NCBI GenBank assembly: GCA_018660265.1
Contig: JABJKS010000106.1
Coordinates: 1,144 to 65,143 of the forward strand
DNA length: 64,000 nt
Direction: 5' to 3'
Source of the DNA: Rhodospirillaceae bacterium
GTDB lineage: Bacteria; Pseudomonadota; Alphaproteobacteria; GCA-2731375
In this document: positions 1 to 64,000 of the stretch, one piece after another
Numbering within the stretch: the first letter of the stretch is position 1
Layout: the number at the start of each line of letters is the position of its first letter
Notes under the pieces: generated by a model
What the model was told of the DNA's origin: nothing
Seen by the model: only the letters and a program-made list of their open reading frames with translations
Database searches by the model: none
Program-made: the position numbers and the translations under genes

Positions 1-855
1 CAGGCGGAACATCTCGGACGGCGGGCCATGGTATTTGGTCTGATATTTACGGCTCAACACCACTTCAAATATGTCGCCGACGTGCATGCGCTGGCGGGCC
101 ATTTTGACCTTGGCCATATATTCTTCCGGCGTGTGATCCGAGGTGATGGTGCCACTCGAAACCTGGTTCGGGCTGGATAGCGGTACCATGCCCGAGAATG
201 CGGTTTCCCCCTTGCCATGGGTGGTCAGGGCCCGGCGGGTGAATTCATATTCATAGGCATAGGCGACTTCCAGGCGGCGATCCATCACCATGATCCGGTC
301 GGGCAGATACAGATGCAACAGCTTGTCATCCTCGCCCCGGGGCATGGACAGGGGCATCTGCTCAAACTCATAAATCAGATCAAAGCCAAATGCGCCCCAC
401 AGGCCCAGGAAATCGTCATCCATGCCGTTGAATTCGGCCATCATGGCGCGGATCGGGGTGAAGGTCGATGGCTGCCGACTGCGTTCTTCTTCTGTAAAGT
501 GGCGATCCGGGCGGGCGATTTGCAAAAACAAATTCGCCTCATCCTCAGAGGCCAAATCAATATTCGGGTCTTTCAACAACAGCGGCCGCAACATGGCCAG
601 GATCGCAATGCCCCGTTCGTTCAGGGCGGTCAGGCGGAAGGCATCCGCATGGGCGACAATCTCCAATGGAGGGTCGATAAAGCCGAACTCCCAGCGTGAA
701 TATCGGTCCTGATCCTCAACACCGGATGAGAGGAAGGCACCGCGCGTGTTGTCGAGGGCATCGACCAAAAAGTCGATACCGCGTTGAAAATCGATCTTCC
801 GGTCGGTCCGGTCGATAACGATGCCCGAGGGCGAGACGAAAGAGTAATGGGTCAT
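1..855 (-). CDS. trpE: Anthranilate synthase component I, TrpE(G)-type or closely related chorismate-utilising enzyme; N-terminal part only, the gene continues past the window start
   Basis: The reverse-strand translation starts MTHYSFVSPSGIVIDR at 855. It contains DRYSRWEFGFIDPPL, FTEEERSRQPSTF, GLWGAFGFDLIYEFE and GDIFEVVLSRKY, which match conserved TrpE(G) and PhzE-type N-terminal and chorismate-binding motifs. The ORF track missed it because it runs off the window edge. Confidence 0.75.
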   Translation of the reverse strand, partial: MTHYSFVSPSGIVIDRTDRKIDFQRGIDFLVDALDNTRGAFLSSGVEDQDRYSRWEFGFIDPPLEIVAHADAFRLTALNERGIAILAMLRPLLLKDPNIDLASEDEANLFLQIARPDRHFTEEERSRQPSTFTPIRAMMAEFNGMDDDFLGLWGAFGFDLIYEFEQMPLSMPRGEDDKLLHLYLPDRIMVMDRRLEVAYAYEYEFTRRALTTHGKGETAFSGMVPLSSPNQVSSGTITSDHTPEEYMAKVKMARQRMHVGDIFEVVLSRKYQTKYHGPPSEMFRL

Positions 856-1121
856 AACAGGTTTCCTGAAGGCTTACTCCGCGGGCACAACACCTGAAAT
901 TCAGGCTTGGCGCGGTGTGATTATATTCATGGCGATTGAATGGTCGAAATATGACGTATCGGAAGGGGGAGGGCGGTGCTTATATGCCGCCCAGGCAAGC
1001 GAAGAGCCTCACCAAAGAAAGGTGATGAATTTGGGCGGCTGTTGCGCCGCCTCTGATGTGCGCTGTCCTGTCATTTCGCCGCGACGCTAGCACAAGGCCG
1101 CCTGGATGGTAAACTAATTTC

Positions 1122-2642
1122 ATGAGCGACTCATTTTTCCAGGCCCGAGACCAGGCAATCCCTTATCCCAGCCGCCCGGTACCCCTTTCCCATCCCACAC
1201 ACCTTTATGTGGTTGGCCGGCTGCATGGCCTCGACCCGGTTGCGATGGATGGGGCCCCGGCTGCCCCGGTTGCCAGGGTATTGGAATTGGGTTGCGGGGC
1301 GGGGGGCAACCTGTTGCCTATGGCGGCGTCTTTGCCTGGCGTGGAATTCGTCGGTGTCGATTTGTCCGGTCCGCAGATCGATTTGGCCCGTGTCGCAGCG
1401 GTAACCGCAGGCATAAATAACGTTGAATTTCTTGCCGGTGATGCCCTCTCGGCACTGGATGGGCGCGGAGATCTATCCTTTGACTACATAATTTTGCATG
1501 GCCTCTATTCCTGGGTTTCCGCTGCGGTACAGGATGCCCTATTGCCCTTGTGCAGCAAATTTTTGTCCGACAACGGCATTATATATATCAGCTACAACAC
1601 CTACCCCGGCTGGCATGGGCGGGGTCTGATCCGCGATTTGATGTTGCGCGCCTGCGCTGATCTATCCGACCCGACAGAACGTGCCACGGCGGCACGCGGG
1701 GCCCTGGATCGATTGGTTGCGGCCTATGCCCAGCCCGATGATGCCTATGCCAACTTGTTGGCGGAGGAACAGCAACGCGTGGCGGCGTTAGAGGACGGTT
1801 TCCTGCTGCATGATTTATTGGAGGCGGAAAACCACCCCATCTATGTTGACGAATTTCTCCGGCGCGGGGCGGATGCAGGACTGCAATTTGTTTCTGAAAG
1901 CAACGTCGCGGCGTCCCGTGAGGAGAATTTTGCCCCCGGTGTGCGCCTGCATCTGTCCGCCATTGATGATTTGGTGCAGCGGGAACAAAATGTCGACTTT
2001 CTGTTGAACCGTAGTTTTCGCCAATCCGTATTGTGCAAAGCGGGCCACAATGTGCGGCGGCAGATTTCAGCTGAGTGGTTGTCGGGCCTGTATCTTGCCT
2101 CTCCCGTGCGGCCCCTGGGTCAACTGCCCGAGGGTGAACCAGGCGAGGCGTTCTTTGCCACGCCGGACGGTGGCCGCTTTGGCATGACCACGCCCAGCGC
2201 GATTTCAGCGCTCAATCACCTGGCCCTTGCCTGGCCGGACTTCATAGCCCTTGAGGATCTTGCCGCCAAGGTGGGTGATCCGGCTATCGTGGCGCAATTG
2301 GTGATCGATCTGTACCCTCGTAACTGGCTGGATTTGCTGCCCCTAGCCCCCGGTTTTGTCATGCTGCCGGGACCACGGCCAATGGTCACGCCCCTGGCGC
2401 GGGTGCAAATCGTGACGGGGGAGCATGTGACGGATTTGCGCCACCGCAGCGTATTGATCACGGATAGCTTCACCAGACAGCTCATCCCGCACCTGGATGG
2501 GCAAACCGATCGGGCGGATTTGCTGGCAGCGGTCGCCGGGTTCGAAATTAGCGGTCGTCCTCAAATTGCCAATGATGACCCGGAAGCCTTATTGGATGCA
2601 GCCCTGCATCAATTGGCGGAGCGCTGCCTGCTTGTCCAATAG
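1122..2642 (+). CDS. Class I SAM-dependent methyltransferase with a C-terminal methyltransferase regulatory domain
   Basis: A 506 aa protein with the glycine-rich SAM-binding motif VLELGCGAGGN followed by DLS, a type 12 Rossmann fold, and a long C-terminal extension typical of the roughly 500 aa methyltransferase-regulatory-domain family. Confidence 0.65.
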   Translation: MSDSFFQARDQAIPYPSRPVPLSHPTHLYVVGRLHGLDPVAMDGAPAAPVARVLELGCGAGGNLLPMAASLPGVEFVGVDLSGPQIDLARVAAVTAGINNVEFLAGDALSALDGRGDLSFDYIILHGLYSWVSAAVQDALLPLCSKFLSDNGIIYISYNTYPGWHGRGLIRDLMLRACADLSDPTERATAARGALDRLVAAYAQPDDAYANLLAEEQQRVAALEDGFLLHDLLEAENHPIYVDEFLRRGADAGLQFVSESNVAASREENFAPGVRLHLSAIDDLVQREQNVDFLLNRSFRQSVLCKAGHNVRRQISAEWLSGLYLASPVRPLGQLPEGEPGEAFFATPDGGRFGMTTPSAISALNHLALAWPDFIALEDLAAKVGDPAIVAQLVIDLYPRNWLDLLPLAPGFVMLPGPRPMVTPLARVQIVTGEHVTDLRHRSVLITDSFTRQLIPHLDGQTDRADLLAAVAGFEISGRPQIANDDPEALLDAALHQLAERCLLVQ

Positions 2643-2736
2643 GTTGGCCACAGGATATAAGGGCGCCAGACATTTTCAAATTGGGCAGATCGTAAAGGGT
2701 TTCGATCCAATGGAAATTAGAGGGCGGGGATGAATA

Positions 2737-3252
2737 GTGGACGTTGATTGGACCGAGGATAATTTTTCCGTATTGCGTGACTGGCAGGTGCGCCAGGTTG
2801 CTTACGTGCCCGATGCGGGCCATGCGGATTTGATCAATCGCTGTGATCAGGCCGATGATATGCGCCTGGTTCCCCTGACCACGGAGGAAGAGGGCATCGC
2901 CGTCCTTGGTGGTGCCTGGTTGGGTGACCAGCGGGGCGTATTGTTGATGCAATCATCCGGGGTCGGTAATTGCATCAACATGTTGTCCCTGGCCCGGGTC
3001 TGCCGCTTTCCCTTGTTGATGATGGTGACCATGCGCGGCCAGTGGGGGGAGTTCAATCCCTGGCAGGTGCCCATGGGGGCCTTGACGCCGACGGTTTTGG
3101 AGGGGGCGGGCAGCTTAGTGTTTCCGGTTGATGATCCGGCCAAAATGGGTGAGACGACGAACGCTGCGGCGCGTATGGTTTTCGAAGGCCCGACACAGGC
3201 TGCCGTATTGATCGGCCAGTCGGTGATTGGCGCCAAGAGCTTTGGGAAATAG
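2737..3252 (+). CDS. comD: TPP-dependent decarboxylase alpha subunit (sulfopyruvate or phosphonopyruvate decarboxylase ComD-like, TPP N-terminal domain); GTG start
   Basis: A 171 aa protein resembling the N-terminal pyrimidine-binding domain of split TPP enzymes. It lies immediately upstream of a beta subunit gene with a 3 nt gap. The SD-like sequence agggcgggga precedes the GTG start. Confidence 0.65.
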   Translation: MDVDWTEDNFSVLRDWQVRQVAYVPDAGHADLINRCDQADDMRLVPLTTEEEGIAVLGGAWLGDQRGVLLMQSSGVGNCINMLSLARVCRFPLLMMVTMRGQWGEFNPWQVPMGALTPTVLEGAGSLVFPVDDPAKMGETTNAAARMVFEGPTQAAVLIGQSVIGAKSFGK

Positions 3253-3255
3253 GTC

Positions 3256-3879
3256 ATGAATAGTACTTTAAATGGCACTTTGGATCGTAATCGGGCGGCG
3301 GACTATCCCTTGCGCAGACGAGAGGTGGTGGCGGATTTGCTGGCGGATCGCGGCGATATGCTGGTCGTCGCGGGCCTTGGCGCGCCGGTCTGGGATTGTA
3401 CGGCGGTGGAAGACCATCCCCTGAATTTTCCCCTGTGGGGTGCCATGGGCGGTGCTGCCGCTATGGGCCTGGGCCTGGCTATGGCCCAGCCGGAGCGTCG
3501 GGTCCTGGTGATTACCGGCGATGGTGAGATGTTGATGGGCCTGGGTGCGATGACCACCATTGGTTCGCAACAGCCCGAAAACCTGTCGGTCGTGGTCTGT
3601 GACAATGAACGTTATGGGGAAACGGGCATGCAGCTGACCCACACCGCCGGCAACCTGGATCTACCTGCCATGGCCCTGGCCGCCGGCTTTGCCTCTGCCG
3701 CTGCCGTCAGTTCCGACAATGAGTTTAAGGCAGCGCTTCCCGCTATTCGCAACGCCAAGGGACCCGGCTTTTGGTCCATTAAAATCAAGGCGGAAGATAA
3801 CCCCATCGGTGTCATGCCGCCCAAAGACGGTGTTACCCTGAAAGACCGCTTCCGCGCGGCGCTGTTAGGGGCAGCCTGA
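3256..3879 (+). CDS. comE: TPP-dependent decarboxylase beta subunit (sulfopyruvate or phosphonopyruvate decarboxylase ComE-like, TPP-binding domain)
   Basis: A 207 aa protein with a TPP-binding GDG-x(n)-N-type motif (ITGDGEMLMGLGAM...VVVCDNERYGETG). It is translationally coupled to the alpha subunit. Confidence 0.7.
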   Translation: MNSTLNGTLDRNRAADYPLRRREVVADLLADRGDMLVVAGLGAPVWDCTAVEDHPLNFPLWGAMGGAAAMGLGLAMAQPERRVLVITGDGEMLMGLGAMTTIGSQQPENLSVVVCDNERYGETGMQLTHTAGNLDLPAMALAAGFASAAAVSSDNEFKAALPAIRNAKGPGFWSIKIKAEDNPIGVMPPKDGVTLKDRFRAALLGAA

Positions 3880-3928
3880 ATATGCTCCAGGTGCGAAAAA
3901 CCTGACCGCTGGCCGATGCGACGACCGC
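3624..3928 (+). repeat. Direct repeat copy 1: the 3-prime 255 nt of the comE-like gene plus about 50 nt downstream, about 90 percent identical to 5073-5378
   Basis: Direct nucleotide comparison of 3641-3900 with 5081-5340. Homology starts at gggcatgcagct and continues past the stop codon. Confidence 0.8.
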
Positions 3929-3945
3929 GCTTGACCTCGGAGCGG

Positions 3946-4935
3946 TTAAACCGTAACGCGGTTCAGTATGGATTTTGCATCGTTAACTATTTCGTTGATG
4001 ATCTCAGCCGCCGGCTGAACCTTCCGCACCATCGACAGCCCTTGTCCCGCCCACATCGATAACGCTTCAATATTGCCTTCTGCATCAGGACCGGGCGTAT
4101 AACTCTGGTAGCGTAAAATTTCGCCACGAGACGGGGACCTGGCAATTACTTCGCCCTCGCCGGGACGATCACCACTCGGTGGCCTGCCTTCCGTCTCCCA
4201 CAGGTCAACCGTGCTATTACGCAGAACGCGATGCGGTGCGTCGGGCCACCCAACATTAAATAGATCATTGTGATGGGTCGTATCATTTTCGGATGCATCT
4301 AAAACACGCTGCTGGTAGTCGGGATGGATTTCGACTTCTTCGCTGGCAAGAAAACGGGTGCCAATCCAAGCGGCGGATGCGCCAAGTGCTAGAACTGCAG
4401 CCAGCCCCCGACCATCTGCAATGCCACCAGCCGCGATTACTGGAACATCACCGACTGCGTCGACGACAGCTGGCACCAACGGTAATGTCGCAACAGTTCC
4501 ACGGACGTGCCCGCCTGCTTCCCATCCCTGAGCGACGATTGCGTCAACACCACTGTCTACCGCTTTTCGCGCGGCTTCCGCATCCCCAACCGAATGCAAC
4601 ACAATTGCTCCGGCATCCTTTGCCTTCCTAATCAATGGCGTCGGGTCGCGCCAAAAAAAAGAAATGATCGGAACGCCTTCGTCCAAACAAGCGTCTAATA
4701 GTTTTTCCTGTGGGAAATCCATGTTCAAGTTTACGGCAAAAGGCTTTGCCGTGAGCGATTTGGTTTGACGAACAACTTTCCGAAGGTTCTCAACGTCTCC
4801 GCCCCATAATGGCAAAACGCCTAGACCACCGGCGTTGCTGACAGCCGCCGCTAACTTCGCTCCAACAGCTCCGCCCATTGGCGCTAACACAACGGGTAAT
4901 TCGACGCCAACGCATTCGCAAAAACTGGATGCCAT
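3946..4935 (-). CDS. Nitronate monooxygenase (NMO, 2-nitropropane dioxygenase, FMN-dependent TIM barrel) family
   Basis: A 329 aa protein with the LPVVLAPMGG N-terminal motif, a GGIADGRG flavin-binding region and the overall NMO architecture. It sits between the two copies of the comE tail repeat. Confidence 0.8.
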   Translation of the reverse strand: MASSFCECVGVELPVVLAPMGGAVGAKLAAAVSNAGGLGVLPLWGGDVENLRKVVRQTKSLTAKPFAVNLNMDFPQEKLLDACLDEGVPIISFFWRDPTPLIRKAKDAGAIVLHSVGDAEAARKAVDSGVDAIVAQGWEAGGHVRGTVATLPLVPAVVDAVGDVPVIAAGGIADGRGLAAVLALGASAAWIGTRFLASEEVEIHPDYQQRVLDASENDTTHHNDLFNVGWPDAPHRVLRNSTVDLWETEGRPPSGDRPGEGEVIARSPSRGEILRYQSYTPGPDAEGNIEALSMWAGQGLSMVRKVQPAAEIINEIVNDAKSILNRVTV

Positions 4936-5021
4936 TATCTATGTCCCCTTTGTCGTTTGAGCAATCTTAGCGTGCAATTTCCGTCGCGTCTGATTTTAGC
5001 ATGCGAATGTGAGAAGATCTC

Positions 5022-5075
5022 CTTGTGGCAAAAGCAGAACTGTATTCTGTTGCACCCAATATCTGCTGTAGGGGG
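5022..5075 (+). repeat. 55-bp junction repeat (X-repeat) copy 1
   Basis: cttgtggcaaaagcagaactgtattctgttgcacccaatatctgctgtaggggg is about 89 percent identical to 7378-7430. It contains a short hairpin, cagaa..ttctg. A comE-like fragment follows immediately. Confidence 0.7.
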
Positions 5076-5331
5076 CATGCAGCTAACCTATACCGCCGGC
5101 AACCTGGACCTACCCGCGATGGCCTTGGCCGCCGGCTTTGCCTCCGCCGCTGCCGTCAGCTCCGACAACGAGTTTAAGGCAGCGCTTCCCGCTATTCGCA
5201 GCGCCAAAGGCCCCGGTTTCTGGTCCATCAAGATCAGGGCGGAAGATAACCCCATCGGTGTCATGCCGCCAAACGACGGCGTCACCCTAAAAGACCGCTT
5301 CCGCGCGGCGCTGTTAGGGGCAGCTTGAAAA
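5073..5331 (+). pseudogene. Fragment encoding the C-terminal 83 aa of a ComE-like beta subunit, a paralogous remnant with no N-terminal TPP domain
   Basis: Encodes MQLTYTAGNLDLPAMALAAGFASAAAVSSDNEFKAALPAIRSAKGPGFWSIKIRAEDNPIGVMPPNDGVTLKDRFRAALLGAA, which is near-identical to the C-terminus of the 3256-3879 product. The upstream reading frame passes through the unrelated X-repeat. Confidence 0.7.
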
Positions 5332-5529
5332 TGCTCCAGGCGCAAGAAATCCGGCCGCTGGCCGGCGCGACGCCCAATCGTGCCATCGGATCATGTCGGC
5401 TCCATGTGGCCAAGCAGACAATATTCCAGGATGGGTGCGATGACTGCCTTTGACCCGACTCGGATCTTCATCAGCGGTCAATGGGCCGCGAAAATAGTTG
5501 AGAAATTACTTGTTACACAGGGACCCCTA

Positions 5530-7311
5530 TCATTGGTTGCCTTGCTGTTCGGGAAGCGGGCCGTCGTAGACCTCGCGGATTGGGTTTGTGTATTCGTGCC
5601 AAAGGGTTCCTTCACTCCCCGCGCGAAATATAAAGGGGATAGCCGTATCGCTGCTTTGGCGCACCTGCTCAAGTACCGCTTTCGCCCTGCCGATGTCGTT
5701 CAGTCGAACGCAAGCTCCAGCCAAAACGAGTTGGGCGCTGATCATCGTCGAATTTAGGTTGATCGACCTCTCGGCAGCTTCTTTCGCCCCTTCATAATCC
5801 CGATGAAACTGGCGCGATGCAGCTAATAACCACCAAAACATGTACTCGATCGGATCCCTTGGGCTCAGCCGGAATGCCAATTCGCAAAATTCAATACCCT
5901 TTTCGGTCTCGCCAAAAGCTGCGGTTGCATACCCATGCATAGCGTTTGCGAGCGCGGCGTTGGGGTTGAGCTCTATAGCGCGCTGCAGTAGGGGGCGAGC
6001 TTGACGGAACCGACCTAGCCACCAGCACGCAAAACCCACATCCGCCAAAACTGTGGGATCGTTCGGCCCGTGATGCAGCGCTTGTTCGCCATGTCGAAGG
6101 GACTCGCTGGCGGTCGTTTTGAAGTCATCTGTCCAGCCGTTGTAGGAGCGCCATGCCAAAATGTATGCTGACACCGCATGGCCGATCGCATAGTTGGGAT
6201 CGAGGTTCGTAGACCGCTTCGCGAACGGTTCAGCTTCGTCGATATCCTGACGGCGATAGTTCTGCAACAGCGTCTTTGCTCTAACAACGTTGCCCCAGGC
6301 ATCCAGGGCACCGGGCGGCTTACGGCTTAGAAAGCTGGCTTCCGCCATCAACAGGCGTGATTGCAGGGCACCCGCGATGCCCTGGGTCACCTCATCCTGC
6401 ACCGCGAAGATGTCATCCAGTACCCGATCATAGCGGTCGGCCCAGATGTGGTTACCGCTTTCGGCGTCAATGAACTGGGCCGTGACCCGAATGCGATTAC
6501 CGGCCTTGCGCACACTGCCCTCCAGCACATAGCGGACGCCAAGGTCTGCGGCGACTTTTCGCACATCAGGAGATTGGCCTTTGTAGGCGAAGGTAGAATT
6601 GCGGGCGATCACGAATAGGTCCGGCACGCTGGAAAGCAGGGTGATGATGTCCTCTGTCATGCCATCGGCGAAGAATTCCTGCTCGGGGTCACCAGACATA
6701 TTATCGAACGGTAACACCGCGATGGAGGGTTTATCGGGCAACGGCAGTGGCGCATTGATGACTGTCGGAACTTCTGCATCAAATGCAGAGGGCGCCCACT
6801 GCCAGACCCGCACGGATCGCTCAATGTTTTTCAGCTCCCGGTCACCACCATCAACAAATTCGGCCTCAATGCGGCCTTCGACACTGTCATGGGCGTTGCT
6901 TGAAATTGTAACGCAGCCAGTATCACAAATCTCTTGTAGTCGTGCCGAGATGTTGACACCATCGCCGAAGATATCGTCACTTTCGACAATCACGTCGCCG
7001 AGGTGAACGCCAATGCGGAAGCAGATAGCGTCATCATCCCCAATGCCAGAATTGCGGGTCGCCATACCTTCTTGAACAGCAACAACGCATTCGCTTGCCG
7101 CGACGACAGATGGAAACTCAAGCAGCAATCCATCGCCAGTCGTCTTGACGATGCGTCCACCGTGTTTGGCGATCAGTGGGTCAATATGTTCAGAACGGTG
7201 CGCATTCAAACGCCGTAAGGTGCCCGCTTCGTCGCGTCCCATGAGGCGCGAATAGCCAGCCACATCAGCCGACACGATTGCTGCTAATCTGCGTAGGGTT
7301 TTCTCCGTCAT
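5530..7311 (-). CDS. Class III adenylate/guanylate cyclase (CHD domain) fused to a TPR-repeat regulatory domain
   Basis: The N-terminus has LAAIVSADVAGYSRLMGRDE...GDGLLLEFPSVVAASECVVAVQ...RIGVHLGDVIVE, typical of a CHD cyclase. The C-terminal roughly 300 aa are helical TPR-like repeats. This is a common rhizobial CyaD-type architecture. Confidence 0.8.
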   Translation of the reverse strand: MTEKTLRRLAAIVSADVAGYSRLMGRDEAGTLRRLNAHRSEHIDPLIAKHGGRIVKTTGDGLLLEFPSVVAASECVVAVQEGMATRNSGIGDDDAICFRIGVHLGDVIVESDDIFGDGVNISARLQEICDTGCVTISSNAHDSVEGRIEAEFVDGGDRELKNIERSVRVWQWAPSAFDAEVPTVINAPLPLPDKPSIAVLPFDNMSGDPEQEFFADGMTEDIITLLSSVPDLFVIARNSTFAYKGQSPDVRKVAADLGVRYVLEGSVRKAGNRIRVTAQFIDAESGNHIWADRYDRVLDDIFAVQDEVTQGIAGALQSRLLMAEASFLSRKPPGALDAWGNVVRAKTLLQNYRRQDIDEAEPFAKRSTNLDPNYAIGHAVSAYILAWRSYNGWTDDFKTTASESLRHGEQALHHGPNDPTVLADVGFACWWLGRFRQARPLLQRAIELNPNAALANAMHGYATAAFGETEKGIEFCELAFRLSPRDPIEYMFWWLLAASRQFHRDYEGAKEAAERSINLNSTMISAQLVLAGACVRLNDIGRAKAVLEQVRQSSDTAIPFIFRAGSEGTLWHEYTNPIREVYDGPLPEQQGNQ

Positions 7312-7377
7312 GGCGGGTAGTGTAACGGCAAGTGTTCAGCTAATCCAAGCATGATAGATAAGTTGTTGCATGGTCGC

Positions 7378-7430
7378 TTATGGCACAAAGCAGAATTGTA
7401 TCCTGTTGCACCCAACGTCTGCTGTTGGGG
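7378..7430 (+). repeat. 55-bp junction repeat (X-repeat) copy 2
   Basis: cttatggcacaaagcagaattgtatcctgttgcacccaacgtctgctgttgggg. A fragment matching comE at 3298-3362 follows. Confidence 0.7.
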
Positions 7431-7435
7431 TCGAG

Positions 7436-7503
7436 GTGGACTATCGCTGTTAAGCCGGCGCTGGCCGGTGGTGGAGATGCTGGCGGATCGCGGCGCTATT
7501 TGC
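7436..7503 (+). pseudogene. Short fragment homologous to the 5-prime region of the comE-like gene
   Basis: ggactatc...ggtggtggagatgctggcggatcgcggcgctatttg aligns to 3298-3362 (ggactatc...ggtggtggcggatttgctggcggatcgcggcgatatg). Confidence 0.5.
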
Positions 7504-7518
7504 ATAGCCTGACGGGCC

Positions 7519-7962
7519 CTAAACGCCTGACGTGCGGCGTAGGGGTTCGAGGCGGAAGCTTAGGCGAACCCAGTTTTTCTGCAACCGGTCGCCGTCCATC
7601 AAATAGTGGGTGCGCAAGGCGGATATGTCGCGGTAGCAACGCTGTAAGGCTTCACCGTCGTTCATGGCACTGCTGCCACCGGCGATAAATAGAACATCCA
7701 CGACCTTTGCCGTTTACTCCACGCATTGTTGCAGCAGCATTTGCATATGGGCGCGTGTCCCGAAGGCACCCGGCGCAGCGCTTCGCATTCGTTGGCGCGG
7801 GCCCGCAAACCCGGGATCAGGTCGCGGGCCCGTTGGGGCATGACCTCAGAGCTTAGGTTCAGGTCAACTTCGTGGCTATGGTCCGCCCGGCATTGTCCCG
7901 TATTTCTAACCCCGCGACGGCAGTACCACCACGCCGGTGCCTTGGATCGATAGTTCATCATC
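7519..7962 (-). pseudogene. Degraded remnant of an acyl-CoA-dehydrogenase-like flavin monooxygenase: an N-terminal piece and a C-terminal piece, out of frame with each other
   Basis: The minus-strand ORFs encode LIPGLRARANECEALRRVPSGHAP, which is N-terminal-like, and VLFIAGGSSAMNDGEALQRCYRDISALRTHYLMD, which resembles the conserved C-terminal helix of ACAD-fold monooxygenases. There is no intact reading frame. Confidence 0.35.
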
Positions 7963-9060
7963 TTGCTGATGGGCCTTTTGGCTGATCTCTACACAATGGC
8001 GACCATCACCATCGATGAATTTATTGCTCACTTCGCCGTTGATATACAGCACGTCGCCTTCCGGGTTATGGCGGCGGATACGGGTTTTGTGGTTGGCCAG
8101 GAAACCGTCATCGCCCATCCAGTTGGTTAGGTGATGGGTCAGCCAGGAGACCCGCTCCGGCCCATAGTCATAGGCACCGGGGGCACCGACTTCGACTGCG
8201 AAATCGTTCTCCCAATGCACCCGCTCGGGGCAGTCGGGGATGTTAAAGCGGTTGGTAATGCCCAGGCCGGGATGTTTATGGATCTGTTGCCAGGCTAGTT
8301 TGTTGGCACGAATATAAAGCCCACCCCAACCTTGGGCATAGCAGATGAAGCCCGTGGCGGTCATGGGGCCTTTGAGCATCGTGGGTAACTTGTCGCCGAC
8401 GTTGACGTCTTCATAATAACGGGTTTCGCCACCCCGGATTTCTTCCTTGGCATAATGGCGATAGATATCCACCAGCTCTTCCTCGGTATAGCGCAGCTGG
8501 CCTTTTTTTGCGGCGTCATACTTGGTGCCGGCTTCCCGCGCCTTGTCGCGTTCCGTGCGGAAGCACCAGCTGTCGGCGCTGCAGATATTGTCGCCGTCCT
8601 GGTTATAGAATTCCACATGATAGACCTGCTCGATCGCGCGGCCTGAAAATTGTGTGTCGTGGGGGATCAGCTCCTTCAACCAGGCTTCACAATGGACTTC
8701 GTCATTGCGGTTTAGATGCTTATGCCAGTTCCAATCAGCCCCGGCCCACATGGCATGGATGCCGGGCAATCCGCCAACATAGCCGGAGATGATGCGGTTG
8801 GTCGCGAACAGAAATGAGGGCAAGGCGATCAGGCCGTCATATTTGGTCTTCGCGGCATATTCGGGATCACACCACAGGGGATTGTCGTCACCGATGCCGT
8901 GGGCATAGTGGCGGATGTTGTCCCGGGTTGCCTCGTAACACCACGGCTCCGGCATATTCTCGATCTTCACGCCGACGCGTTTTTGTAGATCTTCCAGGCC
9001 CCGTTCGGAGATTTTGGGGAACCGTCCCCCACTTTCGCTGGCTTGGCTTTCGTCGCTCAT
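7906..9060 (-). CDS. Double hot-dog (FAS1-like N-terminal plus MaoC-like C-terminal) acyl dehydratase/hydratase
   Basis: A 384 aa protein. It is a clear paralogue of 38660-39811, sharing RDxIRHxAxGxGDDNPLWxDxxYAAK and later blocks. It lies downstream of a CoA ligase in the same orientation. Confidence 0.7.
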   Translation of the reverse strand: MSDESQASESGGRFPKISERGLEDLQKRVGVKIENMPEPWCYEATRDNIRHYAHGIGDDNPLWCDPEYAAKTKYDGLIALPSFLFATNRIISGYVGGLPGIHAMWAGADWNWHKHLNRNDEVHCEAWLKELIPHDTQFSGRAIEQVYHVEFYNQDGDNICSADSWCFRTERDKAREAGTKYDAAKKGQLRYTEEELVDIYRHYAKEEIRGGETRYYEDVNVGDKLPTMLKGPMTATGFICYAQGWGGLYIRANKLAWQQIHKHPGLGITNRFNIPDCPERVHWENDFAVEVGAPGAYDYGPERVSWLTHHLTNWMGDDGFLANHKTRIRRHNPEGDVLYINGEVSNKFIDGDGRHCVEISQKAHQQDDELSIQGTGVVVLPSRG

Positions 9061-9063
9061 TGT

Positions 9064-10611
9064 CTACTCTCCTCTCGCGGCCGCTTCGCGGTCCCGCAGT
9101 ATTTTACGATTAACTTTGCCCGCCGGCGTCTTTGGCAACTCGTCCGCGAAGGCGACGATGCGGGGATATTCGTGACGGCTCAAATTCTCTTGAGCAAATA
9201 ATTGAAGTTCCTTGATAAAGCTGTCATCACCGTCCCGGTCGCTGATGATGAAAGCCTTGACGACGAGGCCCCGGATGTCGTCGGGAACACCGATCACGGC
9301 GGCTTCCAACACATCCGCATGTTTTAAAAGGGTATCTTCAATTTCCATTGCCGACATGGTCCAGCCGGCGGAAATGATGACGTCGTCGGCCCGCCCGCCG
9401 TGAAAAAAATAACCTTCGGCATCAATGTGCCCGCGATCCTTGGTGGGGAACCAGCCGTCCCGGCGCATGACCATGATCTCGCCCACTTCGTCCGGGGCGC
9501 AATGTTCACCCTTGGGGTTCAGAATGGCGACGTCCTGGCCGGGGATGGGCATGCCCAAAGATCCCAGTTTCGGCGGCAAATCCTCGGCCCCCGGATAACT
9601 ACCCAGCAGGACGCCAACTTCTGTTGTGCCGTAGAAACTGCACGGATACTGGCCAAACGTGGCCTTGGCCCATTCCGCCGTGTCCGTATCCATGGGTTCG
9701 CCGGTAAAGCTGACTTTTTCCAGGTTGAAGTTGTAATTGCCGGAGGTGCCGGCGTTTTTCATCATCCTGAAATGGGTTGCCGCCGCCGACAGATTGCTGA
9801 TCTCAAACTCTTCCAGGGCTGCCATCAACCGCTCCGGATCGAACTTGCCGGCATAAGAGGCCGTGGTAATGCCCAGAGCATGGGGCGACAGGGTGCCGTG
9901 CCAAAGACCATGCCCCCACGCGGTGGAGGAGGGGCACATGAAACGGTCGCCGGGCCTGGTGCCGGTGCCGTACAGGGCGGCCAGCATGACCGTGACAATG
10001 GATTGGTGGCGATGCTTCACGGCATCGGGCAATTCCCGCGTGGTGCCGGAAGTATATTGATACATCGCCATGTCACGGCCGGCGGTGGTCATTTCAAAGG
10101 CCGTATCGTAATTTTCAAGCATGGCCATGAAGTCATCATCTGCGATGGCCGTGTCGCAACCCGCATCTGCGGCCAAATCCGTCTTTTCAGGGGCCAACAG
10201 CAGGAATTTCGGCTGGCAGTCCCCAACCCGTAAACGCAACGCATCGGGGCCGAACAGGGTGAACATGGGCACCGCCACACAGCCGGCCTTCATGGCACCG
10301 TACAGGGCAATATAAAAATGCAATGACGGCTCTACCATCAGGGCAACCCGTTCGCCCGGCGCGATGTCCTGGGCGCGAAGATAGTTGGCGTAACGTCCCG
10401 ACCAGTCGGATATTTCGCCGAACGTGTAGCTTTCCGAACCACCTTCCGCCAAGGCAATCCGCACCGCCACGCGGTCCCGGGGGTGGCGTTCGATACATTC
10501 GTGGGCAATGTTCAGGGCCTCCCGATCGCCATCGAACAATTCCCAAAGTCTTTCTTTGGAACAGTGCTTTTGAGCGTCGGCGAATGAGGTGTAGTCGGTC
10601 AGCAGTGGCAT
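9064..10611 (-). CDS. AMP-dependent synthetase/ligase (acyl-CoA synthetase family)
   Basis: Contains the AMP-binding motif YTSGTTRELP (the YTSGTTG-type box) and a C-terminal PKTPAGKVNRK lysine motif. The start is placed at the ATG at 10611 (MPLLTDY). The ORF-track start at 10671 is a TTG that lies inside the operator motif. Confidence 0.8.
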   Translation of the reverse strand: MPLLTDYTSFADAQKHCSKERLWELFDGDREALNIAHECIERHPRDRVAVRIALAEGGSESYTFGEISDWSGRYANYLRAQDIAPGERVALMVEPSLHFYIALYGAMKAGCVAVPMFTLFGPDALRLRVGDCQPKFLLLAPEKTDLAADAGCDTAIADDDFMAMLENYDTAFEMTTAGRDMAMYQYTSGTTRELPDAVKHRHQSIVTVMLAALYGTGTRPGDRFMCPSSTAWGHGLWHGTLSPHALGITTASYAGKFDPERLMAALEEFEISNLSAAATHFRMMKNAGTSGNYNFNLEKVSFTGEPMDTDTAEWAKATFGQYPCSFYGTTEVGVLLGSYPGAEDLPPKLGSLGMPIPGQDVAILNPKGEHCAPDEVGEIMVMRRDGWFPTKDRGHIDAEGYFFHGGRADDVIISAGWTMSAMEIEDTLLKHADVLEAAVIGVPDDIRGLVVKAFIISDRDGDDSFIKELQLFAQENLSRHEYPRIVAFADELPKTPAGKVNRKILRDREAAARGE

Positions 10612-10663
10612 GGTGGGAACCCGAGTTGCGGCGAAGACAGAGAATTTTAGGATATCTCCAATA

Positions 10664-10698
10664 ATTGTCAATACGCAATAATATTGTCTATAGACAAT
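10664..10698. promoter_or_regulatory. Operator-like 35-bp motif, site 1: ATTGTCAATACGCAATAATATTGTCTATAGACAAT
   Basis: It contains an 18-bp perfect palindrome, TATTGTCTATAGACAATA. The site is centred in the divergent intergenic region between the CoA ligase and the thioesterase genes. It matches 40952-40986 at 30 of 35 positions. Confidence 0.6.
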
Positions 10699-10767
10699 AA
10701 CCGTGCTTGCTTTACCTCGAAACGAAGGGTGGTAACAAAGCCGTCCATAGCGTGCTATGAGAGGGGT

Positions 10768-11715
10768 ATGAACTTACAAGCGCCAGACCTGCCCGGTGAT
10801 ATCACCAGCGACATCCCAGATGGTTTCCAGCCTTTTGTCCACAATGGGCGTTTCGCGGATTGCATTGGTCCGTTCTATGCCAAAGCACTGCCAGAAGGCG
10901 GCTTTCGCTATCTTTTCAAAACAGCCGCCATGCACGCCAATCCCAATGACGTTACCCATGGTGGTGCGTTGTACAGTTTTGCCGATCACATAACCGGACA
11001 TGCCGTCGTCAACGCTACGCACCGGGGTTGCGCCACGATCAAGTTCAAGGTGGAATACCTCTCTCCCGTACCTCTTGGGACCTTGGTCGAAGGGACGGTC
11101 GAATTGGTCCGCATCACCCGCACCATGGCGTTCTTGCGTCTGCGCCTGTTTGCAGGCGATCTAACCCTGATGACCGCCGATGGTGCCTATAAATTGTTCG
11201 CGCCATTTGATCCGGCCATGTTTGATCCCCTAAATCCGGGCCTGGGCAAAGAGGAACCGGCGCAAGGTACGGAAGTGCTGCCAGAGTTGCCGGAGGGATT
11301 TCAACCCTTTCCCAGCCAGGGAAGTTTCCCCGCCTTATGCGGGCCGACCCATTATCGCCGGGACAAAGACGGCGGCTTCATGAACGGCTTTCAGGCCCGG
11401 CAGATGCATGACAACACCAACAACATTGTCCATGGCGGGGTGCTGTTTACCTTCGCCGATGATATTATGGGCCGGGCCAGCTCGGGCATAACACGGCGCA
11501 TGTCCACGACCATTGCCCTGAATGTGGAATATCTGGCGCCGGCACCCCTTGATGCCTGGATCGAAGGCGCCACGGAAATCACCTATATGGATGATCGCTT
11601 TGCCTTTGTCCGCAGTCGCATCTTTCACGGCGACCGCATTCTTCTGACCGCCGATGGCGTCTGGCGCCTGTTACAACCACATAGTTATTCAAAAAAGACG
11701 GAGGCTGCGAAATGA
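10768..11715 (+). CDS. Tandem double PaaI/4HBT-type hot-dog thioesterase
   Basis: Two repeats of the PaaI-like motif (NPNDVTHGGALYSFADHITGHA and NTNNIVHGGVLFTFADDIMGRA). The start is chosen at ATG 10768 with the RBS gagagggg. Confidence 0.65.
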   Translation: MNLQAPDLPGDITSDIPDGFQPFVHNGRFADCIGPFYAKALPEGGFRYLFKTAAMHANPNDVTHGGALYSFADHITGHAVVNATHRGCATIKFKVEYLSPVPLGTLVEGTVELVRITRTMAFLRLRLFAGDLTLMTADGAYKLFAPFDPAMFDPLNPGLGKEEPAQGTEVLPELPEGFQPFPSQGSFPALCGPTHYRRDKDGGFMNGFQARQMHDNTNNIVHGGVLFTFADDIMGRASSGITRRMSTTIALNVEYLAPAPLDAWIEGATEITYMDDRFAFVRSRIFHGDRILLTADGVWRLLQPHSYSKKTEAAK

Positions 11716-12596
11716 GTGTTCCCATCAGTCAGCAGACAATTGGTGCGGCCAGGGTCACAAGGGTGGAGGAGATGGCCGGCCCGGGATTTCGCCTTTCCAC
11801 CATTTTTCCCGACTGGGACGCGGCTGTGTTTGAAGAGCATAAGGACTGGCTGGTGCCCACATATGTCAATCCGGAGAAGATGACCGCCCTGTTGAATATG
11901 CATTCCTGGGTCGTCGAACATAATGGCTTGACCGTGCTGATCGATACCTGTGTCGGCAACGACAAGGACCGCATGCCGGCGGAAAACTGGACCAACAATC
12001 AAGGCCCCTACTTGGAACGCCTGGCGGAGGCGGGATTTCAGCCTGAGGACATTGACATGGTCATGTGCACACATCTGCACGTGGATCATGTGGGTTGGAA
12101 CACAAAGCTGCTGGATGGCCGTTGGGTGCCGACCTTTCCCAATGCCAAGTATCTTTTTTCCCGGGCTGATTTTGAGCATTATCAAGCCCATGCGGAAGAG
12201 GATATGGATCGTTTAAGCTTTGTGGATTCCGTGCTGCCCATCGTCGAACACGGTCTGGCGGAAATGACCGAGGGGGATCATCTTCTGGCGGAAGGCCTGT
12301 TGCTGGAACCGGCACCGGGACATACACCGGGCCATATCACCCTAAAATTGGAATCGGGCGCGGATGCCGCGATTTTCACGGGCGATATTCTGCATCATCC
12401 CTTGCAAGTCTATCATCCCGAATGGAACAGTCGTTTTTGTATTTTGCCGGATGAAGCGCGAACGTCCCGGCGGCGGGTGCTGGATTTTTGCGCTGATCGT
12501 GGTGCCTTGTTGATGCCGGCGCATTTCGGTGCGCCCCATTGCTGCCACATTGACAGGGCAGGGGAAGCCTATAGCCTGCGTTGGCATCACGGTTAG
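11712..12596 (+). CDS. MBL-fold metallo-hydrolase (metallo-beta-lactamase superfamily)
   Basis: Contains the HxHxDH motif CTHLHVDHVG and the downstream His/Asp ligands. It overlaps the thioesterase stop by 4 nt (atga), so the two are likely co-transcribed. Confidence 0.7.
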   Translation: MSVPISQQTIGAARVTRVEEMAGPGFRLSTIFPDWDAAVFEEHKDWLVPTYVNPEKMTALLNMHSWVVEHNGLTVLIDTCVGNDKDRMPAENWTNNQGPYLERLAEAGFQPEDIDMVMCTHLHVDHVGWNTKLLDGRWVPTFPNAKYLFSRADFEHYQAHAEEDMDRLSFVDSVLPIVEHGLAEMTEGDHLLAEGLLLEPAPGHTPGHITLKLESGADAAIFTGDILHHPLQVYHPEWNSRFCILPDEARTSRRRVLDFCADRGALLMPAHFGAPHCCHIDRAGEAYSLRWHHG

Positions 12597-12702
12597 GTGC
12601 CATAATTTTGACGCCACCAATTTGATACCGCAATTAGGTGATCACGATCACACCATCTTGTATGGTTACGGGTTAGTACTTGGTCGAAACCGGAGATTAA
12701 CC

Positions 12703-13251
12703 ATGTACAATACTTTCCGCGCCCCTATCGTGGCGCTTTGCCTTGCCTTCGCTTTCCTGTTTGCCGGCCCTGCCCAATCCGGCCAGGTTGATGCCAGCGA
12801 TATCATTTTCAAGGAGGTGGAGAAGCGCCTGATTGAGGAATATTACGCGTCGCGACGGGCACCAGATAGTCGCTACGAACGTCATCATGACGACGAAGAC
12901 GGCGAACGCCATAGAGATAAGCATGGCAAGTCGGGCAAGTCGGGCAAGCACGGCAAGCACGAAAAATACGGCAAAAAACATCACGGTAAAAATAAGAAAA
13001 ACAAGCATGGCAAACACGGCCTGCCCCCTGGTCTTTCGAAACGACATGGCCTGCCCCCCGGCCTGGCGAAACGCAAACGCCTGCCCCCCGGCCTGGCCAA
13101 GCGTGATCTGCCGCATGATCTGAACGATGTGCTGCCCAGCCCGTCACGCGGGACGGAGCGTGTTGTCATTGACAACAATGTTGTGCTTATACAAAAGGCG
13201 ACGGGGATCGTACTGGATATCTTGTTGGATGCTGTCGCGGATGCCAACTAG
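12703..13251 (+). CDS. Secreted His/Lys-rich low-complexity protein with three HGLPPGLAKR-like repeats
   Basis: The ATG at 12703 has the RBS ggag 9 nt upstream. A signal peptide (MYNTFRAPIVALCLAFAFLFAGPAQS) is followed by a KHGKSGKSGKHGKHEKYGKKHHGKNKKNKHGKHG block, then three LPPGL(S/A)KR repeats. There is no recognisable enzymatic motif. Confidence 0.5.
   Translation: MYNTFRAPIVALCLAFAFLFAGPAQSGQVDASDIIFKEVEKRLIEEYYASRRAPDSRYERHHDDEDGERHRDKHGKSGKSGKHGKHEKYGKKHHGKNKKNKHGKHGLPPGLSKRHGLPPGLAKRKRLPPGLAKRDLPHDLNDVLPSPSRGTERVVIDNNVVLIQKATGIVLDILLDAVADAN
13015..13104 (+). repeat. 3 x 30-bp in-frame tandem repeat (cctgcccccYggYcTKKcgaaacgN) encoding the LPPGLAKR repeats
   Basis: The units at 13015-13044, 13045-13074 and 13075-13104 are visibly near-identical. 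A shorter ggcaagtcg / ggcaagcac triplet repeat lies at 12922-12960. Confidence 0.7.
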
Positions 13252-13287
13252 GCGCGACAATTATATTGCAAAGGAAAGATTGAGATA

Positions 13288-13557
13288 ATGACTGGCAAAT
13301 GGAAGGGCTTGGCTGCCCTGGTTATCGCGCTGCCGCTTTTGACGGGCTGTTTTGAAGACAGCAAGGCCGAAATTCTGGCAAAAACCGAAGGTGTCTCCGA
13401 CAAGTCTGCCCTGACGGACGCTTTGGGCAAACCGGACGATATCTCAAAAGTCGGGCCATTGGAGACCTGGACCTATAATGCCTCCAACGGCACTGTGGCT
13501 TTTGTTATTGCAGGCTCTACCGTGACCTTGCGCACGACGGGCGACAAGGCAGAATAA
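13288..13557 (+). CDS. Small lipoprotein (89 aa)
   Basis: A signal peptide with the lipobox LLTGC (MTGKWKGLAALVIALPLLTGC). Confidence 0.5.
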   Translation: MTGKWKGLAALVIALPLLTGCFEDSKAEILAKTEGVSDKSALTDALGKPDDISKVGPLETWTYNASNGTVAFVIAGSTVTLRTTGDKAE

Positions 13558-13571
13558 ACTGGTTCCGGTCG

Positions 13572-13997
13572 ATGGCTGATCTATTTGATCTTCCAGGATC
13601 GCTTGGTGCCTATGCCCTGCTGATACAACTTCCCCGATCGCTGACACTGCCCATACCGCGGCTGCAAAGTCCGACCCTTGCTCCTGGCCTGTACGTCTAT
13701 TGCGGTAGTGCCCGGGGGCCGGGCGGGTTGGCGGCCCGGGTTGGACGGCATCTTCGTGCAGAGAAACCCATCCGTTGGCATGTCGATCATCTGACCACCG
13801 GGGGAGAAAACGCGGGCCGGGTGCTGGATGTCCTTTGTCTGCCCGATGGTGATGAATGCGAATTGGTCGGGCAGTTGGGGGCCATGTCCGGGGTGGCTGT
13901 CCCGGTGCCGGGCTTTGGCAGCAGCGATTGCCGTCAATGCCGGTCTCATTTACTTTCGGTGCCAACAGGATTTATCCTGCCAACTCATTCCTTTTAA
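13572..13997 (+). CDS. DUF123-like (GIY-YIG superfamily-like) protein of unknown function
   Basis: From memory, the DUF123 signature is YxYVGSA...RIxRHL...xxxHWHIDYL. The motif block GLYVYCGSARGPGGLAARVGRHLRAEKPIRWHVDHL matches it. Confidence 0.45.
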   Translation: MADLFDLPGSLGAYALLIQLPRSLTLPIPRLQSPTLAPGLYVYCGSARGPGGLAARVGRHLRAEKPIRWHVDHLTTGGENAGRVLDVLCLPDGDECELVGQLGAMSGVAVPVPGFGSSDCRQCRSHLLSVPTGFILPTHSF

Positions 13998-14032
13998 GTT
14001 CCCGGTGATTTTTCTGTGATAAGGCCGCAGCC

Positions 14033-15034
14033 ATGACGCTCACCAGATTTCCACGCGTGCCCCTGGGGCATTTCCCAACACCGCTTGAATACCTGCCACG
14101 GTTGACCGCGCAACTGGGTGGCCCGCGCATTCTGGTGAAGCGGGATGATTGTACCGGCCTGGCCCTGGGCGGCAACAAGACCCGCAAGTTGGAATTCCTG
14201 ATGGCTGAGGCGGCGGCCCAGGGCGCAGATACAGTGCTGACCACAGGCGGTGTGCAGTCCAACCATGTGCGCCAGACTGCGGCCGCCTGCGCCAGGGCCG
14301 GGCTGTCATGTCATCTGGTATTAGCCCGCGCCGTAGCATGGGATGACCCGGCGTATGAAACCTCCGGCAATGTGCAATTGGATCATCTGCTTGGTGCGCA
14401 GGTGCATCTGCTGCCCCCTGGCACGGATCGCGATGGGGCCCTGCGGCGCATGGCAAGTGCGCTAAAGAAGAGCGGCAGAACGCCTTATGTCATACCCAGC
14501 GGCGGCTCCAACGCCACTGGCGCATTGGGCTATGTCGCCTGCGCTGAGGAGTTGGAAGCCCAGGCCGACACGGATGGTGAACGGATCGATTATTTGGTCC
14601 ACGCCACGGGTAGTGGCGGTACCCAAGCCGGGCTGATCGCCGGTTTTCAGGCAATCGCCAGTCAGACCGGGGTTCTTGGTGTCGATATCACGGCGCATGC
14701 AGCGGACCTTCGCGGCAAAGTATCGGCTATTGCCAAGGATACCCTGGCACGACTGGGCGGCGGCGACAGATTTTCCAAGGATGCTTTGCAGATTGTCGAA
14801 GGCTACGCCGGCGGCGCCTATGGTATGCCGACAGAGGAAATGCGCGCCGCCGTCCGCCTTGTCGCGCGATTGGAAGGGTTGATCCTGGATCCGGTCTATG
14901 CCGGCAAGGCTATGGCCGGCCTGATTGACCTGGTGGCGAAAGGGCGCTTCAAGGACGATCAGACCGTTGTCTTTCTGCATACTGGTGGAATGCCGGGGCT
15001 GTTTGCCTACAACGACTATTTTCAAGAAAAATGA
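14033..15034 (+). CDS. dcyD: PLP-dependent D-cysteine desulfhydrase / ACC deaminase family enzyme
   Basis: Contains the GGNKTRKLEFL lysine motif that is diagnostic of the ACC-deaminase / D-cysteine desulfhydrase fold. 333 aa. Confidence 0.8.
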   Translation: MTLTRFPRVPLGHFPTPLEYLPRLTAQLGGPRILVKRDDCTGLALGGNKTRKLEFLMAEAAAQGADTVLTTGGVQSNHVRQTAAACARAGLSCHLVLARAVAWDDPAYETSGNVQLDHLLGAQVHLLPPGTDRDGALRRMASALKKSGRTPYVIPSGGSNATGALGYVACAEELEAQADTDGERIDYLVHATGSGGTQAGLIAGFQAIASQTGVLGVDITAHAADLRGKVSAIAKDTLARLGGGDRFSKDALQIVEGYAGGAYGMPTEEMRAAVRLVARLEGLILDPVYAGKAMAGLIDLVAKGRFKDDQTVVFLHTGGMPGLFAYNDYFQEK

Positions 15035-15043
15035 ACCAGGACG

Positions 15044-15835
15044 CTAATCGATGGCGGTAAAGCCGCCGTCGACCACCACTTCCGAGCCGGTCATAAAGCT
15101 GGAAGCCTCGGAAGCCAGGAACAAAATGGCGTTGGCTATATCAATGGCTTGACCCATTCGTCCAATGGGATGCATATCACGCATTTTGTCCAGGACCACC
15201 TGTTGGCGCGCCTCATCGTGGTGGGCGATCATGTCGCGCACCATGGGCGTATCAATGGCACCGGGGTGGACCGAATTGACCCGCACGTTATAGCCGTAGT
15301 GCGCCGCCTCCGCCGCCGCCGCTTTCGTTATCAAACGCACGCCGCCCTTTGATGCCACATAGGCCGATTGCCGAACGAACCCTTTGATACCGGCGATAGA
15401 GGATATGTTGATGATGGAGCCGCCGCCCGCCGCCCGCATCGCAGGCATGGCATATTTCATGCCGAGAAAAACCCCTTCCAGGTTCACGGCGATAATTTTT
15501 TTAAAATCGGAAAGACTGGTGTCCTCTATTTTCGCGGTCATTTCAATGCCCGCCGCATTAACCAGAATATGCACGCCGCCAAATTTTTGTAACGTATCGT
15601 TGACAGCGGCTTCCCATGATGCTTCCTGGATAACATCCAGGGCGATGGGCATGGCTTGGCCGCCTGCGGCCTCGATCGCCGCGGCGTTTTCCTTTGCCAC
15701 CCCTTCGTTGATGTCGGCCACGGCCACCTTTGCCCCATGCGCAGCCAGCAATCTGGCGGTCTCCGCGCCAATGCCGGAGGCACCACCCGTTACCAAAGCC
15801 ACCTTTCCACTCACATCATAAACGCTGCCTGCCAT
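15044..15835 (-). CDS. SDR family NAD(P)-dependent oxidoreductase
   Basis: Has the TGGASGIG cofactor motif, NAAG and the YxxxK catalytic signature (YVASKGG). The start is taken at MAGSVYD. Confidence 0.8.
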   Translation of the reverse strand: MAGSVYDVSGKVALVTGGASGIGAETARLLAAHGAKVAVADINEGVAKENAAAIEAAGGQAMPIALDVIQEASWEAAVNDTLQKFGGVHILVNAAGIEMTAKIEDTSLSDFKKIIAVNLEGVFLGMKYAMPAMRAAGGGSIINISSIAGIKGFVRQSAYVASKGGVRLITKAAAAEAAHYGYNVRVNSVHPGAIDTPMVRDMIAHHDEARQQVVLDKMRDMHPIGRMGQAIDIANAILFLASEASSFMTGSEVVVDGGFTAID

Positions 15836-15994
15836 TCTACCGTTCCATTTCCTATTTGTTACAAAACCCATGAATTCTTATAGCCAATTGCCTACGGCGT
15901 TGTCTCGAATGGAAAAATGCAATCACGCGGTGGTTGCCTTGGTTGATCCAGTCCATTACGGTGACGGCGAATTATAACGAAATGGGAGGCTACA

Positions 15995-17077
15995 ATGAAA
16001 AAATTCGACATGTTTAAGCCTGTCGTTGCAGGGATGATCGCGGGGGCCATGGCCCTTGGTCTAGCGGTTGCACCGGCATCGGCTGAAATGCAGAAAAAGG
16101 AATTCAAGGTTGTTGGAACCTGGGGTTTCCTGGACCATTGGAAAGAGCGTGAAGGTCCGTTTTGGAAAGAGCGTCTGCCTAAGTTGTCGGGCGGCAAGTT
16201 GACCGCCAACGCCAAGTCGCAGACCGAACTAGGTCTTTCCGGCTTTGAAATCATGCGTCTGTTGAAACTCGGCGTGTACGATGCCGTGCATGGCGTGACC
16301 GGTTATGTGGCGCAGGACAGCCCCGCCATTGAAGGCGCTGATCTGTCTGGTGTGATCCAGGATCTGTCCATCTATCGCAAGGCCAACGAGGCCTATCGTC
16401 ACATTATGGCCCGTGAATTTGAAGAAAAATACGGTGCCAAATTGCTGATGATCTATGCCTGGCCCAGTCAACAACTGTGGTGCAACCTTGGCGACAAGAG
16501 CAACAAAAATGTTAGCTTGAAAGACCTAAAGGGTAAGAAAATCCGTACCTACAGCACCACGCTGGGTGATTTCATTGAAGGCATTGGCGGCTCCGCCGTG
16601 ACCATTGCCTTTGCCGAGGTCGTGCCAGCGCTGCAAAAAGGCGTGGCCGATTGCGGCATCACCGGTACCCTGCCGGCATATAACGCCAAGTGGTATCAGG
16701 TAGTGACCCACAATATCCGGGTTCGCCTGGGTTATGCCTCTTCCTTCCTGGCCATGAATACAAAGGTCTGGAACGGCCTAGATGCAGAAACAAAAGCTCT
16801 GCTGAAAAAAGAATTGGCCATTCTGGAAGAAGAGATGTGGGTGGCCACGGCGAAGAACGACGAACGGGGCATGAATTGCAATGCCGCTGGTCCTTGTGAC
16901 GGCCCTACTGGTGGCATGGTTCCCGTGGAACCGAGTATGGCTGACAAGGCCCAATTGAAAGACGTCGTGGAAAACTTCGTCCTGAAGCGTTGGGCCAAAC
17001 GTTGTGGCACGCAGAAATGCCTCGACGAATGGAATGCGACCATCGGAAAAATTTCCGGCATGAAGGCTGCCATGTAA
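15995..17077 (+). CDS. dctP: TRAP transporter substrate-binding protein (DctP family)
   Basis: A 360 aa protein with a signal peptide and a DctP-like fold. DctQ and DctM genes follow. Confidence 0.7.
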   Translation: MKKFDMFKPVVAGMIAGAMALGLAVAPASAEMQKKEFKVVGTWGFLDHWKEREGPFWKERLPKLSGGKLTANAKSQTELGLSGFEIMRLLKLGVYDAVHGVTGYVAQDSPAIEGADLSGVIQDLSIYRKANEAYRHIMAREFEEKYGAKLLMIYAWPSQQLWCNLGDKSNKNVSLKDLKGKKIRTYSTTLGDFIEGIGGSAVTIAFAEVVPALQKGVADCGITGTLPAYNAKWYQVVTHNIRVRLGYASSFLAMNTKVWNGLDAETKALLKKELAILEEEMWVATAKNDERGMNCNAAGPCDGPTGGMVPVEPSMADKAQLKDVVENFVLKRWAKRCGTQKCLDEWNATIGKISGMKAAM

Positions 17078-17089
17078 TTTCCGACACTA

Positions 17090-17121
17090 GACGAACAAGT
17101 TGGCGCCGCGTTTTAAACCGC
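17090..17121 (+). terminator. Intercistronic stem-loop between dctP and dctQ (ttggcgccgcg-loop-cgcggcgccaa followed by tttcg), a possible partial terminator or attenuator
   Basis: A perfect 11-bp inverted repeat with a U-tract. Such structures after the binding-protein gene are typical of TRAP and ABC operons. Confidence 0.5.
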
Positions 17122-17209
17122 GCGGCGCCAATTTCGTAATCCCCGGGCTATTGTTGTATGAAGCCCTATAACAGGGGTCTCCATGATGCCTGGGTCAAGG
17201 ATATAGATT

Positions 17210-17821
17210 ATGTTAGCCAATATTCACAATCGCCTGGAAATTGTGTCCCGTTGGGCCGTCTGGGTGGGCGGTGCGGCGCTGATGGCTGCGGCGCTCATGG
17301 TTACCGTTGATGTTTTAGCTCGCAAATTTGTCGGGATAACCATGAGCGGTTCGGATGAATATTCAGGCTATGTATTTTCCGCGACGACAACCTGGGCTTA
17401 TTCATTTTGTTTATTGCATCGTTCCAACGTGCGGATCGATGCGTTTTATAGCTTGTTGCCCAAGCCGGTTGCCGCCTGTCTTGATGTCGTCGGCTGCATC
17501 CTGTTGTTCTATTACATGTCAGTCATGACTTATTACGCCGGCATATCCTTTGGCAATTCCTGGCAAAGCAATTCCGTATCGATCACCACACTCGGTACGC
17601 CGCAGTGGATCCCACAATTATTCTGGTTTGCCGGATTGCTGCTGTTTTTGATTACTTTGGTATTTGTAACGCTTTACGCCACCCTCAGTCTGTTTCAGCG
17701 CAATTGGGAGCTCGTTGCAAAGCTCATTGGCGTGCCCTCCATCGCAGAAGTTATGGAAGAAGAAACACATGGCCAGGACGTGGTCCTGGCAACTGGCGAC
17801 GGCGCCGAGGGGACGAGATAA
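17210..17821 (+). CDS. dctQ: TRAP transporter small permease (DctQ family)
   Basis: A 203 aa protein with four predicted transmembrane segments, positioned between dctP and dctM. Confidence 0.7.
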   Translation: MLANIHNRLEIVSRWAVWVGGAALMAAALMVTVDVLARKFVGITMSGSDEYSGYVFSATTTWAYSFCLLHRSNVRIDAFYSLLPKPVAACLDVVGCILLFYYMSVMTYYAGISFGNSWQSNSVSITTLGTPQWIPQLFWFAGLLLFLITLVFVTLYATLSLFQRNWELVAKLIGVPSIAEVMEEETHGQDVVLATGDGAEGTR

Positions 17822-17825
17822 GACG

Positions 17826-19124
17826 ATGGTTATCGGAATTGTAGTAGGTTTACTTGTACTTGTACTCTCCGCCGTACCGGTAGCGGCTGTACTTGGTATA
17901 TTGAGTTTTGTCCTTGATGAAGTCGCCATGGACGGCAGATTGACCGCCGCCCTGGCGGAGATTTATTGGGACAAGAGCAAGGAATTCATCCTCGTTGCCG
18001 TGCCCATGTTTATCCTGCTGGGTGAGATCATGCTGCGCGCCGGCATCGCACGGCGGATGTATGGCGCGGTCATTCAATGGCTGTCATGGCTACCCGGCGG
18101 CTTGATGCATGCCAATATCGGCTCCTGCACCATATTCGCCGCCTCTTCGGGATCCAGCGTGGCGACGGCTGCAACGGTGGGCACGGTTGCCTATCCGGAA
18201 ATCGAAAAAAGAAAATATAACGAGCGCCTGTTCCTCGGTTCCCTGGCGGCGGGCGGTACTTTGGGTATCCTGGTGCCGCCGTCCATTAATTTAATCATCT
18301 ATGGCTTGTTGACCGATACCTCGGTGCCCGAGCTTTATCTCGCGGGCATTTTCCCAGGCTTGATGCTTGCGGGGCTTTTCATGGTGGCGATTATCGGGGC
18401 CTGCATATACCGGCCATCCTGGGGTGGCGTCAAGGTTGAGACCAATTGGACCGACCGCATCAGAACCCTGCCTGACCTGTTGCCGCCAATCGTCTTATTT
18501 ACCGCCGTTGTCGGCTCCATTTATGCCGGCATAGCCACGCCGACGGAAGCCGCGTCCATCGGCGTCATGGTCGCGCTCATTATCGCCGCCTCCTTCAAAA
18601 GCCTGAATTTCAAGATGCTTCGGGATTCCTTCGAAGGCACCATGCGCACCACGGCCATGATCATGTTGATCGTGTTCGCGGCAATATTTTTGAACTTTGT
18701 TCTTGGCTTCATGGGTATCACCCAGGCGATGCTGGCTTTTATCGCTGATATGGGGCTGACGCCAATACAAACGATCTATTTGATCGTGGCCTTCTATTTG
18801 CTGCTGGGCATGTTCATGGAAACCTTATCCATGATGCTGACTACGATCCCCATCGTCTTTCCCATCGTGATGAAATTGGGCGTGCCGGAATTTTCCGATG
18901 TTTGGTTTGGCATTCTCATTACCTTGCTCATGGAAGCGGCCTTGATCACGCCGCCCATCGGTGTCAATCTTTACGTAGTTCAAGGCATCCGGACCCGGGG
19001 CGGTAAGTTCAACGACGTGGCCATTGGTGCCATTCCCTTTGTCGTCTCCATGCTGTTCATGATCGTGATTTTGATCAGTTGGCCGTCGGTTGCGACCTGG
19101 TTGCCAAATCAGGTTTATCACTAG
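17826..19124 (+). CDS. dctM: TRAP transporter large permease (DctM family)
   Basis: The ATG at 17826 lies 4 nt after the dctQ stop. The protein is about 432 aa, polytopic and DctM-like. Confidence 0.8.
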   Translation: MVIGIVVGLLVLVLSAVPVAAVLGILSFVLDEVAMDGRLTAALAEIYWDKSKEFILVAVPMFILLGEIMLRAGIARRMYGAVIQWLSWLPGGLMHANIGSCTIFAASSGSSVATAATVGTVAYPEIEKRKYNERLFLGSLAAGGTLGILVPPSINLIIYGLLTDTSVPELYLAGIFPGLMLAGLFMVAIIGACIYRPSWGGVKVETNWTDRIRTLPDLLPPIVLFTAVVGSIYAGIATPTEAASIGVMVALIIAASFKSLNFKMLRDSFEGTMRTTAMIMLIVFAAIFLNFVLGFMGITQAMLAFIADMGLTPIQTIYLIVAFYLLLGMFMETLSMMLTTIPIVFPIVMKLGVPEFSDVWFGILITLLMEAALITPPIGVNLYVVQGIRTRGGKFNDVAIGAIPFVVSMLFMIVILISWPSVATWLPNQVYH

Positions 19125-19199
19125 GTTTTATTGTTGGGAATTGGCGCAGGGGATTAGCAGGCAAATTAGCCCCTTGTCATGATTTAGGTGGAGTGAACG

Positions 19200-21251
19200 A
19201 TGGCCTGGATCATCGGCGTTGATGTCGGCGGAACTTTTACGGATTTTCACGTTTATGACGATGAAAGCGGTGAGCTGCGCATCCATAAGACCCCTTCGAC
19301 ACCGGATAACCCGGCCAGGGCGGTCCTGAACGGCATTAATGAGCTGTCTGATGATATGAAGCTGGCGGATGTCAGCCGCCTATCCCACGGCACTACCGTG
19401 GCCACCAATGCCCTGATCCAGCGCCGTGGCGGCAAAGTGGCCTTGCTGGTCACCGAAGGGTTTCGTGATCTGCTGGAAATTGGCCGGCAAATCCGCCCCC
19501 ACATGTTCAGTTTTCAACAGGATCACCCAACCCCCCTGGTGCCGCGAGAGAGGCGTTTGGAGGTGGCCGAACGTATTCTTTTTGACGGCTCGGTTCATCG
19601 GCCTTTAACTCAAGCCGCAATCGATGGTGCCGTCGTCGCCGTACGGGAAAGCGGTGCCGATTGCCTGGCGATTTGTTTGATATTCGGCTTCATCAATCCC
19701 GATCACGAGAGGCGATTGCGCGACGCCCTTACATCGGCCCTGCCGGATCTACAGATCTCTATCTCATCAGAGGTGCAGCCGGAGTTTCGCGAGTACGAGC
19801 GTCTGTCCACGACCGTCCTGAATGCCTTTCTACAGCCAATCATGGGCAGCTATCTGACCGAATTCGAGGATCAACTGACCAAGTTGATGCCCAATGCAGA
19901 CCTGGGCATCAACCAATCCGCCGGCGGCCTGATGACACCCAGCCGGGCCCGGCAGCTGCCCATTCGCACGGCCCTATCGGGGCCGGCGGCAGGCGTCGTC
20001 GGGGCGGTTGATGCCGCGCGCTCCGCCGATCTGACCAACGTTATCACGCTTGATATGGGCGGTACCTCGGCCGATGTCTGCCTGATCCGCGATTTAGAGG
20101 CTGATGTGGCCTATGACCGCTGGATTGAAGGCTACCCGGTGCGCCTGGCCAGTGTGGATGTGAACGCGGTTGGCGCGGGGGGTGGTTCCATCGCCTGGTT
20201 TGAACGGGATGGTCTGATGAAGGTGGGACCACAAAGTGCAGGCGCGGTGCCTGGCCCGGCCTGTTATGGTCAGGGCGGTACGGAGCCGACGGTTTCGGAC
20301 GCCAATCTGGTGCTGGGCCGGTTATCACCGAAAGGTCTGTTGGGCGGCGGTATGGCTCTTGACGTTGACGCCGCGCGCGCCTCCCTGACACCAGCCGCAG
20401 AACGCCTGGGCATGACAATTGAGCGCACGGCGCATGGTATTCTAGGTATTGTTGCTGCCAATATGGTCCGCGCCATCCGAACTATATCCGTCGAACGGGG
20501 CCATGATCCCCGTGATTTTGTCTTGCTGCCGTTCGGCGGTGCTGGGCCGTTGCATGCAGTTGATGTGGCCCGTGCGCTTGGTATCAACCGGATGTTGGTG
20601 CCCATGGCACCGGGCATTCTGTGCGCTCGTGGATTGGTGGTGTCCGATTTGCGGGAAGGTTTCGTTATTAGCCGGGTGATGCCGTTGGTGGCAGACGCCA
20701 TGGGCGACATCACGGCCAATCTTGTGGATTTGGGACGGCAAGCAGCAGCTTGGTTCGCGCAGGCGGGCATTGATGCGGACGACCGGCAAACCATGTTCAG
20801 CCTGGATATGCGCTATATCGGGCAAAATTACGAATTGCAGGTGGACCTTGATGATGCCCAGGCCCAGGTGCCCGCGCTTTCGGTCCTGGCGGAAAAATTC
20901 TTCGCCGCTCATGAACGCAGCTATGGCTATCATAATCCCGAAGACCCGGTGGAAGTTGTGAACCTGCGGGTTACGGCCATTGGTCGCTTGGCAGGTCCAG
21001 GTGATGGGGGCTGGCAGGCGATGGCAGCGCCGGGTACCAAGGCGCAGGCGGATACCACCCGACAGGTCTGGTTCAGTGGTGATACCTCGGTAGAGACACC
21101 GGTCTATGATCGGGCCAAGTTGCTGCCGGGTCATGAATTTGACGGTCCTGCGGTAATAGAGCAACTGGATGCCACCACGATTTTGGCCCCAGGGGATCAA
21201 TGCCGCATTGACCAAGCCGGCAATCTATATGTGGAGCTAAGCCATGAATAG
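19200..21251 (+). CDS. hyuA: Hydantoinase/oxoprolinase family A subunit (HyuA-like; N-methylhydantoinase A, caprolactamase alpha or 5-oxoprolinase A family)
   Basis: The N-terminus MAWIIGVDVGGTFTDFHVYDDESG is the hallmark Hydant_A_N motif. 683 aa. Confidence 0.85.
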   Translation: MAWIIGVDVGGTFTDFHVYDDESGELRIHKTPSTPDNPARAVLNGINELSDDMKLADVSRLSHGTTVATNALIQRRGGKVALLVTEGFRDLLEIGRQIRPHMFSFQQDHPTPLVPRERRLEVAERILFDGSVHRPLTQAAIDGAVVAVRESGADCLAICLIFGFINPDHERRLRDALTSALPDLQISISSEVQPEFREYERLSTTVLNAFLQPIMGSYLTEFEDQLTKLMPNADLGINQSAGGLMTPSRARQLPIRTALSGPAAGVVGAVDAARSADLTNVITLDMGGTSADVCLIRDLEADVAYDRWIEGYPVRLASVDVNAVGAGGGSIAWFERDGLMKVGPQSAGAVPGPACYGQGGTEPTVSDANLVLGRLSPKGLLGGGMALDVDAARASLTPAAERLGMTIERTAHGILGIVAANMVRAIRTISVERGHDPRDFVLLPFGGAGPLHAVDVARALGINRMLVPMAPGILCARGLVVSDLREGFVISRVMPLVADAMGDITANLVDLGRQAAAWFAQAGIDADDRQTMFSLDMRYIGQNYELQVDLDDAQAQVPALSVLAEKFFAAHERSYGYHNPEDPVEVVNLRVTAIGRLAGPGDGGWQAMAAPGTKAQADTTRQVWFSGDTSVETPVYDRAKLLPGHEFDGPAVIEQLDATTILAPGDQCRIDQAGNLYVELSHE

Positions 21252-22950
21252 TACAGCGACGCCTGACACCGCGGAAATTGACCCCATCACCCTGGAAATT
21301 TTGCGAAACAGCCTGCGTTCGATCACCGATGAAAGCTATATCGCCCTGACCAAGGCGGCCTATTCCACCAACATCAAGGAACGCCGGGATCATTCAATTG
21401 CCATTACCGACGCCCGGGGGCGGTTGGTGGTGCAATCGGAAAACTCCCTGCCCATCCATCTCGCCTCCATGCTGGGGATGATGGAAGCCCTGACCGCGAA
21501 ATACAGCGCCGACGACATGACGCCGGGCGATATTTTCGTTGCCAATGATCCATATGTCGCGGGCGGCACCCATTTACCGGACGTCAATTTAGCGATGCCG
21601 GTCTTCATTGACGGGGAACTGTTGGGCTTCGTCTGTAATATCGCGCACCATGCGGACATTGGCGGCATGACGCCCGGCAGTATGGCTGGTGGGATGTCGG
21701 AGATTTATCAGGAAGGTCTGCGTATTCCCCTGGTACGCCTGTTTGCGGGCGGCGAGTTGGTGCAGGATATTTTCGATCTGCTGTTATTGAACGTCCGGGT
21801 GCCGCATGAACGCCGGGGTGATTATTTCGCCCAGGTCGCGGCCTGCCGCCTTGGTTCCCGCCGAATGGCGGAATTGGCCCAGCGCTATGCGCCTGAAATG
21901 CTGGTGCGTTCGTTTGATGCCATTATGGATCGAACGGAAGGCCGCCTGCGTGACGGCATTCGTACTATTCCCGATGGGGTCTACGAATTTGCCGATCTGC
22001 TGGATAACGATGGTATGGGCACGGTGGATATCCCCATTGCTGTCCGTATCGAGGTGAAGGGCGCGGATATTGCCTTTGATTTTGCCGGTACGGGCGACCA
22101 AATGAAGGGCAATTTCAACATGACCTTCAACGCCGCGCAATCGGCGGTGTACTACGTCCTGAAGGCGATGCTGGACCCTGATTTGCCCAACAATTACGGC
22201 TTGATCCGGGCAGTGGAGATTAGCGCGCCACTGGGTTGTCTGGTCAATGCAGTTCACCCGGGCGCGGTGGCGGGCCGGGCCAATACCTCGCAACGGGTCG
22301 TCGATGTGCTGATCGGTGCCATGGCACAGGCCTTGCCCGAACAAGCCGTGGGCGCTGCCAATGGGGCCAATGTGACAGCAGTATTTTTTGGCCACGATCC
22401 CCGCCACGACCGGCCTTACTTATACCTGGAGACCCTGGGCGGCGGCTTTGGTGGCCGTTTTACCAAGGATGGAAAAGATGGCGTGCAGGTGCATATTACC
22501 AACACCTCCAACCTGCCCGTAGAATCAATCGAGGCGGAGTATCCCCTGCTGGTGGAAAGTTATGGCCTGATCCCGGATTCGGGCGGTGCCGGCAAATATC
22601 GGGGCGGCCTGGGCATTCGCCGGGTGGTGCGGCCTTTGGGGCACGAGACCGTTTTCTCAGGCATGGGTGAACGCTTCAAGCATCAGCCGTGGGGTATTTT
22701 TGGCGGCGGGCCCGGCGGAACGGGACGTTTCTCTGTCCAGGGTCCCAGCCATAATGACGAGACCTTGCCCGACAAACCGAACCATGTACCCCTCGGCCCT
22801 GAAGATGCTGTGATCATCGAAACTCCAGGTGCCGGCGGCTATGGTGAACCGCGTGAGCGGGAGGCCGAAGCCTTGGCCGCCGACTATCGCGACGGTAAGT
22901 TCAGCGCGGAATACCTGCGCCAACATTACGGTTTTGAGCCTGCGGAATAG
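21244..22950 (+). CDS. hyuB: Hydantoinase B/oxoprolinase family subunit (HyuB-like)
   Basis: A 568 aa protein overlapping hyuA by 8 nt, with conserved Hydantoinase_B blocks (DPYVAGGTHLPD, GGGFGGR). Confidence 0.85.
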   Translation: MNSTATPDTAEIDPITLEILRNSLRSITDESYIALTKAAYSTNIKERRDHSIAITDARGRLVVQSENSLPIHLASMLGMMEALTAKYSADDMTPGDIFVANDPYVAGGTHLPDVNLAMPVFIDGELLGFVCNIAHHADIGGMTPGSMAGGMSEIYQEGLRIPLVRLFAGGELVQDIFDLLLLNVRVPHERRGDYFAQVAACRLGSRRMAELAQRYAPEMLVRSFDAIMDRTEGRLRDGIRTIPDGVYEFADLLDNDGMGTVDIPIAVRIEVKGADIAFDFAGTGDQMKGNFNMTFNAAQSAVYYVLKAMLDPDLPNNYGLIRAVEISAPLGCLVNAVHPGAVAGRANTSQRVVDVLIGAMAQALPEQAVGAANGANVTAVFFGHDPRHDRPYLYLETLGGGFGGRFTKDGKDGVQVHITNTSNLPVESIEAEYPLLVESYGLIPDSGGAGKYRGGLGIRRVVRPLGHETVFSGMGERFKHQPWGIFGGGPGGTGRFSVQGPSHNDETLPDKPNHVPLGPEDAVIIETPGAGGYGEPREREAEALAADYRDGKFSAEYLRQHYGFEPAE

Positions 22951-22963
22951 GAGCTGCTGTCTG

Positions 22964-24064
22964 ATGGATATGGCGCGCCCCGCGTGGATAGAGATCGATT
23001 TGGCCGCCCTACGCTATAACGTTGGCCTGCTGCATGAACGGGTTGGAGCGGACGTCGAGGTTATGGCCGTCATCAAAAGCGACGGTTTTGGCTGTGGTGC
23101 CGCCGTGATCGCGGCGGCTGTGTTGGACGGGGGTGCCGAAAGCCTTGCCGTCGGCAACCCTGACGATGCCCGCGCCGTTCGTGATGCCGGCATTGACGCG
23201 CCGATGTTGCTTTATGCATCGACCCCACCAAGTGCTGCGGCACAGGTCGCGGCCCTGGACGTGATCGCCACAGTACACGATCTGGAAAGCCTGGCGGCTT
23301 TTGATGGGTTAGGAAAACCCATGGATGTGCAATTCAAGATCGAGGCCGGTTTGGGCCGTTTGGGCTTGAACCCCGACGATTGGCAGGCCGCATACGGGGC
23401 GGTTCAGGCGTCTGATAATCTGCGCCTGGTGGGGATCTATACCCACCTTAACGGGCCTGACAATCCTGCCTCTATCAAACGCCAGATTGCCGAGTTCGAC
23501 CGCGCCTACAAAATCGGTCTGGGCGCGGGCTTTAATAATCTTCGGCGTATGGTGGCATCGTCGAACGTCGTCCTGGGTTATCCGGAACTGAACTATGATG
23601 CGGTCAATGCGGGTCGCTTGATGTTCCATCTGTTAGATGGCAAATGGGCCGATATGATCGATACCCGGCCCGTCATGTCGGCAGTGAAAAGCGCCATCAT
23701 CCAGGTTAAGGAATTTCCTGCCGGTGCTGTCGTTGGCTTTCTGGGCCCGGAACCGATTGCGAAACCAACCCGTTTGGCGGTAATGCCCATCGGCTTTGGC
23801 GATGGTTTCAAGCATCGTCCGCCCTTGGGTGAAGTTCTGGTGCATGCTCAGCGTGCGCCTGTGGTCGGTCGCCGGGGCATCGAACACACTGTGATCGACG
23901 TTACCGATATCGGCGCGGCATCTGTCGGTGATGAAGTGGTATTGTTGGGCCAGCAAGACGGGGCTGAGATTAGCGGCACGGAACTGGGTGACTGGCTTGA
24001 CCTGCCGCTGATGGAAATTTTGCCCCGTCTGGCCCGAACCCTGCCAAAGGTCTATCTGGGCTGA
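22964..24064 (+). CDS. Alanine racemase-fold PLP enzyme (amino-acid racemase family)
   Basis: Contains VIKSDGFGCG with the PLP-binding lysine, at the Ala-racemase N-terminal motif position. The ATG at 22964 has the RBS ggag. Confidence 0.7.
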   Translation: MDMARPAWIEIDLAALRYNVGLLHERVGADVEVMAVIKSDGFGCGAAVIAAAVLDGGAESLAVGNPDDARAVRDAGIDAPMLLYASTPPSAAAQVAALDVIATVHDLESLAAFDGLGKPMDVQFKIEAGLGRLGLNPDDWQAAYGAVQASDNLRLVGIYTHLNGPDNPASIKRQIAEFDRAYKIGLGAGFNNLRRMVASSNVVLGYPELNYDAVNAGRLMFHLLDGKWADMIDTRPVMSAVKSAIIQVKEFPAGAVVGFLGPEPIAKPTRLAVMPIGFGDGFKHRPPLGEVLVHAQRAPVVGRRGIEHTVIDVTDIGAASVGDEVVLLGQQDGAEISGTELGDWLDLPLMEILPRLARTLPKVYLG

Positions 24065-24082
24065 TCCAAAGCTTCAATAGCG

Positions 24083-25633
24083 CTATTGCTTCTTTGAATT
24101 CCCAAGCATGAACGCGGGCACCAAGGCGAAGATGAAGACGACAGCGGTGATCAAAAAGCTATCCTGGAAGCCCATGGTATAGGCCTGGGCCTCAATCACA
24201 CGGCCCAGAAAATGTAATGATCCGGGCTGTAACAGGGCATCGGATGCGCCACCGCGGGCTAGAAGTTCTGCAATCTGGTCGAGGAGTAGCCTACTTTGCG
24301 GATTGTCGTGGGTTTGTGTGGTTGTCAGTGCGGCTGAATGGATTTCCGTCCGTTTTTCCATAAAGACAACCAGCAGATTAACGCCAAAGGCACCGCCCAT
24401 CAAACGCACGAAATTGATCGTGCCTGATGCGTTATTGAGTTTTTCAGGCGGCAATGCGTTGAGTGCGGAGACATTGATGGCCGGTAACATAATACTCTGA
24501 CCAATACGTCCGACGATCACATAGACAACCAGTGTTAAAAAGGCGGTGTTGACGTCTGTCAGATGCAGCAAAACGGAGCCAAAGGCAAACAGCAGCAGGC
24601 CGATGATGGTCAAATTGCGGGCCGGAAAAACATCTACCATACGACCGGCAATGGGAAAGAACAGCATCACAACAAAGCCCGCGGGCATGGTCACCAGGCC
24701 GGCATCTGTTGGGGTGAAGTTCTGCACGGTTTGTACGAAGACCGGTATCAAATAGATTGTCGCAAAATTCCCAGCCCCAAAGACGAAGCCAAGCGCCGCC
24801 GCCGCAGCGAATTGGCGATAGCGAAAGACGGCGAAGTCTAGAATGGGCGCACTTGCGCGCAACTGCGACATTACGAAGGCAACGAACAGGCCGATGCCCA
24901 TGAAGCCTAACAACAGGATCTTGTCGGATGTCCAGCCATCCCTATGGCCGTTGGCAATGGCGGTCATGGCGCAAATAATGGCACCGACAATCAGGCCATA
25001 GCCGATCCAATTAAACGGCAGTCGCGCACTCTCCTCATCCCGTGTCGGCATGAACAAAGTACCGAGAACGATGGAGAGGCCGGCAAACGGCAACGGAATA
25101 AAGAACATATAGCGCCAGCTGATGGCATCGATCGTTATGCCGCCAACGACCGGCCCCATGACCGGTGCCAGCATGATGCCCATGCCATAAAGGCTGAGGG
25201 CCAGGCCTCGATTTTGGATGGGGAAAGCGCGAAAAATTGTCACCATCACAATCGGTTGCACAATCCCGGCGGCCACCCCCTGCAAAGTTCGCGCCGCAAT
25301 GAGGACGTCAATATTAGGTGCCACTGCGCCAAGCAGTGAACCGGCAATGAACAATGCCACCGCGCCAAGGTATCCGCCTCGTGGTCCGGCCACCGACATA
25401 GCCCAGGCACCCAGCAGCTGGCTGGCCGTCATTGCCGACAGAAACGCCGTGGACATCCACTGTGCTTCGCCTTGCCCAACGCCGAATGTTCCCATGATTG
25501 AGGGCACGGCGACGTTTACCATTGTCGATGACAAAATCATCGTCATGGCCGCCATCATGCCCGTCACGGCAACAATCCATCGATACGAAGGACCATAGCG
25601 TGCGCGCAATGTCTCGACAGTCTCCGTCGTCAA
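24083..25633 (-). CDS. MFS transporter, DHA2 (14-TMS EmrB/QacA-like) family
   Basis: A 516 aa protein with 14 predicted transmembrane segments and the DHA2-like motif MVNVAVPSI. The start codon at 25633 is TTG, so the exact start is uncertain. Confidence 0.75.
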   Translation of the reverse strand: MTTETVETLRARYGPSYRWIVAVTGMMAAMTMILSSTMVNVAVPSIMGTFGVGQGEAQWMSTAFLSAMTASQLLGAWAMSVAGPRGGYLGAVALFIAGSLLGAVAPNIDVLIAARTLQGVAAGIVQPIVMVTIFRAFPIQNRGLALSLYGMGIMLAPVMGPVVGGITIDAISWRYMFFIPLPFAGLSIVLGTLFMPTRDEESARLPFNWIGYGLIVGAIICAMTAIANGHRDGWTSDKILLLGFMGIGLFVAFVMSQLRASAPILDFAVFRYRQFAAAAALGFVFGAGNFATIYLIPVFVQTVQNFTPTDAGLVTMPAGFVVMLFFPIAGRMVDVFPARNLTIIGLLLFAFGSVLLHLTDVNTAFLTLVVYVIVGRIGQSIMLPAINVSALNALPPEKLNNASGTINFVRLMGGAFGVNLLVVFMEKRTEIHSAALTTTQTHDNPQSRLLLDQIAELLARGGASDALLQPGSLHFLGRVIEAQAYTMGFQDSFLITAVVFIFALVPAFMLGNSKKQ

Positions 25634-25779
25634 TCCACGCCTGACTTTCAGTAAATGGGCAAATAGGGATTTGCCCTATTTGGATCTAGCTGGTGCTTAC
25701 CTGCAGAACCAGAATATCCCATATATCCCGGTGTATACGCCAGCCCGCCGCCCACCAGCCGCTAAATTCGCTAAATCCG

Positions 25780-27354
25780 CTAAATGGGGGAAATTGGGCG
25801 CACCCTTGGCGGGCCCATGTCGGGCCGGCGCGCCGGGCAGGAGGCGAACGTTTCGATCAGGATCTGCCGTGTGTCGCGCGGGTCGATGACATCATCAATG
25901 CCGAAGTCACGGGCCGCGTCCATAGCCCCGGTCTGAGCCTTAATTCGCTCAATCATGCCGGTGCGGGCAGCATCGGGATCGTCCGCTGCCATGTAATATT
26001 TTTTGTAGGCGACATCCACGGCACCTTCGATGGACATGGCGCAAATCTCTGCCGTGGGCCAGGCGAAGGCGGCATCCGCATCAAAGGCGCGCCCGCCGCC
26101 CATGGCGTAATAACCGCCGCCGTAACCTTTTCGCAGCACCACGGAAACCCGCGGCACCGTCGCCACGCCCATCTCAAAGAACAGCCGGCCGCTGCGCTGG
26201 CCCAGGCCGGTATCTTCGGCGTCAGGCCCAATGGCGATACCGGGAATATCGATCAACGATACCAGGGGCAGGCCGAAGGCATCACACATGGCAATAAAAT
26301 GCGCCACTTTTTCGCACGCAGGGGTGTCCAGAATACCGCCCTTGCGCAAGGGTTGATTGGCGAAAAAGCCAACCGGGCGGCCATCCAGCCGGGCAAAGCA
26401 GGTGATGATATTGCGGGCGTAGTCCGGTTTCAGCTCAAACGTACTATCCACATCGGCGATGATCTTGATCACCTTGCGCATGTCATAGACCTTGCGGGGG
26501 GACGCCGTGACCAGGTCCAACAGTTTATCGTCCCGGCGGTCAATGGGGTCATCGCATGCCGTAATGGGCAAGGGCTGTGCGGAATTTTGCGGCAGGTAGG
26601 ACAGGAATTTCCGCACGGCTTCCAGGCATTCTTCCTCCGTATCCACGGCCAAATCGGCGATACCTTGTTCTTCGGCCTGGCGTTTGGCACCGCCCAGGTC
26701 CTCCTTGGAAATATCTATGCCCATTCCCGCCTTGACCAGTGCTGGGCCCGCAATGCCCATGGTGGATTTGCCGCGCAACATAACGACGAAGTCGGCCAGG
26801 GAAGCATAGGCCGTGGGTCCGGCAAAGCCCTGGCCCATCATGGCGACAACGTTAGGCACCCAGCCGGACAGCTTGCACATATTATTGAAAACGGGGGATG
26901 CGGCAGCGAAATGGGCCGCGTTCATGCCATCCTGAATTCGGTGGCCGCCACCTTCCAACATCATCACCATGGGCAGGCCGCGCACGACGCTGCGCTGTAT
27001 CAGGCGGCCAACTTTGTTATCGGCGACCGAGCCGATGCTGCCGCCATGAACCGTGAAGTCCTGGCCAAAGATACAAACCTCCCGCCCATCGACCTTGGCG
27101 GTGCCGGTAATCGCGCCATCGGCAGGTGCGATCAGATCGCGGCTTAACTCGTTACTGCGTTCCGGTTCCACCAAAGCGCCCATTTCGCGAAAACTATCCG
27201 CATCGACAAATTGTTCAATGCGTTCCCGTGCCGTGCCCATGTCAAAGGCCCGGCGTTTGGCCACGGCCTCGGGGCGTCCCTCGTCCATCACCTTGGTTCT
27301 GGCAGCCTGCAGTTGTTCCAGTTTGTCCCGTGATGTGGGCTCGGTCATGCTCAA
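25780..27354 (-). CDS. Acyl-CoA carboxylase carboxyltransferase beta subunit (PccB / MccB / AtuC-like)
   Basis: A 524 aa protein with the two-domain carboxyltransferase architecture and conserved glycine-rich oxyanion regions. Confidence 0.85.
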   Translation of the reverse strand: MSMTEPTSRDKLEQLQAARTKVMDEGRPEAVAKRRAFDMGTARERIEQFVDADSFREMGALVEPERSNELSRDLIAPADGAITGTAKVDGREVCIFGQDFTVHGGSIGSVADNKVGRLIQRSVVRGLPMVMMLEGGGHRIQDGMNAAHFAAASPVFNNMCKLSGWVPNVVAMMGQGFAGPTAYASLADFVVMLRGKSTMGIAGPALVKAGMGIDISKEDLGGAKRQAEEQGIADLAVDTEEECLEAVRKFLSYLPQNSAQPLPITACDDPIDRRDDKLLDLVTASPRKVYDMRKVIKIIADVDSTFELKPDYARNIITCFARLDGRPVGFFANQPLRKGGILDTPACEKVAHFIAMCDAFGLPLVSLIDIPGIAIGPDAEDTGLGQRSGRLFFEMGVATVPRVSVVLRKGYGGGYYAMGGGRAFDADAAFAWPTAEICAMSIEGAVDVAYKKYYMAADDPDAARTGMIERIKAQTGAMDAARDFGIDDVIDPRDTRQILIETFASCPARRPDMGPPRVRPISPI

Positions 27355-27379
27355 TACGCTCCTACTACAAATTCAATCT

Positions 27380-28186
27380 TCACCTCGTCCACACTGGCTT
27401 GCGTTTTTCAATGAACGAGGCAACACCTTCCCGGCCTTCATCCGATAGCATGCATTCCGCAAAGCCTTTTGCGGACAGATCAAGCATGTCTTCTCTATTC
27501 AGATGGCGTGTGGCCAGGGCGATTTCCTTGGTCACGGCATTGGCACCAGGGGCGCAGCGCAACACCTGCTTCCGGATATCGGCCTCGATGGCATCTAATC
27601 CGGCGGCATCATCGACGACATAGTCAGCCAGACCCAGTCTGCCGGCCTCTTCCCCATCGAAACGGGATGCCGTTAGCATCAAACGCCGGGCCGTGCGCAG
27701 GCCAAGGCGCTGGACCACAAAGGGCGCGATCTGCGCCGGCGGCAGGCCAATGGCGGTCTCCGTCATGGCAAAACGCGCGTCCTTGGTGACGGCGACAATA
27801 TCGGCTGTGCAGACCATGCCGAGGCCACCGGCCATGGCGGCACCCTCAACCAGAATGACGACAACTTGCGGCATCTCGTTGATGGTATCGAACATGCCGC
27901 CCGCTGCACGGTTGGCGGCGGCGATATCAGCCGTTGTCTGTACGCCGCCCTGAAAGTTGGATTTGAAGCCTTTCAAGTCGCCACCAGCGCAAAACCAACC
28001 ACCCTTGCCGCGAATGGTAATGCCGCGCACGGTGCGGTCATCGCGCACAGCAGCCAGCACGGCGCGCAATTCCGCCGTCATCTCGTGGGCCAGGGCGTTG
28101 CGGGATTCTGGGCGATTGAACCAAATGGTCAACCAATCAGCGTCCTGGTCCAGGATCAGGTCTTTGACTTCGGGTAATGTCGTCAT
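27380..28186 (-). CDS. Enoyl-CoA hydratase/isomerase (crotonase) family
   Basis: A 268 aa protein with the crotonase fold motifs (ILVEGAAMAGGLGM). Confidence 0.8.
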   Translation of the reverse strand: MTTLPEVKDLILDQDADWLTIWFNRPESRNALAHEMTAELRAVLAAVRDDRTVRGITIRGKGGWFCAGGDLKGFKSNFQGGVQTTADIAAANRAAGGMFDTINEMPQVVVILVEGAAMAGGLGMVCTADIVAVTKDARFAMTETAIGLPPAQIAPFVVQRLGLRTARRLMLTASRFDGEEAGRLGLADYVVDDAAGLDAIEADIRKQVLRCAPGANAVTKEIALATRHLNREDMLDLSAKGFAECMLSDEGREGVASFIEKRKPVWTR

Positions 28187-30024
28187 GTCAGGTCCTCAGC
28201 GATTTGTTTTGATATAGGGATCGGGTGATCCAGCAATATTTGGGCATAACCTTTCGCCAGGGCGTCGTTGCGCAGGCTGGCAACACCGCCGCCGCCCAGG
28301 ACGTTGTGCAAAAAGAAATTAATGGCGTTGGGGCCGGGTAGGTAAAAGCGCTCTACCCCTCCTTCGAGGAAATGGCTGAAGCGATCGGCAACCGCGTCTT
28401 CATTCAGCGCCGCCCAGATATACGGCATGTATTCCGCCTTGCGGGCAATAATGCCTACATTGGCGTTGTTGCCTTTATCGCCACTACGGCCCCAGGCCAG
28501 CTCAATCAGCGGCACCGTCACCATTTCATCGCCGCTGGACGGCGCAGATGGTATTTCAGGGCGCTTCATATCTGCGGGGCCTGTTGTGGCGTCGGTGCCG
28601 GCATCAAACGAAGTCCGCCGGTCGCCAAAATCGATCTCGATGCCCAGGTCATCCTTTGGGATCAGAAAGGAAAACAGCCGGACCACGGGAGACGGCTTCG
28701 CCCTGGTGCCAAAGAAGCCTGATAGCCCAGGGGGAGATGACAAACCCATGCCGGCAGCTTCCTTCAGCAGAATGCCAATGCCGGCCTTATCCGGGTGCCA
28801 GGCGGCATATTTCACCACGACTTCCCGGGTATCATCGGCCCGTCCATGGCTGCCGAACTGGCTATCTGCGCCCAGAATTTCGATGCTGGTGTCAGTGAAG
28901 TCGCCCAGGTTCGATGCCCGCAGGACCGTGCGGGCCCGTTTAAATGTGGCCTCGGCAAAGGCCTGGCCCTTTCGCCGGGCATCGACACCATAGAAGGTCA
29001 TGTAGGACCCGGCCCGCCAGCCGTCGCTAAATGTGGCGCTGACTTTATAGCTGTCGGTGGCCGGGTACCCCTTGGCTCCACTAACATTCACCCGATCACT
29101 GGATACTTGGTTGATGGCTACGCCGGAAAAATCACAGACCACATCCGGCACGATATAGGCTTGCGGATCGCCGATTTCATAGATCATCTGTTCCGAGACT
29201 GTGCCGACATTGACGATGCCCCCTGTTCCAGGCGGTTTCGTGATATCAAAGCTGCCGTCGGGGTGAACCTCGCAAATGGGATAGCCGATGGTATCGATGG
29301 TCTCCACAGCCAGATGCCAGTCGGTAAAGTTCCCGCCCGTGGCCTGGGGACCACATTCCAGTAAATGTCCCGCCAATGTCCCGCCCGACAAATAATCCAC
29401 ATCGTTCGGACCCCAGCCAAATTCATGGATGCAAGCGCCCAACGTGACGGCACTGTCGACGGAGCGCCCGGTGATGACGATGTCCGCACCCTCGGCCAAA
29501 GCCTTGGCGATGGGAAATGCGCCTAGGTAGGCGTTGATGCTGACCAGATTTTCAGGATCGGGAAAGGCCTCACCGGAAAACATCTCCTTGGCGGTGACAC
29601 TGTCTTTTTGATCGATCAGGTCGTCTCCCAGAACGACCGCGACTTTTAAATCCAGGCCCTGTTCCGCGATCAGGGCGCGGGCGGCCTCTCCGCATGCGGT
29701 CGGGTTAACGCCACCTGCGTTGGAGATGACTTTCACATTCTGCCGGGCGATCTCACCCAGGTTCTGTTTTAGGACCACCGAAATGAAATCACGGGCGTAG
29801 CCCATTTTCGGATCCTGGGCCCGGGCCCGTGCCATGATCGACATGGTGACTTCCGCCAGATAGTCATAGACCAGATAGTCCAGGTCGCCGGCCAGATCGC
29901 CGGCCAGGTCGCCGGATTTCAACAATTGCGGCGTGGCCATGGCGCTATCGCCCCAATAACCGCTGGCACCGCCAATTCTGATGTTTGTTTTGCTCACGTT
30001 ACGGCTCTTTTCGAATTCATACAT
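28183..30024 (-). CDS. atuA: AtuA family protein (DUF1446, acyclic terpene utilisation-like)
   Basis: A 613 aa protein whose length and sequence character fit the DUF1446/AtuA family. It overlaps the downstream hydratase gene by 4 nt. Confidence 0.65.
   Translation of the reverse strand: MYEFEKSRNVSKTNIRIGGASGYWGDSAMATPQLLKSGDLAGDLAGDLDYLVYDYLAEVTMSIMARARAQDPKMGYARDFISVVLKQNLGEIARQNVKVISNAGGVNPTACGEAARALIAEQGLDLKVAVVLGDDLIDQKDSVTAKEMFSGEAFPDPENLVSINAYLGAFPIAKALAEGADIVITGRSVDSAVTLGACIHEFGWGPNDVDYLSGGTLAGHLLECGPQATGGNFTDWHLAVETIDTIGYPICEVHPDGSFDITKPPGTGGIVNVGTVSEQMIYEIGDPQAYIVPDVVCDFSGVAINQVSSDRVNVSGAKGYPATDSYKVSATFSDGWRAGSYMTFYGVDARRKGQAFAEATFKRARTVLRASNLGDFTDTSIEILGADSQFGSHGRADDTREVVVKYAAWHPDKAGIGILLKEAAGMGLSSPPGLSGFFGTRAKPSPVVRLFSFLIPKDDLGIEIDFGDRRTSFDAGTDATTGPADMKRPEIPSAPSSGDEMVTVPLIELAWGRSGDKGNNANVGIIARKAEYMPYIWAALNEDAVADRFSHFLEGGVERFYLPGPNAINFFLHNVLGGGGVASLRNDALAKGYAQILLDHPIPISKQIAEDLT
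29880..29915 (-). repeat. 3 x 12-bp in-frame tandem repeat (ccagRtcgccgg) encoding (DLAG)3 near the AtuA N-terminus
   Basis: Visible as ccaggtcgccgg ccagatcgccgg ccaggtcgccgg. Confidence 0.7.
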
Positions 30025-30117
30025 TTCATCACAACATGCAGTATATTTGCCATATCTGAAACAACTTGATTTTGCTATCGTCGATCACAGCATTCAACAA
30101 GATGATAGGAACATTCA

Positions 30118-30552
30118 ATGGCAGACTATATTCCCCCTACCCTGGACTGGGTGCGTGAACAGGTTGAAATTTACGAAGGTTCCGGCGGTAAGGAAGGAAC
30201 CACATTGCGGGACACCGGTCTTCCTTGCATCATTGTTACGCATGAAGGCAACAAGACGGGCGGTACGCGGAAAATTCCTTTGATGCGGGTTGAGGTGGAT
30301 GGTGCCTATGTGCTCGTCGGCTCCTATGGCGGGCGTCCTGCCAACCCTGTTTGGGTCTATAACATTCGGGCCAACCCGGACGTGGAAATCCGCGATAAGA
30401 CCGTGGTCACCAAGATGCGCGTTCGCGAGGTTGAGGATGATCCCGAACGGGCCCGCCTGTGGGCCGCCAGTGCGGAGGCTTTTCCGCCCTATCTCGAATA
30501 TCAGGAAAAAACCTCGCGCAAGATCCCGGTGTTTATTGCCGAACCGATCTAA
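30118..30552 (+). CDS. Ddn-like nitroreductase-family deazaflavin(F420H2)-dependent oxidoreductase (PNPOx-like split beta-barrel)
   Basis: A 144 aa protein with strong similarity of motif order to mycobacterial Ddn: TGGTRKIPLMRVEVDGAYVLVGSYGGRPANPVWVYNIRANP ... FPPYLEYQEKTSRKIPVF. Confidence 0.65.
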   Translation: MADYIPPTLDWVREQVEIYEGSGGKEGTTLRDTGLPCIIVTHEGNKTGGTRKIPLMRVEVDGAYVLVGSYGGRPANPVWVYNIRANPDVEIRDKTVVTKMRVREVEDDPERARLWAASAEAFPPYLEYQEKTSRKIPVFIAEPI

Positions 30553-30561
30553 CCCTACCAA

Positions 30562-31209
30562 CTACTTCCAGGGCGGCGATTGGCCCCAGCGGTCCCATGA
30601 CGTCGTCTCGGAAGTGGGCAAGCGGGAGGTCGGCCCAAAGTTACCTCGTGGGTAGCCAAGGGGGATGCAGCAGTGAAAGGCCATGTCTTCGGGCACACCG
30701 AACATGGCGTTGACCCGCTCCATCACCTCCGGGTGCAGGGTCGTCAACACGGTGCCCAGGCCCAGGGCGCGGGCGGATAACAACAGGTTCTGCACGCCTG
30801 GAAAGGTGGATGAGGCGGCAACGCCCGATGCCGCGGAATAGACCAGGATGACTGTCGGTGCGTTGACCATTTCATCCGCCAGCAAGGCGGGCAGGTGGTA
30901 GACGGAACCCTCGGGAATATCCGCCTTGGAGCTCCAGCCATAGGCATCCCGTCGTTTGGCCCACCATGCCTCGAAATAAAGCTTGCCGAATTCGGCAATT
31001 GCGGCGCGGTCGCGCACGACCAGATAGCGTGCCGGTTGGGCATTGCCGCCGTTTGGTGCTTTTGAGGCGGCGTTCAAAATAATCTCTATCTGCGCATCCG
31101 TGACCTCTCGGTCCGGATCCAGCCGGCGAATGGCGCGTTGCGAGAACATCGCCTCGCCAATAGGCATCGTCAGTTCTGCGGGCGGGTCGAGGCGGACCAT
31201 ATCCATCAT
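30562..31209 (-). CDS. Nitroreductase family (FMN-dependent) protein
   Basis: A 215 aa protein with the classical nitroreductase fold pattern (R..R.., SxxNxQP-like, GYP). Confidence 0.65.
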   Translation of the reverse strand: MMDMVRLDPPAELTMPIGEAMFSQRAIRRLDPDREVTDAQIEIILNAASKAPNGGNAQPARYLVVRDRAAIAEFGKLYFEAWWAKRRDAYGWSSKADIPEGSVYHLPALLADEMVNAPTVILVYSAASGVAASSTFPGVQNLLLSARALGLGTVLTTLHPEVMERVNAMFGVPEDMAFHCCIPLGYPRGNFGPTSRLPTSETTSWDRWGQSPPWK

Positions 31210-31354
31210 GATATTCCTTAAGTTTGAAGCTTATAATTACCGCCATCATACGTAGATTATCCTGGCGGCCAAAGCGAAACTGAACTCACGACGCGGCGCT
31301 GGAAAGATATTGCGATGCCTTGTCGCGCGCCGGGTTGCCGGCATAACCGTTAGC

Positions 31355-32971
31355 CTAATCCAACCCATCAGGCGTTATGAAGCCTTCGGCTAGATCAGCG
31401 TTAATCGCTGTTTGCGCGCGGTCTTTCGGATCGCCGAAACCACCCCCCCCCGCTTCAATCAGGGTGATACGGTCACCCGGCGCTAATTCATAGTGGCCTT
31501 TCGGGTCCACAGTGACATCGTTGACCCGGTGTTCCCTGGCCTGGCCGGGGGCACCGCCCATAAGGCCCAGGGGTGGAAACTCCGTCCGATTGGCCATACA
31601 AAAGACGGTCATCAGATGGCCGCTATCATTGCGGATCACCACCTCTTGGCCCAAACCGCCACGAAATTCCCCGGCCCCGCCTGAATTGGGCAGCAATGCC
31701 TTATGCTCGATGCTGGTGGAGGTCAGGGTCTCCCATACTTCAACCGGGACCACAGCCATATTGGACGGCCCGGGTGTCGTCTCCGCCCCGTCCATGCCGG
31801 CCAAGGCACCGAAACCACCGGAGGCGAAATAGATCGTTGAGACGTCATGGCCGTCCCGGTGTTTGCCCTGAAAGGTCATCAAATCCATCATGCCGCAATC
31901 GGCCTGAATGCTGTCGGGAACAGCCGCTGCCAAGGCACCAAAAACCAGGGGCGAGACGAAATGGCCGATCATATGGCGCGCACCGGTGGCTGAAGGGGGC
32001 TGGGCATCCAGCAGGCAACCGGTTGGTGCGGTGACGGTGATGGGCACCACAGAGCCGCCATTGTTGGGCAATTCGGGCACGGTCAGACACTTCATGGAAT
32101 ACAGCACCATGGCGCGGGTATAACAAAACGGTACGTTGATGCCCCGGCGCACGCAGGGATCGGTGCCGGTGAAATCGACACTCATGGTATCGCCGGTGAT
32201 CTCTATTGAACAAGCCAGGGTCAACGGGCCATCCACGCCCTCTATCTGAATTTCGTTCTGATAGATGCCATCGGCCATATCGGCGATGCGCAGGCGGGTC
32301 GCCGCCTCGGACCGGCCGCGAATTTCACCGGACAGGTCCGCAAAATCCGGCAGATCGAATTCATTGAGAAAATCCGTCAACATGGTCTCGCCGGCCTTGG
32401 TCGCGGTGACATTGGCCATCAGATCACCGATAACTTGATCAGGTGCCCGCACATTGGTCCGCATCAATTCGATGATGAAATCGTTCTGCAGGCCGGCGTC
32501 GAACAATTTGCAAACCGGCAGGCGCAGACCTTCGTGATAGATCTCCCGCGCTGCCGCGCCAAAACCCAAACCACCAATGTCGGGTAAATGGGTGATGGAA
32601 ATGACGTAGGCAACGATAGTGCCGGCAAAGAATATTGGCCGCATGACATTGATATCGAACGTATGCCCGGTGCCCAACCAGGGATCGTTGGTGATCACCA
32701 CATCGCCGGGCTGCAGGCTGTCGGCGGGATAGACATCCAGCATATGCTGCAGGGTTGCAGGCGCGGTGCCCATGAAAACCGGTACGCTGTAGGTGCCCTG
32801 GGCCATCAATTGACCTTGCGCATCCAGCAGGGCGACGGTCAGATCATAACTTTCGCTTACGATGGTGGAGAATGATGTGCGTACCAACGTCGATACAATT
32901 TCGTCGGAGACCGCAACCAGCCGATCCCACATGATGCCGACGCTGACGGCGTCCAAGGTTTTGGCGGTCAT
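31355..32971 (-). CDS. hyuB: Hydantoinase B/oxoprolinase family subunit (HyuB-like), second copy
   Basis: A 538 aa protein with Hydantoinase_B conserved blocks. It overlaps the upstream hyuA by 4 nt. Confidence 0.85.
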   Translation of the reverse strand: MTAKTLDAVSVGIMWDRLVAVSDEIVSTLVRTSFSTIVSESYDLTVALLDAQGQLMAQGTYSVPVFMGTAPATLQHMLDVYPADSLQPGDVVITNDPWLGTGHTFDINVMRPIFFAGTIVAYVISITHLPDIGGLGFGAAAREIYHEGLRLPVCKLFDAGLQNDFIIELMRTNVRAPDQVIGDLMANVTATKAGETMLTDFLNEFDLPDFADLSGEIRGRSEAATRLRIADMADGIYQNEIQIEGVDGPLTLACSIEITGDTMSVDFTGTDPCVRRGINVPFCYTRAMVLYSMKCLTVPELPNNGGSVVPITVTAPTGCLLDAQPPSATGARHMIGHFVSPLVFGALAAAVPDSIQADCGMMDLMTFQGKHRDGHDVSTIYFASGGFGALAGMDGAETTPGPSNMAVVPVEVWETLTSTSIEHKALLPNSGGAGEFRGGLGQEVVIRNDSGHLMTVFCMANRTEFPPLGLMGGAPGQAREHRVNDVTVDPKGHYELAPGDRITLIEAGGGGFGDPKDRAQTAINADLAEGFITPDGLD

Positions 32972-35037
32972 GATCCTGCCTCCAACTCCGCGATCAGATT
33001 GCCGAACTCATCCACTTCGACCTTATCACCAGGGCCAATTACAACGGTGGATTCCCGTTCTTCGATCAAGGCAGGCCCATCTATGACCGCGCCCATGGCC
33101 AAGCTATAGCGGTCATAGACCAGCGTCGTCATATAATCTTCACCAAAATAGGCCTGACGGCTCCCCTTGGGCCTCGCCGTGCCTTGTGCATCAGGTGCTG
33201 CTGTCGTCAACTCCGGGGCGGTTGCCGTGGCTTCCACCTTCCAGGTCGTAATGACCAAAGGTGCATCCAGTAATGCCGCGCCGTGTACAGTGGCGTAATG
33301 ATCCCGGAAGATATCCGGTAATGCCCCAATATCCGAACCTGTGGGCAGGGTAACCTCTATCTCGTGGCCCTGGCCGTGATAACGCATGTCCAGCCGTTGG
33401 ATGACCGACAAATCCGTGCCGGCGCTCTGCAATGGTGCCTTTGCCTCAATTTCCAGGTCCGCCAGGGTGGCCGCGAAATCCTCGGCGCTTAGGTCCGCGA
33501 CAAAGGCCTGTTTGGTGCGCGCAACTTCAAACGTCAAGGGGCTGGCCAGCAATCCCAGGGCGGACATGACACCGGCGGCGACGGGGAATATCACCCGTGG
33601 AATGCCCAGTTTGCGGGCCACGCCCATGGCATGCACCGGGCCGGAACCGCCAAACGCCACCATGGAGCTGCCGCGATAGTCAAAACCGCGTTCCGAGGCG
33701 TGAATGCGAAAGGCCCGCGCCACATCTTCATCAACAATTTCGTGAATCCCCCAAGCCGCCCGCGCCAGGGATAGCTTCAGCGGCCCCGCGATTTGCGTTT
33801 TGATCACCTGTTCGGCGGCGGCCACATCCAATGCCATGGCACCGCCGAGAAAGAAATTCGGGTCCAGATAACCCAGCACCACATTGGCATCGGTCAACGT
33901 AGCGGCCTGACCGCCCTGGCCATAGCAGGCGGGCCCTGGATCGGCGCCTGCACTATGCGGCCCGACACGAATTGTGCCGCGTACATCGACCGCGGCGATA
34001 GAGCCACCGCCTGCACCGATCTCGATCATATCAATGACCGGGCTTTTCACGGGCAGACCGCTGCCGGCCTTAAAATCGTGCACCCGGGCGACTTCCTGGA
34101 AATAGACCTTGATGGCTTCGCCGCCACGTATCAGGGCGCCCTTGGCGGTGGTGCCCCCCATATCGAACGACAGCAATTCCGGGCGCTTTAGGGCCCGGCC
34201 ATGAAAGGCAGACATTTGCGCGCCTGCCGCCGGGCCGGATTCAATAACCCGGGCCGGAAACTTTCGTGCCGTTTCAGGTGTCAACGTGCCGCCGCTGGAA
34301 GACATCACGAACAACTGCCCGGCAAATCCCAGATCATTCAGACCGCTTTCCAAGCGTCGTAGATATTGATCGAACATGGGCTGGGTAAAGGCATTGATGC
34401 ATGTGGTGGTGAACCGTTCATATTCACGCCATTCCGGGCAGACCTCCGATGACAGGGATATGTTCAGGTCAGGAAAAGTCGCCGCCGCCATGTCTCCCAG
34501 GGCCCGCTCGTGATCAGGATTGGCATAGCCATGGAGGAGACATATGGCCAGCGACGTGATGCCCTCGCGGCGCACAAGGTCCGCCAACGTCGCCCGCGCT
34601 GCGTCCAGATCCAGGGTTTGTTCGATGGTGCCGTCATAATGCACCCGTTCCGCGACCTCAACCCGGCGGCGGCGCGGCACCAGGGGTTCGGGGAAAACCA
34701 GACGCAGATCGAACACGTCGTATCGTTTCTCCTGGCGCATATCCAGGATGTCGCGAAAGCCTGCCGTGGTCAGCATACCGGTGACAGCGCCCTTACGCTC
34801 GATCACCGCATTGGTTACCAGGGTGGTGCCATGGACGATTTCGACCACGGGGGATAAATCAAGGCCCTGTTGGCCCAGCAACGCCATCGTACCTTCCAGC
34901 ACGGCGCGGGCGGGGTCATCGGGTGTGGTGAGCTGTTTATGGATGGCAAAACTGCCGCCTGCCTCGTCATAGAGGGCGAAATCAGTGAACGTACCGCCGA
35001 TATCGATGCCCAGTCGGTAGGTGGAGCGGGCGGCCAT
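32968..35037 (-). CDS. hyuA: Hydantoinase/oxoprolinase family A subunit (HyuA-like), second copy
   Basis: The N-terminus is LGIDIGGTFTDFALYDEAGG. 689 aa. Confidence 0.85.
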   Translation of the reverse strand: MAARSTYRLGIDIGGTFTDFALYDEAGGSFAIHKQLTTPDDPARAVLEGTMALLGQQGLDLSPVVEIVHGTTLVTNAVIERKGAVTGMLTTAGFRDILDMRQEKRYDVFDLRLVFPEPLVPRRRRVEVAERVHYDGTIEQTLDLDAARATLADLVRREGITSLAICLLHGYANPDHERALGDMAAATFPDLNISLSSEVCPEWREYERFTTTCINAFTQPMFDQYLRRLESGLNDLGFAGQLFVMSSSGGTLTPETARKFPARVIESGPAAGAQMSAFHGRALKRPELLSFDMGGTTAKGALIRGGEAIKVYFQEVARVHDFKAGSGLPVKSPVIDMIEIGAGGGSIAAVDVRGTIRVGPHSAGADPGPACYGQGGQAATLTDANVVLGYLDPNFFLGGAMALDVAAAEQVIKTQIAGPLKLSLARAAWGIHEIVDEDVARAFRIHASERGFDYRGSSMVAFGGSGPVHAMGVARKLGIPRVIFPVAAGVMSALGLLASPLTFEVARTKQAFVADLSAEDFAATLADLEIEAKAPLQSAGTDLSVIQRLDMRYHGQGHEIEVTLPTGSDIGALPDIFRDHYATVHGAALLDAPLVITTWKVEATATAPELTTAAPDAQGTARPKGSRQAYFGEDYMTTLVYDRYSLAMGAVIDGPALIEERESTVVIGPGDKVEVDEFGNLIAELEAGS

Positions 35038-36632
35038 CAGCGATTGTCCGGCAATACGTCGATGGCATCGCCAACGCCGCGCTCTCGCAATTCATGGCGG
35101 GCGATTTCATTCTTGGTCATGGTACGGGGAAAATCTGCGACGAACTCCATATAACGGGGGACCTTGAAAAAGGCGATGCGATCCTGACACCATTCCACCA
35201 GCTCCATTGGTTCCGGCGTCGCCTCGTCCTCCGACAGCTGGATGTAGGCTTTGATGTCTTCTTCGCCAATGTCCGATGGCACGCCGACGACGGCGCAGTC
35301 GATCACGGCAGGGTGGGCCGTCATTGCCTTTTCCACTTCGAAGGCGGAGACGTTTTCGCCCCGACGGCGGATCCAGTGGGCCTCCCGTCCAACGAAATAG
35401 AGAAAGCCATCGTCGTCCAGATAACCCAGATCACCACTGTGGTACCAAAGGTTCTTCCAGGCCGCCAAAGTCTCGGTCGGTTTGTTGATATACTCGATCA
35501 TGTAAGTGTTGGGTACTTTGGGGCGCAGGAGGATCTGCCCGGTGGTGTTCGCCGGCACCGGGTTGTCGTCCGCATCCACGATCATCACCTCTGTCCAGCC
35601 GTGGGGCCGGCCACAGGAACCAAGACGGCGATCAAAGGTCCGCTCGCTACAGATCAGCACGCCCATCTCGGTCATGGAATAGACTTCCATCATGGGTGTG
35701 CCGAAACGTTCCTCAAACTCATCGCGCAGATCCCGGCGCACCTGGCCGGCGGCAATGCCAACGCCGATGCGAACTTTATGGTTCTTATCCTGATCGGATG
35801 CAGGGGCCCGCAACAACACCGCCATCATGGTGCCCAAGGGATCGATGACCGTGACGCCATATTTGCGGATAATCTTCCAGTAGTTGGAGGCCGAGAACCA
35901 TTTTTCCATGATCCCGGTCATGCCGAGATAAAGGGGGGAGGTGATGGCGAATTGCTGACCGCCAATATGGAAGAAATGTGAATTCGCAAAATGCACATCG
36001 TCCTCCGTCGCCTCGGCAATATCGCCATAGCGGATCGCGGCGGCGATATAATACAGATGCGACACCAAAACACCCTTGGGCATGGACGTGCTGCCGCCCG
36101 TATAGACGATGCACATAGGGTCGGCGGCGGCGACGTCGGCATCAGGCAGGGTTTCATCATCGCCCATCAGATCGCTAAAGGGCAGGGTGCCGGGACCGGG
36201 AACGGCGGCCACATCGCCCAGGACCAGGACCTCCGGATCGCCGGTCAGGTCCGGTTTGGCGGCGTTATAGGCAGGGGCCAGTTCTTCATCCACCACCAAC
36301 AGCTTTGCGCCGGTGTCGTTCAGGCTGTAACACATATCATCCTTGACCAGGCTGACATTCAGGGAGGCGTAGATCGCGCCGATCTTTGCACAGCCGAACC
36401 AGATCAAGGCCTGTTCAAGGGAATTGTACATCAGGGTGGCGACCACATCGCCCTTGCCGATACCGTGGGCCAGCAGGCGATTGGCGACCTTGTTTGACAG
36501 ACGGTCGGCGTCTGCGTATGTCAGCGTTTCATCACGGCAGATCAGATAGGGTTTGTCGCCATAGCTGGCGCGCATGACGATCAGGTCGCGCAAGGTTGTT
36601 GCGTGGGGTGTGCGGCCAAGGATATCGATCAT
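35037..36632 (-). CDS. AMP-dependent synthetase/ligase (acyl-CoA synthetase family)
   Basis: Contains the AMP-binding box IVYTGGSTSMPKGV and a C-terminal lysine. 531 aa. Confidence 0.8.
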   Translation of the reverse strand: MIDILGRTPHATTLRDLIVMRASYGDKPYLICRDETLTYADADRLSNKVANRLLAHGIGKGDVVATLMYNSLEQALIWFGCAKIGAIYASLNVSLVKDDMCYSLNDTGAKLLVVDEELAPAYNAAKPDLTGDPEVLVLGDVAAVPGPGTLPFSDLMGDDETLPDADVAAADPMCIVYTGGSTSMPKGVLVSHLYYIAAAIRYGDIAEATEDDVHFANSHFFHIGGQQFAITSPLYLGMTGIMEKWFSASNYWKIIRKYGVTVIDPLGTMMAVLLRAPASDQDKNHKVRIGVGIAAGQVRRDLRDEFEERFGTPMMEVYSMTEMGVLICSERTFDRRLGSCGRPHGWTEVMIVDADDNPVPANTTGQILLRPKVPNTYMIEYINKPTETLAAWKNLWYHSGDLGYLDDDGFLYFVGREAHWIRRRGENVSAFEVEKAMTAHPAVIDCAVVGVPSDIGEEDIKAYIQLSEDEATPEPMELVEWCQDRIAFFKVPRYMEFVADFPRTMTKNEIARHELRERGVGDAIDVLPDNR

Positions 36633-36647
36633 GGTTGTGCCTCTGCT

Positions 36648-38663
36648 TTATTCAAAATGTCCGGCGATGCCAACAACGCCTGCCGCCTTTAACGAGTCTA
36701 TCTCATCATCCGGCAGGGAGAGAACCCGGCGCAAGACGAAATCATCGCCCTCCCCCAACAGCGGTGCCGTCTTGCGCAGGCCGGGGCGATGGCTGTTAAC
36801 CCGCCAAGGGGCAGCGACCAGGGCCTCATCCCCCGTGTAGGGGTGGGTGGAGGATATCCAACCGGAACAGTCCGCAAATACTGCCGAATTGTCGGTCTCA
36901 TCCAGTTCCAACAAATCTGCCCAGTGCCCGCCTAATGCGGTGCAGCGCTCAACAATATCAGCCCGGCTTAAACCCTCGAAATTTTCATCAGCGGCATCGC
37001 AGGGCACGGAGACGGCAATGAAAGATCCGTCTTTTGCCGTGACGATGGCATCACGGGTCGCGAGCGGTGGTGTCGGGGTTGCCGCCAATGTCGCGGCGGC
37101 CTCAATTTGGGAGACGTCAAAGGCCCGGCCCGTGCCGTCTTCTCCCGCAGCCAGGACGCCCGCCAGGAGGCCCATAGCCCCGAAGGCAGCTGCGTTGGGG
37201 TCGGAGAGGGAGAATGTGGGGGAGCCTAGGAATTCGCCGTCCTTGGTGATCAAATCCTCTGCCCCGCCCAGGGCGCTGAGCACCAGGCCGTAAGATCGCA
37301 GCTTTTCCACGGCTGAGCCTCGGCCGGGCCCGCTCATGGACATTTGTACCAAGGTCGGGTTGGCCTGAGCAAGATCGTCGGGACCCAGGCCAAGGCGCTC
37401 CATTGTGCCGACGGTGAAGTTCTCGATCAACAGATCGGACACGGCGGCCAGTTCCAGGGCCGTCTTGCGACCGTCGGGATGTTTCAGGTCAAGGGCCAGG
37501 CCGGTTTTGTTGCGGTTCAGGCTATGGAAATACAGGGAAGATTCGATGCGGGCCTTTTCCGGCATTTTTTTGCGCAGGGCTTCCAGGCCACGGGTGCGGT
37601 AGAGGTCAAAACGCCCAGGCGCTTCCATCTTGATGACTTCGGCTCCAAGGTCAGCCAGGATTTGACCGACCATGGGCCCAGACCAGACCCAGCACAATTC
37701 CAGACAACGCAGGCCCGCCAGGGGCGAACCGGCGACATCGTCATGTACACGCCGCTGCCGGTCCCGCGCTGCACCACCCGTCAGGGGTTGGATTTGGAAC
37801 GGCATCGCCGGTATGTCGTCAACAATGAAATTGTCGCGAAAAACGTCCCGGGCGGCAGCCTCCGCCTGACTATAGACCGGCGCGATCACAGCACCTTCGG
37901 CCAGGCCCCGTTGCAGCAACTCGTCCCGGCCCAAAGCCGACAAGGTGCCTTCCAGCAACCGGTCCGCCGCCGCACTGTCCCGCGCCAACACGAAAGGGTC
38001 CTGATAGGCTTCACCTTTGGCCCAGTCAGGATCGCCAACGGCTTTGCGGATGTTGTGCCAATCCCGCCGCGACCGTCCCAATAAGGCCACATAGCCATCT
38101 TTACAGGCGTAGAACCCCATGGGAAAGATGCCGCCGTGCTCAACGCACAGGCGACCATTGCGTCGCCAGGAGCGGACCATTTCTTCTGGCCCGCCGGAAT
38201 TTTGCAGGGAGAAGGAGCGCATAATATCGGCGGCGGAGACATCGTAGCGAACAGGCTTGCGCGCTTTGCCGTTGCCATTGCCATTTCGTTGCCGCCAGAC
38301 TTCAGCCAATGCCAGGATCACGCCATAGATACCGCACCATTTTTCGGGCATGTCGCTGGGCAGGGGGACGCCGGGGCCCCCTTTGTGACCAATCACGGCC
38401 GCGGCCCCTGATACAGCCGAGGCCAAGGCACCGGTGCCCGGATGCCCGACCTGGTAATCCCAAAGACGAATGACACAGTTGGCATCAGATGCCGTATCCC
38501 CGCCGACGACGGCAATATCCGTATCAGCCACGGCGGCATCGTCCCCGCCACCCAACATTCGCAGCCATTGCCGTGCGTAGGAGGTTGAGCGGTTGCTGGC
38601 AGTTACCGTAATTTCTGCTGCCGCTGAAAGGGGAACCTGTCTTGTTTTGCAGTCCTGGCTCAT
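36648..38663 (-). CDS. CoA-transferase family III (CaiB/BaiF-like), double-length 671 aa form
   Basis: The C-terminal half contains LRCLELCWVWSGPMVGQILADLGAEVIKMEAPGRFD, the CoA-transferase III N-terminal motif. The N-terminal half is divergent but of similar size. Confidence 0.7.
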   Translation of the reverse strand: MSQDCKTRQVPLSAAAEITVTASNRSTSYARQWLRMLGGGDDAAVADTDIAVVGGDTASDANCVIRLWDYQVGHPGTGALASAVSGAAAVIGHKGGPGVPLPSDMPEKWCGIYGVILALAEVWRQRNGNGNGKARKPVRYDVSAADIMRSFSLQNSGGPEEMVRSWRRNGRLCVEHGGIFPMGFYACKDGYVALLGRSRRDWHNIRKAVGDPDWAKGEAYQDPFVLARDSAAADRLLEGTLSALGRDELLQRGLAEGAVIAPVYSQAEAAARDVFRDNFIVDDIPAMPFQIQPLTGGAARDRQRRVHDDVAGSPLAGLRCLELCWVWSGPMVGQILADLGAEVIKMEAPGRFDLYRTRGLEALRKKMPEKARIESSLYFHSLNRNKTGLALDLKHPDGRKTALELAAVSDLLIENFTVGTMERLGLGPDDLAQANPTLVQMSMSGPGRGSAVEKLRSYGLVLSALGGAEDLITKDGEFLGSPTFSLSDPNAAAFGAMGLLAGVLAAGEDGTGRAFDVSQIEAAATLAATPTPPLATRDAIVTAKDGSFIAVSVPCDAADENFEGLSRADIVERCTALGGHWADLLELDETDNSAVFADCSGWISSTHPYTGDEALVAAPWRVNSHRPGLRKTAPLLGEGDDFVLRRVLSLPDDEIDSLKAAGVVGIAGHFE

Positions 38664-39811
38664 GCGGGCGCGAGCGGTAATGGAACGGGGCCATCCTGTC
38701 GTGAGGGCAAAGCAACCACGGCTGTGCCCGAGGCCGATAACAAGTCAGATTGATTGCGGGCTTCTACTTTTAGATCGAGGAACTTGGCAGCGCCCACCTC
38801 CCGTTTGCCCAGAACTTCGCCACGCCACCAGATCGTATCGCCGACCATGTTCGGCTGCAGCACATTGACTTTTAGTTGATGCAGAAAGCCGTGATCGCCG
38901 ATCCAGTTGGTCAGCATGTGCTGGCCCCAGGCGATACGTTGTGGCCCGACGTCATAGGCCCCGCCCATGCCGACGTCCCGGCCTGTTGAGGCCTCCAAAT
39001 GGCCGCGCCCGGCGGAATCCTTGGCACCTGTTTCCGCATTGATATGGTAATCGTCGTGGCGGCGGCGATAGCGCAAGGCATCGCCATGCACCCCACCATA
39101 ATGCAACGCGCCTTGGGCGGCGGCATACCAGGCCAGGATATCGGTGATGGTCAACGGACCCTTGATAACGGGGGGTACATGGGCACCCACGTCCACATCT
39201 TCCCAATATAAGGGTACGTTCCCTTGCCGGGGTTCGGCTAGAACCTGTTCTTCAATGTCCGCCAGTTCCGCCGGTTCATAGCGATAAGCCACATGGCCTT
39301 TGGGTTCTTCACCGTCCTTACGTTTGCGACCGTCGCCACGGGGCGTGCGGGCGCATTTTCCGATGGCCTCGGCGATCAGATTTCCGTCCTGGTTCCGATA
39401 AGACAGGGCACCGGTCTGTAACGCCCATTTGCCAAACCGGCGGCCGGTCTTCACCTCCTGCTTGATCAGTTTGACATCAATTTTGAAGCTGTCGTTGATG
39501 CGGATATGGTCGTACCAGGTCCATTCCGTACCGGCATAGATCCATTGCACCCCGGCCAATTTTGGTGCCACGATTGTGCAGTCCACGGCGTAAAGTATGC
39601 AGGGCGGGGCCAAAATTGTACCTGCAGGAGATTTAGCGGCATAGTCCGCATCAAACCACAGGGGATTGTCGTCGCCGACGCCCCAGGCGAAATGGCGGAT
39701 GGTGTCCCGCGTGGTGGCCTCAATCCACTGCATACGGTCGCGGCGCAGGGGCACACCGATCAATTCAGCCGCCGCTGCCAGGGTCTCATCGTTTATCTGC
39801 CCCCAAGTCAT
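38660..39811 (-). CDS. Double hot-dog (FAS1-like plus MaoC-like) acyl dehydratase/hydratase, a paralogue of 7906-9060
   Basis: A 383 aa protein that shares conserved blocks with the 7906-9060 product. Confidence 0.7.
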   Translation of the reverse strand: MTWGQINDETLAAAAELIGVPLRRDRMQWIEATTRDTIRHFAWGVGDDNPLWFDADYAAKSPAGTILAPPCILYAVDCTIVAPKLAGVQWIYAGTEWTWYDHIRINDSFKIDVKLIKQEVKTGRRFGKWALQTGALSYRNQDGNLIAEAIGKCARTPRGDGRKRKDGEEPKGHVAYRYEPAELADIEEQVLAEPRQGNVPLYWEDVDVGAHVPPVIKGPLTITDILAWYAAAQGALHYGGVHGDALRYRRRHDDYHINAETGAKDSAGRGHLEASTGRDVGMGGAYDVGPQRIAWGQHMLTNWIGDHGFLHQLKVNVLQPNMVGDTIWWRGEVLGKREVGAAKFLDLKVEARNQSDLLSASGTAVVALPSRQDGPVPLPLAPA

Positions 39812-39839
39812 GTCGTCACCTGCCTATTTTCTCCACCGG

Positions 39840-40889
39840 TTAGCTTTGGACATGGGGCATGACTTCTTTGGCGAACAGACGCAGCATATCCAGGCACTGT
39901 TGCACCCCATAGTAGGGCGGGTAATGCAGCATCAGGGAGGTGACGCCGATTTTCTCCAGCTCTTTAATGCGGCGGATCACGGTGTCGGGAGAGCCATGGA
40001 TAATGGTGGTATCCACCAAATTGTCGTAGGCAAACTGTGAAGCGTCATCTTTTTCCGTGACATCACCTAAATATCCGGCGGTATCACCCGACAGAAATGT
40101 CTTCATATGATAGGTGATGGCCGCCTCGCTCTCCTCCTTAGCCTTGGCATCGGTGGCTGCGACATAGACCATGCGGACAACGTCAAACTGTCCAAATGCC
40201 GGGTTCTGGTTTAGGGGTGCGGGTGCCGTTTTCATATGTTTTTGATAAAATTCGATGTTCTTGCCCAGCACCTCAATTGAAGGCAGAGAGCCCTGCATCA
40301 GGCCAAAGCCTTTTTCCGCTGCTAATTGCATAGAGTTTTCCGTGCCCGCGCCCATGAAAAAAGGCGGGTGGGGCCGTTGGACAGGTTGCGGGAAAATCTC
40401 GTAGCTTTCATCCATCTTGAACTTGAAGAATTTGCCGTCGGAATTGACCCGTTTTTTGTGGAAACCGTCCAATATCAGGTCTACCGCTTCGGCCTGACGC
40501 TCCCGCCGGCTGTCAAAATCAACACCCAGACCTTCGAATTCATATGGCCGATAGCCGGAACCAAGGCCCAACTGAAAGCGCCCCTCGCTCAAAATATCAA
40601 CAAAGGCGGCGTTTTCCACAATGCGCATGGGATGGTGCAAAGGCACCACCATTACTGCCGCCCCCAGTTTGATCCGCGTCGTTTTCGCGGCGAGATAGCT
40701 GAGATAGGCAAATGGATCCGGCATAATGCCGTAACGGTTGGAAAAATGATGCTCGGCGATCCAGATGCTATCAAAGCCTAATTCCTCGGCCTCAACGATT
40801 TCCCGTGTTACCCGCTCATGAATGGCTTGATGGGGGTAGACCTCTGTCTCCGGGTCCGGGTGGGACGTGAACAAAATACCAAACTTCAT
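39840..40889 (-). CDS. LLM-class (luciferase-like) flavin-dependent monooxygenase/oxidoreductase
   Basis: A 349 aa TIM barrel with the LLM signature (FDSIWIAEHHF). It is the first gene of the minus-strand operon. Confidence 0.8.
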   Translation of the reverse strand: MKFGILFTSHPDPETEVYPHQAIHERVTREIVEAEELGFDSIWIAEHHFSNRYGIMPDPFAYLSYLAAKTTRIKLGAAVMVVPLHHPMRIVENAAFVDILSEGRFQLGLGSGYRPYEFEGLGVDFDSRRERQAEAVDLILDGFHKKRVNSDGKFFKFKMDESYEIFPQPVQRPHPPFFMGAGTENSMQLAAEKGFGLMQGSLPSIEVLGKNIEFYQKHMKTAPAPLNQNPAFGQFDVVRMVYVAATDAKAKEESEAAITYHMKTFLSGDTAGYLGDVTEKDDASQFAYDNLVDTTIIHGSPDTVIRRIKELEKIGVTSLMLHYPPYYGVQQCLDMLRLFAKEVMPHVQS

Positions 40890-40951
40890 TTTGGTGCTTC
40901 CTCTATTTGCATCAACCTGACAGCAGCAAAATCATTATGGAACTGGACATA

Positions 40952-40986
40952 GTTGTCAATGTGCAATACTGTTGTCTATAGACAAT
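40952..40986. promoter_or_regulatory. Operator-like 35-bp motif, site 2: GTTGTCAATGTGCAATACTGTTGTCTATAGACAAT
   Basis: It has the 14-bp perfect palindrome TTGTCTATAGACAA at its core. It lies 12 to 46 nt upstream of the iclR start and inside the divergent promoter region of the LLM operon. Confidence 0.6.
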
Positions 40987-40997
40987 GGAATGACATA

Positions 40998-41798
40998 ATG
41001 ACCAATGCCGATGGGGCACGATCACAATCGAAATCATCAGGGGCCCCGGGGTCTGCAGGCCCCGCACGGCCCGTCACGGCGGTAAGCCGTGCTGCCAGCA
41101 TACTACGCTATTTAGGGCGTAGTCAGGTACCCCTGGGGGTCAATCGTATTGCCAGGGATTTGGATATTATCCCCAGCACGGCCCTGCATATCTTGCGCAC
41201 GTTGGCGCATGAAGATTTGGTGGTTTTTGATCCCAATACAAAGCGCTATGGACTTGGTGTCGGCGTTTTGGGTATCGCCCGCAACATGTTGGGCGGTAGT
41301 GGTTTTGTACAGGCGGCACAGGGCCATCTGAACGCCATTGCCGCGGAATTCGATATGGCTGCCATTGCCGTGGAATTGGACAGTCATGACCATATGGTGG
41401 TGACGGCTTTGGCGCGCTCCGGACTGGATCTGAGTATCCATGTCAATATTGGCAGCCATTTCCCGGCCTTGATTTCCGCGACGGGACGCTGCATCGCCGC
41501 CCAGCGCAACTGGGACCGGAAAGAATTGGCCGGGCGGTTCAAGGATTTACGCTGGCAGAACCCGCCGTCGTTCGAGGTTTGGCTGGAGGAGATTGAGGCG
41601 GCCCGTCGGAACGGCTTTGCCATTGATGACGGCAATTATATTCGGGGCATCATCATCGTGGCCGCACCCATTACCCAACCCCCAGGGGCACCCAGCCGGG
41701 CCATTGTTGCCGTCGGCGTGACCGGGCAGCTGGACGCTGGCCAACGCCAGACCCTGGCGCAAAAACTGCGGGCGGCAGCCGACAGTCTAGCTGCTTAG
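40998..41798 (+). CDS. IclR family transcriptional regulator
   Basis: The N-terminal HTH region (RAASILRYLGRSQVPLGVNRIARDLDIIPSTALHILRTL) and the C-terminal effector domain are typical of IclR proteins. Confidence 0.8.
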   Translation: MTNADGARSQSKSSGAPGSAGPARPVTAVSRAASILRYLGRSQVPLGVNRIARDLDIIPSTALHILRTLAHEDLVVFDPNTKRYGLGVGVLGIARNMLGGSGFVQAAQGHLNAIAAEFDMAAIAVELDSHDHMVVTALARSGLDLSIHVNIGSHFPALISATGRCIAAQRNWDRKELAGRFKDLRWQNPPSFEVWLEEIEAARRNGFAIDDGNYIRGIIIVAAPITQPPGAPSRAIVAVGVTGQLDAGQRQTLAQKLRAAADSLAA

Positions 41799-44134
41799 AT
41801 TTTTCCCAGCGCCCGTAGCAGCCGGGGCGGCGTGATGGGCGTTTCAGCGATTGAGGCCTTAAACGGTGCAATAGCATCGTTGACCGCATTCAGCACTGCG
41901 CCCACCGCACCCGCCGTTCCCGCTTCCCCCGCGCCCTTTGCCCCCAGTTCAGAGGTCTTGGTGGGGGTCTCAAGGTGGGCGACTTCAATATCGGGCATTT
42001 CACCGGCCATGGGGACCAGATAATCGGCGAAGCTGCCGGTCATGAGGTGGCCGTCTTCGTCATAGCGCAGCTCCTCGTACAAGGCCGCGCCTATACCTTG
42101 TACGACACCGCCGCGCACTTGTTCGCGCACCAACAAGGGGTTCAGGATACGACCGCAATCATGCACCACCAAATGGCGCAGGGGCGTGACGATGCCGCTG
42201 TCCACATCTACTTCCACAACGGCAATCTGTAGGCCGTTGCCCGCCAGGAACATGCGGTCACGGCTGCCGTAACGCTCCACCACCGTAAGATCGGCCGATA
42301 CGCCATCGGGGATCGTATAGGGTTGAAAGTGGCCAATGCGCCCGATCTCAGAGACCGCCATGTGCCGGCTGCCAGACGCGGCATCGATCACCACGCCCTG
42401 TTCGATGCTCAAATCGTTTGGCTCTTTTTGCAACAGGCTGGCCGCAATATTCAGGATATTGCCGCGCAATGTGCGCGCGGCCCCCAAGGCGGCTTCGCCG
42501 CCAAGGGCCGCACCACGGGAGCCCCAGGAACCGCCGCCCACGGGGCAAAGCGCGCTGTCTCCACTGATTACCTCGACGTCCGCCAGGGGGAGGCCCATAA
42601 CGCCGGCAACGACCTGTTGGATGCCGGTATCGATACCCTGGCCCTGGTCCGTAACGCCTGTATAGCAGCGCACGGTGCCGGAACCTTCCAAGCGTAACAG
42701 GCAGGTTTCCTGGGCCGAGATATGCTGGCCGCCTTCGCCATAATATTCCGGGCCAATCGCCGTCAGCTCCACGAAGGTGGCAATGCCGATGCCGCGATAG
42801 ATGCCTTGTTGGCCTAGTGCAGTCTGTGTCTCCCGAAACCCGGGCACATCGATCATCTGCAACGCTTTGTCCAGGCAACCGTTGAAGGACAGGCTTTCAA
42901 ATTCAACACCGCCCGCAGAGGTTCTGGGAAAATCGTCGTCGCTTAGATAGTTCATGCGCCGGACTTCGATAGGATCAAGACCAAAATCAGCCGCCCCCAT
43001 GTCCAGCAATCTTTCCGCCACGGCGCAGGCGATGGGGTGGCCCACGGATCGAATATGGCCCAGTATGCTTTTATTCAGGAAGGCCATGCGCAGACCTGCC
43101 CGATAATGTTCGTGGCCATAAGGTGCGCCGGTGAGGCGGGTAATCTGGTTGCCTTCGGCAATGGACGTGCGGGGATATTGGCCGTAGGCCCCGGCATTAA
43201 ACAGATCATCAACCTCAATGCCCAGAATTTTCCCGGCGGCGGAAAAGGCCATGCGGGCGTGCACCTCGTGATCCCGGCAGTGAATGTCGGAGAGGAAGCT
43301 TTCCAACCGGTCTGCAATGTATTTGACCGGACGGCACAATAGGCGGGCGGCCACGCAGGCGACCAGTTCATCGGCCATCAGGTGATGCTTCAGACCAAAG
43401 GCACCGCCCACGTCGGGACAGATCACCCGCACCTTGTGTTCGGGCAAAGCCAGTAGGCGGGCGTAAAGGTCTTGTTGTTGATGTGGGGTTTGGTGGGATT
43501 GGTGCACGGTCAGACGGTTTTCGCCTGGTTCAAATTCGGCAATGATGCCCCGGGGTTCCAGACTGACACCGGAATGACGGTTGAAGCGAAAATGCTCCTC
43601 AACCACGTGCGCTGCGTCCCTAAACGCCAAGGCCACATCGCCCGTCACAATTTCGGTTGAGAAGGCGAGGTTCGTGGTCATATCGTCATGCAGAACAGCG
43701 GCATCGGTGGCCAGGGCAGCCTTGGCATCGGTAACCGCCGGCAGTTCGTGCCAGGTGACGGCAACATGTTCCGCAGCGTCCTCGGCCTGGGCGCGGCTTT
43801 CGGCGACGACGGCAGCAACAGCTTCGCCCTGCCAGCGCGCGGTTTCCTTCGCCAGCGCATGCTGTTCCGGTGCCGCCATGGTTGGGAACAGCTTGTGTTC
43901 GGGCCGCCATGAGGAGACGGCGTCCTCCAGTTCCTTGGCGGTATAGACCGCGATCACACCCGGCATCGATATGGCTCCAGCCGTATCAATGGCTTCGATC
44001 CGGGCATGGGCATAGGGGCTTCGGACAAAGGCCAGATGCAGCATGCGGGGCAACTGAATATCATCCACGAACCGGCCACGGCCCGTCAGTAAGCGTTTCG
44101 CCCGATCCCTGGGAACTTCGGCACCGATGCTCAT
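41795..44134 (-). CDS. Xanthine dehydrogenase family molybdopterin-binding large subunit (CoxL/aldehyde oxidase-like)
   Basis: A 779 aa protein with the molybdopterin-binding domain architecture of this family. Confidence 0.85.
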   Translation of the reverse strand: MSIGAEVPRDRAKRLLTGRGRFVDDIQLPRMLHLAFVRSPYAHARIEAIDTAGAISMPGVIAVYTAKELEDAVSSWRPEHKLFPTMAAPEQHALAKETARWQGEAVAAVVAESRAQAEDAAEHVAVTWHELPAVTDAKAALATDAAVLHDDMTTNLAFSTEIVTGDVALAFRDAAHVVEEHFRFNRHSGVSLEPRGIIAEFEPGENRLTVHQSHQTPHQQQDLYARLLALPEHKVRVICPDVGGAFGLKHHLMADELVACVAARLLCRPVKYIADRLESFLSDIHCRDHEVHARMAFSAAGKILGIEVDDLFNAGAYGQYPRTSIAEGNQITRLTGAPYGHEHYRAGLRMAFLNKSILGHIRSVGHPIACAVAERLLDMGAADFGLDPIEVRRMNYLSDDDFPRTSAGGVEFESLSFNGCLDKALQMIDVPGFRETQTALGQQGIYRGIGIATFVELTAIGPEYYGEGGQHISAQETCLLRLEGSGTVRCYTGVTDQGQGIDTGIQQVVAGVMGLPLADVEVISGDSALCPVGGGSWGSRGAALGGEAALGAARTLRGNILNIAASLLQKEPNDLSIEQGVVIDAASGSRHMAVSEIGRIGHFQPYTIPDGVSADLTVVERYGSRDRMFLAGNGLQIAVVEVDVDSGIVTPLRHLVVHDCGRILNPLLVREQVRGGVVQGIGAALYEELRYDEDGHLMTGSFADYLVPMAGEMPDIEVAHLETPTKTSELGAKGAGEAGTAGAVGAVLNAVNDAIAPFKASIAETPITPPRLLRALGKI

Positions 44135-44598
44135 GATCTGCGCGCCTTGGCGACGGTTTCAACAGCATCGACAATGGCCTGATAGCCGGTGCAGCGGCAG
44201 AAGTTGCCTGAAAGGTAGTCGCGTATGTCATCACGGCTGGGGTCGGGGTTGGCGCGCAACAACTCCGCCGCGCTCAACAACATGCCCGGTGTGCAGAAAC
44301 CGCATTGCAGGGCATTCAAGGTATGGAACATCTGACGCAGGTCATCATCGACGCCGCCCTCGATTGTTTCAATCGCGCAGCCGTCTGCTTGGACGGCCAG
44401 GACCAGACAGCCGCGCACGGTCTCGCCGTCCATGACAATTGTGCAGGCCCCGCAGGCACCTTGCTCACAGCCCACATGGCTGCCGGTGAAGCCCAGATCA
44501 TGGCGCAGGAAATCCACCAGGTTCAGGCGTACGGGTACTTCGCGGGCGATCGCTTCACCATTCACCGTCAGGGCTATGCGCCAGTGTTTTGCCGTCAT
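44131..44598 (-). CDS. (2Fe-2S)-binding small subunit of a molybdenum hydroxylase (CoxS-like)
   Basis: Contains CEQGACGACT and C..C..C ferredoxin motifs plus a second cluster CGFCTPG. Confidence 0.85.
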   Translation of the reverse strand: MTAKHWRIALTVNGEAIAREVPVRLNLVDFLRHDLGFTGSHVGCEQGACGACTIVMDGETVRGCLVLAVQADGCAIETIEGGVDDDLRQMFHTLNALQCGFCTPGMLLSAAELLRANPDPSRDDIRDYLSGNFCRCTGYQAIVDAVETVAKARRS

Positions 44599-45425
44599 TG
44601 GGGTAGCCTCGAAAGGGCGCGGCGCAACAGCACCTGGACCAGATGGCGGCGATAGGCCGGGGGATAGGCAGGATCATCGGGCGGTTCAATCTCAGTTGCG
44701 ATCATCTCCATGGCCGCATCAACGGCTGTTGGGTTGGCAGATAGAAGCGCCATCGTCTGCCCCGCCAGGACAGGACGGTCGGCAACGCCAAGCAAGGCAA
44801 TGCGCAAACTGTTTGGTGCCGCAACCAGGGCCAGGCCGGCCATGGCGAAATCCCCGCGACGGCGGGCGATCTCCTCAAAGACGCTGATGCTATTGCGAAC
44901 GGGTTTCGGGATGCGGATTGCGGTCAGAATTTCATCTGGTTGCAGCGCTGTTTCATAGACCCCCTTGAAGAAATCCGACGCGGCAACCCAGCGTTGCTCC
45001 CGTCCCGAGAGCAGAGAAAATGCACCGTCCAGTGCTAGGCAACAGGCACCCAGTTCGGCGGCAGGATCGGCCATGGCCAGGCTGCCGCCAATGGTACCGC
45101 GGTGGCGCACCGCCGGGTGAGCGATATGGTTGATGGCTTGATGCAACAGGGGTAAATCCCGGCCTATCAGTGGACTATCCGCCAGATCGCAATGGCGCAA
45201 CAGCGCGCCAATCTCGATATAGTCGTCGCCTTCAGTAATCTGTTTCAAATCGTCCAGGCGACCGATATCGATCAACAGTTCCGGCGCGGCGAGGCGAAAG
45301 TTCAGGATCGGCAACAGGCTTTGCCCACCGGCGACGATGGCCGCATCGTCACCATGGCGGGCCAGCAGGCCCAGGGCGTCGGCCATGGATTCGGGCCTTT
45401 GATAGTCGAAGTCCGGGGCCTTCAA
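44595..45425 (-). CDS. FAD-binding medium subunit of a molybdenum hydroxylase (CoxM-like)
   Basis: A 276 aa protein with an FAD_binding_5 type fold (AGGQSLLP). Confidence 0.8.
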   Translation of the reverse strand: MKAPDFDYQRPESMADALGLLARHGDDAAIVAGGQSLLPILNFRLAAPELLIDIGRLDDLKQITEGDDYIEIGALLRHCDLADSPLIGRDLPLLHQAINHIAHPAVRHRGTIGGSLAMADPAAELGACCLALDGAFSLLSGREQRWVAASDFFKGVYETALQPDEILTAIRIPKPVRNSISVFEEIARRRGDFAMAGLALVAAPNSLRIALLGVADRPVLAGQTMALLSANPTAVDAAMEMIATEIEPPDDPAYPPAYRRHLVQVLLRRALSRLPQ

Positions 45426-45434
45426 GTGGGCGCC

Positions 45435-46013
45435 CTATTCGGCAGCGTCTTGATCCGGCAGGGAGATGGGGCAGTTATCTTCCCGGCTGACCAGATCAAA
45501 GACAAACAGGAACTTCGCCATTCCCACCAGGACGGCGAGGCAGACGCCCAGCTCAAATATCTCGCCATCATCAAAATGCTCCGACAGCGCCTGGTACAAC
45601 GGGCCGTTCATATAGCCATCCATGTTGGCCAGGGTCATTTCCTCACACAGCTCCAGGACGGCACGCTCCCGCGCATCGAAAACCGCATTGTCTGGGTCGA
45701 ACAGGGCATCCAATTGCGCCTGGGTCACGCCGTCGGCCAATGCGGCCTTGGAATTGCCACGGTTGCAAAAGGCGCAGCCGTGCATGGTGGACAGCTTCAT
45801 CCGCGCCAATTGCTTGATGCGTATATCTATCCGGCCACCATGGAACATCTGGGCGTAAAAGCTGTTGTAATACCAATCCAGCACTTCCGGGGCATTGCCC
45901 GCGACTTCAATCAACGTCGCCTCGTCCCGGTCGCGCATGGCATTGTCCCACAGAACCTGCAGGTCGGGGGGCAATTGGTCTCTGGAAACTTTTTTCAGTC
46001 GTGGATCAGGCAT
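45435..46013 (-). CDS. Carboxymuconolactone decarboxylase (AhpD-like) family protein
   Basis: A 192 aa protein with the CxxC-like motif HGCAFC in an AhpD-like helical fold. Confidence 0.6.
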   Translation of the reverse strand: MPDPRLKKVSRDQLPPDLQVLWDNAMRDRDEATLIEVAGNAPEVLDWYYNSFYAQMFHGGRIDIRIKQLARMKLSTMHGCAFCNRGNSKAALADGVTQAQLDALFDPDNAVFDARERAVLELCEEMTLANMDGYMNGPLYQALSEHFDDGEIFELGVCLAVLVGMAKFLFVFDLVSREDNCPISLPDQDAAE

Positions 46014-46028
46014 GCTCGTGCTCCTTCA

Positions 46029-47138
46029 TTAGCCCCAGACATCGTCGGCAACTTCGACGATCAGGCGCAGTTTGGCAATCTCATCCTCCACGGTAATCTT
46101 GTTGCCGTGATGGGTGGAGGAGAAACCGCATTGCGGACTAAGGCAAAGGCGGTCCAGATCAATATACTGGGCTGCCTCGTCAATCCGCCGTTTCAATGTG
46201 TCCTTGGCCTCAAGCTCGGGCGTTTTCGTGGTGACTAGGCCCAGGACCACCAACTTGTCTTTCGGCACGAACCGCAAGGGTTCGAAGCCGCCCGCCCGCG
46301 CGCTATCATATTCCATGAACAGGGCGTCGATATTGACTGTATTGAAAACCCTCTCCGCCACCGGCTCGTAACCGCCCTGCGCCGCCCAGGTACTTTGAAA
46401 ATTACCCCGGCACATATGCATGGTGGTGGAGACATCTTCCGGCAAATCACGGATGGCATCGTTCAGGGCCTGGGCATAGGTCAGGGCCAGCTCGTCCGCA
46501 TCGTCGCCCCTGGATTTCAGATTGGCACGAATGTCGTCATCGCACAGGTATGCGTAAGAAATATCGTCCAGCTGTAGATAGCGGCAACCCTGGTCTGCCA
46601 GATCGCCCAATTCCACCCTATAGGCCGCTGTTAAATCAGCCCAGAATTCGGCCAGGTCAGGATAGGCTGCCTGCGAGATGCCCTCGCGTCCGGCCCTAAA
46701 ATGCGCCATAGAGGGGCCGGGCACGGTGAATTTCGCCATCCGGTCCGTCAAACCATTGAGGTAGCTAAAATGGTCCACCATGACGGGCTTTGTGCGGGCC
46801 AGTTTGCCGGTGATCATGGCCCGGGGTGGTTGTTCCTCACTGCCCTGAAAGGTGCCTTTGTCCAGGGGTTCGCCCAATTCAAACCCGTCAAAACCGCTGA
46901 GGAAATCAAAGTGCCACCAGGTGCGGCGGAATTCCCCATCCGTGATGCCTTGCAGACCAAGGCTTTCCTGAAGCGTCACCACTTCGCGAATGGCAGCGTC
47001 CTCAACCGCGCGCAAAGCCATAGCATCGATCTCACCCCGCGCTGCCTTGGCACGGGCCTCGTGCAGGACGGCTGGGCGCAACAGGCTGCCCACATGGTCA
47101 GCGCGGAAGGGAGGTTTCTGTCGTTTAGTCGGCATCAA
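46029..47138 (-). CDS. Cobalamin-independent methionine synthase (MetE C-terminal domain-like) family protein
   Basis: A 369 aa protein. The N-terminal motif ADHVGSLLRP and the overall CIMS/UroD-like pattern are present. Confidence 0.6.
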   Translation of the reverse strand: MMPTKRQKPPFRADHVGSLLRPAVLHEARAKAARGEIDAMALRAVEDAAIREVVTLQESLGLQGITDGEFRRTWWHFDFLSGFDGFELGEPLDKGTFQGSEEQPPRAMITGKLARTKPVMVDHFSYLNGLTDRMAKFTVPGPSMAHFRAGREGISQAAYPDLAEFWADLTAAYRVELGDLADQGCRYLQLDDISYAYLCDDDIRANLKSRGDDADELALTYAQALNDAIRDLPEDVSTTMHMCRGNFQSTWAAQGGYEPVAERVFNTVNIDALFMEYDSARAGGFEPLRFVPKDKLVVLGLVTTKTPELEAKDTLKRRIDEAAQYIDLDRLCLSPQCGFSSTHHGNKITVEDEIAKLRLIVEVADDVWG

Positions 47139-48057
47139 TCACCGCCTGGGCGTCTTTTGGATCGACGGCAAAGTCCAGGCCCGCGCGTTCCTGTTGCAAC
47201 AGCATGGACACCCGGCTATCCCGGTCTTCCCAGCCCCGGCCCAGGGCCTCGGTCATTTCCGCAACCGTCTGGTCGATCAGGCGCATGGGCACACCCATTT
47301 CACGGCCCAGTTCAGCCGCTAACGATACGTCCTTGTGGGCCAGCTTCAGGGCAAAGCTGGGGGGATCGTATTGATTGATCAGGTAATGTTCCGCGAGGCT
47401 GTCAAAAGTACGCTGCCGCCCCCTGGCACCTTGGCGCACCGCCTCGAACAAGGCCAATGGCTCAACCCCCGCTTTCACGCCAACGGAAAAGACCTCCGCC
47501 AAGGCCGTTTGGATCGCGTATCCAGCCGCGTTATGTACCAGCTTGGCCACCGACCCGGCACCGATCTCGCCAATATAGCGGACCTGATCACCCAGGGCGT
47601 CCAGAGCACCGCGATTGGCTTCGAATATGGCTTTGTCACCACCGACCCAGATCGCCAGCTTGCCTGACGCCGCCCCCTTCGGGCCGCCACTGACCGGGGC
47701 ATCGAGGCAGTGCATGCCCCGTTCCGCCATTACAGCTGCCACTTTCCGCACCGTGGTGGGGGAGTTCGTGGAGAGATCAAAATAGACCGCGCCCGGCTTC
47801 ATGCCCGCGATCAGGCCATCCGCCTCATCCAGGGCCACGGACTCAACTTCCCGTGGGCCCGGCAGGGAGGTCAATATGACGTCTGATGCAGCGGCCAATT
47901 CCCGTGGGGTTTCGGCCCATTTGGCACCTGCCTTCAGGTGCGGTTCGGCAACCTGGCGATGCAGATCGCTGACGGTCACATCCATGCCTGCCTTGATCAG
48001 GTTGGTGGCAAAGCTGGCCCCCATGGTGCCCAGGCCGATAAATCCAATTTTTGTCAT
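47125..48057 (-). CDS. NAD(P)-dependent 3-hydroxyisobutyrate dehydrogenase (beta-hydroxyacid dehydrogenase) family oxidoreductase
   Basis: Contains the Rossmann motif IGFIGLGTMG. 310 aa. Confidence 0.8.
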   Translation of the reverse strand: MTKIGFIGLGTMGASFATNLIKAGMDVTVSDLHRQVAEPHLKAGAKWAETPRELAAASDVILTSLPGPREVESVALDEADGLIAGMKPGAVYFDLSTNSPTTVRKVAAVMAERGMHCLDAPVSGGPKGAASGKLAIWVGGDKAIFEANRGALDALGDQVRYIGEIGAGSVAKLVHNAAGYAIQTALAEVFSVGVKAGVEPLALFEAVRQGARGRQRTFDSLAEHYLINQYDPPSFALKLAHKDVSLAAELGREMGVPMRLIDQTVAEMTEALGRGWEDRDSRVSMLLQQERAGLDFAVDPKDAQAVIDAD

Positions 48058-48072
48058 TTTACCAATTACTCC

Positions 48073-48381
48073 CTAATCCTGGCCTTCGAATACTTCCAAC
48101 GCGACACGTCCCGCGTTCACCGCCGTCGGCCACCCGGAATAGAAGGCAAGGTGGGTAATCAGGCCAAACAGCTCCTCTTTGGTGACGCCGTTGTCTACGG
48201 CGCGGGCCATGTGACCTTTCAACTCTTCGGTCCTGTACAGTGCGATCAACACTGCCACTGTGGCCAGGCTGCGGTCACGTTTTGATAGCTCCGGCTGCTC
48301 CCAAACGTCACCGAACAGAACCTCGTCCCGCAATTTTCCTAGTTGGGGGATTAGATCATAAGGTGTTTTCTTCGCTGCCAT
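48073..48381 (-). CDS. Carboxymuconolactone decarboxylase family protein (PcaC-like gamma-CMD)
   Basis: A 102 aa protein with the typical short CMD domain. Confidence 0.65.
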   Translation of the reverse strand: MAAKKTPYDLIPQLGKLRDEVLFGDVWEQPELSKRDRSLATVAVLIALYRTEELKGHMARAVDNGVTKEELFGLITHLAFYSGWPTAVNAGRVALEVFEGQD

Positions 48382-48480
48382 GGCTCGCTCTCCTACATTA
48401 TCTGGTATTGTTTGTTTCTGACAAGATCATGGCACGGATCATGGCATTCTGGGGCTGTAATAAAAAGGGTCGGTTCAAAT

Positions 48481-49416
48481 ATGGCGCACATCTTGGTAAC
48501 GGGAGCCTCTGGATTCGTGGGCGCGGCAGTGGTTGCGGCCCTGGCGGCGCGAGGGGATCAGGTCACGGCGTTTGATGTTGCGCTTTCCCCGGCCCTGCAA
48601 AAGATAGCGGCACAGCATGACAACGTGCGCCCGGTTATCGGCGAGGTAACGGAGTGCCCGACAGTGATGGCGCTGTTTCAGGCCGACCTGCCTGATTGTG
48701 TCTTTCACGCAGCCGCCATCGTGGGTGTCGTTGCCTCCGTCAGAACGCCGCTACGGACGTTTGCGGTCAATGTCCAGGGCAGCATTAACCTGTTTGAGGC
48801 CATGCGCCTGTTCGGGACCACCCGTATGGTGCATATGAGTTCGGAAGAGACCTATGGCCCCTTCGAAAGCCCGGTGATCAACGAAGACCACCCGCAAAAC
48901 CCCATCCACCCCTACGGGGTATCAAAGTTGTCGGTGGAGCATCTGGGCCGTGGCTATCGGGAACAATATGGCCTGGAGGTTATTCATCTGCGCGCCATTT
49001 GGGTCTATGGCCCGGATCTGCCCCGCGCCCGTGTGCCCAATACGTTCATCAATGCGGCCATGGCGGGGGAAGCATTCCACCAGCCGTTTGGCGCGGATTT
49101 TGTCTGCGATCATACCTATATCGATGATGTGGTTGATTTGGCGCTTTTGGCTATCGACAAGGAAAATCATGCTTATGATGCCTACAACGTCGGCACCGGC
49201 CAAGGCGTCAGTCTGCGCCAGATCGCCGAGATCGCCGCAGACCTGGTGCCCGGCGCGCAATTAAGCGTTGGCAACGAACCCTTCCGCCACGGGGATGCCA
49301 GCTTCAACGTTGAATGCGTGCAAAAAGGCGCCCTGGACATCAGCCGGGCGCGGGACGCCTTGGGCTATGACCCCAAATACGATATCCGAAAAGGCTTGGC
49401 GACTTTCCTGCCCTAA
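48481..49416 (+). CDS. NAD-dependent epimerase/dehydratase family protein
   Basis: The start is set at ILVTGASGFVGAAVV. An extended SDR fold follows, with YxxxK (YGVSK). Confidence 0.7.
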   Translation: MAHILVTGASGFVGAAVVAALAARGDQVTAFDVALSPALQKIAAQHDNVRPVIGEVTECPTVMALFQADLPDCVFHAAAIVGVVASVRTPLRTFAVNVQGSINLFEAMRLFGTTRMVHMSSEETYGPFESPVINEDHPQNPIHPYGVSKLSVEHLGRGYREQYGLEVIHLRAIWVYGPDLPRARVPNTFINAAMAGEAFHQPFGADFVCDHTYIDDVVDLALLAIDKENHAYDAYNVGTGQGVSLRQIAEIAADLVPGAQLSVGNEPFRHGDASFNVECVQKGALDISRARDALGYDPKYDIRKGLATFLP

Positions 49417-50231
49417 CCTTTTACCCGCACATTGGGCGGCACATCGAGGCGCGCCACGATACCTTCCAACGCGGGGCTGGGTGCGGGATAGCGTTCCAGG
49501 ACCGCCGGATCGTGCCCCGGTACGATGTGGCTGTTGTCAGGGGCCAGGGCGCGTAGCTTGCGGTGGCTTTCCATCATCTCAAATAGGTTTTCGTGGGTCA
49601 GAAACGGCGTTTCCTCCTCAAAACTTTCGTAATAATGCGCCACGTCTGAGGCCAGGACGACCGGGCCCCGTTGGGTTAGGACGCGCACGGCCTGCAAGCC
49701 CCGGGTATGGCCGGGCAGATGATGCACGGTGACGCCTGGGGCGATCTGTTCCTCGCCGGCGTGAAAGACCACCCGGTCGCCATAGGTCAGGCGGACCATT
49801 TCCAGCACATCATCCAGGCGGAAGGCGTGGCGCAGGCCAACATGGGTCATGGCCCGCCCGGTGACAAACGACATCTCCTCATCCTGGATGTGAAAGCGGG
49901 CTTTCGGGAAAAGTTCCAAATTGCCCGCGTGGTCATAGTGCATGTGTGTGATGATGACGTCTTCAATCTCGTTGGCATCTATATCCAACAGCGCCAGACC
50001 TTCTACCGGGGAACGCAGGAAACTGCGGCCGCGACCCTCACCCTCCGCCTTGCCATAGCCCACATCGATGACGATGGTGCGTTGCTCACTGCGTATGACC
50101 CAGATGTAATAGTCCATGGCCATGGGCGCATCGTGGGGGTCGCCGTGCACGAACATGGTGCCCCTCTCACCCATACGGTCGCCGTATTTAATGGCGTAAA
50201 TTTCATACGTCTCGTCAGTCTTGTCCGGCAT
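49413..50231 (-). CDS. MBL-fold metallo-hydrolase, N-acyl-homoserine-lactonase (AttM/AiiB)-like
   Basis: Contains the HxHxDH motif ITHMHYDHAG. The start is set at the ATG at 50231 (MPDKTDETYEIY) with the RBS agaggaa. The longer ORF-track start is upstream. Confidence 0.7.
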   Translation of the reverse strand: MPDKTDETYEIYAIKYGDRMGERGTMFVHGDPHDAPMAMDYYIWVIRSEQRTIVIDVGYGKAEGEGRGRSFLRSPVEGLALLDIDANEIEDVIITHMHYDHAGNLELFPKARFHIQDEEMSFVTGRAMTHVGLRHAFRLDDVLEMVRLTYGDRVVFHAGEEQIAPGVTVHHLPGHTRGLQAVRVLTQRGPVVLASDVAHYYESFEEETPFLTHENLFEMMESHRKLRALAPDNSHIVPGHDPAVLERYPAPSPALEGIVARLDVPPNVRVKG

Positions 50232-50288
50232 GGCTATTCCTCTGCTGATCATTGCAAAAGTAGTGTAGCATTGTCCGTCAGTAGGGGG

Positions 50289-51266
50289 ATGTCTATGCGA
50301 TATATTATATACGGTGCCGGTGGCGTTGGCGGGGTTATCGGTGCGCAATTGTTTCAAGGTGATGTGGAGGTGGTATTGATCGCCCGCGGCGATCATCTGG
50401 CCGCCATTCAACGGAACGGCCTGCGCTACGAAACGCCGGAAAAACCAATGACCCTACCGATTGCAGCGGTCGGCCATCCGAATGAGATTGAATTCCGCCC
50501 CGATGACGTTGTCATCCTGACCATGAAGACCCAGCATACGGAAGCCGCCTTGGACGACCTGCGCGCCGCAGCTGGTGATGAAATTCCCATTTTCTGCTGT
50601 CAAAATGGCGTAGCCAATGAACGCATGGCCCAGCGCCGGTTTCAAAATGTCCACGCCATGATGGTTTATCTGCCCGCAATGGCGTTGGAACCGGGCGTGG
50701 TACAAACCCATGCCAGTAGGAAGACCGGCGTTCTGGATGCCAGTATCTATCCCACGGGCAGCAATGATCTGGTTGCCGAAGTCACGGGAGCGTTGGACAA
50801 AGTGAATTTCTCCGCCGTGCCGAATCCTACCGTGATGCGCTTTAAATACGGCAAGCTGATCATGAACCTGGGCAACGCCATGGCCGCCGTATCCCCCCCC
50901 GGCGACGAGACGAAGGAAATTCGCGGTCTGATGCGGCGCGAGGCAGAGGCTTGTTTCCAGGCAGCCGGCATCGATTACGCCAGCCCGGCGGAGGAAAAGG
51001 CGCGCCGGGGTGATTTGATGAAATCCGCGCCTGTGGCGGGTGAAGACCGGGGCGGGGGGTCATCCTGGCAAAGTCTGGTGCGGGGCACGGGAAATATTGA
51101 GGCGGATTATCTAAACGGCGAAATTGTCATGCTGGGGCGTCAATACGGCATACCGACCCCGGCCAATCTGACCCTACAGCGCCTGGCCAACAGGCTGGCC
51201 GCAGAACGCGGCGCGCCCCAGAGTATTCCGCTGCAAGAGTTGCTACGGCAAATAGATCAAACTTGA
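50289..51266 (+). CDS. panE: 2-dehydropantoate 2-reductase (ketopantoate reductase, ApbA/PanE family)
   Basis: Contains the motif IIYGAGGVGGVIGAQL and the ApbA domain organisation. The longer upstream ORF overlaps the convergent MBL gene and is rejected. Confidence 0.7.
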   Translation: MSMRYIIYGAGGVGGVIGAQLFQGDVEVVLIARGDHLAAIQRNGLRYETPEKPMTLPIAAVGHPNEIEFRPDDVVILTMKTQHTEAALDDLRAAAGDEIPIFCCQNGVANERMAQRRFQNVHAMMVYLPAMALEPGVVQTHASRKTGVLDASIYPTGSNDLVAEVTGALDKVNFSAVPNPTVMRFKYGKLIMNLGNAMAAVSPPGDETKEIRGLMRREAEACFQAAGIDYASPAEEKARRGDLMKSAPVAGEDRGGGSSWQSLVRGTGNIEADYLNGEIVMLGRQYGIPTPANLTLQRLANRLAAERGAPQSIPLQELLRQIDQT

Positions 51267-51276
51267 ACGAGGGAAT

Positions 51277-54200
51277 ATGACCATGAGCCTGAAACAGAAA
51301 ATATCCAAGATCATGGTCGCCAATCGTGGTGAAATCGCCATCCGGGTCCTGCGCGCGGCCAATGAATTGGGCTTGCGCACCGTGGCCGTCTTTGCCGAGG
51401 AAGACAAGTTGGCCCTGCATCGTTTCAAGGCCGATGAGACCTATCAAATCGGCGCCGGTCTGGGTGCCATCAGGGCCTATCTGTCTATAGAGGAAATGAT
51501 CCGCGTGGCGCGGGAGGCCGGTGTGGATGCGATCCATCCCGGCTATGGCTTCCTTTCGGAAAATCCGGACTTCGCCGATGCCTGTGCCGCGGCGGGGATT
51601 ATCTTTATCGGCCCGACACCGGATATCATGCGCCGCCTGGGCAACAAGGTATCGGCCCGGAACGTCGCTGTGCAGGCTGGCACGCCGGTGATGCCGGCCA
51701 CGGGTCCCTTGTCGACGGACCCAGGTGAGATACGCCGCCAGGCCGATAAAGTCGGTTATCCCGTGATGCTAAAGGCGTCGTGGGGCGGCGGCGGGCGCGG
51801 CATGCGGGTCATCGAGGATGAGGGCGCGTTGTTGGAGGAAGTGGAGGCTGGCCGAAGGGAAGCCGGTGCCGCCTTTGGCAATGACGAGGTCTATTTAGAG
51901 AAACTGGTGCGCCGGGCCTTGCATGTGGAGGTTCAGTTGCTGGGCGACCATCACGGTAATGTGGTGCATCTGTTCGAGCGGGACTGCACGGTGCAGCGGC
52001 GCAATCAAAAAGTGGTGGAGCGCGCGCCCGCGCCCTTCCTTAGCGACGCCCGCCGCGAAGATCTTTGTCAGGCGGCCCTGCGCCTGGCCCGGCAATCGGG
52101 CTATGTGAATGCGGGCACGGCAGAATTCCTGATGGATGCCGATAACGGCGAATTCTACTTTATTGAGGTCAACCCCCGCATTCAGGTCGAACATACGGTG
52201 ACCGAGGAAGTGACCGGCATTGACATCGTCAAGGCACAGATCCGTATCGCTGCCGGTGCCCGTATTGGTGATGTCGCGGCATCGGGTGTGCCTGCCCAGG
52301 AAGACATCCACCTGCGTGGCCATGCCCTGCAATGCCGGGTCACGACGGAGGATCCGGAGCAGAATTTTATCCCCGATTATGGCCGCATCACAGCCTATCG
52401 CGGGGCAAACGGTTTCGGCATTCGCCTGGATGGGGGCACCGCCTATTCCGGTGCGGTGATCACCCGCTATTACGACAGTTTGCTTGAAAAGGTTACCGCC
52501 TGGGCCCCGACGCCGGGGGAAGCCATCGCGCGGATGGACCGGGCCCTGCGCGAATTCCGTATTCGCGGCGTCACCACCAACCTGACCTTTGTCGAAGGCC
52601 TGATCAATCATCCGAAATTCAAAACGGCCGACTATACGACACGCTTTATCGACGACACGCCGGAGCTGTTTAAGCTGAGCCATCGTCGGGACCGGGCAAC
52701 GCGCCTGCTGCGTTTCATCGCCGATGTCACCATTAACGGAAATGACGAGGTTGCAGGCCGCCCCAAGCCGACCACCTCACGCATACCTAAAGTACCGGCG
52801 CGTCTTGTAGAGGTATTGCCCAAGGGTACGAAGCAGTTGCTGGATGATCTGGGCCCGGAGAAATTCAGCGCCTGGATGCTGGCACAGGATCGATTGCTGG
52901 TGACAGACACCACCATGCGTGATGCCCACCAATCCTTGTTGGCAACACGCATGCGCACCTATGACATCGTCCAGGTGGCGGATGCCTACGCCCACAATCT
53001 TCCGCAAATGTTTTCCCTGGAATGCTGGGGCGGGGCCACATTCGATGTGGCCATGCGCTTTTTGAACGAAAGCCCGTGGGACAGACTGCGTCAAGTAAGG
53101 GCCAAGGTGCCGAACATCCTATTACAGATGCTGTTGCGCGGCGCCAACGGCGTTGGCTACACCACTTATCCCGACAACGTGGTGCAGGAATTCGTCAAAC
53201 AGGCGGCCAGCTCCGGCGTTGATCTGTTCCGGGTCTTTGACAGCCTGAACTGGGTCGAGAATATGCGCGTCGCCATGGATGCGGTATTGGAAAGCGGCAA
53301 GCTGCTGGAAGGCACGATCTGCTATACAGGCGATCTGCATGATCCGGCCCGCCCGAAATATGACCTGAAATATTATGTGACGATGGCACGGGAGCTGTCG
53401 GCTGCAGGCAGTCATATCATCGGCCTGAAGGACATGGCAGGTCTGGCCAAGCCTGATGCCATCACCACATTGGTGCGGGTGTTGAAAGAAGAAACCGGCC
53501 TGCCGGTGCATTTTCACACCCATGATACCTCCGGCATTGCAGCCGCGAGTGTATTGGCGGCATCAGCCGCGGGTGCCGATGCGGTTGATCTGGCTATGGA
53601 TAGCCTGTCGGGCTTAACATCACAGCCCAATCTGGGCTCTGTCGTCGGGGCCCTGCGGGGGCGGGAGCGTGACCCCGGCATCGACGCCGGTCAAATCCGG
53701 GCGTTTTCCGATTATTGGGAAGGGGTGCGGGCGCAGTACGCCGCGTTTGAAAGCGATCTGAGGTTTGGCGCGTCCGAGGTCTATCTCCACGAAATGCCCG
53801 GCGGGCAATTCACCAATTTGAAGGAACAGGCGCGATCCTTAGGGCTGGAAGAACGCTGGCACGACGTGGCCCGGGCCTATGCGGACGTCAACGACATGTT
53901 GGGTGATATCGTCAAAGTCACACCGTCGTCGAAGATGGTCGGCGATATGGCGTTGATGATGGTCAGCGCCGATATCAGCCGGGATGAGGTGCAGGACCCG
54001 GACAAGGAAATTGCCTTTCCTGACTCCGTACGCTCCTTCTTCAGGGGTGAACTGGGCCAACCGCCCGGCGGATTTCCCAGCGCCCTGCAAAAGAAGGTCC
54101 TGGCAGGTGAGGCGGCAATGACCGATCGCCCCGGCGCCAATGTGCCATCTGCTGATCTGAACGCTTTGCGGGCGGAGGCAGAGAAAAAGATTGCCCGGCG

Positions 54201-54744
54201 GGTCTCGGATGAGGAATTCAACGCTTATCTTATGTACCCGGACGTCTTCACGACCTACGCCGCCCACCGCCGCGAATACGGCCCCGTGGATGTCCTGCCC
54301 AGCAATACTTTCTTCTATGGCATGCAGCCCGATGAGGAAATTTCCGTGGAATTGGAGGCGGGCAAAATCCTGGTCATCCGCTATCAGGCTATGGGCGAGA
54401 CGGATGAAGATGGCTTTGTGAAAATGTTTTTTGAACTCAACGGCCAGCCCCGCACCATCCGTGTTCCGAACCGGGAGATTGCAGCTTCGGTCGAGCGTCA
54501 CCCCCAGGCGGAGGAGGGCAATCCCGATCAGGTAGCAGCGCCCATGCCCGGCGTCATTGGTACCATCGCGGTGACCCAGGGTCAGGACGTGGAAAGCGGT
54601 GATTTGTTAATGAATATCGAAGCCATGAAAATGGAAACCGCTATCCGTGCCGCGCGCCCCGGTCGCATCCACGCCATTGCCGTAAAAGCCGGTATGTCGG
54701 TGGATGCCAAAGACCTGTTGTTGGAATACGCCCCGTCCACCTGA
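51277..54744 (+). CDS. pyc: Pyruvate carboxylase (single-chain: biotin carboxylase, carboxyltransferase and biotinyl domains)
   Basis: A 1155 aa protein. The N-terminus IMVANRGEIAIRVLRAANELGL is the biotin carboxylase domain. The central TIM barrel has the HFHTHDTSG metal site. The C-terminus has the biotinylation motif EAMKME. Confidence 0.9.
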   Translation: MTMSLKQKISKIMVANRGEIAIRVLRAANELGLRTVAVFAEEDKLALHRFKADETYQIGAGLGAIRAYLSIEEMIRVAREAGVDAIHPGYGFLSENPDFADACAAAGIIFIGPTPDIMRRLGNKVSARNVAVQAGTPVMPATGPLSTDPGEIRRQADKVGYPVMLKASWGGGGRGMRVIEDEGALLEEVEAGRREAGAAFGNDEVYLEKLVRRALHVEVQLLGDHHGNVVHLFERDCTVQRRNQKVVERAPAPFLSDARREDLCQAALRLARQSGYVNAGTAEFLMDADNGEFYFIEVNPRIQVEHTVTEEVTGIDIVKAQIRIAAGARIGDVAASGVPAQEDIHLRGHALQCRVTTEDPEQNFIPDYGRITAYRGANGFGIRLDGGTAYSGAVITRYYDSLLEKVTAWAPTPGEAIARMDRALREFRIRGVTTNLTFVEGLINHPKFKTADYTTRFIDDTPELFKLSHRRDRATRLLRFIADVTINGNDEVAGRPKPTTSRIPKVPARLVEVLPKGTKQLLDDLGPEKFSAWMLAQDRLLVTDTTMRDAHQSLLATRMRTYDIVQVADAYAHNLPQMFSLECWGGATFDVAMRFLNESPWDRLRQVRAKVPNILLQMLLRGANGVGYTTYPDNVVQEFVKQAASSGVDLFRVFDSLNWVENMRVAMDAVLESGKLLEGTICYTGDLHDPARPKYDLKYYVTMARELSAAGSHIIGLKDMAGLAKPDAITTLVRVLKEETGLPVHFHTHDTSGIAAASVLAASAAGADAVDLAMDSLSGLTSQPNLGSVVGALRGRERDPGIDAGQIRAFSDYWEGVRAQYAAFESDLRFGASEVYLHEMPGGQFTNLKEQARSLGLEERWHDVARAYADVNDMLGDIVKVTPSSKMVGDMALMMVSADISRDEVQDPDKEIAFPDSVRSFFRGELGQPPGGFPSALQKKVLAGEAAMTDRPGANVPSADLNALRAEAEKKIARRVSDEEFNAYLMYPDVFTTYAAHRREYGPVDVLPSNTFFYGMQPDEEISVELEAGKILVIRYQAMGETDEDGFVKMFFELNGQPRTIRVPNREIAASVERHPQAEEGNPDQVAAPMPGVIGTIAVTQGQDVESGDLLMNIEAMKMETAIRAARPGRIHAIAVKAGMSVDAKDLLLEYAPST

Positions 54745-54911
54745 TTAGAGCGGAATGATCTGGAGAAATTTTGAATTAATGGCCGTCGCTCTCGCGACCC
54801 AAATGATTGCCTCTCACCAATCCCAGCGGCTCATTGTTAAGGTTATTGTCGGGAAAAGGGCTGGAATTCCTGGCGTCCTGGAACGGGTAAATTAATGAAA
54901 AAGGAGAAAAC

Positions 54912-55682
54912 ATGAAAAAAATTCACATTCATTATTTTATCACGACAAGCGCTCTTGCTGCCGCGATGACATTTGTTGCGGCCCCGTCCCTAGTGCCGTC
55001 TTTGGCCCGAGCCGACGGAGAGCCGCCTATGCGGACTGAAATTTGGGATATTGCCCGTGGCGGCCGACTCTACGATAAATGGTGGGCCGTTCTGGAGATC
55101 GCCCCCCCCAAGACGACCCATCCGGCCTATCCTGCCGCCGGCAAGAAGAAAGGTTCCGGCACCTGGCGCTGCAAGGAATGCCACGGGTGGGACTACAAGG
55201 GTAAGGATGGCACCTACGCCAAGGGCTCGCACTTCAGCGGCGTCAAAGGCGTGCGCGGCGTTGTCGGTATGGATCCCGACAAGATCCACCAAATTCTGAT
55301 GGACGACACCCACGCCCTGAAAAATACCGGGATCAGCCACAGCGCGATGGAGAAGATGGCGGTCTTCCTGTCCCGCGGACAGATTGATGTCGATCGCTAC
55401 ATCGACCGCAAGACCAAGGTTGCGAGAGGCAATCCCCGTCGTGGTGCGCAGTTTTATCAAACGGTCTGCGCCGTCTGCCACGGCTTTGATGGCAAGGAGC
55501 TTAACTTCAAGGACGAAAAGTCACCCGAGTACGTCGGAACGGTCGCCGTCAAAAACCCTTGGGAGGCTCTGCACAAGATACGCTTTGGCCAGCCCGGGGT
55601 CGGGATGATCGCGTTGACCGTCCTCGACATTGAGGACTTGGTCGATATCGTGGCTTATACCCAGACATTGCCAACGAAATAG
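54912..55682 (+). CDS. Dihaem cytochrome c (periplasmic)
   Basis: A signal peptide plus two CxxCH haem-binding motifs (CKECH, CAVCH). Confidence 0.75.
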   Translation: MKKIHIHYFITTSALAAAMTFVAAPSLVPSLARADGEPPMRTEIWDIARGGRLYDKWWAVLEIAPPKTTHPAYPAAGKKKGSGTWRCKECHGWDYKGKDGTYAKGSHFSGVKGVRGVVGMDPDKIHQILMDDTHALKNTGISHSAMEKMAVFLSRGQIDVDRYIDRKTKVARGNPRRGAQFYQTVCAVCHGFDGKELNFKDEKSPEYVGTVAVKNPWEALHKIRFGQPGVGMIALTVLDIEDLVDIVAYTQTLPTK

Positions 55683-55779
55683 CGAAGATTTCTCCAACCG
55701 GGGCCGGGTCGCCGAACAAGTTGGCTATCTGGCCTTCGGTGGAGGATGCGCTTACCCCCGGGGCGAATTTCGCCCGGTA

Positions 55780-56955
55780 CTAGATTTCGGAAAAATAGGC
55801 CTCACGAAAGCCGACTTCCTCAATTTCGTCGTCGGTAAATCGCGCCTTGATCGTTTCGATTTCGGATAGATTCTCGATCAATGCGTTGACACATCTGGGA
55901 TCAAGCATAGTGCCTGATTTGTCTTTCAGGAACTGTAGGGCCCGCTCGACGCTCCAGGCTTCCTTGTAGGGTCGCTTACTGGTCAGGGCATCAAAGATAT
56001 CCGCAACCATGACAATGCGCGCTTCCAGGGGAATGGCTTCGCCAATCAAACCCTCCATATATCCGTTGCCATCAAAACACTCGTGATGAAAGCGGACAAT
56101 ATTTCGCAGCATTTCCGTGTGTGGCAGATCCGTCAGGCCAAAGTCACCGATTATGGCATCGACCATTCTGACGCCTTTGGTGACGTGGGTTTTCATAATT
56201 GCGAATTCAGCCTCTGTTAGCTGGGCCGGTTTTAACAAAATGCTGTCTTCTATGCCGATCTTGCCAATATCGTGCAGGGGCGAAAAAAGGAAGACGAACT
56301 CCACAAACTCATCCGACAGCGCCTTTTCTACGGCGATATCGTTGGCAATGACGCGGGCATAGCGCGACATCCGGTCAAGATGGGCACCGGTCTCCTGGTC
56401 CCGGTAACGGCTTAAATCGCGCGCCACATTGACCGAGGAACGAAGCATCTGCGCGGGCGTCAAACCGTTGATCACCAGCAGGGATATCAGATGTGAAAAA
56501 GTCGAAAGATGATGCAGGGTAATATTGTCGAAATACGCCTTCTTCCGCGCATCAAAAAACAAAAAACCGATGAGTTGGCCGCGGTTAAAGAAGGGCCGGG
56601 TGTAGCTGGACAGGTAACCGGCTTCGATGACCTTTTGGCTGCGCACGTGGTCCGGGCCAAGGACGGTCAGATCGCTGACCCGCCTGTCCTGATGTGCTGC
56701 TGCCAGACTGGCCAGAATGGGGACCTCACCCAGGGCTGCCTCGTAATGGGAGAATGGCACCGCCCCTTCGGTGCTGTGAATGAAGGTCTTCAGGCGGTCG
56801 GTCCCGTGGTCATAGATCGCGACGGCGACACGTGCGATCTCAGGAAATGCTTCTTTCATATTGCTATGCACAGTTTCCAGCTGCTGCTGGACCGAGGCGG
56901 CGGTGTCGCCATCGTTTATGATGACCTGCTGTCCGGTATTCTCAAGTGATTGCAT
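55780..56955 (-). CDS. HD-GYP domain protein with an N-terminal GAF-like sensor (probable c-di-GMP phosphodiesterase)
   Basis: Contains HD...HHE.FDGNGYMEG motifs (HDIGKIG, HHECFDGNGYMEGL). Confidence 0.75.
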   Translation of the reverse strand: MQSLENTGQQVIINDGDTAASVQQQLETVHSNMKEAFPEIARVAVAIYDHGTDRLKTFIHSTEGAVPFSHYEAALGEVPILASLAAAHQDRRVSDLTVLGPDHVRSQKVIEAGYLSSYTRPFFNRGQLIGFLFFDARKKAYFDNITLHHLSTFSHLISLLVINGLTPAQMLRSSVNVARDLSRYRDQETGAHLDRMSRYARVIANDIAVEKALSDEFVEFVFLFSPLHDIGKIGIEDSILLKPAQLTEAEFAIMKTHVTKGVRMVDAIIGDFGLTDLPHTEMLRNIVRFHHECFDGNGYMEGLIGEAIPLEARIVMVADIFDALTSKRPYKEAWSVERALQFLKDKSGTMLDPRCVNALIENLSEIETIKARFTDDEIEEVGFREAYFSEI

Positions 56956-57091
56956 GGCTGAAACTCAACACGGATACAAATTTTCTGCGGCAAGACGGCG
57001 TTGCGTTTGCCGCCAGGGAGCGCTTCACGTCATCAAATTATTCGGAAAGTCTTAAGGTAGTCTGAAGGTGCGATCAGTCCACACATGGCGC

Positions 57092-57146
57092 TCAAAAAAA
57101 CGGCCCCGATGCAGCTGCATTCGCAGCCGCATTTGGGGCCGTTTCA
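57092..57146 (-). terminator. Rho-independent terminator downstream of the CDGSH gene
   Basis: On the minus strand, aaacggcccc ... ggggccgttt forms a GC-rich stem with an internal palindrome atgcagctgcat, followed by ttttttt. Confidence 0.6.
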
Positions 57147-57164
57147 ATAGCTGTGGCGCGCGAT

Positions 57165-57404
57165 CTATAGGCGGTTATGGGCACCATTGCAGAAAGGTTG
57201 GCCGTCGTTGCGCTTGCAGCCGCACAAAGCATAAGACTTGGCCTTGTCTACCTGAAACTTCACTGGCGTGAAGTCGGAGCCTTTGTGGCTGCCGTCGCAC
57301 AATGGCTGCTTCGAGCTTTTGCCACAGCTACACCAATAATAATCTTTGCCCGCTTCCAAATCCGTCATGTAGGGGAATTCCTGGGCGATAACGGCTTCTG
57401 ACAT
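57165..57404 (-). CDS. CDGSH iron-sulfur domain protein (two CDGSH motifs)
   Basis: Contains CSCGKSSKQPLCDGSH and CGCKRNDGQPFCNGAH. Confidence 0.75.
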   Translation of the reverse strand: MSEAVIAQEFPYMTDLEAGKDYYWCSCGKSSKQPLCDGSHKGSDFTPVKFQVDKAKSYALCGCKRNDGQPFCNGAHNRL

Positions 57405-57512
57405 GAATAGTGCTCCTATGGATTTATGAACTGTTGTTGATAGGTAGAGGGTTGCCTGTGCGAAGACAACGGTACGCCGGTGAACAATATTGTTTCCTGA
57501 TGGGGATAATCT

Positions 57513-58658
57513 TTACAGCACGTCTGATAATACATTGATCAATCGGTCTATGTCCGCTTCGTTGTTAAAAAGATGCGGCGTCACGCGCATGGATTGACCA
57601 CGCACGGAAACATAGACGTTGTTTGCACCCAGGCGTTCGGGCAGGCCATCGGGGACATCACCTGGAAAACCCAGGCCCAGAAAATGATCGGCCCGCAGAC
57701 TGGGGGCTGATGCCCAGAGGCCCAAAGGCGCGGCGCGTTCGGCAATTGTCGCAGTCATCGCCGCCAGTGTTTCCTGAATATTCTCGACGCCCCATTCCAA
57801 CAATTGTTCCAGGGCTGTGACTGCCATGGGCATGGCGGTGAAGTTGGCACTTTCTCCCATGTCAAAACGCCGGGCGCCAGGTTGAAATTCAGATTTGTAG
57901 TCGACCAGACCGGCAAAGTTCTCACTGTCCTTGCGGGCGATCCAGTTGTGTTCCAGGGGCCGGCCGTTCTGATACTTCGGCGCGACATATAAAAAGCCTA
58001 ATGTATAGGGGCCCATCATCCATTTGTACCCGGCTGCGATGGCGAAATCAGGCTGGATTGCTTCTACATCGAACGGCAACGCGCCGATGGATTGGGTGAT
58101 GTCCAGGACGAGGGCGGCACCATTTTCACGGCACCTTTGGCCGACGGCCACCAAATCGATCAGGCCGCCGTCGGTCCAATGACAGTGTGGCAAGGCAACC
58201 AGGGCCGTATTCTGATCGATGGCATTGAGGATGCGCGGGGTCCAGCCGTCATTGCCGCCCCGAGGCATGCTGCGGGGGATGGTTACAATTTCCGCGCCGC
58301 GGTCTGTTGCCAATTCCCGCCAGGGATAGACGTTTGAGGGGAATTGATCCTGTAACACCACCATTGTCTGGCCTTTGGCCACGGGAATATTCTGCGCCGC
58401 CGTGGCGGTGCCGTAGCTGCAGCTGGGAATTATGGCGATATCATCGGCCTGGGCATGGATCAGTTGCCCGAACAATGTCCGTGCCCGTTCAGGGGTGGTA
58501 AAGAAATCCGGTGGGCTGATCTGCCAGGGTTGCGCCTTTAACGCCACCGCCTCCCGCCCGGCAGCGACCACTTTATGCATCAGGGGGGACATATAGGCGC
58601 AATTGAAATAGGCGATGTCGTCGGGAATATCGAACAGGTGTCGCTGGCAGGGGATCAT
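57513..58658 (-). CDS. Aminotransferase class V-fold PLP-dependent enzyme
   Basis: A protein of about 381 aa with the class V aminotransferase pattern. The start is set at the ATG at 58658 (MIPCQRHLF). Confidence 0.7.
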   Translation of the reverse strand: MIPCQRHLFDIPDDIAYFNCAYMSPLMHKVVAAGREAVALKAQPWQISPPDFFTTPERARTLFGQLIHAQADDIAIIPSCSYGTATAAQNIPVAKGQTMVVLQDQFPSNVYPWRELATDRGAEIVTIPRSMPRGGNDGWTPRILNAIDQNTALVALPHCHWTDGGLIDLVAVGQRCRENGAALVLDITQSIGALPFDVEAIQPDFAIAAGYKWMMGPYTLGFLYVAPKYQNGRPLEHNWIARKDSENFAGLVDYKSEFQPGARRFDMGESANFTAMPMAVTALEQLLEWGVENIQETLAAMTATIAERAAPLGLWASAPSLRADHFLGLGFPGDVPDGLPERLGANNVYVSVRGQSMRVTPHLFNNEADIDRLINVLSDVL

Positions 58659-58887
58659 TGGGATTTTCCACTCGTTATTTGTTGTCGCGCTCGGGTCTTG
58701 GAGCAGGTTGGGGGCATTGGGGACCGGCAGTAGATAGGATGTCAGATGCGACCTTATGTTGCAGTGCGGCAAAACACGGTTGACAGGGCAGGGCGGGGAC
58801 GTAAACTCCGCCCCCGTTCTCAGACGACTATCAAACGACCATATACCGCAAGTATACTTTGCGGGCCATTTTTAAGGACTTGGTGCC

Positions 58888-60063
58888 ATGCGCCCAAACC
58901 AGAAGCCTGACCGTAAACCCGATCGGCCGAATTTTTCGTCCGGCCCTTGTGCAAAACGCCCAGGGTGGAGCCCCGATGCTCTGGCCAATGCGTCTCTGGG
59001 CCGCTCGCATCGCTCTGCCGAAGGCAAGGCGCGGCTGTTGTCCGCGATAGAGGGTACGCGCGAGGTCCTGGGCGTGCCCGATGACTATCGCATCGCCATT
59101 GTACCGGCATCGGATACCGGCGCGGTGGAGATGGCATTGTGGTCCTTGCTGGGTGCCCGGGGCGTGGATGTCCTGGCCTGGGAAAGCTTCGGTGCCGGCT
59201 GGGCGACGGATATCACGAAACAACTGAAACTGCCTGATACCCGGTTGCTGGATGCTGACTATGGTTTGCTGCCGGATCTGGGCGAGGTCAATTTCGACAA
59301 CGATGTGGTGTTCTGCTGGAACGGCACCACCTCCGGTGTGCGCCTGGCAGACGCTGACTGGATCCCCGATGATCGTGCCGGCCTGGCTATTTGCGATGCT
59401 ACTTCTGCGGCTTTCGCCATGGAATTGCCCTGGGACAAGCTGGATGTGGTGACCTTCAGCTGGCAAAAAGTGCTGGGGGGTGAGGCGGCCCACGGCATGT
59501 TGATCCTGGGCCCTCGTGCCGTAGAACGGTTGGAAAGCCATACCCCGTCCTGGCCCCTGCCGAAAATCTTCCGCCTGACCAAAGGCGGCAAGCTACAGGA
59601 AGGCCCGTTTAAGGGAGAGACCATCAACACCCCGTCCATGCTGTGCGTGGAGGATTACCTCGATACCCTGGCCTGGGCCAGATCGGTGGGTGGTCTGGAG
59701 GGTTTGATCAAACGCGTCAACGGCAATGCCGGCGTGCTGGAAGGCTGGGTGGCCAAAACAGATTGGATTGGCTATGTCGCCAGGGATGGGGCTAACCGCT
59801 CTACCACGTCCGTCTGCCTGTCCATTGTGGATGACTGGTTTACCGCTCTGTCCGATGCCGATGGCAACGCTGTCGCCAAGCAGTTGGTCGCGTTGTTGGA
59901 ATCCGAGGCTGCCGCCCTGGATATCGGTGGTCACCGGGATGCGCCGACCGGCCTGCGCATCTGGTGTGGCGCGACGGTGGAGCAGTCTGATTTAGAGGCC
60001 TTGTTGCCATGGCTGGATTGGGCCTATGGCGAAGTGAAGGCGAAATTTTCCCCAGCCGCCTAG
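58888..60063 (+). CDS. serC: Phosphoserine aminotransferase
   Basis: A 391 aa alphaproteobacterial-type SerC ([14 protein letters not shown]). The serA gene follows. Confidence 0.85.
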
Positions 60064-60112
60064 CGAAAGCTTTGTCGGCGGCCACGTACGACCGTTAGGG
60101 ATATTGTAGATT

Positions 60113-61708
60113 ATGGCTAAAGTTCTGATTTCCGATAAAATGAGCCCCCGCGCTGCGGAAGTATTTCGTGATCGCGGCGTGGAAGTTGATGAAAAACCAG
60201 GCCTGACACCGGAAGGTCTGGCAGAGATCATTGATCAATATGATGGCTTGGCGATCCGATCCTCCACCACGGTGACGCCGGAAATCCTGGCGGCCGCGAA
60301 GGGCAACCTGAAGGTCATTGGCCGGGCCGGTATCGGCGTCGATAACATCGACCAGGAAGCCGCAACCGCCCAGGGCGTCTGTGTCATGAACACGCCTTTT
60401 GGCAATTCCATCACTACTGCTGAACATGCCATTTCCATGATGATGGCCCTGGCCCGGCAAATCCCCGCCGCTGACCGCTCCACCCACGAAGGCAAGTGGG
60501 AGAAGAATCGCTTCATGGGGGTGGAACTATACGGCAAAGTATTGGGCGTGATCGGCTGTGGTAATATTGGTGCCATTGTTTGTGATCGGGCCATTGGCCT
60601 GAAAATGCGGGTTGTCGCATTTGATCCCTACCTCTCGGAAGAACGCGCGCTTGATCTTGGGGTGGAGCGCGTGGATTTGGATACTTTGTTCGCCCGGGCT
60701 GATTTTATCACCCTGCACACGCCCTTAAACGATGCCACGCGCGGCATCATCAATGCCGACAGCATTGCCAAGATGAAGACCGGTGTTCGCATCATCAATT
60801 GTGCCCGAGGTGGGCTGTTGGTGGAAGAAGATCTGCGCGCCGCGATAGATGCGGGACAGGTCGCCGGTGCTGCGGTGGATGTTTTTTCGTCGGAACCGGC
60901 AAAGGAAAACGCCTTGTTCGGCTCTGATGCCGTTGTTGCAACGCCGCACTTGGGTGCCTCCACCACCGAGGCGCAGGTCAATGTCGCCGTGCAGGTGGCC
61001 GAACAGATGGCCGATTATCTGTTGACCGGTGCTATTACCAATGCCTTGAACATGGCCTCCGTCTCGGCGGAAGAAGCGCCGCGTCTGAAGCCCTATTTCA
61101 GCCTGGCGCGGGAATTAGGCAGCTTTGCCGGGCAGTTGACCGAAAGCGCCCTGCAGTCGGTGCATATAGAATATCAAGGCCATGTCGCCGGCCTTAATAC
61201 CCGTCCGCTGACGGCCATAGTTCTCGAAGGTCTGTTGCGGCCTTTGATCTCGAACGTAAACATGATCAATGCGCCCATCGTTGCCAAAGACAGGGGCATA
61301 GAGGTCAAGGAAACCCGAAGCGAAGGGGTCGGTGATTATCAAACCTTGGTTCGCGTCTCCGTCACCACGGAAAACCAAAGCAGGGATGTTGCCGGGACTT
61401 TGTTCGCCGATAATCGGCCGCGCATCGTCCAGGTCAAGGGCATCAAGCTGGAGGCGGAGCTGGTCGGCCATATGCTGTATCTGACGAATGAAGATCAGCC
61501 GGGCCTGATTGGTGCCCTGGGAACTGTGCTGGGTGATAATGGCGTCAACGTCGCCACGTTCCATCTGGGCCGGGCTGAAGAGGGCGGCGATGCCATCGCC
61601 CTGATCGGTGTTGACCAGCCCATTAATGACGCGGTCTTGACGGCGGTCCGTGCCTTGCCCCATGTAGGGCAGGCAAAGGCGCTCAACTTTCTAGGCTCCC
61701 TAAATTAA
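60113..61708 (+). CDS. serA: D-3-phosphoglycerate dehydrogenase
   Basis: A 531 aa protein with a 2-hydroxyacid dehydrogenase core (VLGVIGCGNIG) plus ASB and ACT C-terminal domains. Confidence 0.9.
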   Translation: MAKVLISDKMSPRAAEVFRDRGVEVDEKPGLTPEGLAEIIDQYDGLAIRSSTTVTPEILAAAKGNLKVIGRAGIGVDNIDQEAATAQGVCVMNTPFGNSITTAEHAISMMMALARQIPAADRSTHEGKWEKNRFMGVELYGKVLGVIGCGNIGAIVCDRAIGLKMRVVAFDPYLSEERALDLGVERVDLDTLFARADFITLHTPLNDATRGIINADSIAKMKTGVRIINCARGGLLVEEDLRAAIDAGQVAGAAVDVFSSEPAKENALFGSDAVVATPHLGASTTEAQVNVAVQVAEQMADYLLTGAITNALNMASVSAEEAPRLKPYFSLARELGSFAGQLTESALQSVHIEYQGHVAGLNTRPLTAIVLEGLLRPLISNVNMINAPIVAKDRGIEVKETRSEGVGDYQTLVRVSVTTENQSRDVAGTLFADNRPRIVQVKGIKLEAELVGHMLYLTNEDQPGLIGALGTVLGDNGVNVATFHLGRAEEGGDAIALIGVDQPINDAVLTAVRALPHVGQAKALNFLGSLN

Positions 61709-61712
61709 GACC

Positions 61713-62867
61713 ATGACCCAGATGACTGGCTACGCTGAATTGGCATTACTGCCCGAAGGTCTGCACGATGACCTCGCCCCGTTTGCCGGGCACGAGGCCC
61801 GCTCTGTTGCCCAACTTGTGGCGCAGTTCGAGGGGCATGGGTACCAGCAGGTGAAGCCGCCCCTGATCGAGTTTGAGGAAAGTCTGCTGGCCGGCCCCGG
61901 CGCTGGTGTTGCCCGGCATATGTTCCGCCTGATGGACCCTATATCACAGCGCATGATGGGCTTGCGGGCCGACATGACGACCCAAGTCGCCCGGATTGCG
62001 GCGACCCGGCTAAAGGATGCGCCCCGGCCCCTGCGTTTGTGTTACGCGGGCCAGGTCTTGCGGGTGCGGGGCAGCCAATTGCGACCCGAACGACAATACG
62101 CCCAGGCCGGCGTGGAATTGATCGGGGCCGAAAGCGTTGCGGGTGATGCCGAGGTGGTGTTGTTGGCGGCGGAGGTCTTGCAAGATCTTGGCGTGCAAGG
62201 CCTGTCTGTTGATTTAACTGTGCCGTCTTTAGTACCGTTGTTGACCCAGGCTTTGGGCCTGAAAGGGGCAGAAGGCGAAGCCGCCCGTCAGGCCCTGGAC
62301 GAACGTGATGGCGCCGCGATTGAGGCATTGGCACCTGGCGTGCGGCAACAGCTTGGCGCTGTGATGCGCGCAGCGGGTCCTGCTGACCGCGCGATCAAGG
62401 CTTTGGCGGACCTGGATTTGCCTGATACCGCCCGTGCCTTGTGCGACTATCTGGCGGAATTGATCGCCTGCCTGAAGAAAGACAATGGCGGCCTGACCTT
62501 GACCGTTGATCCCGGCGAAAGCCGGGGCTTTGAATATCAAACGGGGATGAGTTTCAGCCTGTTTGCCGAAGGCGTACGCGGCGAACTGGGCCGGGGCGGG
62601 CGCTATCCCCTGGCCAACGGTGAAAGCGCCATTGGCTTCACCCTGTATCTTGATAGTCTGATGCGCGCCATACCGGACCAGAAAGCGCCACGGCGGCTAT
62701 ATCTGCCTTTCGGCACTTTGGGCGAACGTGCCCGGCAATTACGGGCTGAGGGCTGGGTTACCATTCAGTGCCTGGATGACAAGGTTGACCCGGCGGCTGA
62801 GGCGAAGACCCTCGGCTGTGACCATATTTTGCGCGATGATCAGGCTGTCGCTGTGGTTCTGTCCTGA
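61713..62867 (+). CDS. hisZ: ATP phosphoribosyltransferase regulatory subunit
   Basis: A 384 aa class II aaRS-like HisZ (MFRLMDPISQRMMGLRADMT). Confidence 0.8.
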   Translation: MTQMTGYAELALLPEGLHDDLAPFAGHEARSVAQLVAQFEGHGYQQVKPPLIEFEESLLAGPGAGVARHMFRLMDPISQRMMGLRADMTTQVARIAATRLKDAPRPLRLCYAGQVLRVRGSQLRPERQYAQAGVELIGAESVAGDAEVVLLAAEVLQDLGVQGLSVDLTVPSLVPLLTQALGLKGAEGEAARQALDERDGAAIEALAPGVRQQLGAVMRAAGPADRAIKALADLDLPDTARALCDYLAELIACLKKDNGGLTLTVDPGESRGFEYQTGMSFSLFAEGVRGELGRGGRYPLANGESAIGFTLYLDSLMRAIPDQKAPRRLYLPFGTLGERARQLRAEGWVTIQCLDDKVDPAAEAKTLGCDHILRDDQAVAVVLS

Positions 62868-62905
62868 ACGTAGACAATATTTTTTAGCTTTGGAACGGTA
62901 AGAAT

Positions 62906-64000
62906 ATGGCGAATGTAGCGGTAGTGGGTGCCCAGTGGGGCGACGAAGGCAAAGGCAAGATCGTTGACTGGTTGTCCGAACGGGCCTCTGTCGTGGTGCG
63001 TTTTCAGGGCGGCCATAACGCGGGCCATACCTTGGTTATCGACGGCGCGGTCTATAAGTTGAGCCTGCTGCCGTCGGGCATCGTGCGCAAAGGCAAGCTT
63101 TCGATCATTGGCAATGGTGTCGTGGTTGATCCTTGGGCTTTGCTGTCGGAAATGGAAAGCCTGCGGACACAGGGCGTGGAAATCACACCATCGTCGCTAC
63201 GGCTGGCCTTCAACGCGGCCCTGATATTACCGTTGCATTCCGAACTGGACGGCTTTCGCGAGGATGCCAATACATCCCGCAAGATCGGCACCACCCGGCG
63301 TGGCATCGGCCCGGCTTATGAAGATAAGGTCGGCCGTCGGGCCATTCGGGTCTGTGATCTGTCGGACCTGGATACCCTGCCGGAAAAGGTTGAACAGCTT
63401 TTACTGCACCACAACGCCCTACGCCGGGGCCTGGGCCATGCCGAGGTTGATGCCGATAGCGTGGTTGAGATCTTGCGGGAGGTAGCCCCGAAAATCCTGC
63501 CCTTCGCGTCCAACGTCTGGCGCGACCTGGATGAAGCCCGCCGCGCCGGCCATCGTATTCTTTTCGAAGGTGCCCAGGCGGCGATGCTGGATATTGATCA
63601 CGGCACCTATCCGTATGTGACCTCGTCCAACACCCTGGCCGGACAGGTTGGTGCGGGCGCGGGCATTGGTGTGGATGCCATCGACTATGTCTTGGGCATC
63701 ACCAAAGCCTATACAACACGGGTTGGTGAGGGGCCGTTCCCCACCGAACTACATGATGACGTGGGCCGGGGCCTGGGCGAACGGGGCAAGGAATTCGGTA
63801 CCGTTACGGGGCGTTCCCGCCGTTGCGGCTGGTTTGATGCGGTCATGGTGCGTCAGGCCATCAAGGTTGGCGGCATCACCGGTATTGCCCTGACCAAGCT
63901 GGATGTGCTGGATGGTATGTCGGAGATTAAGGTCTGCACCCGTTATCGGGTTGACGGTATGGAGGTGGATTACCTGCCGGCCGAGATGAGCCGCCAAGCC
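62906..64000 (+). CDS. purA: Adenylosuccinate synthetase (partial, continues past the window end)
   Basis: The N-terminus [16 protein letters not shown] contains the P-loop. GHN.GHT and later PurA motifs are also present. Confidence 0.9.

Follow-up and report, generated by a model that had tools for sequence, protein, structure and literature searches.

One gene for an IclR-like transcriptional regulator, iclR, is present in the 64-kb stretch of DNA analysed here (the window). It is divergently transcribed from a tightly packed operon (locus 2), and a palindromic motif directly ahead of it recurs at a distant ligase/MaoC gene pair (locus 1). Is the palindrome the operator of the regulator, and does one regulator serve both loci? 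The first-pass annotation had proposed both, and had further assigned the two loci to one undescribed catabolic pathway. In our reading, the IclR protein probably binds a bipartite operator at the two loci and represses four transcription units, with iclR having relocated from locus 1 to locus 2 (Table 1).

The regulator and its operator sites

The iclR product has the make-up of the IclR family, i.e., an N-terminal winged helix-turn-helix (HTH_IclR, PF09339; residues 28–79, 38.2 bits against a Pfam cutoff of 22) and a C-terminal effector-binding domain (IclR_C, PF01614; residues 103–264, 52.7 bits against a cutoff of 24) in a protein of the ~250–280-aa size class; its solved relatives are all IclR-family proteins. 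Among the NCBIfam equivalogs, the best match, BhcR (NF045644), scores 67.3 bits and, thus, below the cutoff of 350, as does the PcaR/PcaU/PobR subfamily model (TIGR02431) with 62.8 bits against 284.75. The earlier start formerly assigned to the gene (40952/3) is an upstream TTG of the open frame that coincides with operator site A; public assemblies annotate the identical protein in its 266-aa form, starting from the ATG at 40998.

Table 1. Coordinates of genes, operator sites and predicted promoter elements in the window (strand: +, plus; −, minus;., none assigned).
Feature	Position	Strand	Remark
MaoC1, double-hotdog MaoC-like	7906–9060	−	Pfam
Lig1, AMP-ligase	9064–10611	−	Pfam
Predicted locus-1 −10, TAAAAT	10644–10649	−	16-nt spacer; 11/12 consensus; strong promoter-like site
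Operator site A, locus 1	10665–10678	.	TTGTCAATACGCAA, imperfect
Predicted locus-1 −35, TTGACA	10666–10671	−	in reverse complement of site A; faces Lig1
Operator site B, locus 1	10684–10697	.	TTGTCTATAGACAA, exact copy of locus-2 site B
Double-4HBT thioesterase	10768–11715	+	Pfam, NCBIfam
MBL-fold lactonase-like hydrolase	11712–12596	+	Pfam, NCBIfam
Operon divergent from iclR	31355–40889	−	six genes; gaps −4 to 28 nt; Pfam, NCBIfam, ORF coordinates
HydB2, caprolactamase-like	31355–32971	−	Pfam, NCBIfam
HydA2, caprolactamase-like	32968–35037	−	Pfam, NCBIfam
Lig2, AMP-ligase	35037–36632	−	Pfam, NCBIfam
CoAT, tandem family-III CoA-transferase	36648–38663	−	Pfam, NCBIfam
MaoC2, double-hotdog MaoC-like	38660–39811	−	Pfam, NCBIfam
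LLM monooxygenase	39840–40889	−	Pfam, NCBIfam
Putative relocated cassette (iclR promoter, operator, iclR)	40930–41798	+	between MoL and LLM
Predicted −10 of LLM-operon promoter, AATGAT	40931–40936	−	17 nt from TTGACA; consensus scan 10/12
Predicted iclR promoter	40944–40972	+	TGGACA 40944–40949, 17-nt spacer holding site A, TACTGT 40967–40972 in A–B spacer
Operator site A, locus 2	40953–40966	.	TTGTCAATGTGCAA, imperfect
Predicted locus-2 −35, TTGACA	40954–40959	−	in reverse complement of site A; consensus; faces LLM operon
Operator site B, locus 2	40972–40985	.	perfect palindrome TTGTCTATAGACAA; 12 nt ahead of iclR ATG
iclR CDS	40998–41798	+	266 aa; ATG start; Pfam HTH_IclR and IclR_C

The sequence confirms the position of the palindrome, with the ATG of iclR in frame behind it, as well as the second, exact copy ~30 kb away between the AMP-ligase and thioesterase genes. 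At both loci, an imperfect site A that had previously been missed lies 19 nt upstream of site B (start to start), so that the operator is bipartite and 33 nt long. Site A follows the pattern TTGTCAAT-N3-CAA and is separated from the palindromic site B (TTGTCTATAGACAA) by a 5-nt AT-rich spacer. The operators of locus 1 and locus 2 differ at 4 of the 33 positions; over the 25 nt on their left side, identity is ~40%. When the iclR cassette is matched against the window, the operator is the only other significant match (38 nt, 87%, E 6e-7).

Allowing for up to three mismatches, TTGTCTATAGACAA has five matches in the window against 0.78 expected, a number reached in 0 of 100 shuffles; the matches at 49147 and 51481, both within coding sequence, are no better than chance. 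A 33-nt bipartite weight matrix built from 18 other species, with the window left out, gives 59.7 bits (of 61.1 possible) at 10665 and 52.0 bits at 40953, where site B attains the maximum of 26.0 bits on its part of the matrix. The next match, at 13162–13194, lies within an ORF and, with 9.5 bits, barely exceeds the shuffle maximum of 8.3; as a third operator it is unproven. Rfam and tRNA scans of the 64-kb window were empty, and an RNA element is, thus, no alternative.

It is extremely improbable that a segmental duplication or the end of a mobile element left both copies behind as neutral sequence, the one at locus 1 having no regulatory role. Both copies do share ancestry through relocation; however, conservation is limited to the 33–38 nt of the operator amid flanks of ~40% identity, the locus-1 copy scores close to the ceiling of the cross-species matrix (59.7 of 61.1 bits) and occupies the orthologous position in all relatives, and neither a transposase nor terminal repeats are found nearby.

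Placement of the operator relative to the predicted promoters

On the minus strand, site A would hold the −35 hexamer TTGACA of the promoters for Lig1-MaoC1 at locus 1 and for LLM-MaoC2-CoAT-Lig2-HydA2-HydB2 at locus 2, and site B would lie between the likely −10 and the start codon of the plus-strand units, i.e., thioesterase-MBL at locus 1 and iclR itself at locus 2. Only one promoter-like element faces LLM, and its −35 falls within site A. Its exact −10 is uncertain, since a CATAAT is found nearby at shorter spacing, and the assignment to AATGAT is a weak one. The iclR promoter was predicted from the sequence by eye, the promoter scanner having made no call; in marine orthologues, the equivalent positions are taken by TGGACA and by TATTAT or TAATAT as an AT-rich hexamer.

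The centres of sites A and B are 19 bp apart, a spacing which, as in other IclR repressors, would suit the binding of a dimer of dimers to the 33-nt operator. The regulator would most likely repress all four transcription units, its own gene included, until a small-molecule effector—probably the carboxylic-acid substrate of the pathway or a CoA thioester—relieves repression. The mechanism itself is textbook IclR biology: tetramer binding, repression by occlusion of RNA polymerase and autoregulation are features of the family, e.g., of TtgV, IclR and PcaR (10.1101/2023.07.27.550818).

Position alone is compatible with repression and activation alike, since members of the family may repress, activate or do both (10.1101/2023.07.27.550818). 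It is unlikely, though conceivable, that the same operator is bound by an activator or dual regulator of the catabolic promoters that represses only its own gene, like PcaU/PcaR. The family includes activators and dual regulators, PcaR being both activator and autorepressor (10.1101/2023.07.27.550818), and site B lies upstream of the Lig1 and LLM −35 hexamers at about −50 to −60, where activators typically bind. However, site A directly overlaps a −35 hexamer that is already a perfect TTGACA, and the locus-1 promoter matches the consensus in 11 of 12 positions, so that no activator would be needed; repression remains the preferred reading.

Co-occurrence of iclR and operator, and probable relocation of the gene

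The comparison set comprised 87 loci encoding relatives of iclR (45–88% identity; individual loci are denoted by L and a number), in which TTGT-N6-ACAA was counted within 200 nt upstream, against a background of 0.06 per 200 nt. iclR is divergent from Lig1-MaoC1 in 59 of the 87 loci and from LLM-MaoC2-CoAT-Lig2 in five, and the motif is present in 59/59 and 5/5 of these, respectively, by a relaxed outer-arm criterion; a strict palindrome criterion, which undercounts, gave 57/81. The operator, hence, accompanies iclR in all 64 informative loci, which stem from soil, freshwater and marine samples, with exactly one bipartite site per 20-kb locus of the relatives. Its consensus across carriers is TTGT[C/A][T/C]ATA[G/T]ACAA, with the second site 19–21 nt away; a full-text literature search with this sequence found nothing relevant. 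In two loci, L100 from the cultivable Parapusillimonas granuli and L091, iclR ends the Lig1 operon and the palindrome precedes Lig1 instead of iclR. Where iclR is missing, the site is absent, be it from Lig1-MaoC1 pairs (L101–L103) or from LLM operons (L014–L018).

The candidate auto-operator of the first-pass annotation has gained substance from this survey, as every related locus that is informative has the palindrome, either beside iclR or at the promoter of Lig1, and loci without the gene lack it. It behaves, as far as sequence comparison can tell, as the operator of this IclR subfamily, and its role as auto-operator is well supported in silico. In the alignment of IclRs, to which the LLM-type paralogue belongs, the HTH region is near-invariant, which matches the conservation of the operator. 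Since the metagenome scan for relatives was seeded with HTH peptides, the sample represents the subfamily with this recognition helix.

Could the palindrome belong to another transcription factor, e.g., of the GntR type, and be close to iclR by coincidence? Its core resembles GT-N-AC motifs, and its TTGT...ACAA arms are similar to GntR-family half-sites. However, Pfam finds no other HTH regulator among the window ORFs of at least 150 aa, the site tracks iclR in 64/64 informative loci and is missing where the gene is missing, and it appears to have moved together with iclR; this explanation is, on balance, highly improbable.

The history of the arrangement can be read from the relatives. In 20 marine relatives (L007–L012 and 14 further loci), iclR resides in locus 1 in the order Lig1 <> iclR-thioesterase-MBL. 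A neighbour-joining (NJ) tree nests the window gene, together with L020 and L023, inside this marine locus-1 clade (bootstrap 200/200 for the marine clade, 199/200 for the clade minus L012, 190/200 for window plus L020, and 0/200 for the window group joined to the LLM-type clade), which argues that iclR and its operator were relocated to the spacer ahead of LLM. That spacer, between MoL and LLM, measures 156 nt in relatives and is devoid of iclR. In the window, the sequence from ~40930 onwards matches the Lig1–iclR intergenic region of relatives (ATTATGGAACTGGACA...), and homology to their LLM upstream region stops ~25 nt before the LLM ATG, so that the cassette appears to have replaced the native LLM upstream region.

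Lig1-MaoC1 (7906–10611, minus strand) is apparently the divergent operon that this IclR targeted ancestrally, and the original layout of locus 1 would have been MaoC1 ← Lig1 ← operator → iclR → thioesterase → MBL. From there, iclR would have moved with its promoter and operator to the MoL–LLM spacer, leaving one operator copy behind. The thioesterase and MBL genes, which directly follow iclR in relatives, lie behind the retained operator and promoter in the window, where a remnant of the iclR–thioesterase spacer, GCGTGCTATGA, is kept at 10750–10760; tblastn detected no remnant of iclR at locus 1. The two-locus wiring is, by all appearances, the result of this relocation out of locus 1.

The closest relatives with iclR at locus 1 have an LLM operon with neither iclR nor operator; hence, the wiring is lineage-specific, and locus 2 came under this control recently and perhaps incidentally. 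Since the operator tracks iclR and both loci carry near-consensus bipartite copies, a two-locus regulon is, nevertheless, the best reading for this genome and is well supported in silico. The analysis covered 64 kb of the genome, outside which a second IclR paralogue may exist.

It is unlikely that the locus-2 operator serves autoregulation of iclR only, with an LLM operon that it does not control and that is adjacent to it as a mere by-product of where the cassette landed. The LLM operon of close relatives does run without iclR or operator, and in L023, from the relocated clade, iclR is found beside HydA2/MoL, with the LLM-Lig2 genes absent and no recognisable operator. On the other hand, the native sequence upstream of LLM, which is conserved, gave way to the insertion except for ~25 nt of homology next to the ATG, and the only promoter-like element toward LLM has its −35 inside site A. 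Moreover, L020, a second species at 88% identity, retains both the arrangement and the operator of the window, and the independent lineages L019, L034, L035 and L039 (the latter truncated after MaoC2) have, next to the orthologous LLM-MaoC2-CoAT-Lig2 operon, the same palindrome and the divergent gene of an IclR paralogue. In these more distant bacteria, the operon would be governed by the paralogous IclR through the same operator, so that relocation would have restored the same kind of control to the LLM operon of the window.

The regulated modules and known systems

The identities that the first-pass annotation gave these genes hold up. The description of the two ligase/MaoC pairs as paralogous applies to the MaoC proteins (34% identity over the full length, E 5e-65), but for the ligases the relationship is at superfamily level (23% identity). 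Their assignment to one pathway is not supported. In other genomes the two modules occur independently, and elsewhere each has its own IclR paralogue, as on the 1.8-Mb contig shared by L035 and L037.

MaoC1 and MaoC2 have a double hotdog fold (PF13452 above cutoff, PF01575 weak). A MaoC1 model of moderate quality (pLDDT 69.6), which supports the fold and indicates no substrate, was matched by Foldseek with probability 1.00 to MaoC-like dehydratases, MeaC, PaIch and MFE-2 hydratase 2, the nearest structures being uncharacterised mycobacterial dehydratases (5i7n, 4v12); a sequence search of the PDB gave one marginal match only. Mesaconyl-CoA hydratase (MeaC/Mch) and itaconyl-CoA hydratase (PaIch) share this fold, frequently occur together with family-III CoA-transferases and rank among the model's best structural matches (8hgn, 4e3e, 8huc, 8khg), at an identity to MaoC1 of only 10–13%. 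The motif of hydratase 2 (R-specific enoyl-CoA hydratase) is G-D-x-N-P-[LIV]-H, with catalytic Asp and His. Here, the corresponding motif reads GDDNPLW, with the Trp (W63) invariant in 15/15 sequences, MaoC2 included; the role of the His may fall to another residue or to the second hotdog. The residues H282, E284, D298 and H309 are conserved as well.

In locus 2, HydA2 and HydB2 score 462.8 and 197.9 bits against the CapA/CapB equivalogs, below the cutoffs of 1000, and Pfam confirms only their Hydantoinase_A and Hydantoinase_B domains. Downstream, the stretch 25780–30024 encodes AtuA (458 bits) together with a carboxyltransferase and a crotonase, the latter scoring 156 bits against the 426-bit cutoff for gamma-carboxygeranoyl-CoA hydratase. 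Acyclic terpene utilisation (Atu), considered for these genes, comprises AtuA, the alpha and beta subunits of geranyl-CoA carboxylase, an acyl-CoA dehydrogenase and isohexenylglutaconyl-CoA hydratase; neither a biotin-carboxylase nor an acyl-CoA dehydrogenase gene was seen adjacent to them.

The view that the pathway is undescribed agrees with our searches, which amount to absence of evidence only. None of IclR, Lig1, Lig2, MaoC1, MaoC2, CoAT, LLM, thioesterase, MBL and AtuA has an equivalog-level NCBIfam match, and literature searches for the combinations IclR/MaoC/CoA-transferase/ligase, LLM/MaoC/hydantoinase/IclR/AtuA and IclR/MaoC/CaiB/TctC found no described system. The AcuN/AcuK acrylate route, considered for the ligase/MaoC/CoA-transferase triad, was set aside, as our search did not connect it with enzymes of the MaoC type.

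Just as the regulated modules bring together an ANL ligase, a family-III CoA-transferase and a hydratase-fold enzyme, the carnitine (CaiB/CaiC/CaiD) and bile acid (BaiB/BaiF) systems unite an AMP-ligase and a family-III CoA-transferase with a (de)hydratase. The third-best NCBIfam match of Lig2 is crotonobetaine/carnitine-CoA ligase, below cutoff. By analogy, the ligase of the regulated modules presumably primes with CoA, which the transferase then recycles. In contrast to the Cai and Bai systems, however, the hydratase is a 384-aa MaoC double hotdog instead of a crotonase, the regulator is of a different type, and all scores stay below the equivalog cutoffs.

Regarding the regulator, the second-best solved relative is BlcR (AttJ), the repressor of blcABC in Agrobacterium tumefaciens (3mq0; E 1.7e-8, 38 bits), which likewise belongs to the IclR family and combines wHTH and IclR_C. 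BlcR reportedly binds as a dimer of dimers to two adjacent inverted repeats and is released by a small acid; the operon it controls is said to include an MBL-fold lactonase, paralleled here by the MBL lactonase-like gene behind the locus-1 operator. The two systems differ in that sequence similarity is low, the operator sequence is another one, tetramer binding is something we infer for the regulator described here, and the targets are CoA-ligase, MaoC and CoA-transferase as opposed to the lactonase and dehydrogenases of BlcR. TtgV, IclR and PcaR/PcaU/PobR have the same domain architecture as the iclR product and combine palindromic operators over divergent promoters with autoregulation and tetramer binding (10.1101/2023.07.27.550818).

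More tentatively, the IclR–operator pair might mark a very widespread, undescribed catabolic module for a small carboxylic acid, comprising a short-chain-type AMP-ligase, an unusual MaoC double hotdog with Trp where hydratase 2 has His, a hotdog thioesterase and, in many cases, also a family-III CoA-transferase; the window would then represent a rewiring by which two parallel pathways were merged into one regulon. If this is true, regulator and operator were transplanted onto a paralogous LLM-MaoC2-CoAT-Lig2-lactamase operon bereft of its own paralogous regulator. For the MaoC protein alone there are over 5,300 clusters (more than 5,300), and identity stays at ~70% across marine Alphaproteobacteria, Alcaligenaceae and Acidobacteria-like MAGs. 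On the main reading, the window is a clean case of regulon evolution in which a regulator gene is relocated together with its operator. It also provides a concrete, testable regulator–operator pair for the large family of so far uncharacterised operons that process acyl-CoA in bacteria from soil, freshwater and the sea, the operator being a handle for seeking the substrate of the module via effector screening.

Predicted bipartite operator and gene content of the two loci

On comparative grounds, the analysis strongly supports a predicted auto-operator of the IclR-type regulator and a two-locus regulon in the window, which derives from an uncultured marine alphaproteobacterium; the mechanism is that of a standard IclR system. 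The assignment of the regulator in the first-pass annotation is corroborated by Pfam (HTH_IclR and IclR_C), and the proposed 12-nt distance between the palindrome (perfect, 14 nt, TTGTCTATAGACAA) and the in-frame ATG of iclR is exact (...ATTATGGAACTGGACAtagTTGTCAATGTGCAAtactgTTGTCTATAGACAAtggaatgacataATGACC...). The gene start given there at 40952/3 is an upstream TTG of the open frame; in public annotations, the identical protein begins at the ATG and has 266 aa. The second motif copy is present as well and identical. With up to 3 mismatches, the palindrome has 5 matches in the window versus 0.78 expected, a count reached in 0 of 100 shuffles.

At both loci, the palindrome (site B) is preceded by a second, imperfect site (site A), absent from the earlier annotation, with exactly 19 nt between the two starts, and the operator is, therefore, a 33-nt bipartite element. 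The two operators differ at 4 of 33 positions and their flanks are unrelated; when the iclR cassette is compared with the rest of the window, a 38-nt operator stretch alone gives a significant match. Neither a second iclR copy or remnant in the window nor another HTH regulator among its ORFs of at least 150 aa was found.

Features of the two loci and their surroundings (positions of the whole stretch)
Feature	Position	Strand	Remark
MaoC1	7906-9060	minus	locus 1
AMP-ligase Lig1	9064-10611	minus	locus 1
Site A	10665 (start)		locus 1; TTGTCAATACGCAA
Site B	10684-10697		locus 1; palindrome
iclR-TE spacer piece	10750-10760		locus 1; GCGTGCTATGA
Double-4HBT thioesterase (TE)	10768-11715	plus	locus 1, divergent
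MBL-fold hydrolase (MBL)	11712-12596	plus	locus 1
RcnB-like ORF	12529-13251
Weak bipartite-like sequence	13162-13194		GTTGTCATTGACAAcaatgTTGTGCTTATACAA
PLP enzyme	14033-15034	plus
TRAP transporter	15995-19124	plus
Hydantoinase A/B pair 1	19200-22950	plus	after TRAP transporter
Alanine-racemase-like gene	22829-24064	plus
AtuA, crotonase, carboxyltransferase	25780-30024	minus	downstream of LLM operon
HydB2, caprolactamase-like	31355-32971	minus	locus 2; pair 2 (31355-35037)
HydA2, caprolactamase-like	32968-35037	minus	locus 2; pair 2
AMP-ligase Lig2	35037-36632	minus	locus 2
Tandem family-III CoA-transferase (CoAT)	36648-38663	minus	locus 2; 671 aa
MaoC2	38660-39811	minus	locus 2
Luciferase-like monooxygenase (LLM)	39840-40889	minus	locus 2, divergent from iclR
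Site A	40953 (start)		locus 2; TTGTCAATGTGCAA
Site B	40972-40985		locus 2; palindrome
iclR, ATG	40998	plus	locus 2

Intergenic gaps in the locus-2 operon range from -4 to 28 nt. That the loci carry paralogous ligase/MaoC modules holds for the MaoC proteins, true paralogues with 34% identity over their full length, but not for the ligases, which share only 23% identity. CoAT comprises two partial family-III domains in tandem (residues 73-285 and 315-529, corresponding to profile positions 130-333 and 1-205, respectively); the CoA-transferase of the Lig1-type operon of Parapusillimonas granuli is an ordinary one of 399 aa.

Read on the minus strand, site A of each window locus includes TTGACA, a perfect -35 hexamer directed towards the operon on that strand, followed at locus 1 by a 16-nt spacer and TAAAAT (11/12 consensus matches) and at locus 2 by 17 nt and a less convincing -10 element, AATGAT (10/12). 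In the plus direction, the A-B spacer holds an AT-rich hexamer 17 nt downstream of a conserved TGGACA (seen by eye; the scanner made no call), an arrangement that would place the transcription start inside site B. Sites A and B thus coincide in part with core elements of the divergent promoters, which fits repression by occlusion together with autorepression, modes of action reported for TtgV, IclR and PcaR (bioRxiv 10.1101/2023.07.27.550818). Judged by position alone, IclR may also act as an activator. Under repression by occlusion, IclR at sites A and B would block the divergent promoters and its own.

Occurrence of the operator among related loci

The comparison comprised 6 orthologous genome loci, 81 additional iclR loci (L019 and 80 found by scanning metagenomes with an IclR alignment as seed) and 10 loci reached by way of proteins encoded next door; since the scan was seeded on HTH peptides, the sample represents the subfamily sharing this recognition helix. 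All marine orthologues show the upstream order TGGACA, 4 nt, site A, 5 nt, site B, iclR. In distant relatives from soil, freshwater and sediment (45-56% identity), site B drifts to TTGTATATATACAA or TTGTACATAGACAA, with a TTGTACAA- or TTGTCAAT-like site A 19-21 nt away.

TTGT-N6-ACAA (at most one arm mismatch, within 200 nt) occurs at all 59 of the 87 loci where iclR diverges from a Lig1 orthologue and at all 5 where it diverges from an LLM orthologue, against a background density of 0.06 per 200 nt. The operator is absent from Lig1-MaoC1 pairs without iclR (L101-L103) and from LLM operons without iclR (L014-L018). Co-occurrence of regulator, loci and motif, proposed as a check in the first-pass annotation, is borne out. 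In P. granuli and L091, iclR forms the end of the Lig1 operon and the palindrome precedes Lig1, not iclR, with the geometry kept (site B, then TTGACAA); the operator, therefore, goes with the Lig1 promoter and with carriage of this IclR.

A weight matrix built from other species alone finds exactly two sites in the 64-kb window, at 59.7 and 52.0 of a possible 61.1 bits; in every relative, a 20-kb stretch contains a single bipartite site. The next-best window match (9.5 bits; shuffle maximum 8.3) lies in the 3' portion of the RcnB-like ORF and may represent either a chance match or a degenerate third site.

Inferred relocation of iclR, and IclR paralogues at other loci

In L007-L012 and 14 further marine loci, MaoC1 and Lig1 diverge across the operator from iclR, TE and MBL, in this order; locus 1 of the window has the same genes and operator, with iclR missing and a piece of the iclR-TE spacer still recognisable. 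In a neighbour-joining tree, the window IclR groups with those of the related loci L020 and L023, nested inside a marine clade in which every remaining member shows the locus-1 arrangement (bootstrap 200/200 for the clade, 199/200 excluding L012, 190/200 for window plus L020, 160/200 with L023 added). L020 shares the window's arrangement: iclR divergent from LLM and convergent with MoL, the gene on its far side.

In relatives keeping iclR at locus 1, the MoL-LLM spacer measures 156 nt, with a conserved promoter-like TTGACC block and no operator. In the window and L020, the match to this spacer stops about 25 nt before the LLM ATG, and from ~40930 onward the window resembles the Lig1-iclR intergenic region of relatives. 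Synteny, tree nesting and junctions together argue that an ~870-bp cassette moved in between MoL and LLM. This cassette (promoter, operator and iclR) would have been inserted antisense, replacing the native LLM upstream region, and the original iclR would have been lost from locus 1 with its operator retained. L023 (Ga0233428_1000002, about 3829-6750), a member of the relocated clade, has HydA2 divergent from and MoL convergent with iclR, lacks LLM-MaoC2-CoAT-Lig2, and shows no recognisable operator upstream of iclR, which suggests that a later deletion removed it.

A separate clade of IclR paralogues (L019, L034, L035 and L039; ~56% identity; bootstrap 200/200, sister to the Lig1-type L036/L037) uses the same palindrome and is divergent from LLM-MaoC2-CoAT-Lig2 orthologues, L039 being truncated after MaoC2; the window group joined this clade in 0/200 replicates. 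The position that the LLM-type paralogue occupies elsewhere is now taken, in the lineage of the window, by a single locus-1-type IclR. On the 1.8-Mb contig WLWD01000040.1, both module types lie ~240 kb apart, each with its own paralogue (L035, L037), and the modules are, therefore, parallel units able to exist and to be regulated independently, and not demonstrably parts of one pathway, as the first-pass annotation suggested. The L035 and L037 operators are near-identical (TTGTCTGTAGACAA and TTGTCTATATGCAA/TTGCCAATTGACAA), which makes it plausible that these paralogues cross-talk. Co-regulation of both window loci is retained, the predicted regulon being lineage-specific and apparently created by relocation of iclR. 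The analysis defines the operator of a large family of uncharacterised operons and provides a clear example of regulator relocation.

Predicted function and neighbouring genes

None of the proteins reached an NCBIfam equivalog cutoff, and literature searches found no published description of the system. Lig1 is nearest, below cutoff, to acetate- and short-branched-chain-CoA ligases. MaoC1, with ~70% identity between Alphaproteobacteria, Alcaligenaceae and other phyla, belongs to a family of more than 5,300 clusters (E <= 1e-40) with generic names only. Sequence search found no related solved structure; its model is a double hotdog of moderate quality (pLDDT 69.6), with uncharacterised mycobacterial MaoC dehydratases as nearest structural matches, followed by mesaconyl-/itaconyl-CoA hydratases (10-18% identity). 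The conserved core of ligase, MaoC, (family-III CoA-transferase), IclR and hotdog thioesterase suggests, if it works like the Cai and Bai systems, CoA priming and recycling around small-acid (de)hydration. Both window MaoC paralogues and 13/13 aligned homologues carry G-D-D-N-P-L-W, with an invariant Trp where the hydratase-2 motif has its catalytic His; model confidence is low in the conserved H282/E284/D298/H309 region.

The AtuA, crotonase and carboxyltransferase genes, on the same strand as the LLM operon, resemble an incomplete Atu pathway, with no biotin carboxylase or acyl-CoA dehydrogenase seen adjoining them. The two hydantoinase A/B pairs, the second forming the tail of the LLM operon, are paralogous (~40% and 33% identical) and nearest to caprolactamase CapA/CapB, far under cutoff. 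The PLP enzyme has syntenic counterparts in L008-L012, downstream of iclR-TE-MBL; its score with the NCBIfam model for D-cysteate sulfo-lyase CuyA is 448.3 bits, at a cutoff of 450. Given this near-cutoff match, the racemase-like gene and the TRAP transporter, the neighbourhood may handle organosulfonates; a pathway of cysteate racemase and D-cysteate sulfo-lyase has been described (PMC11193023).
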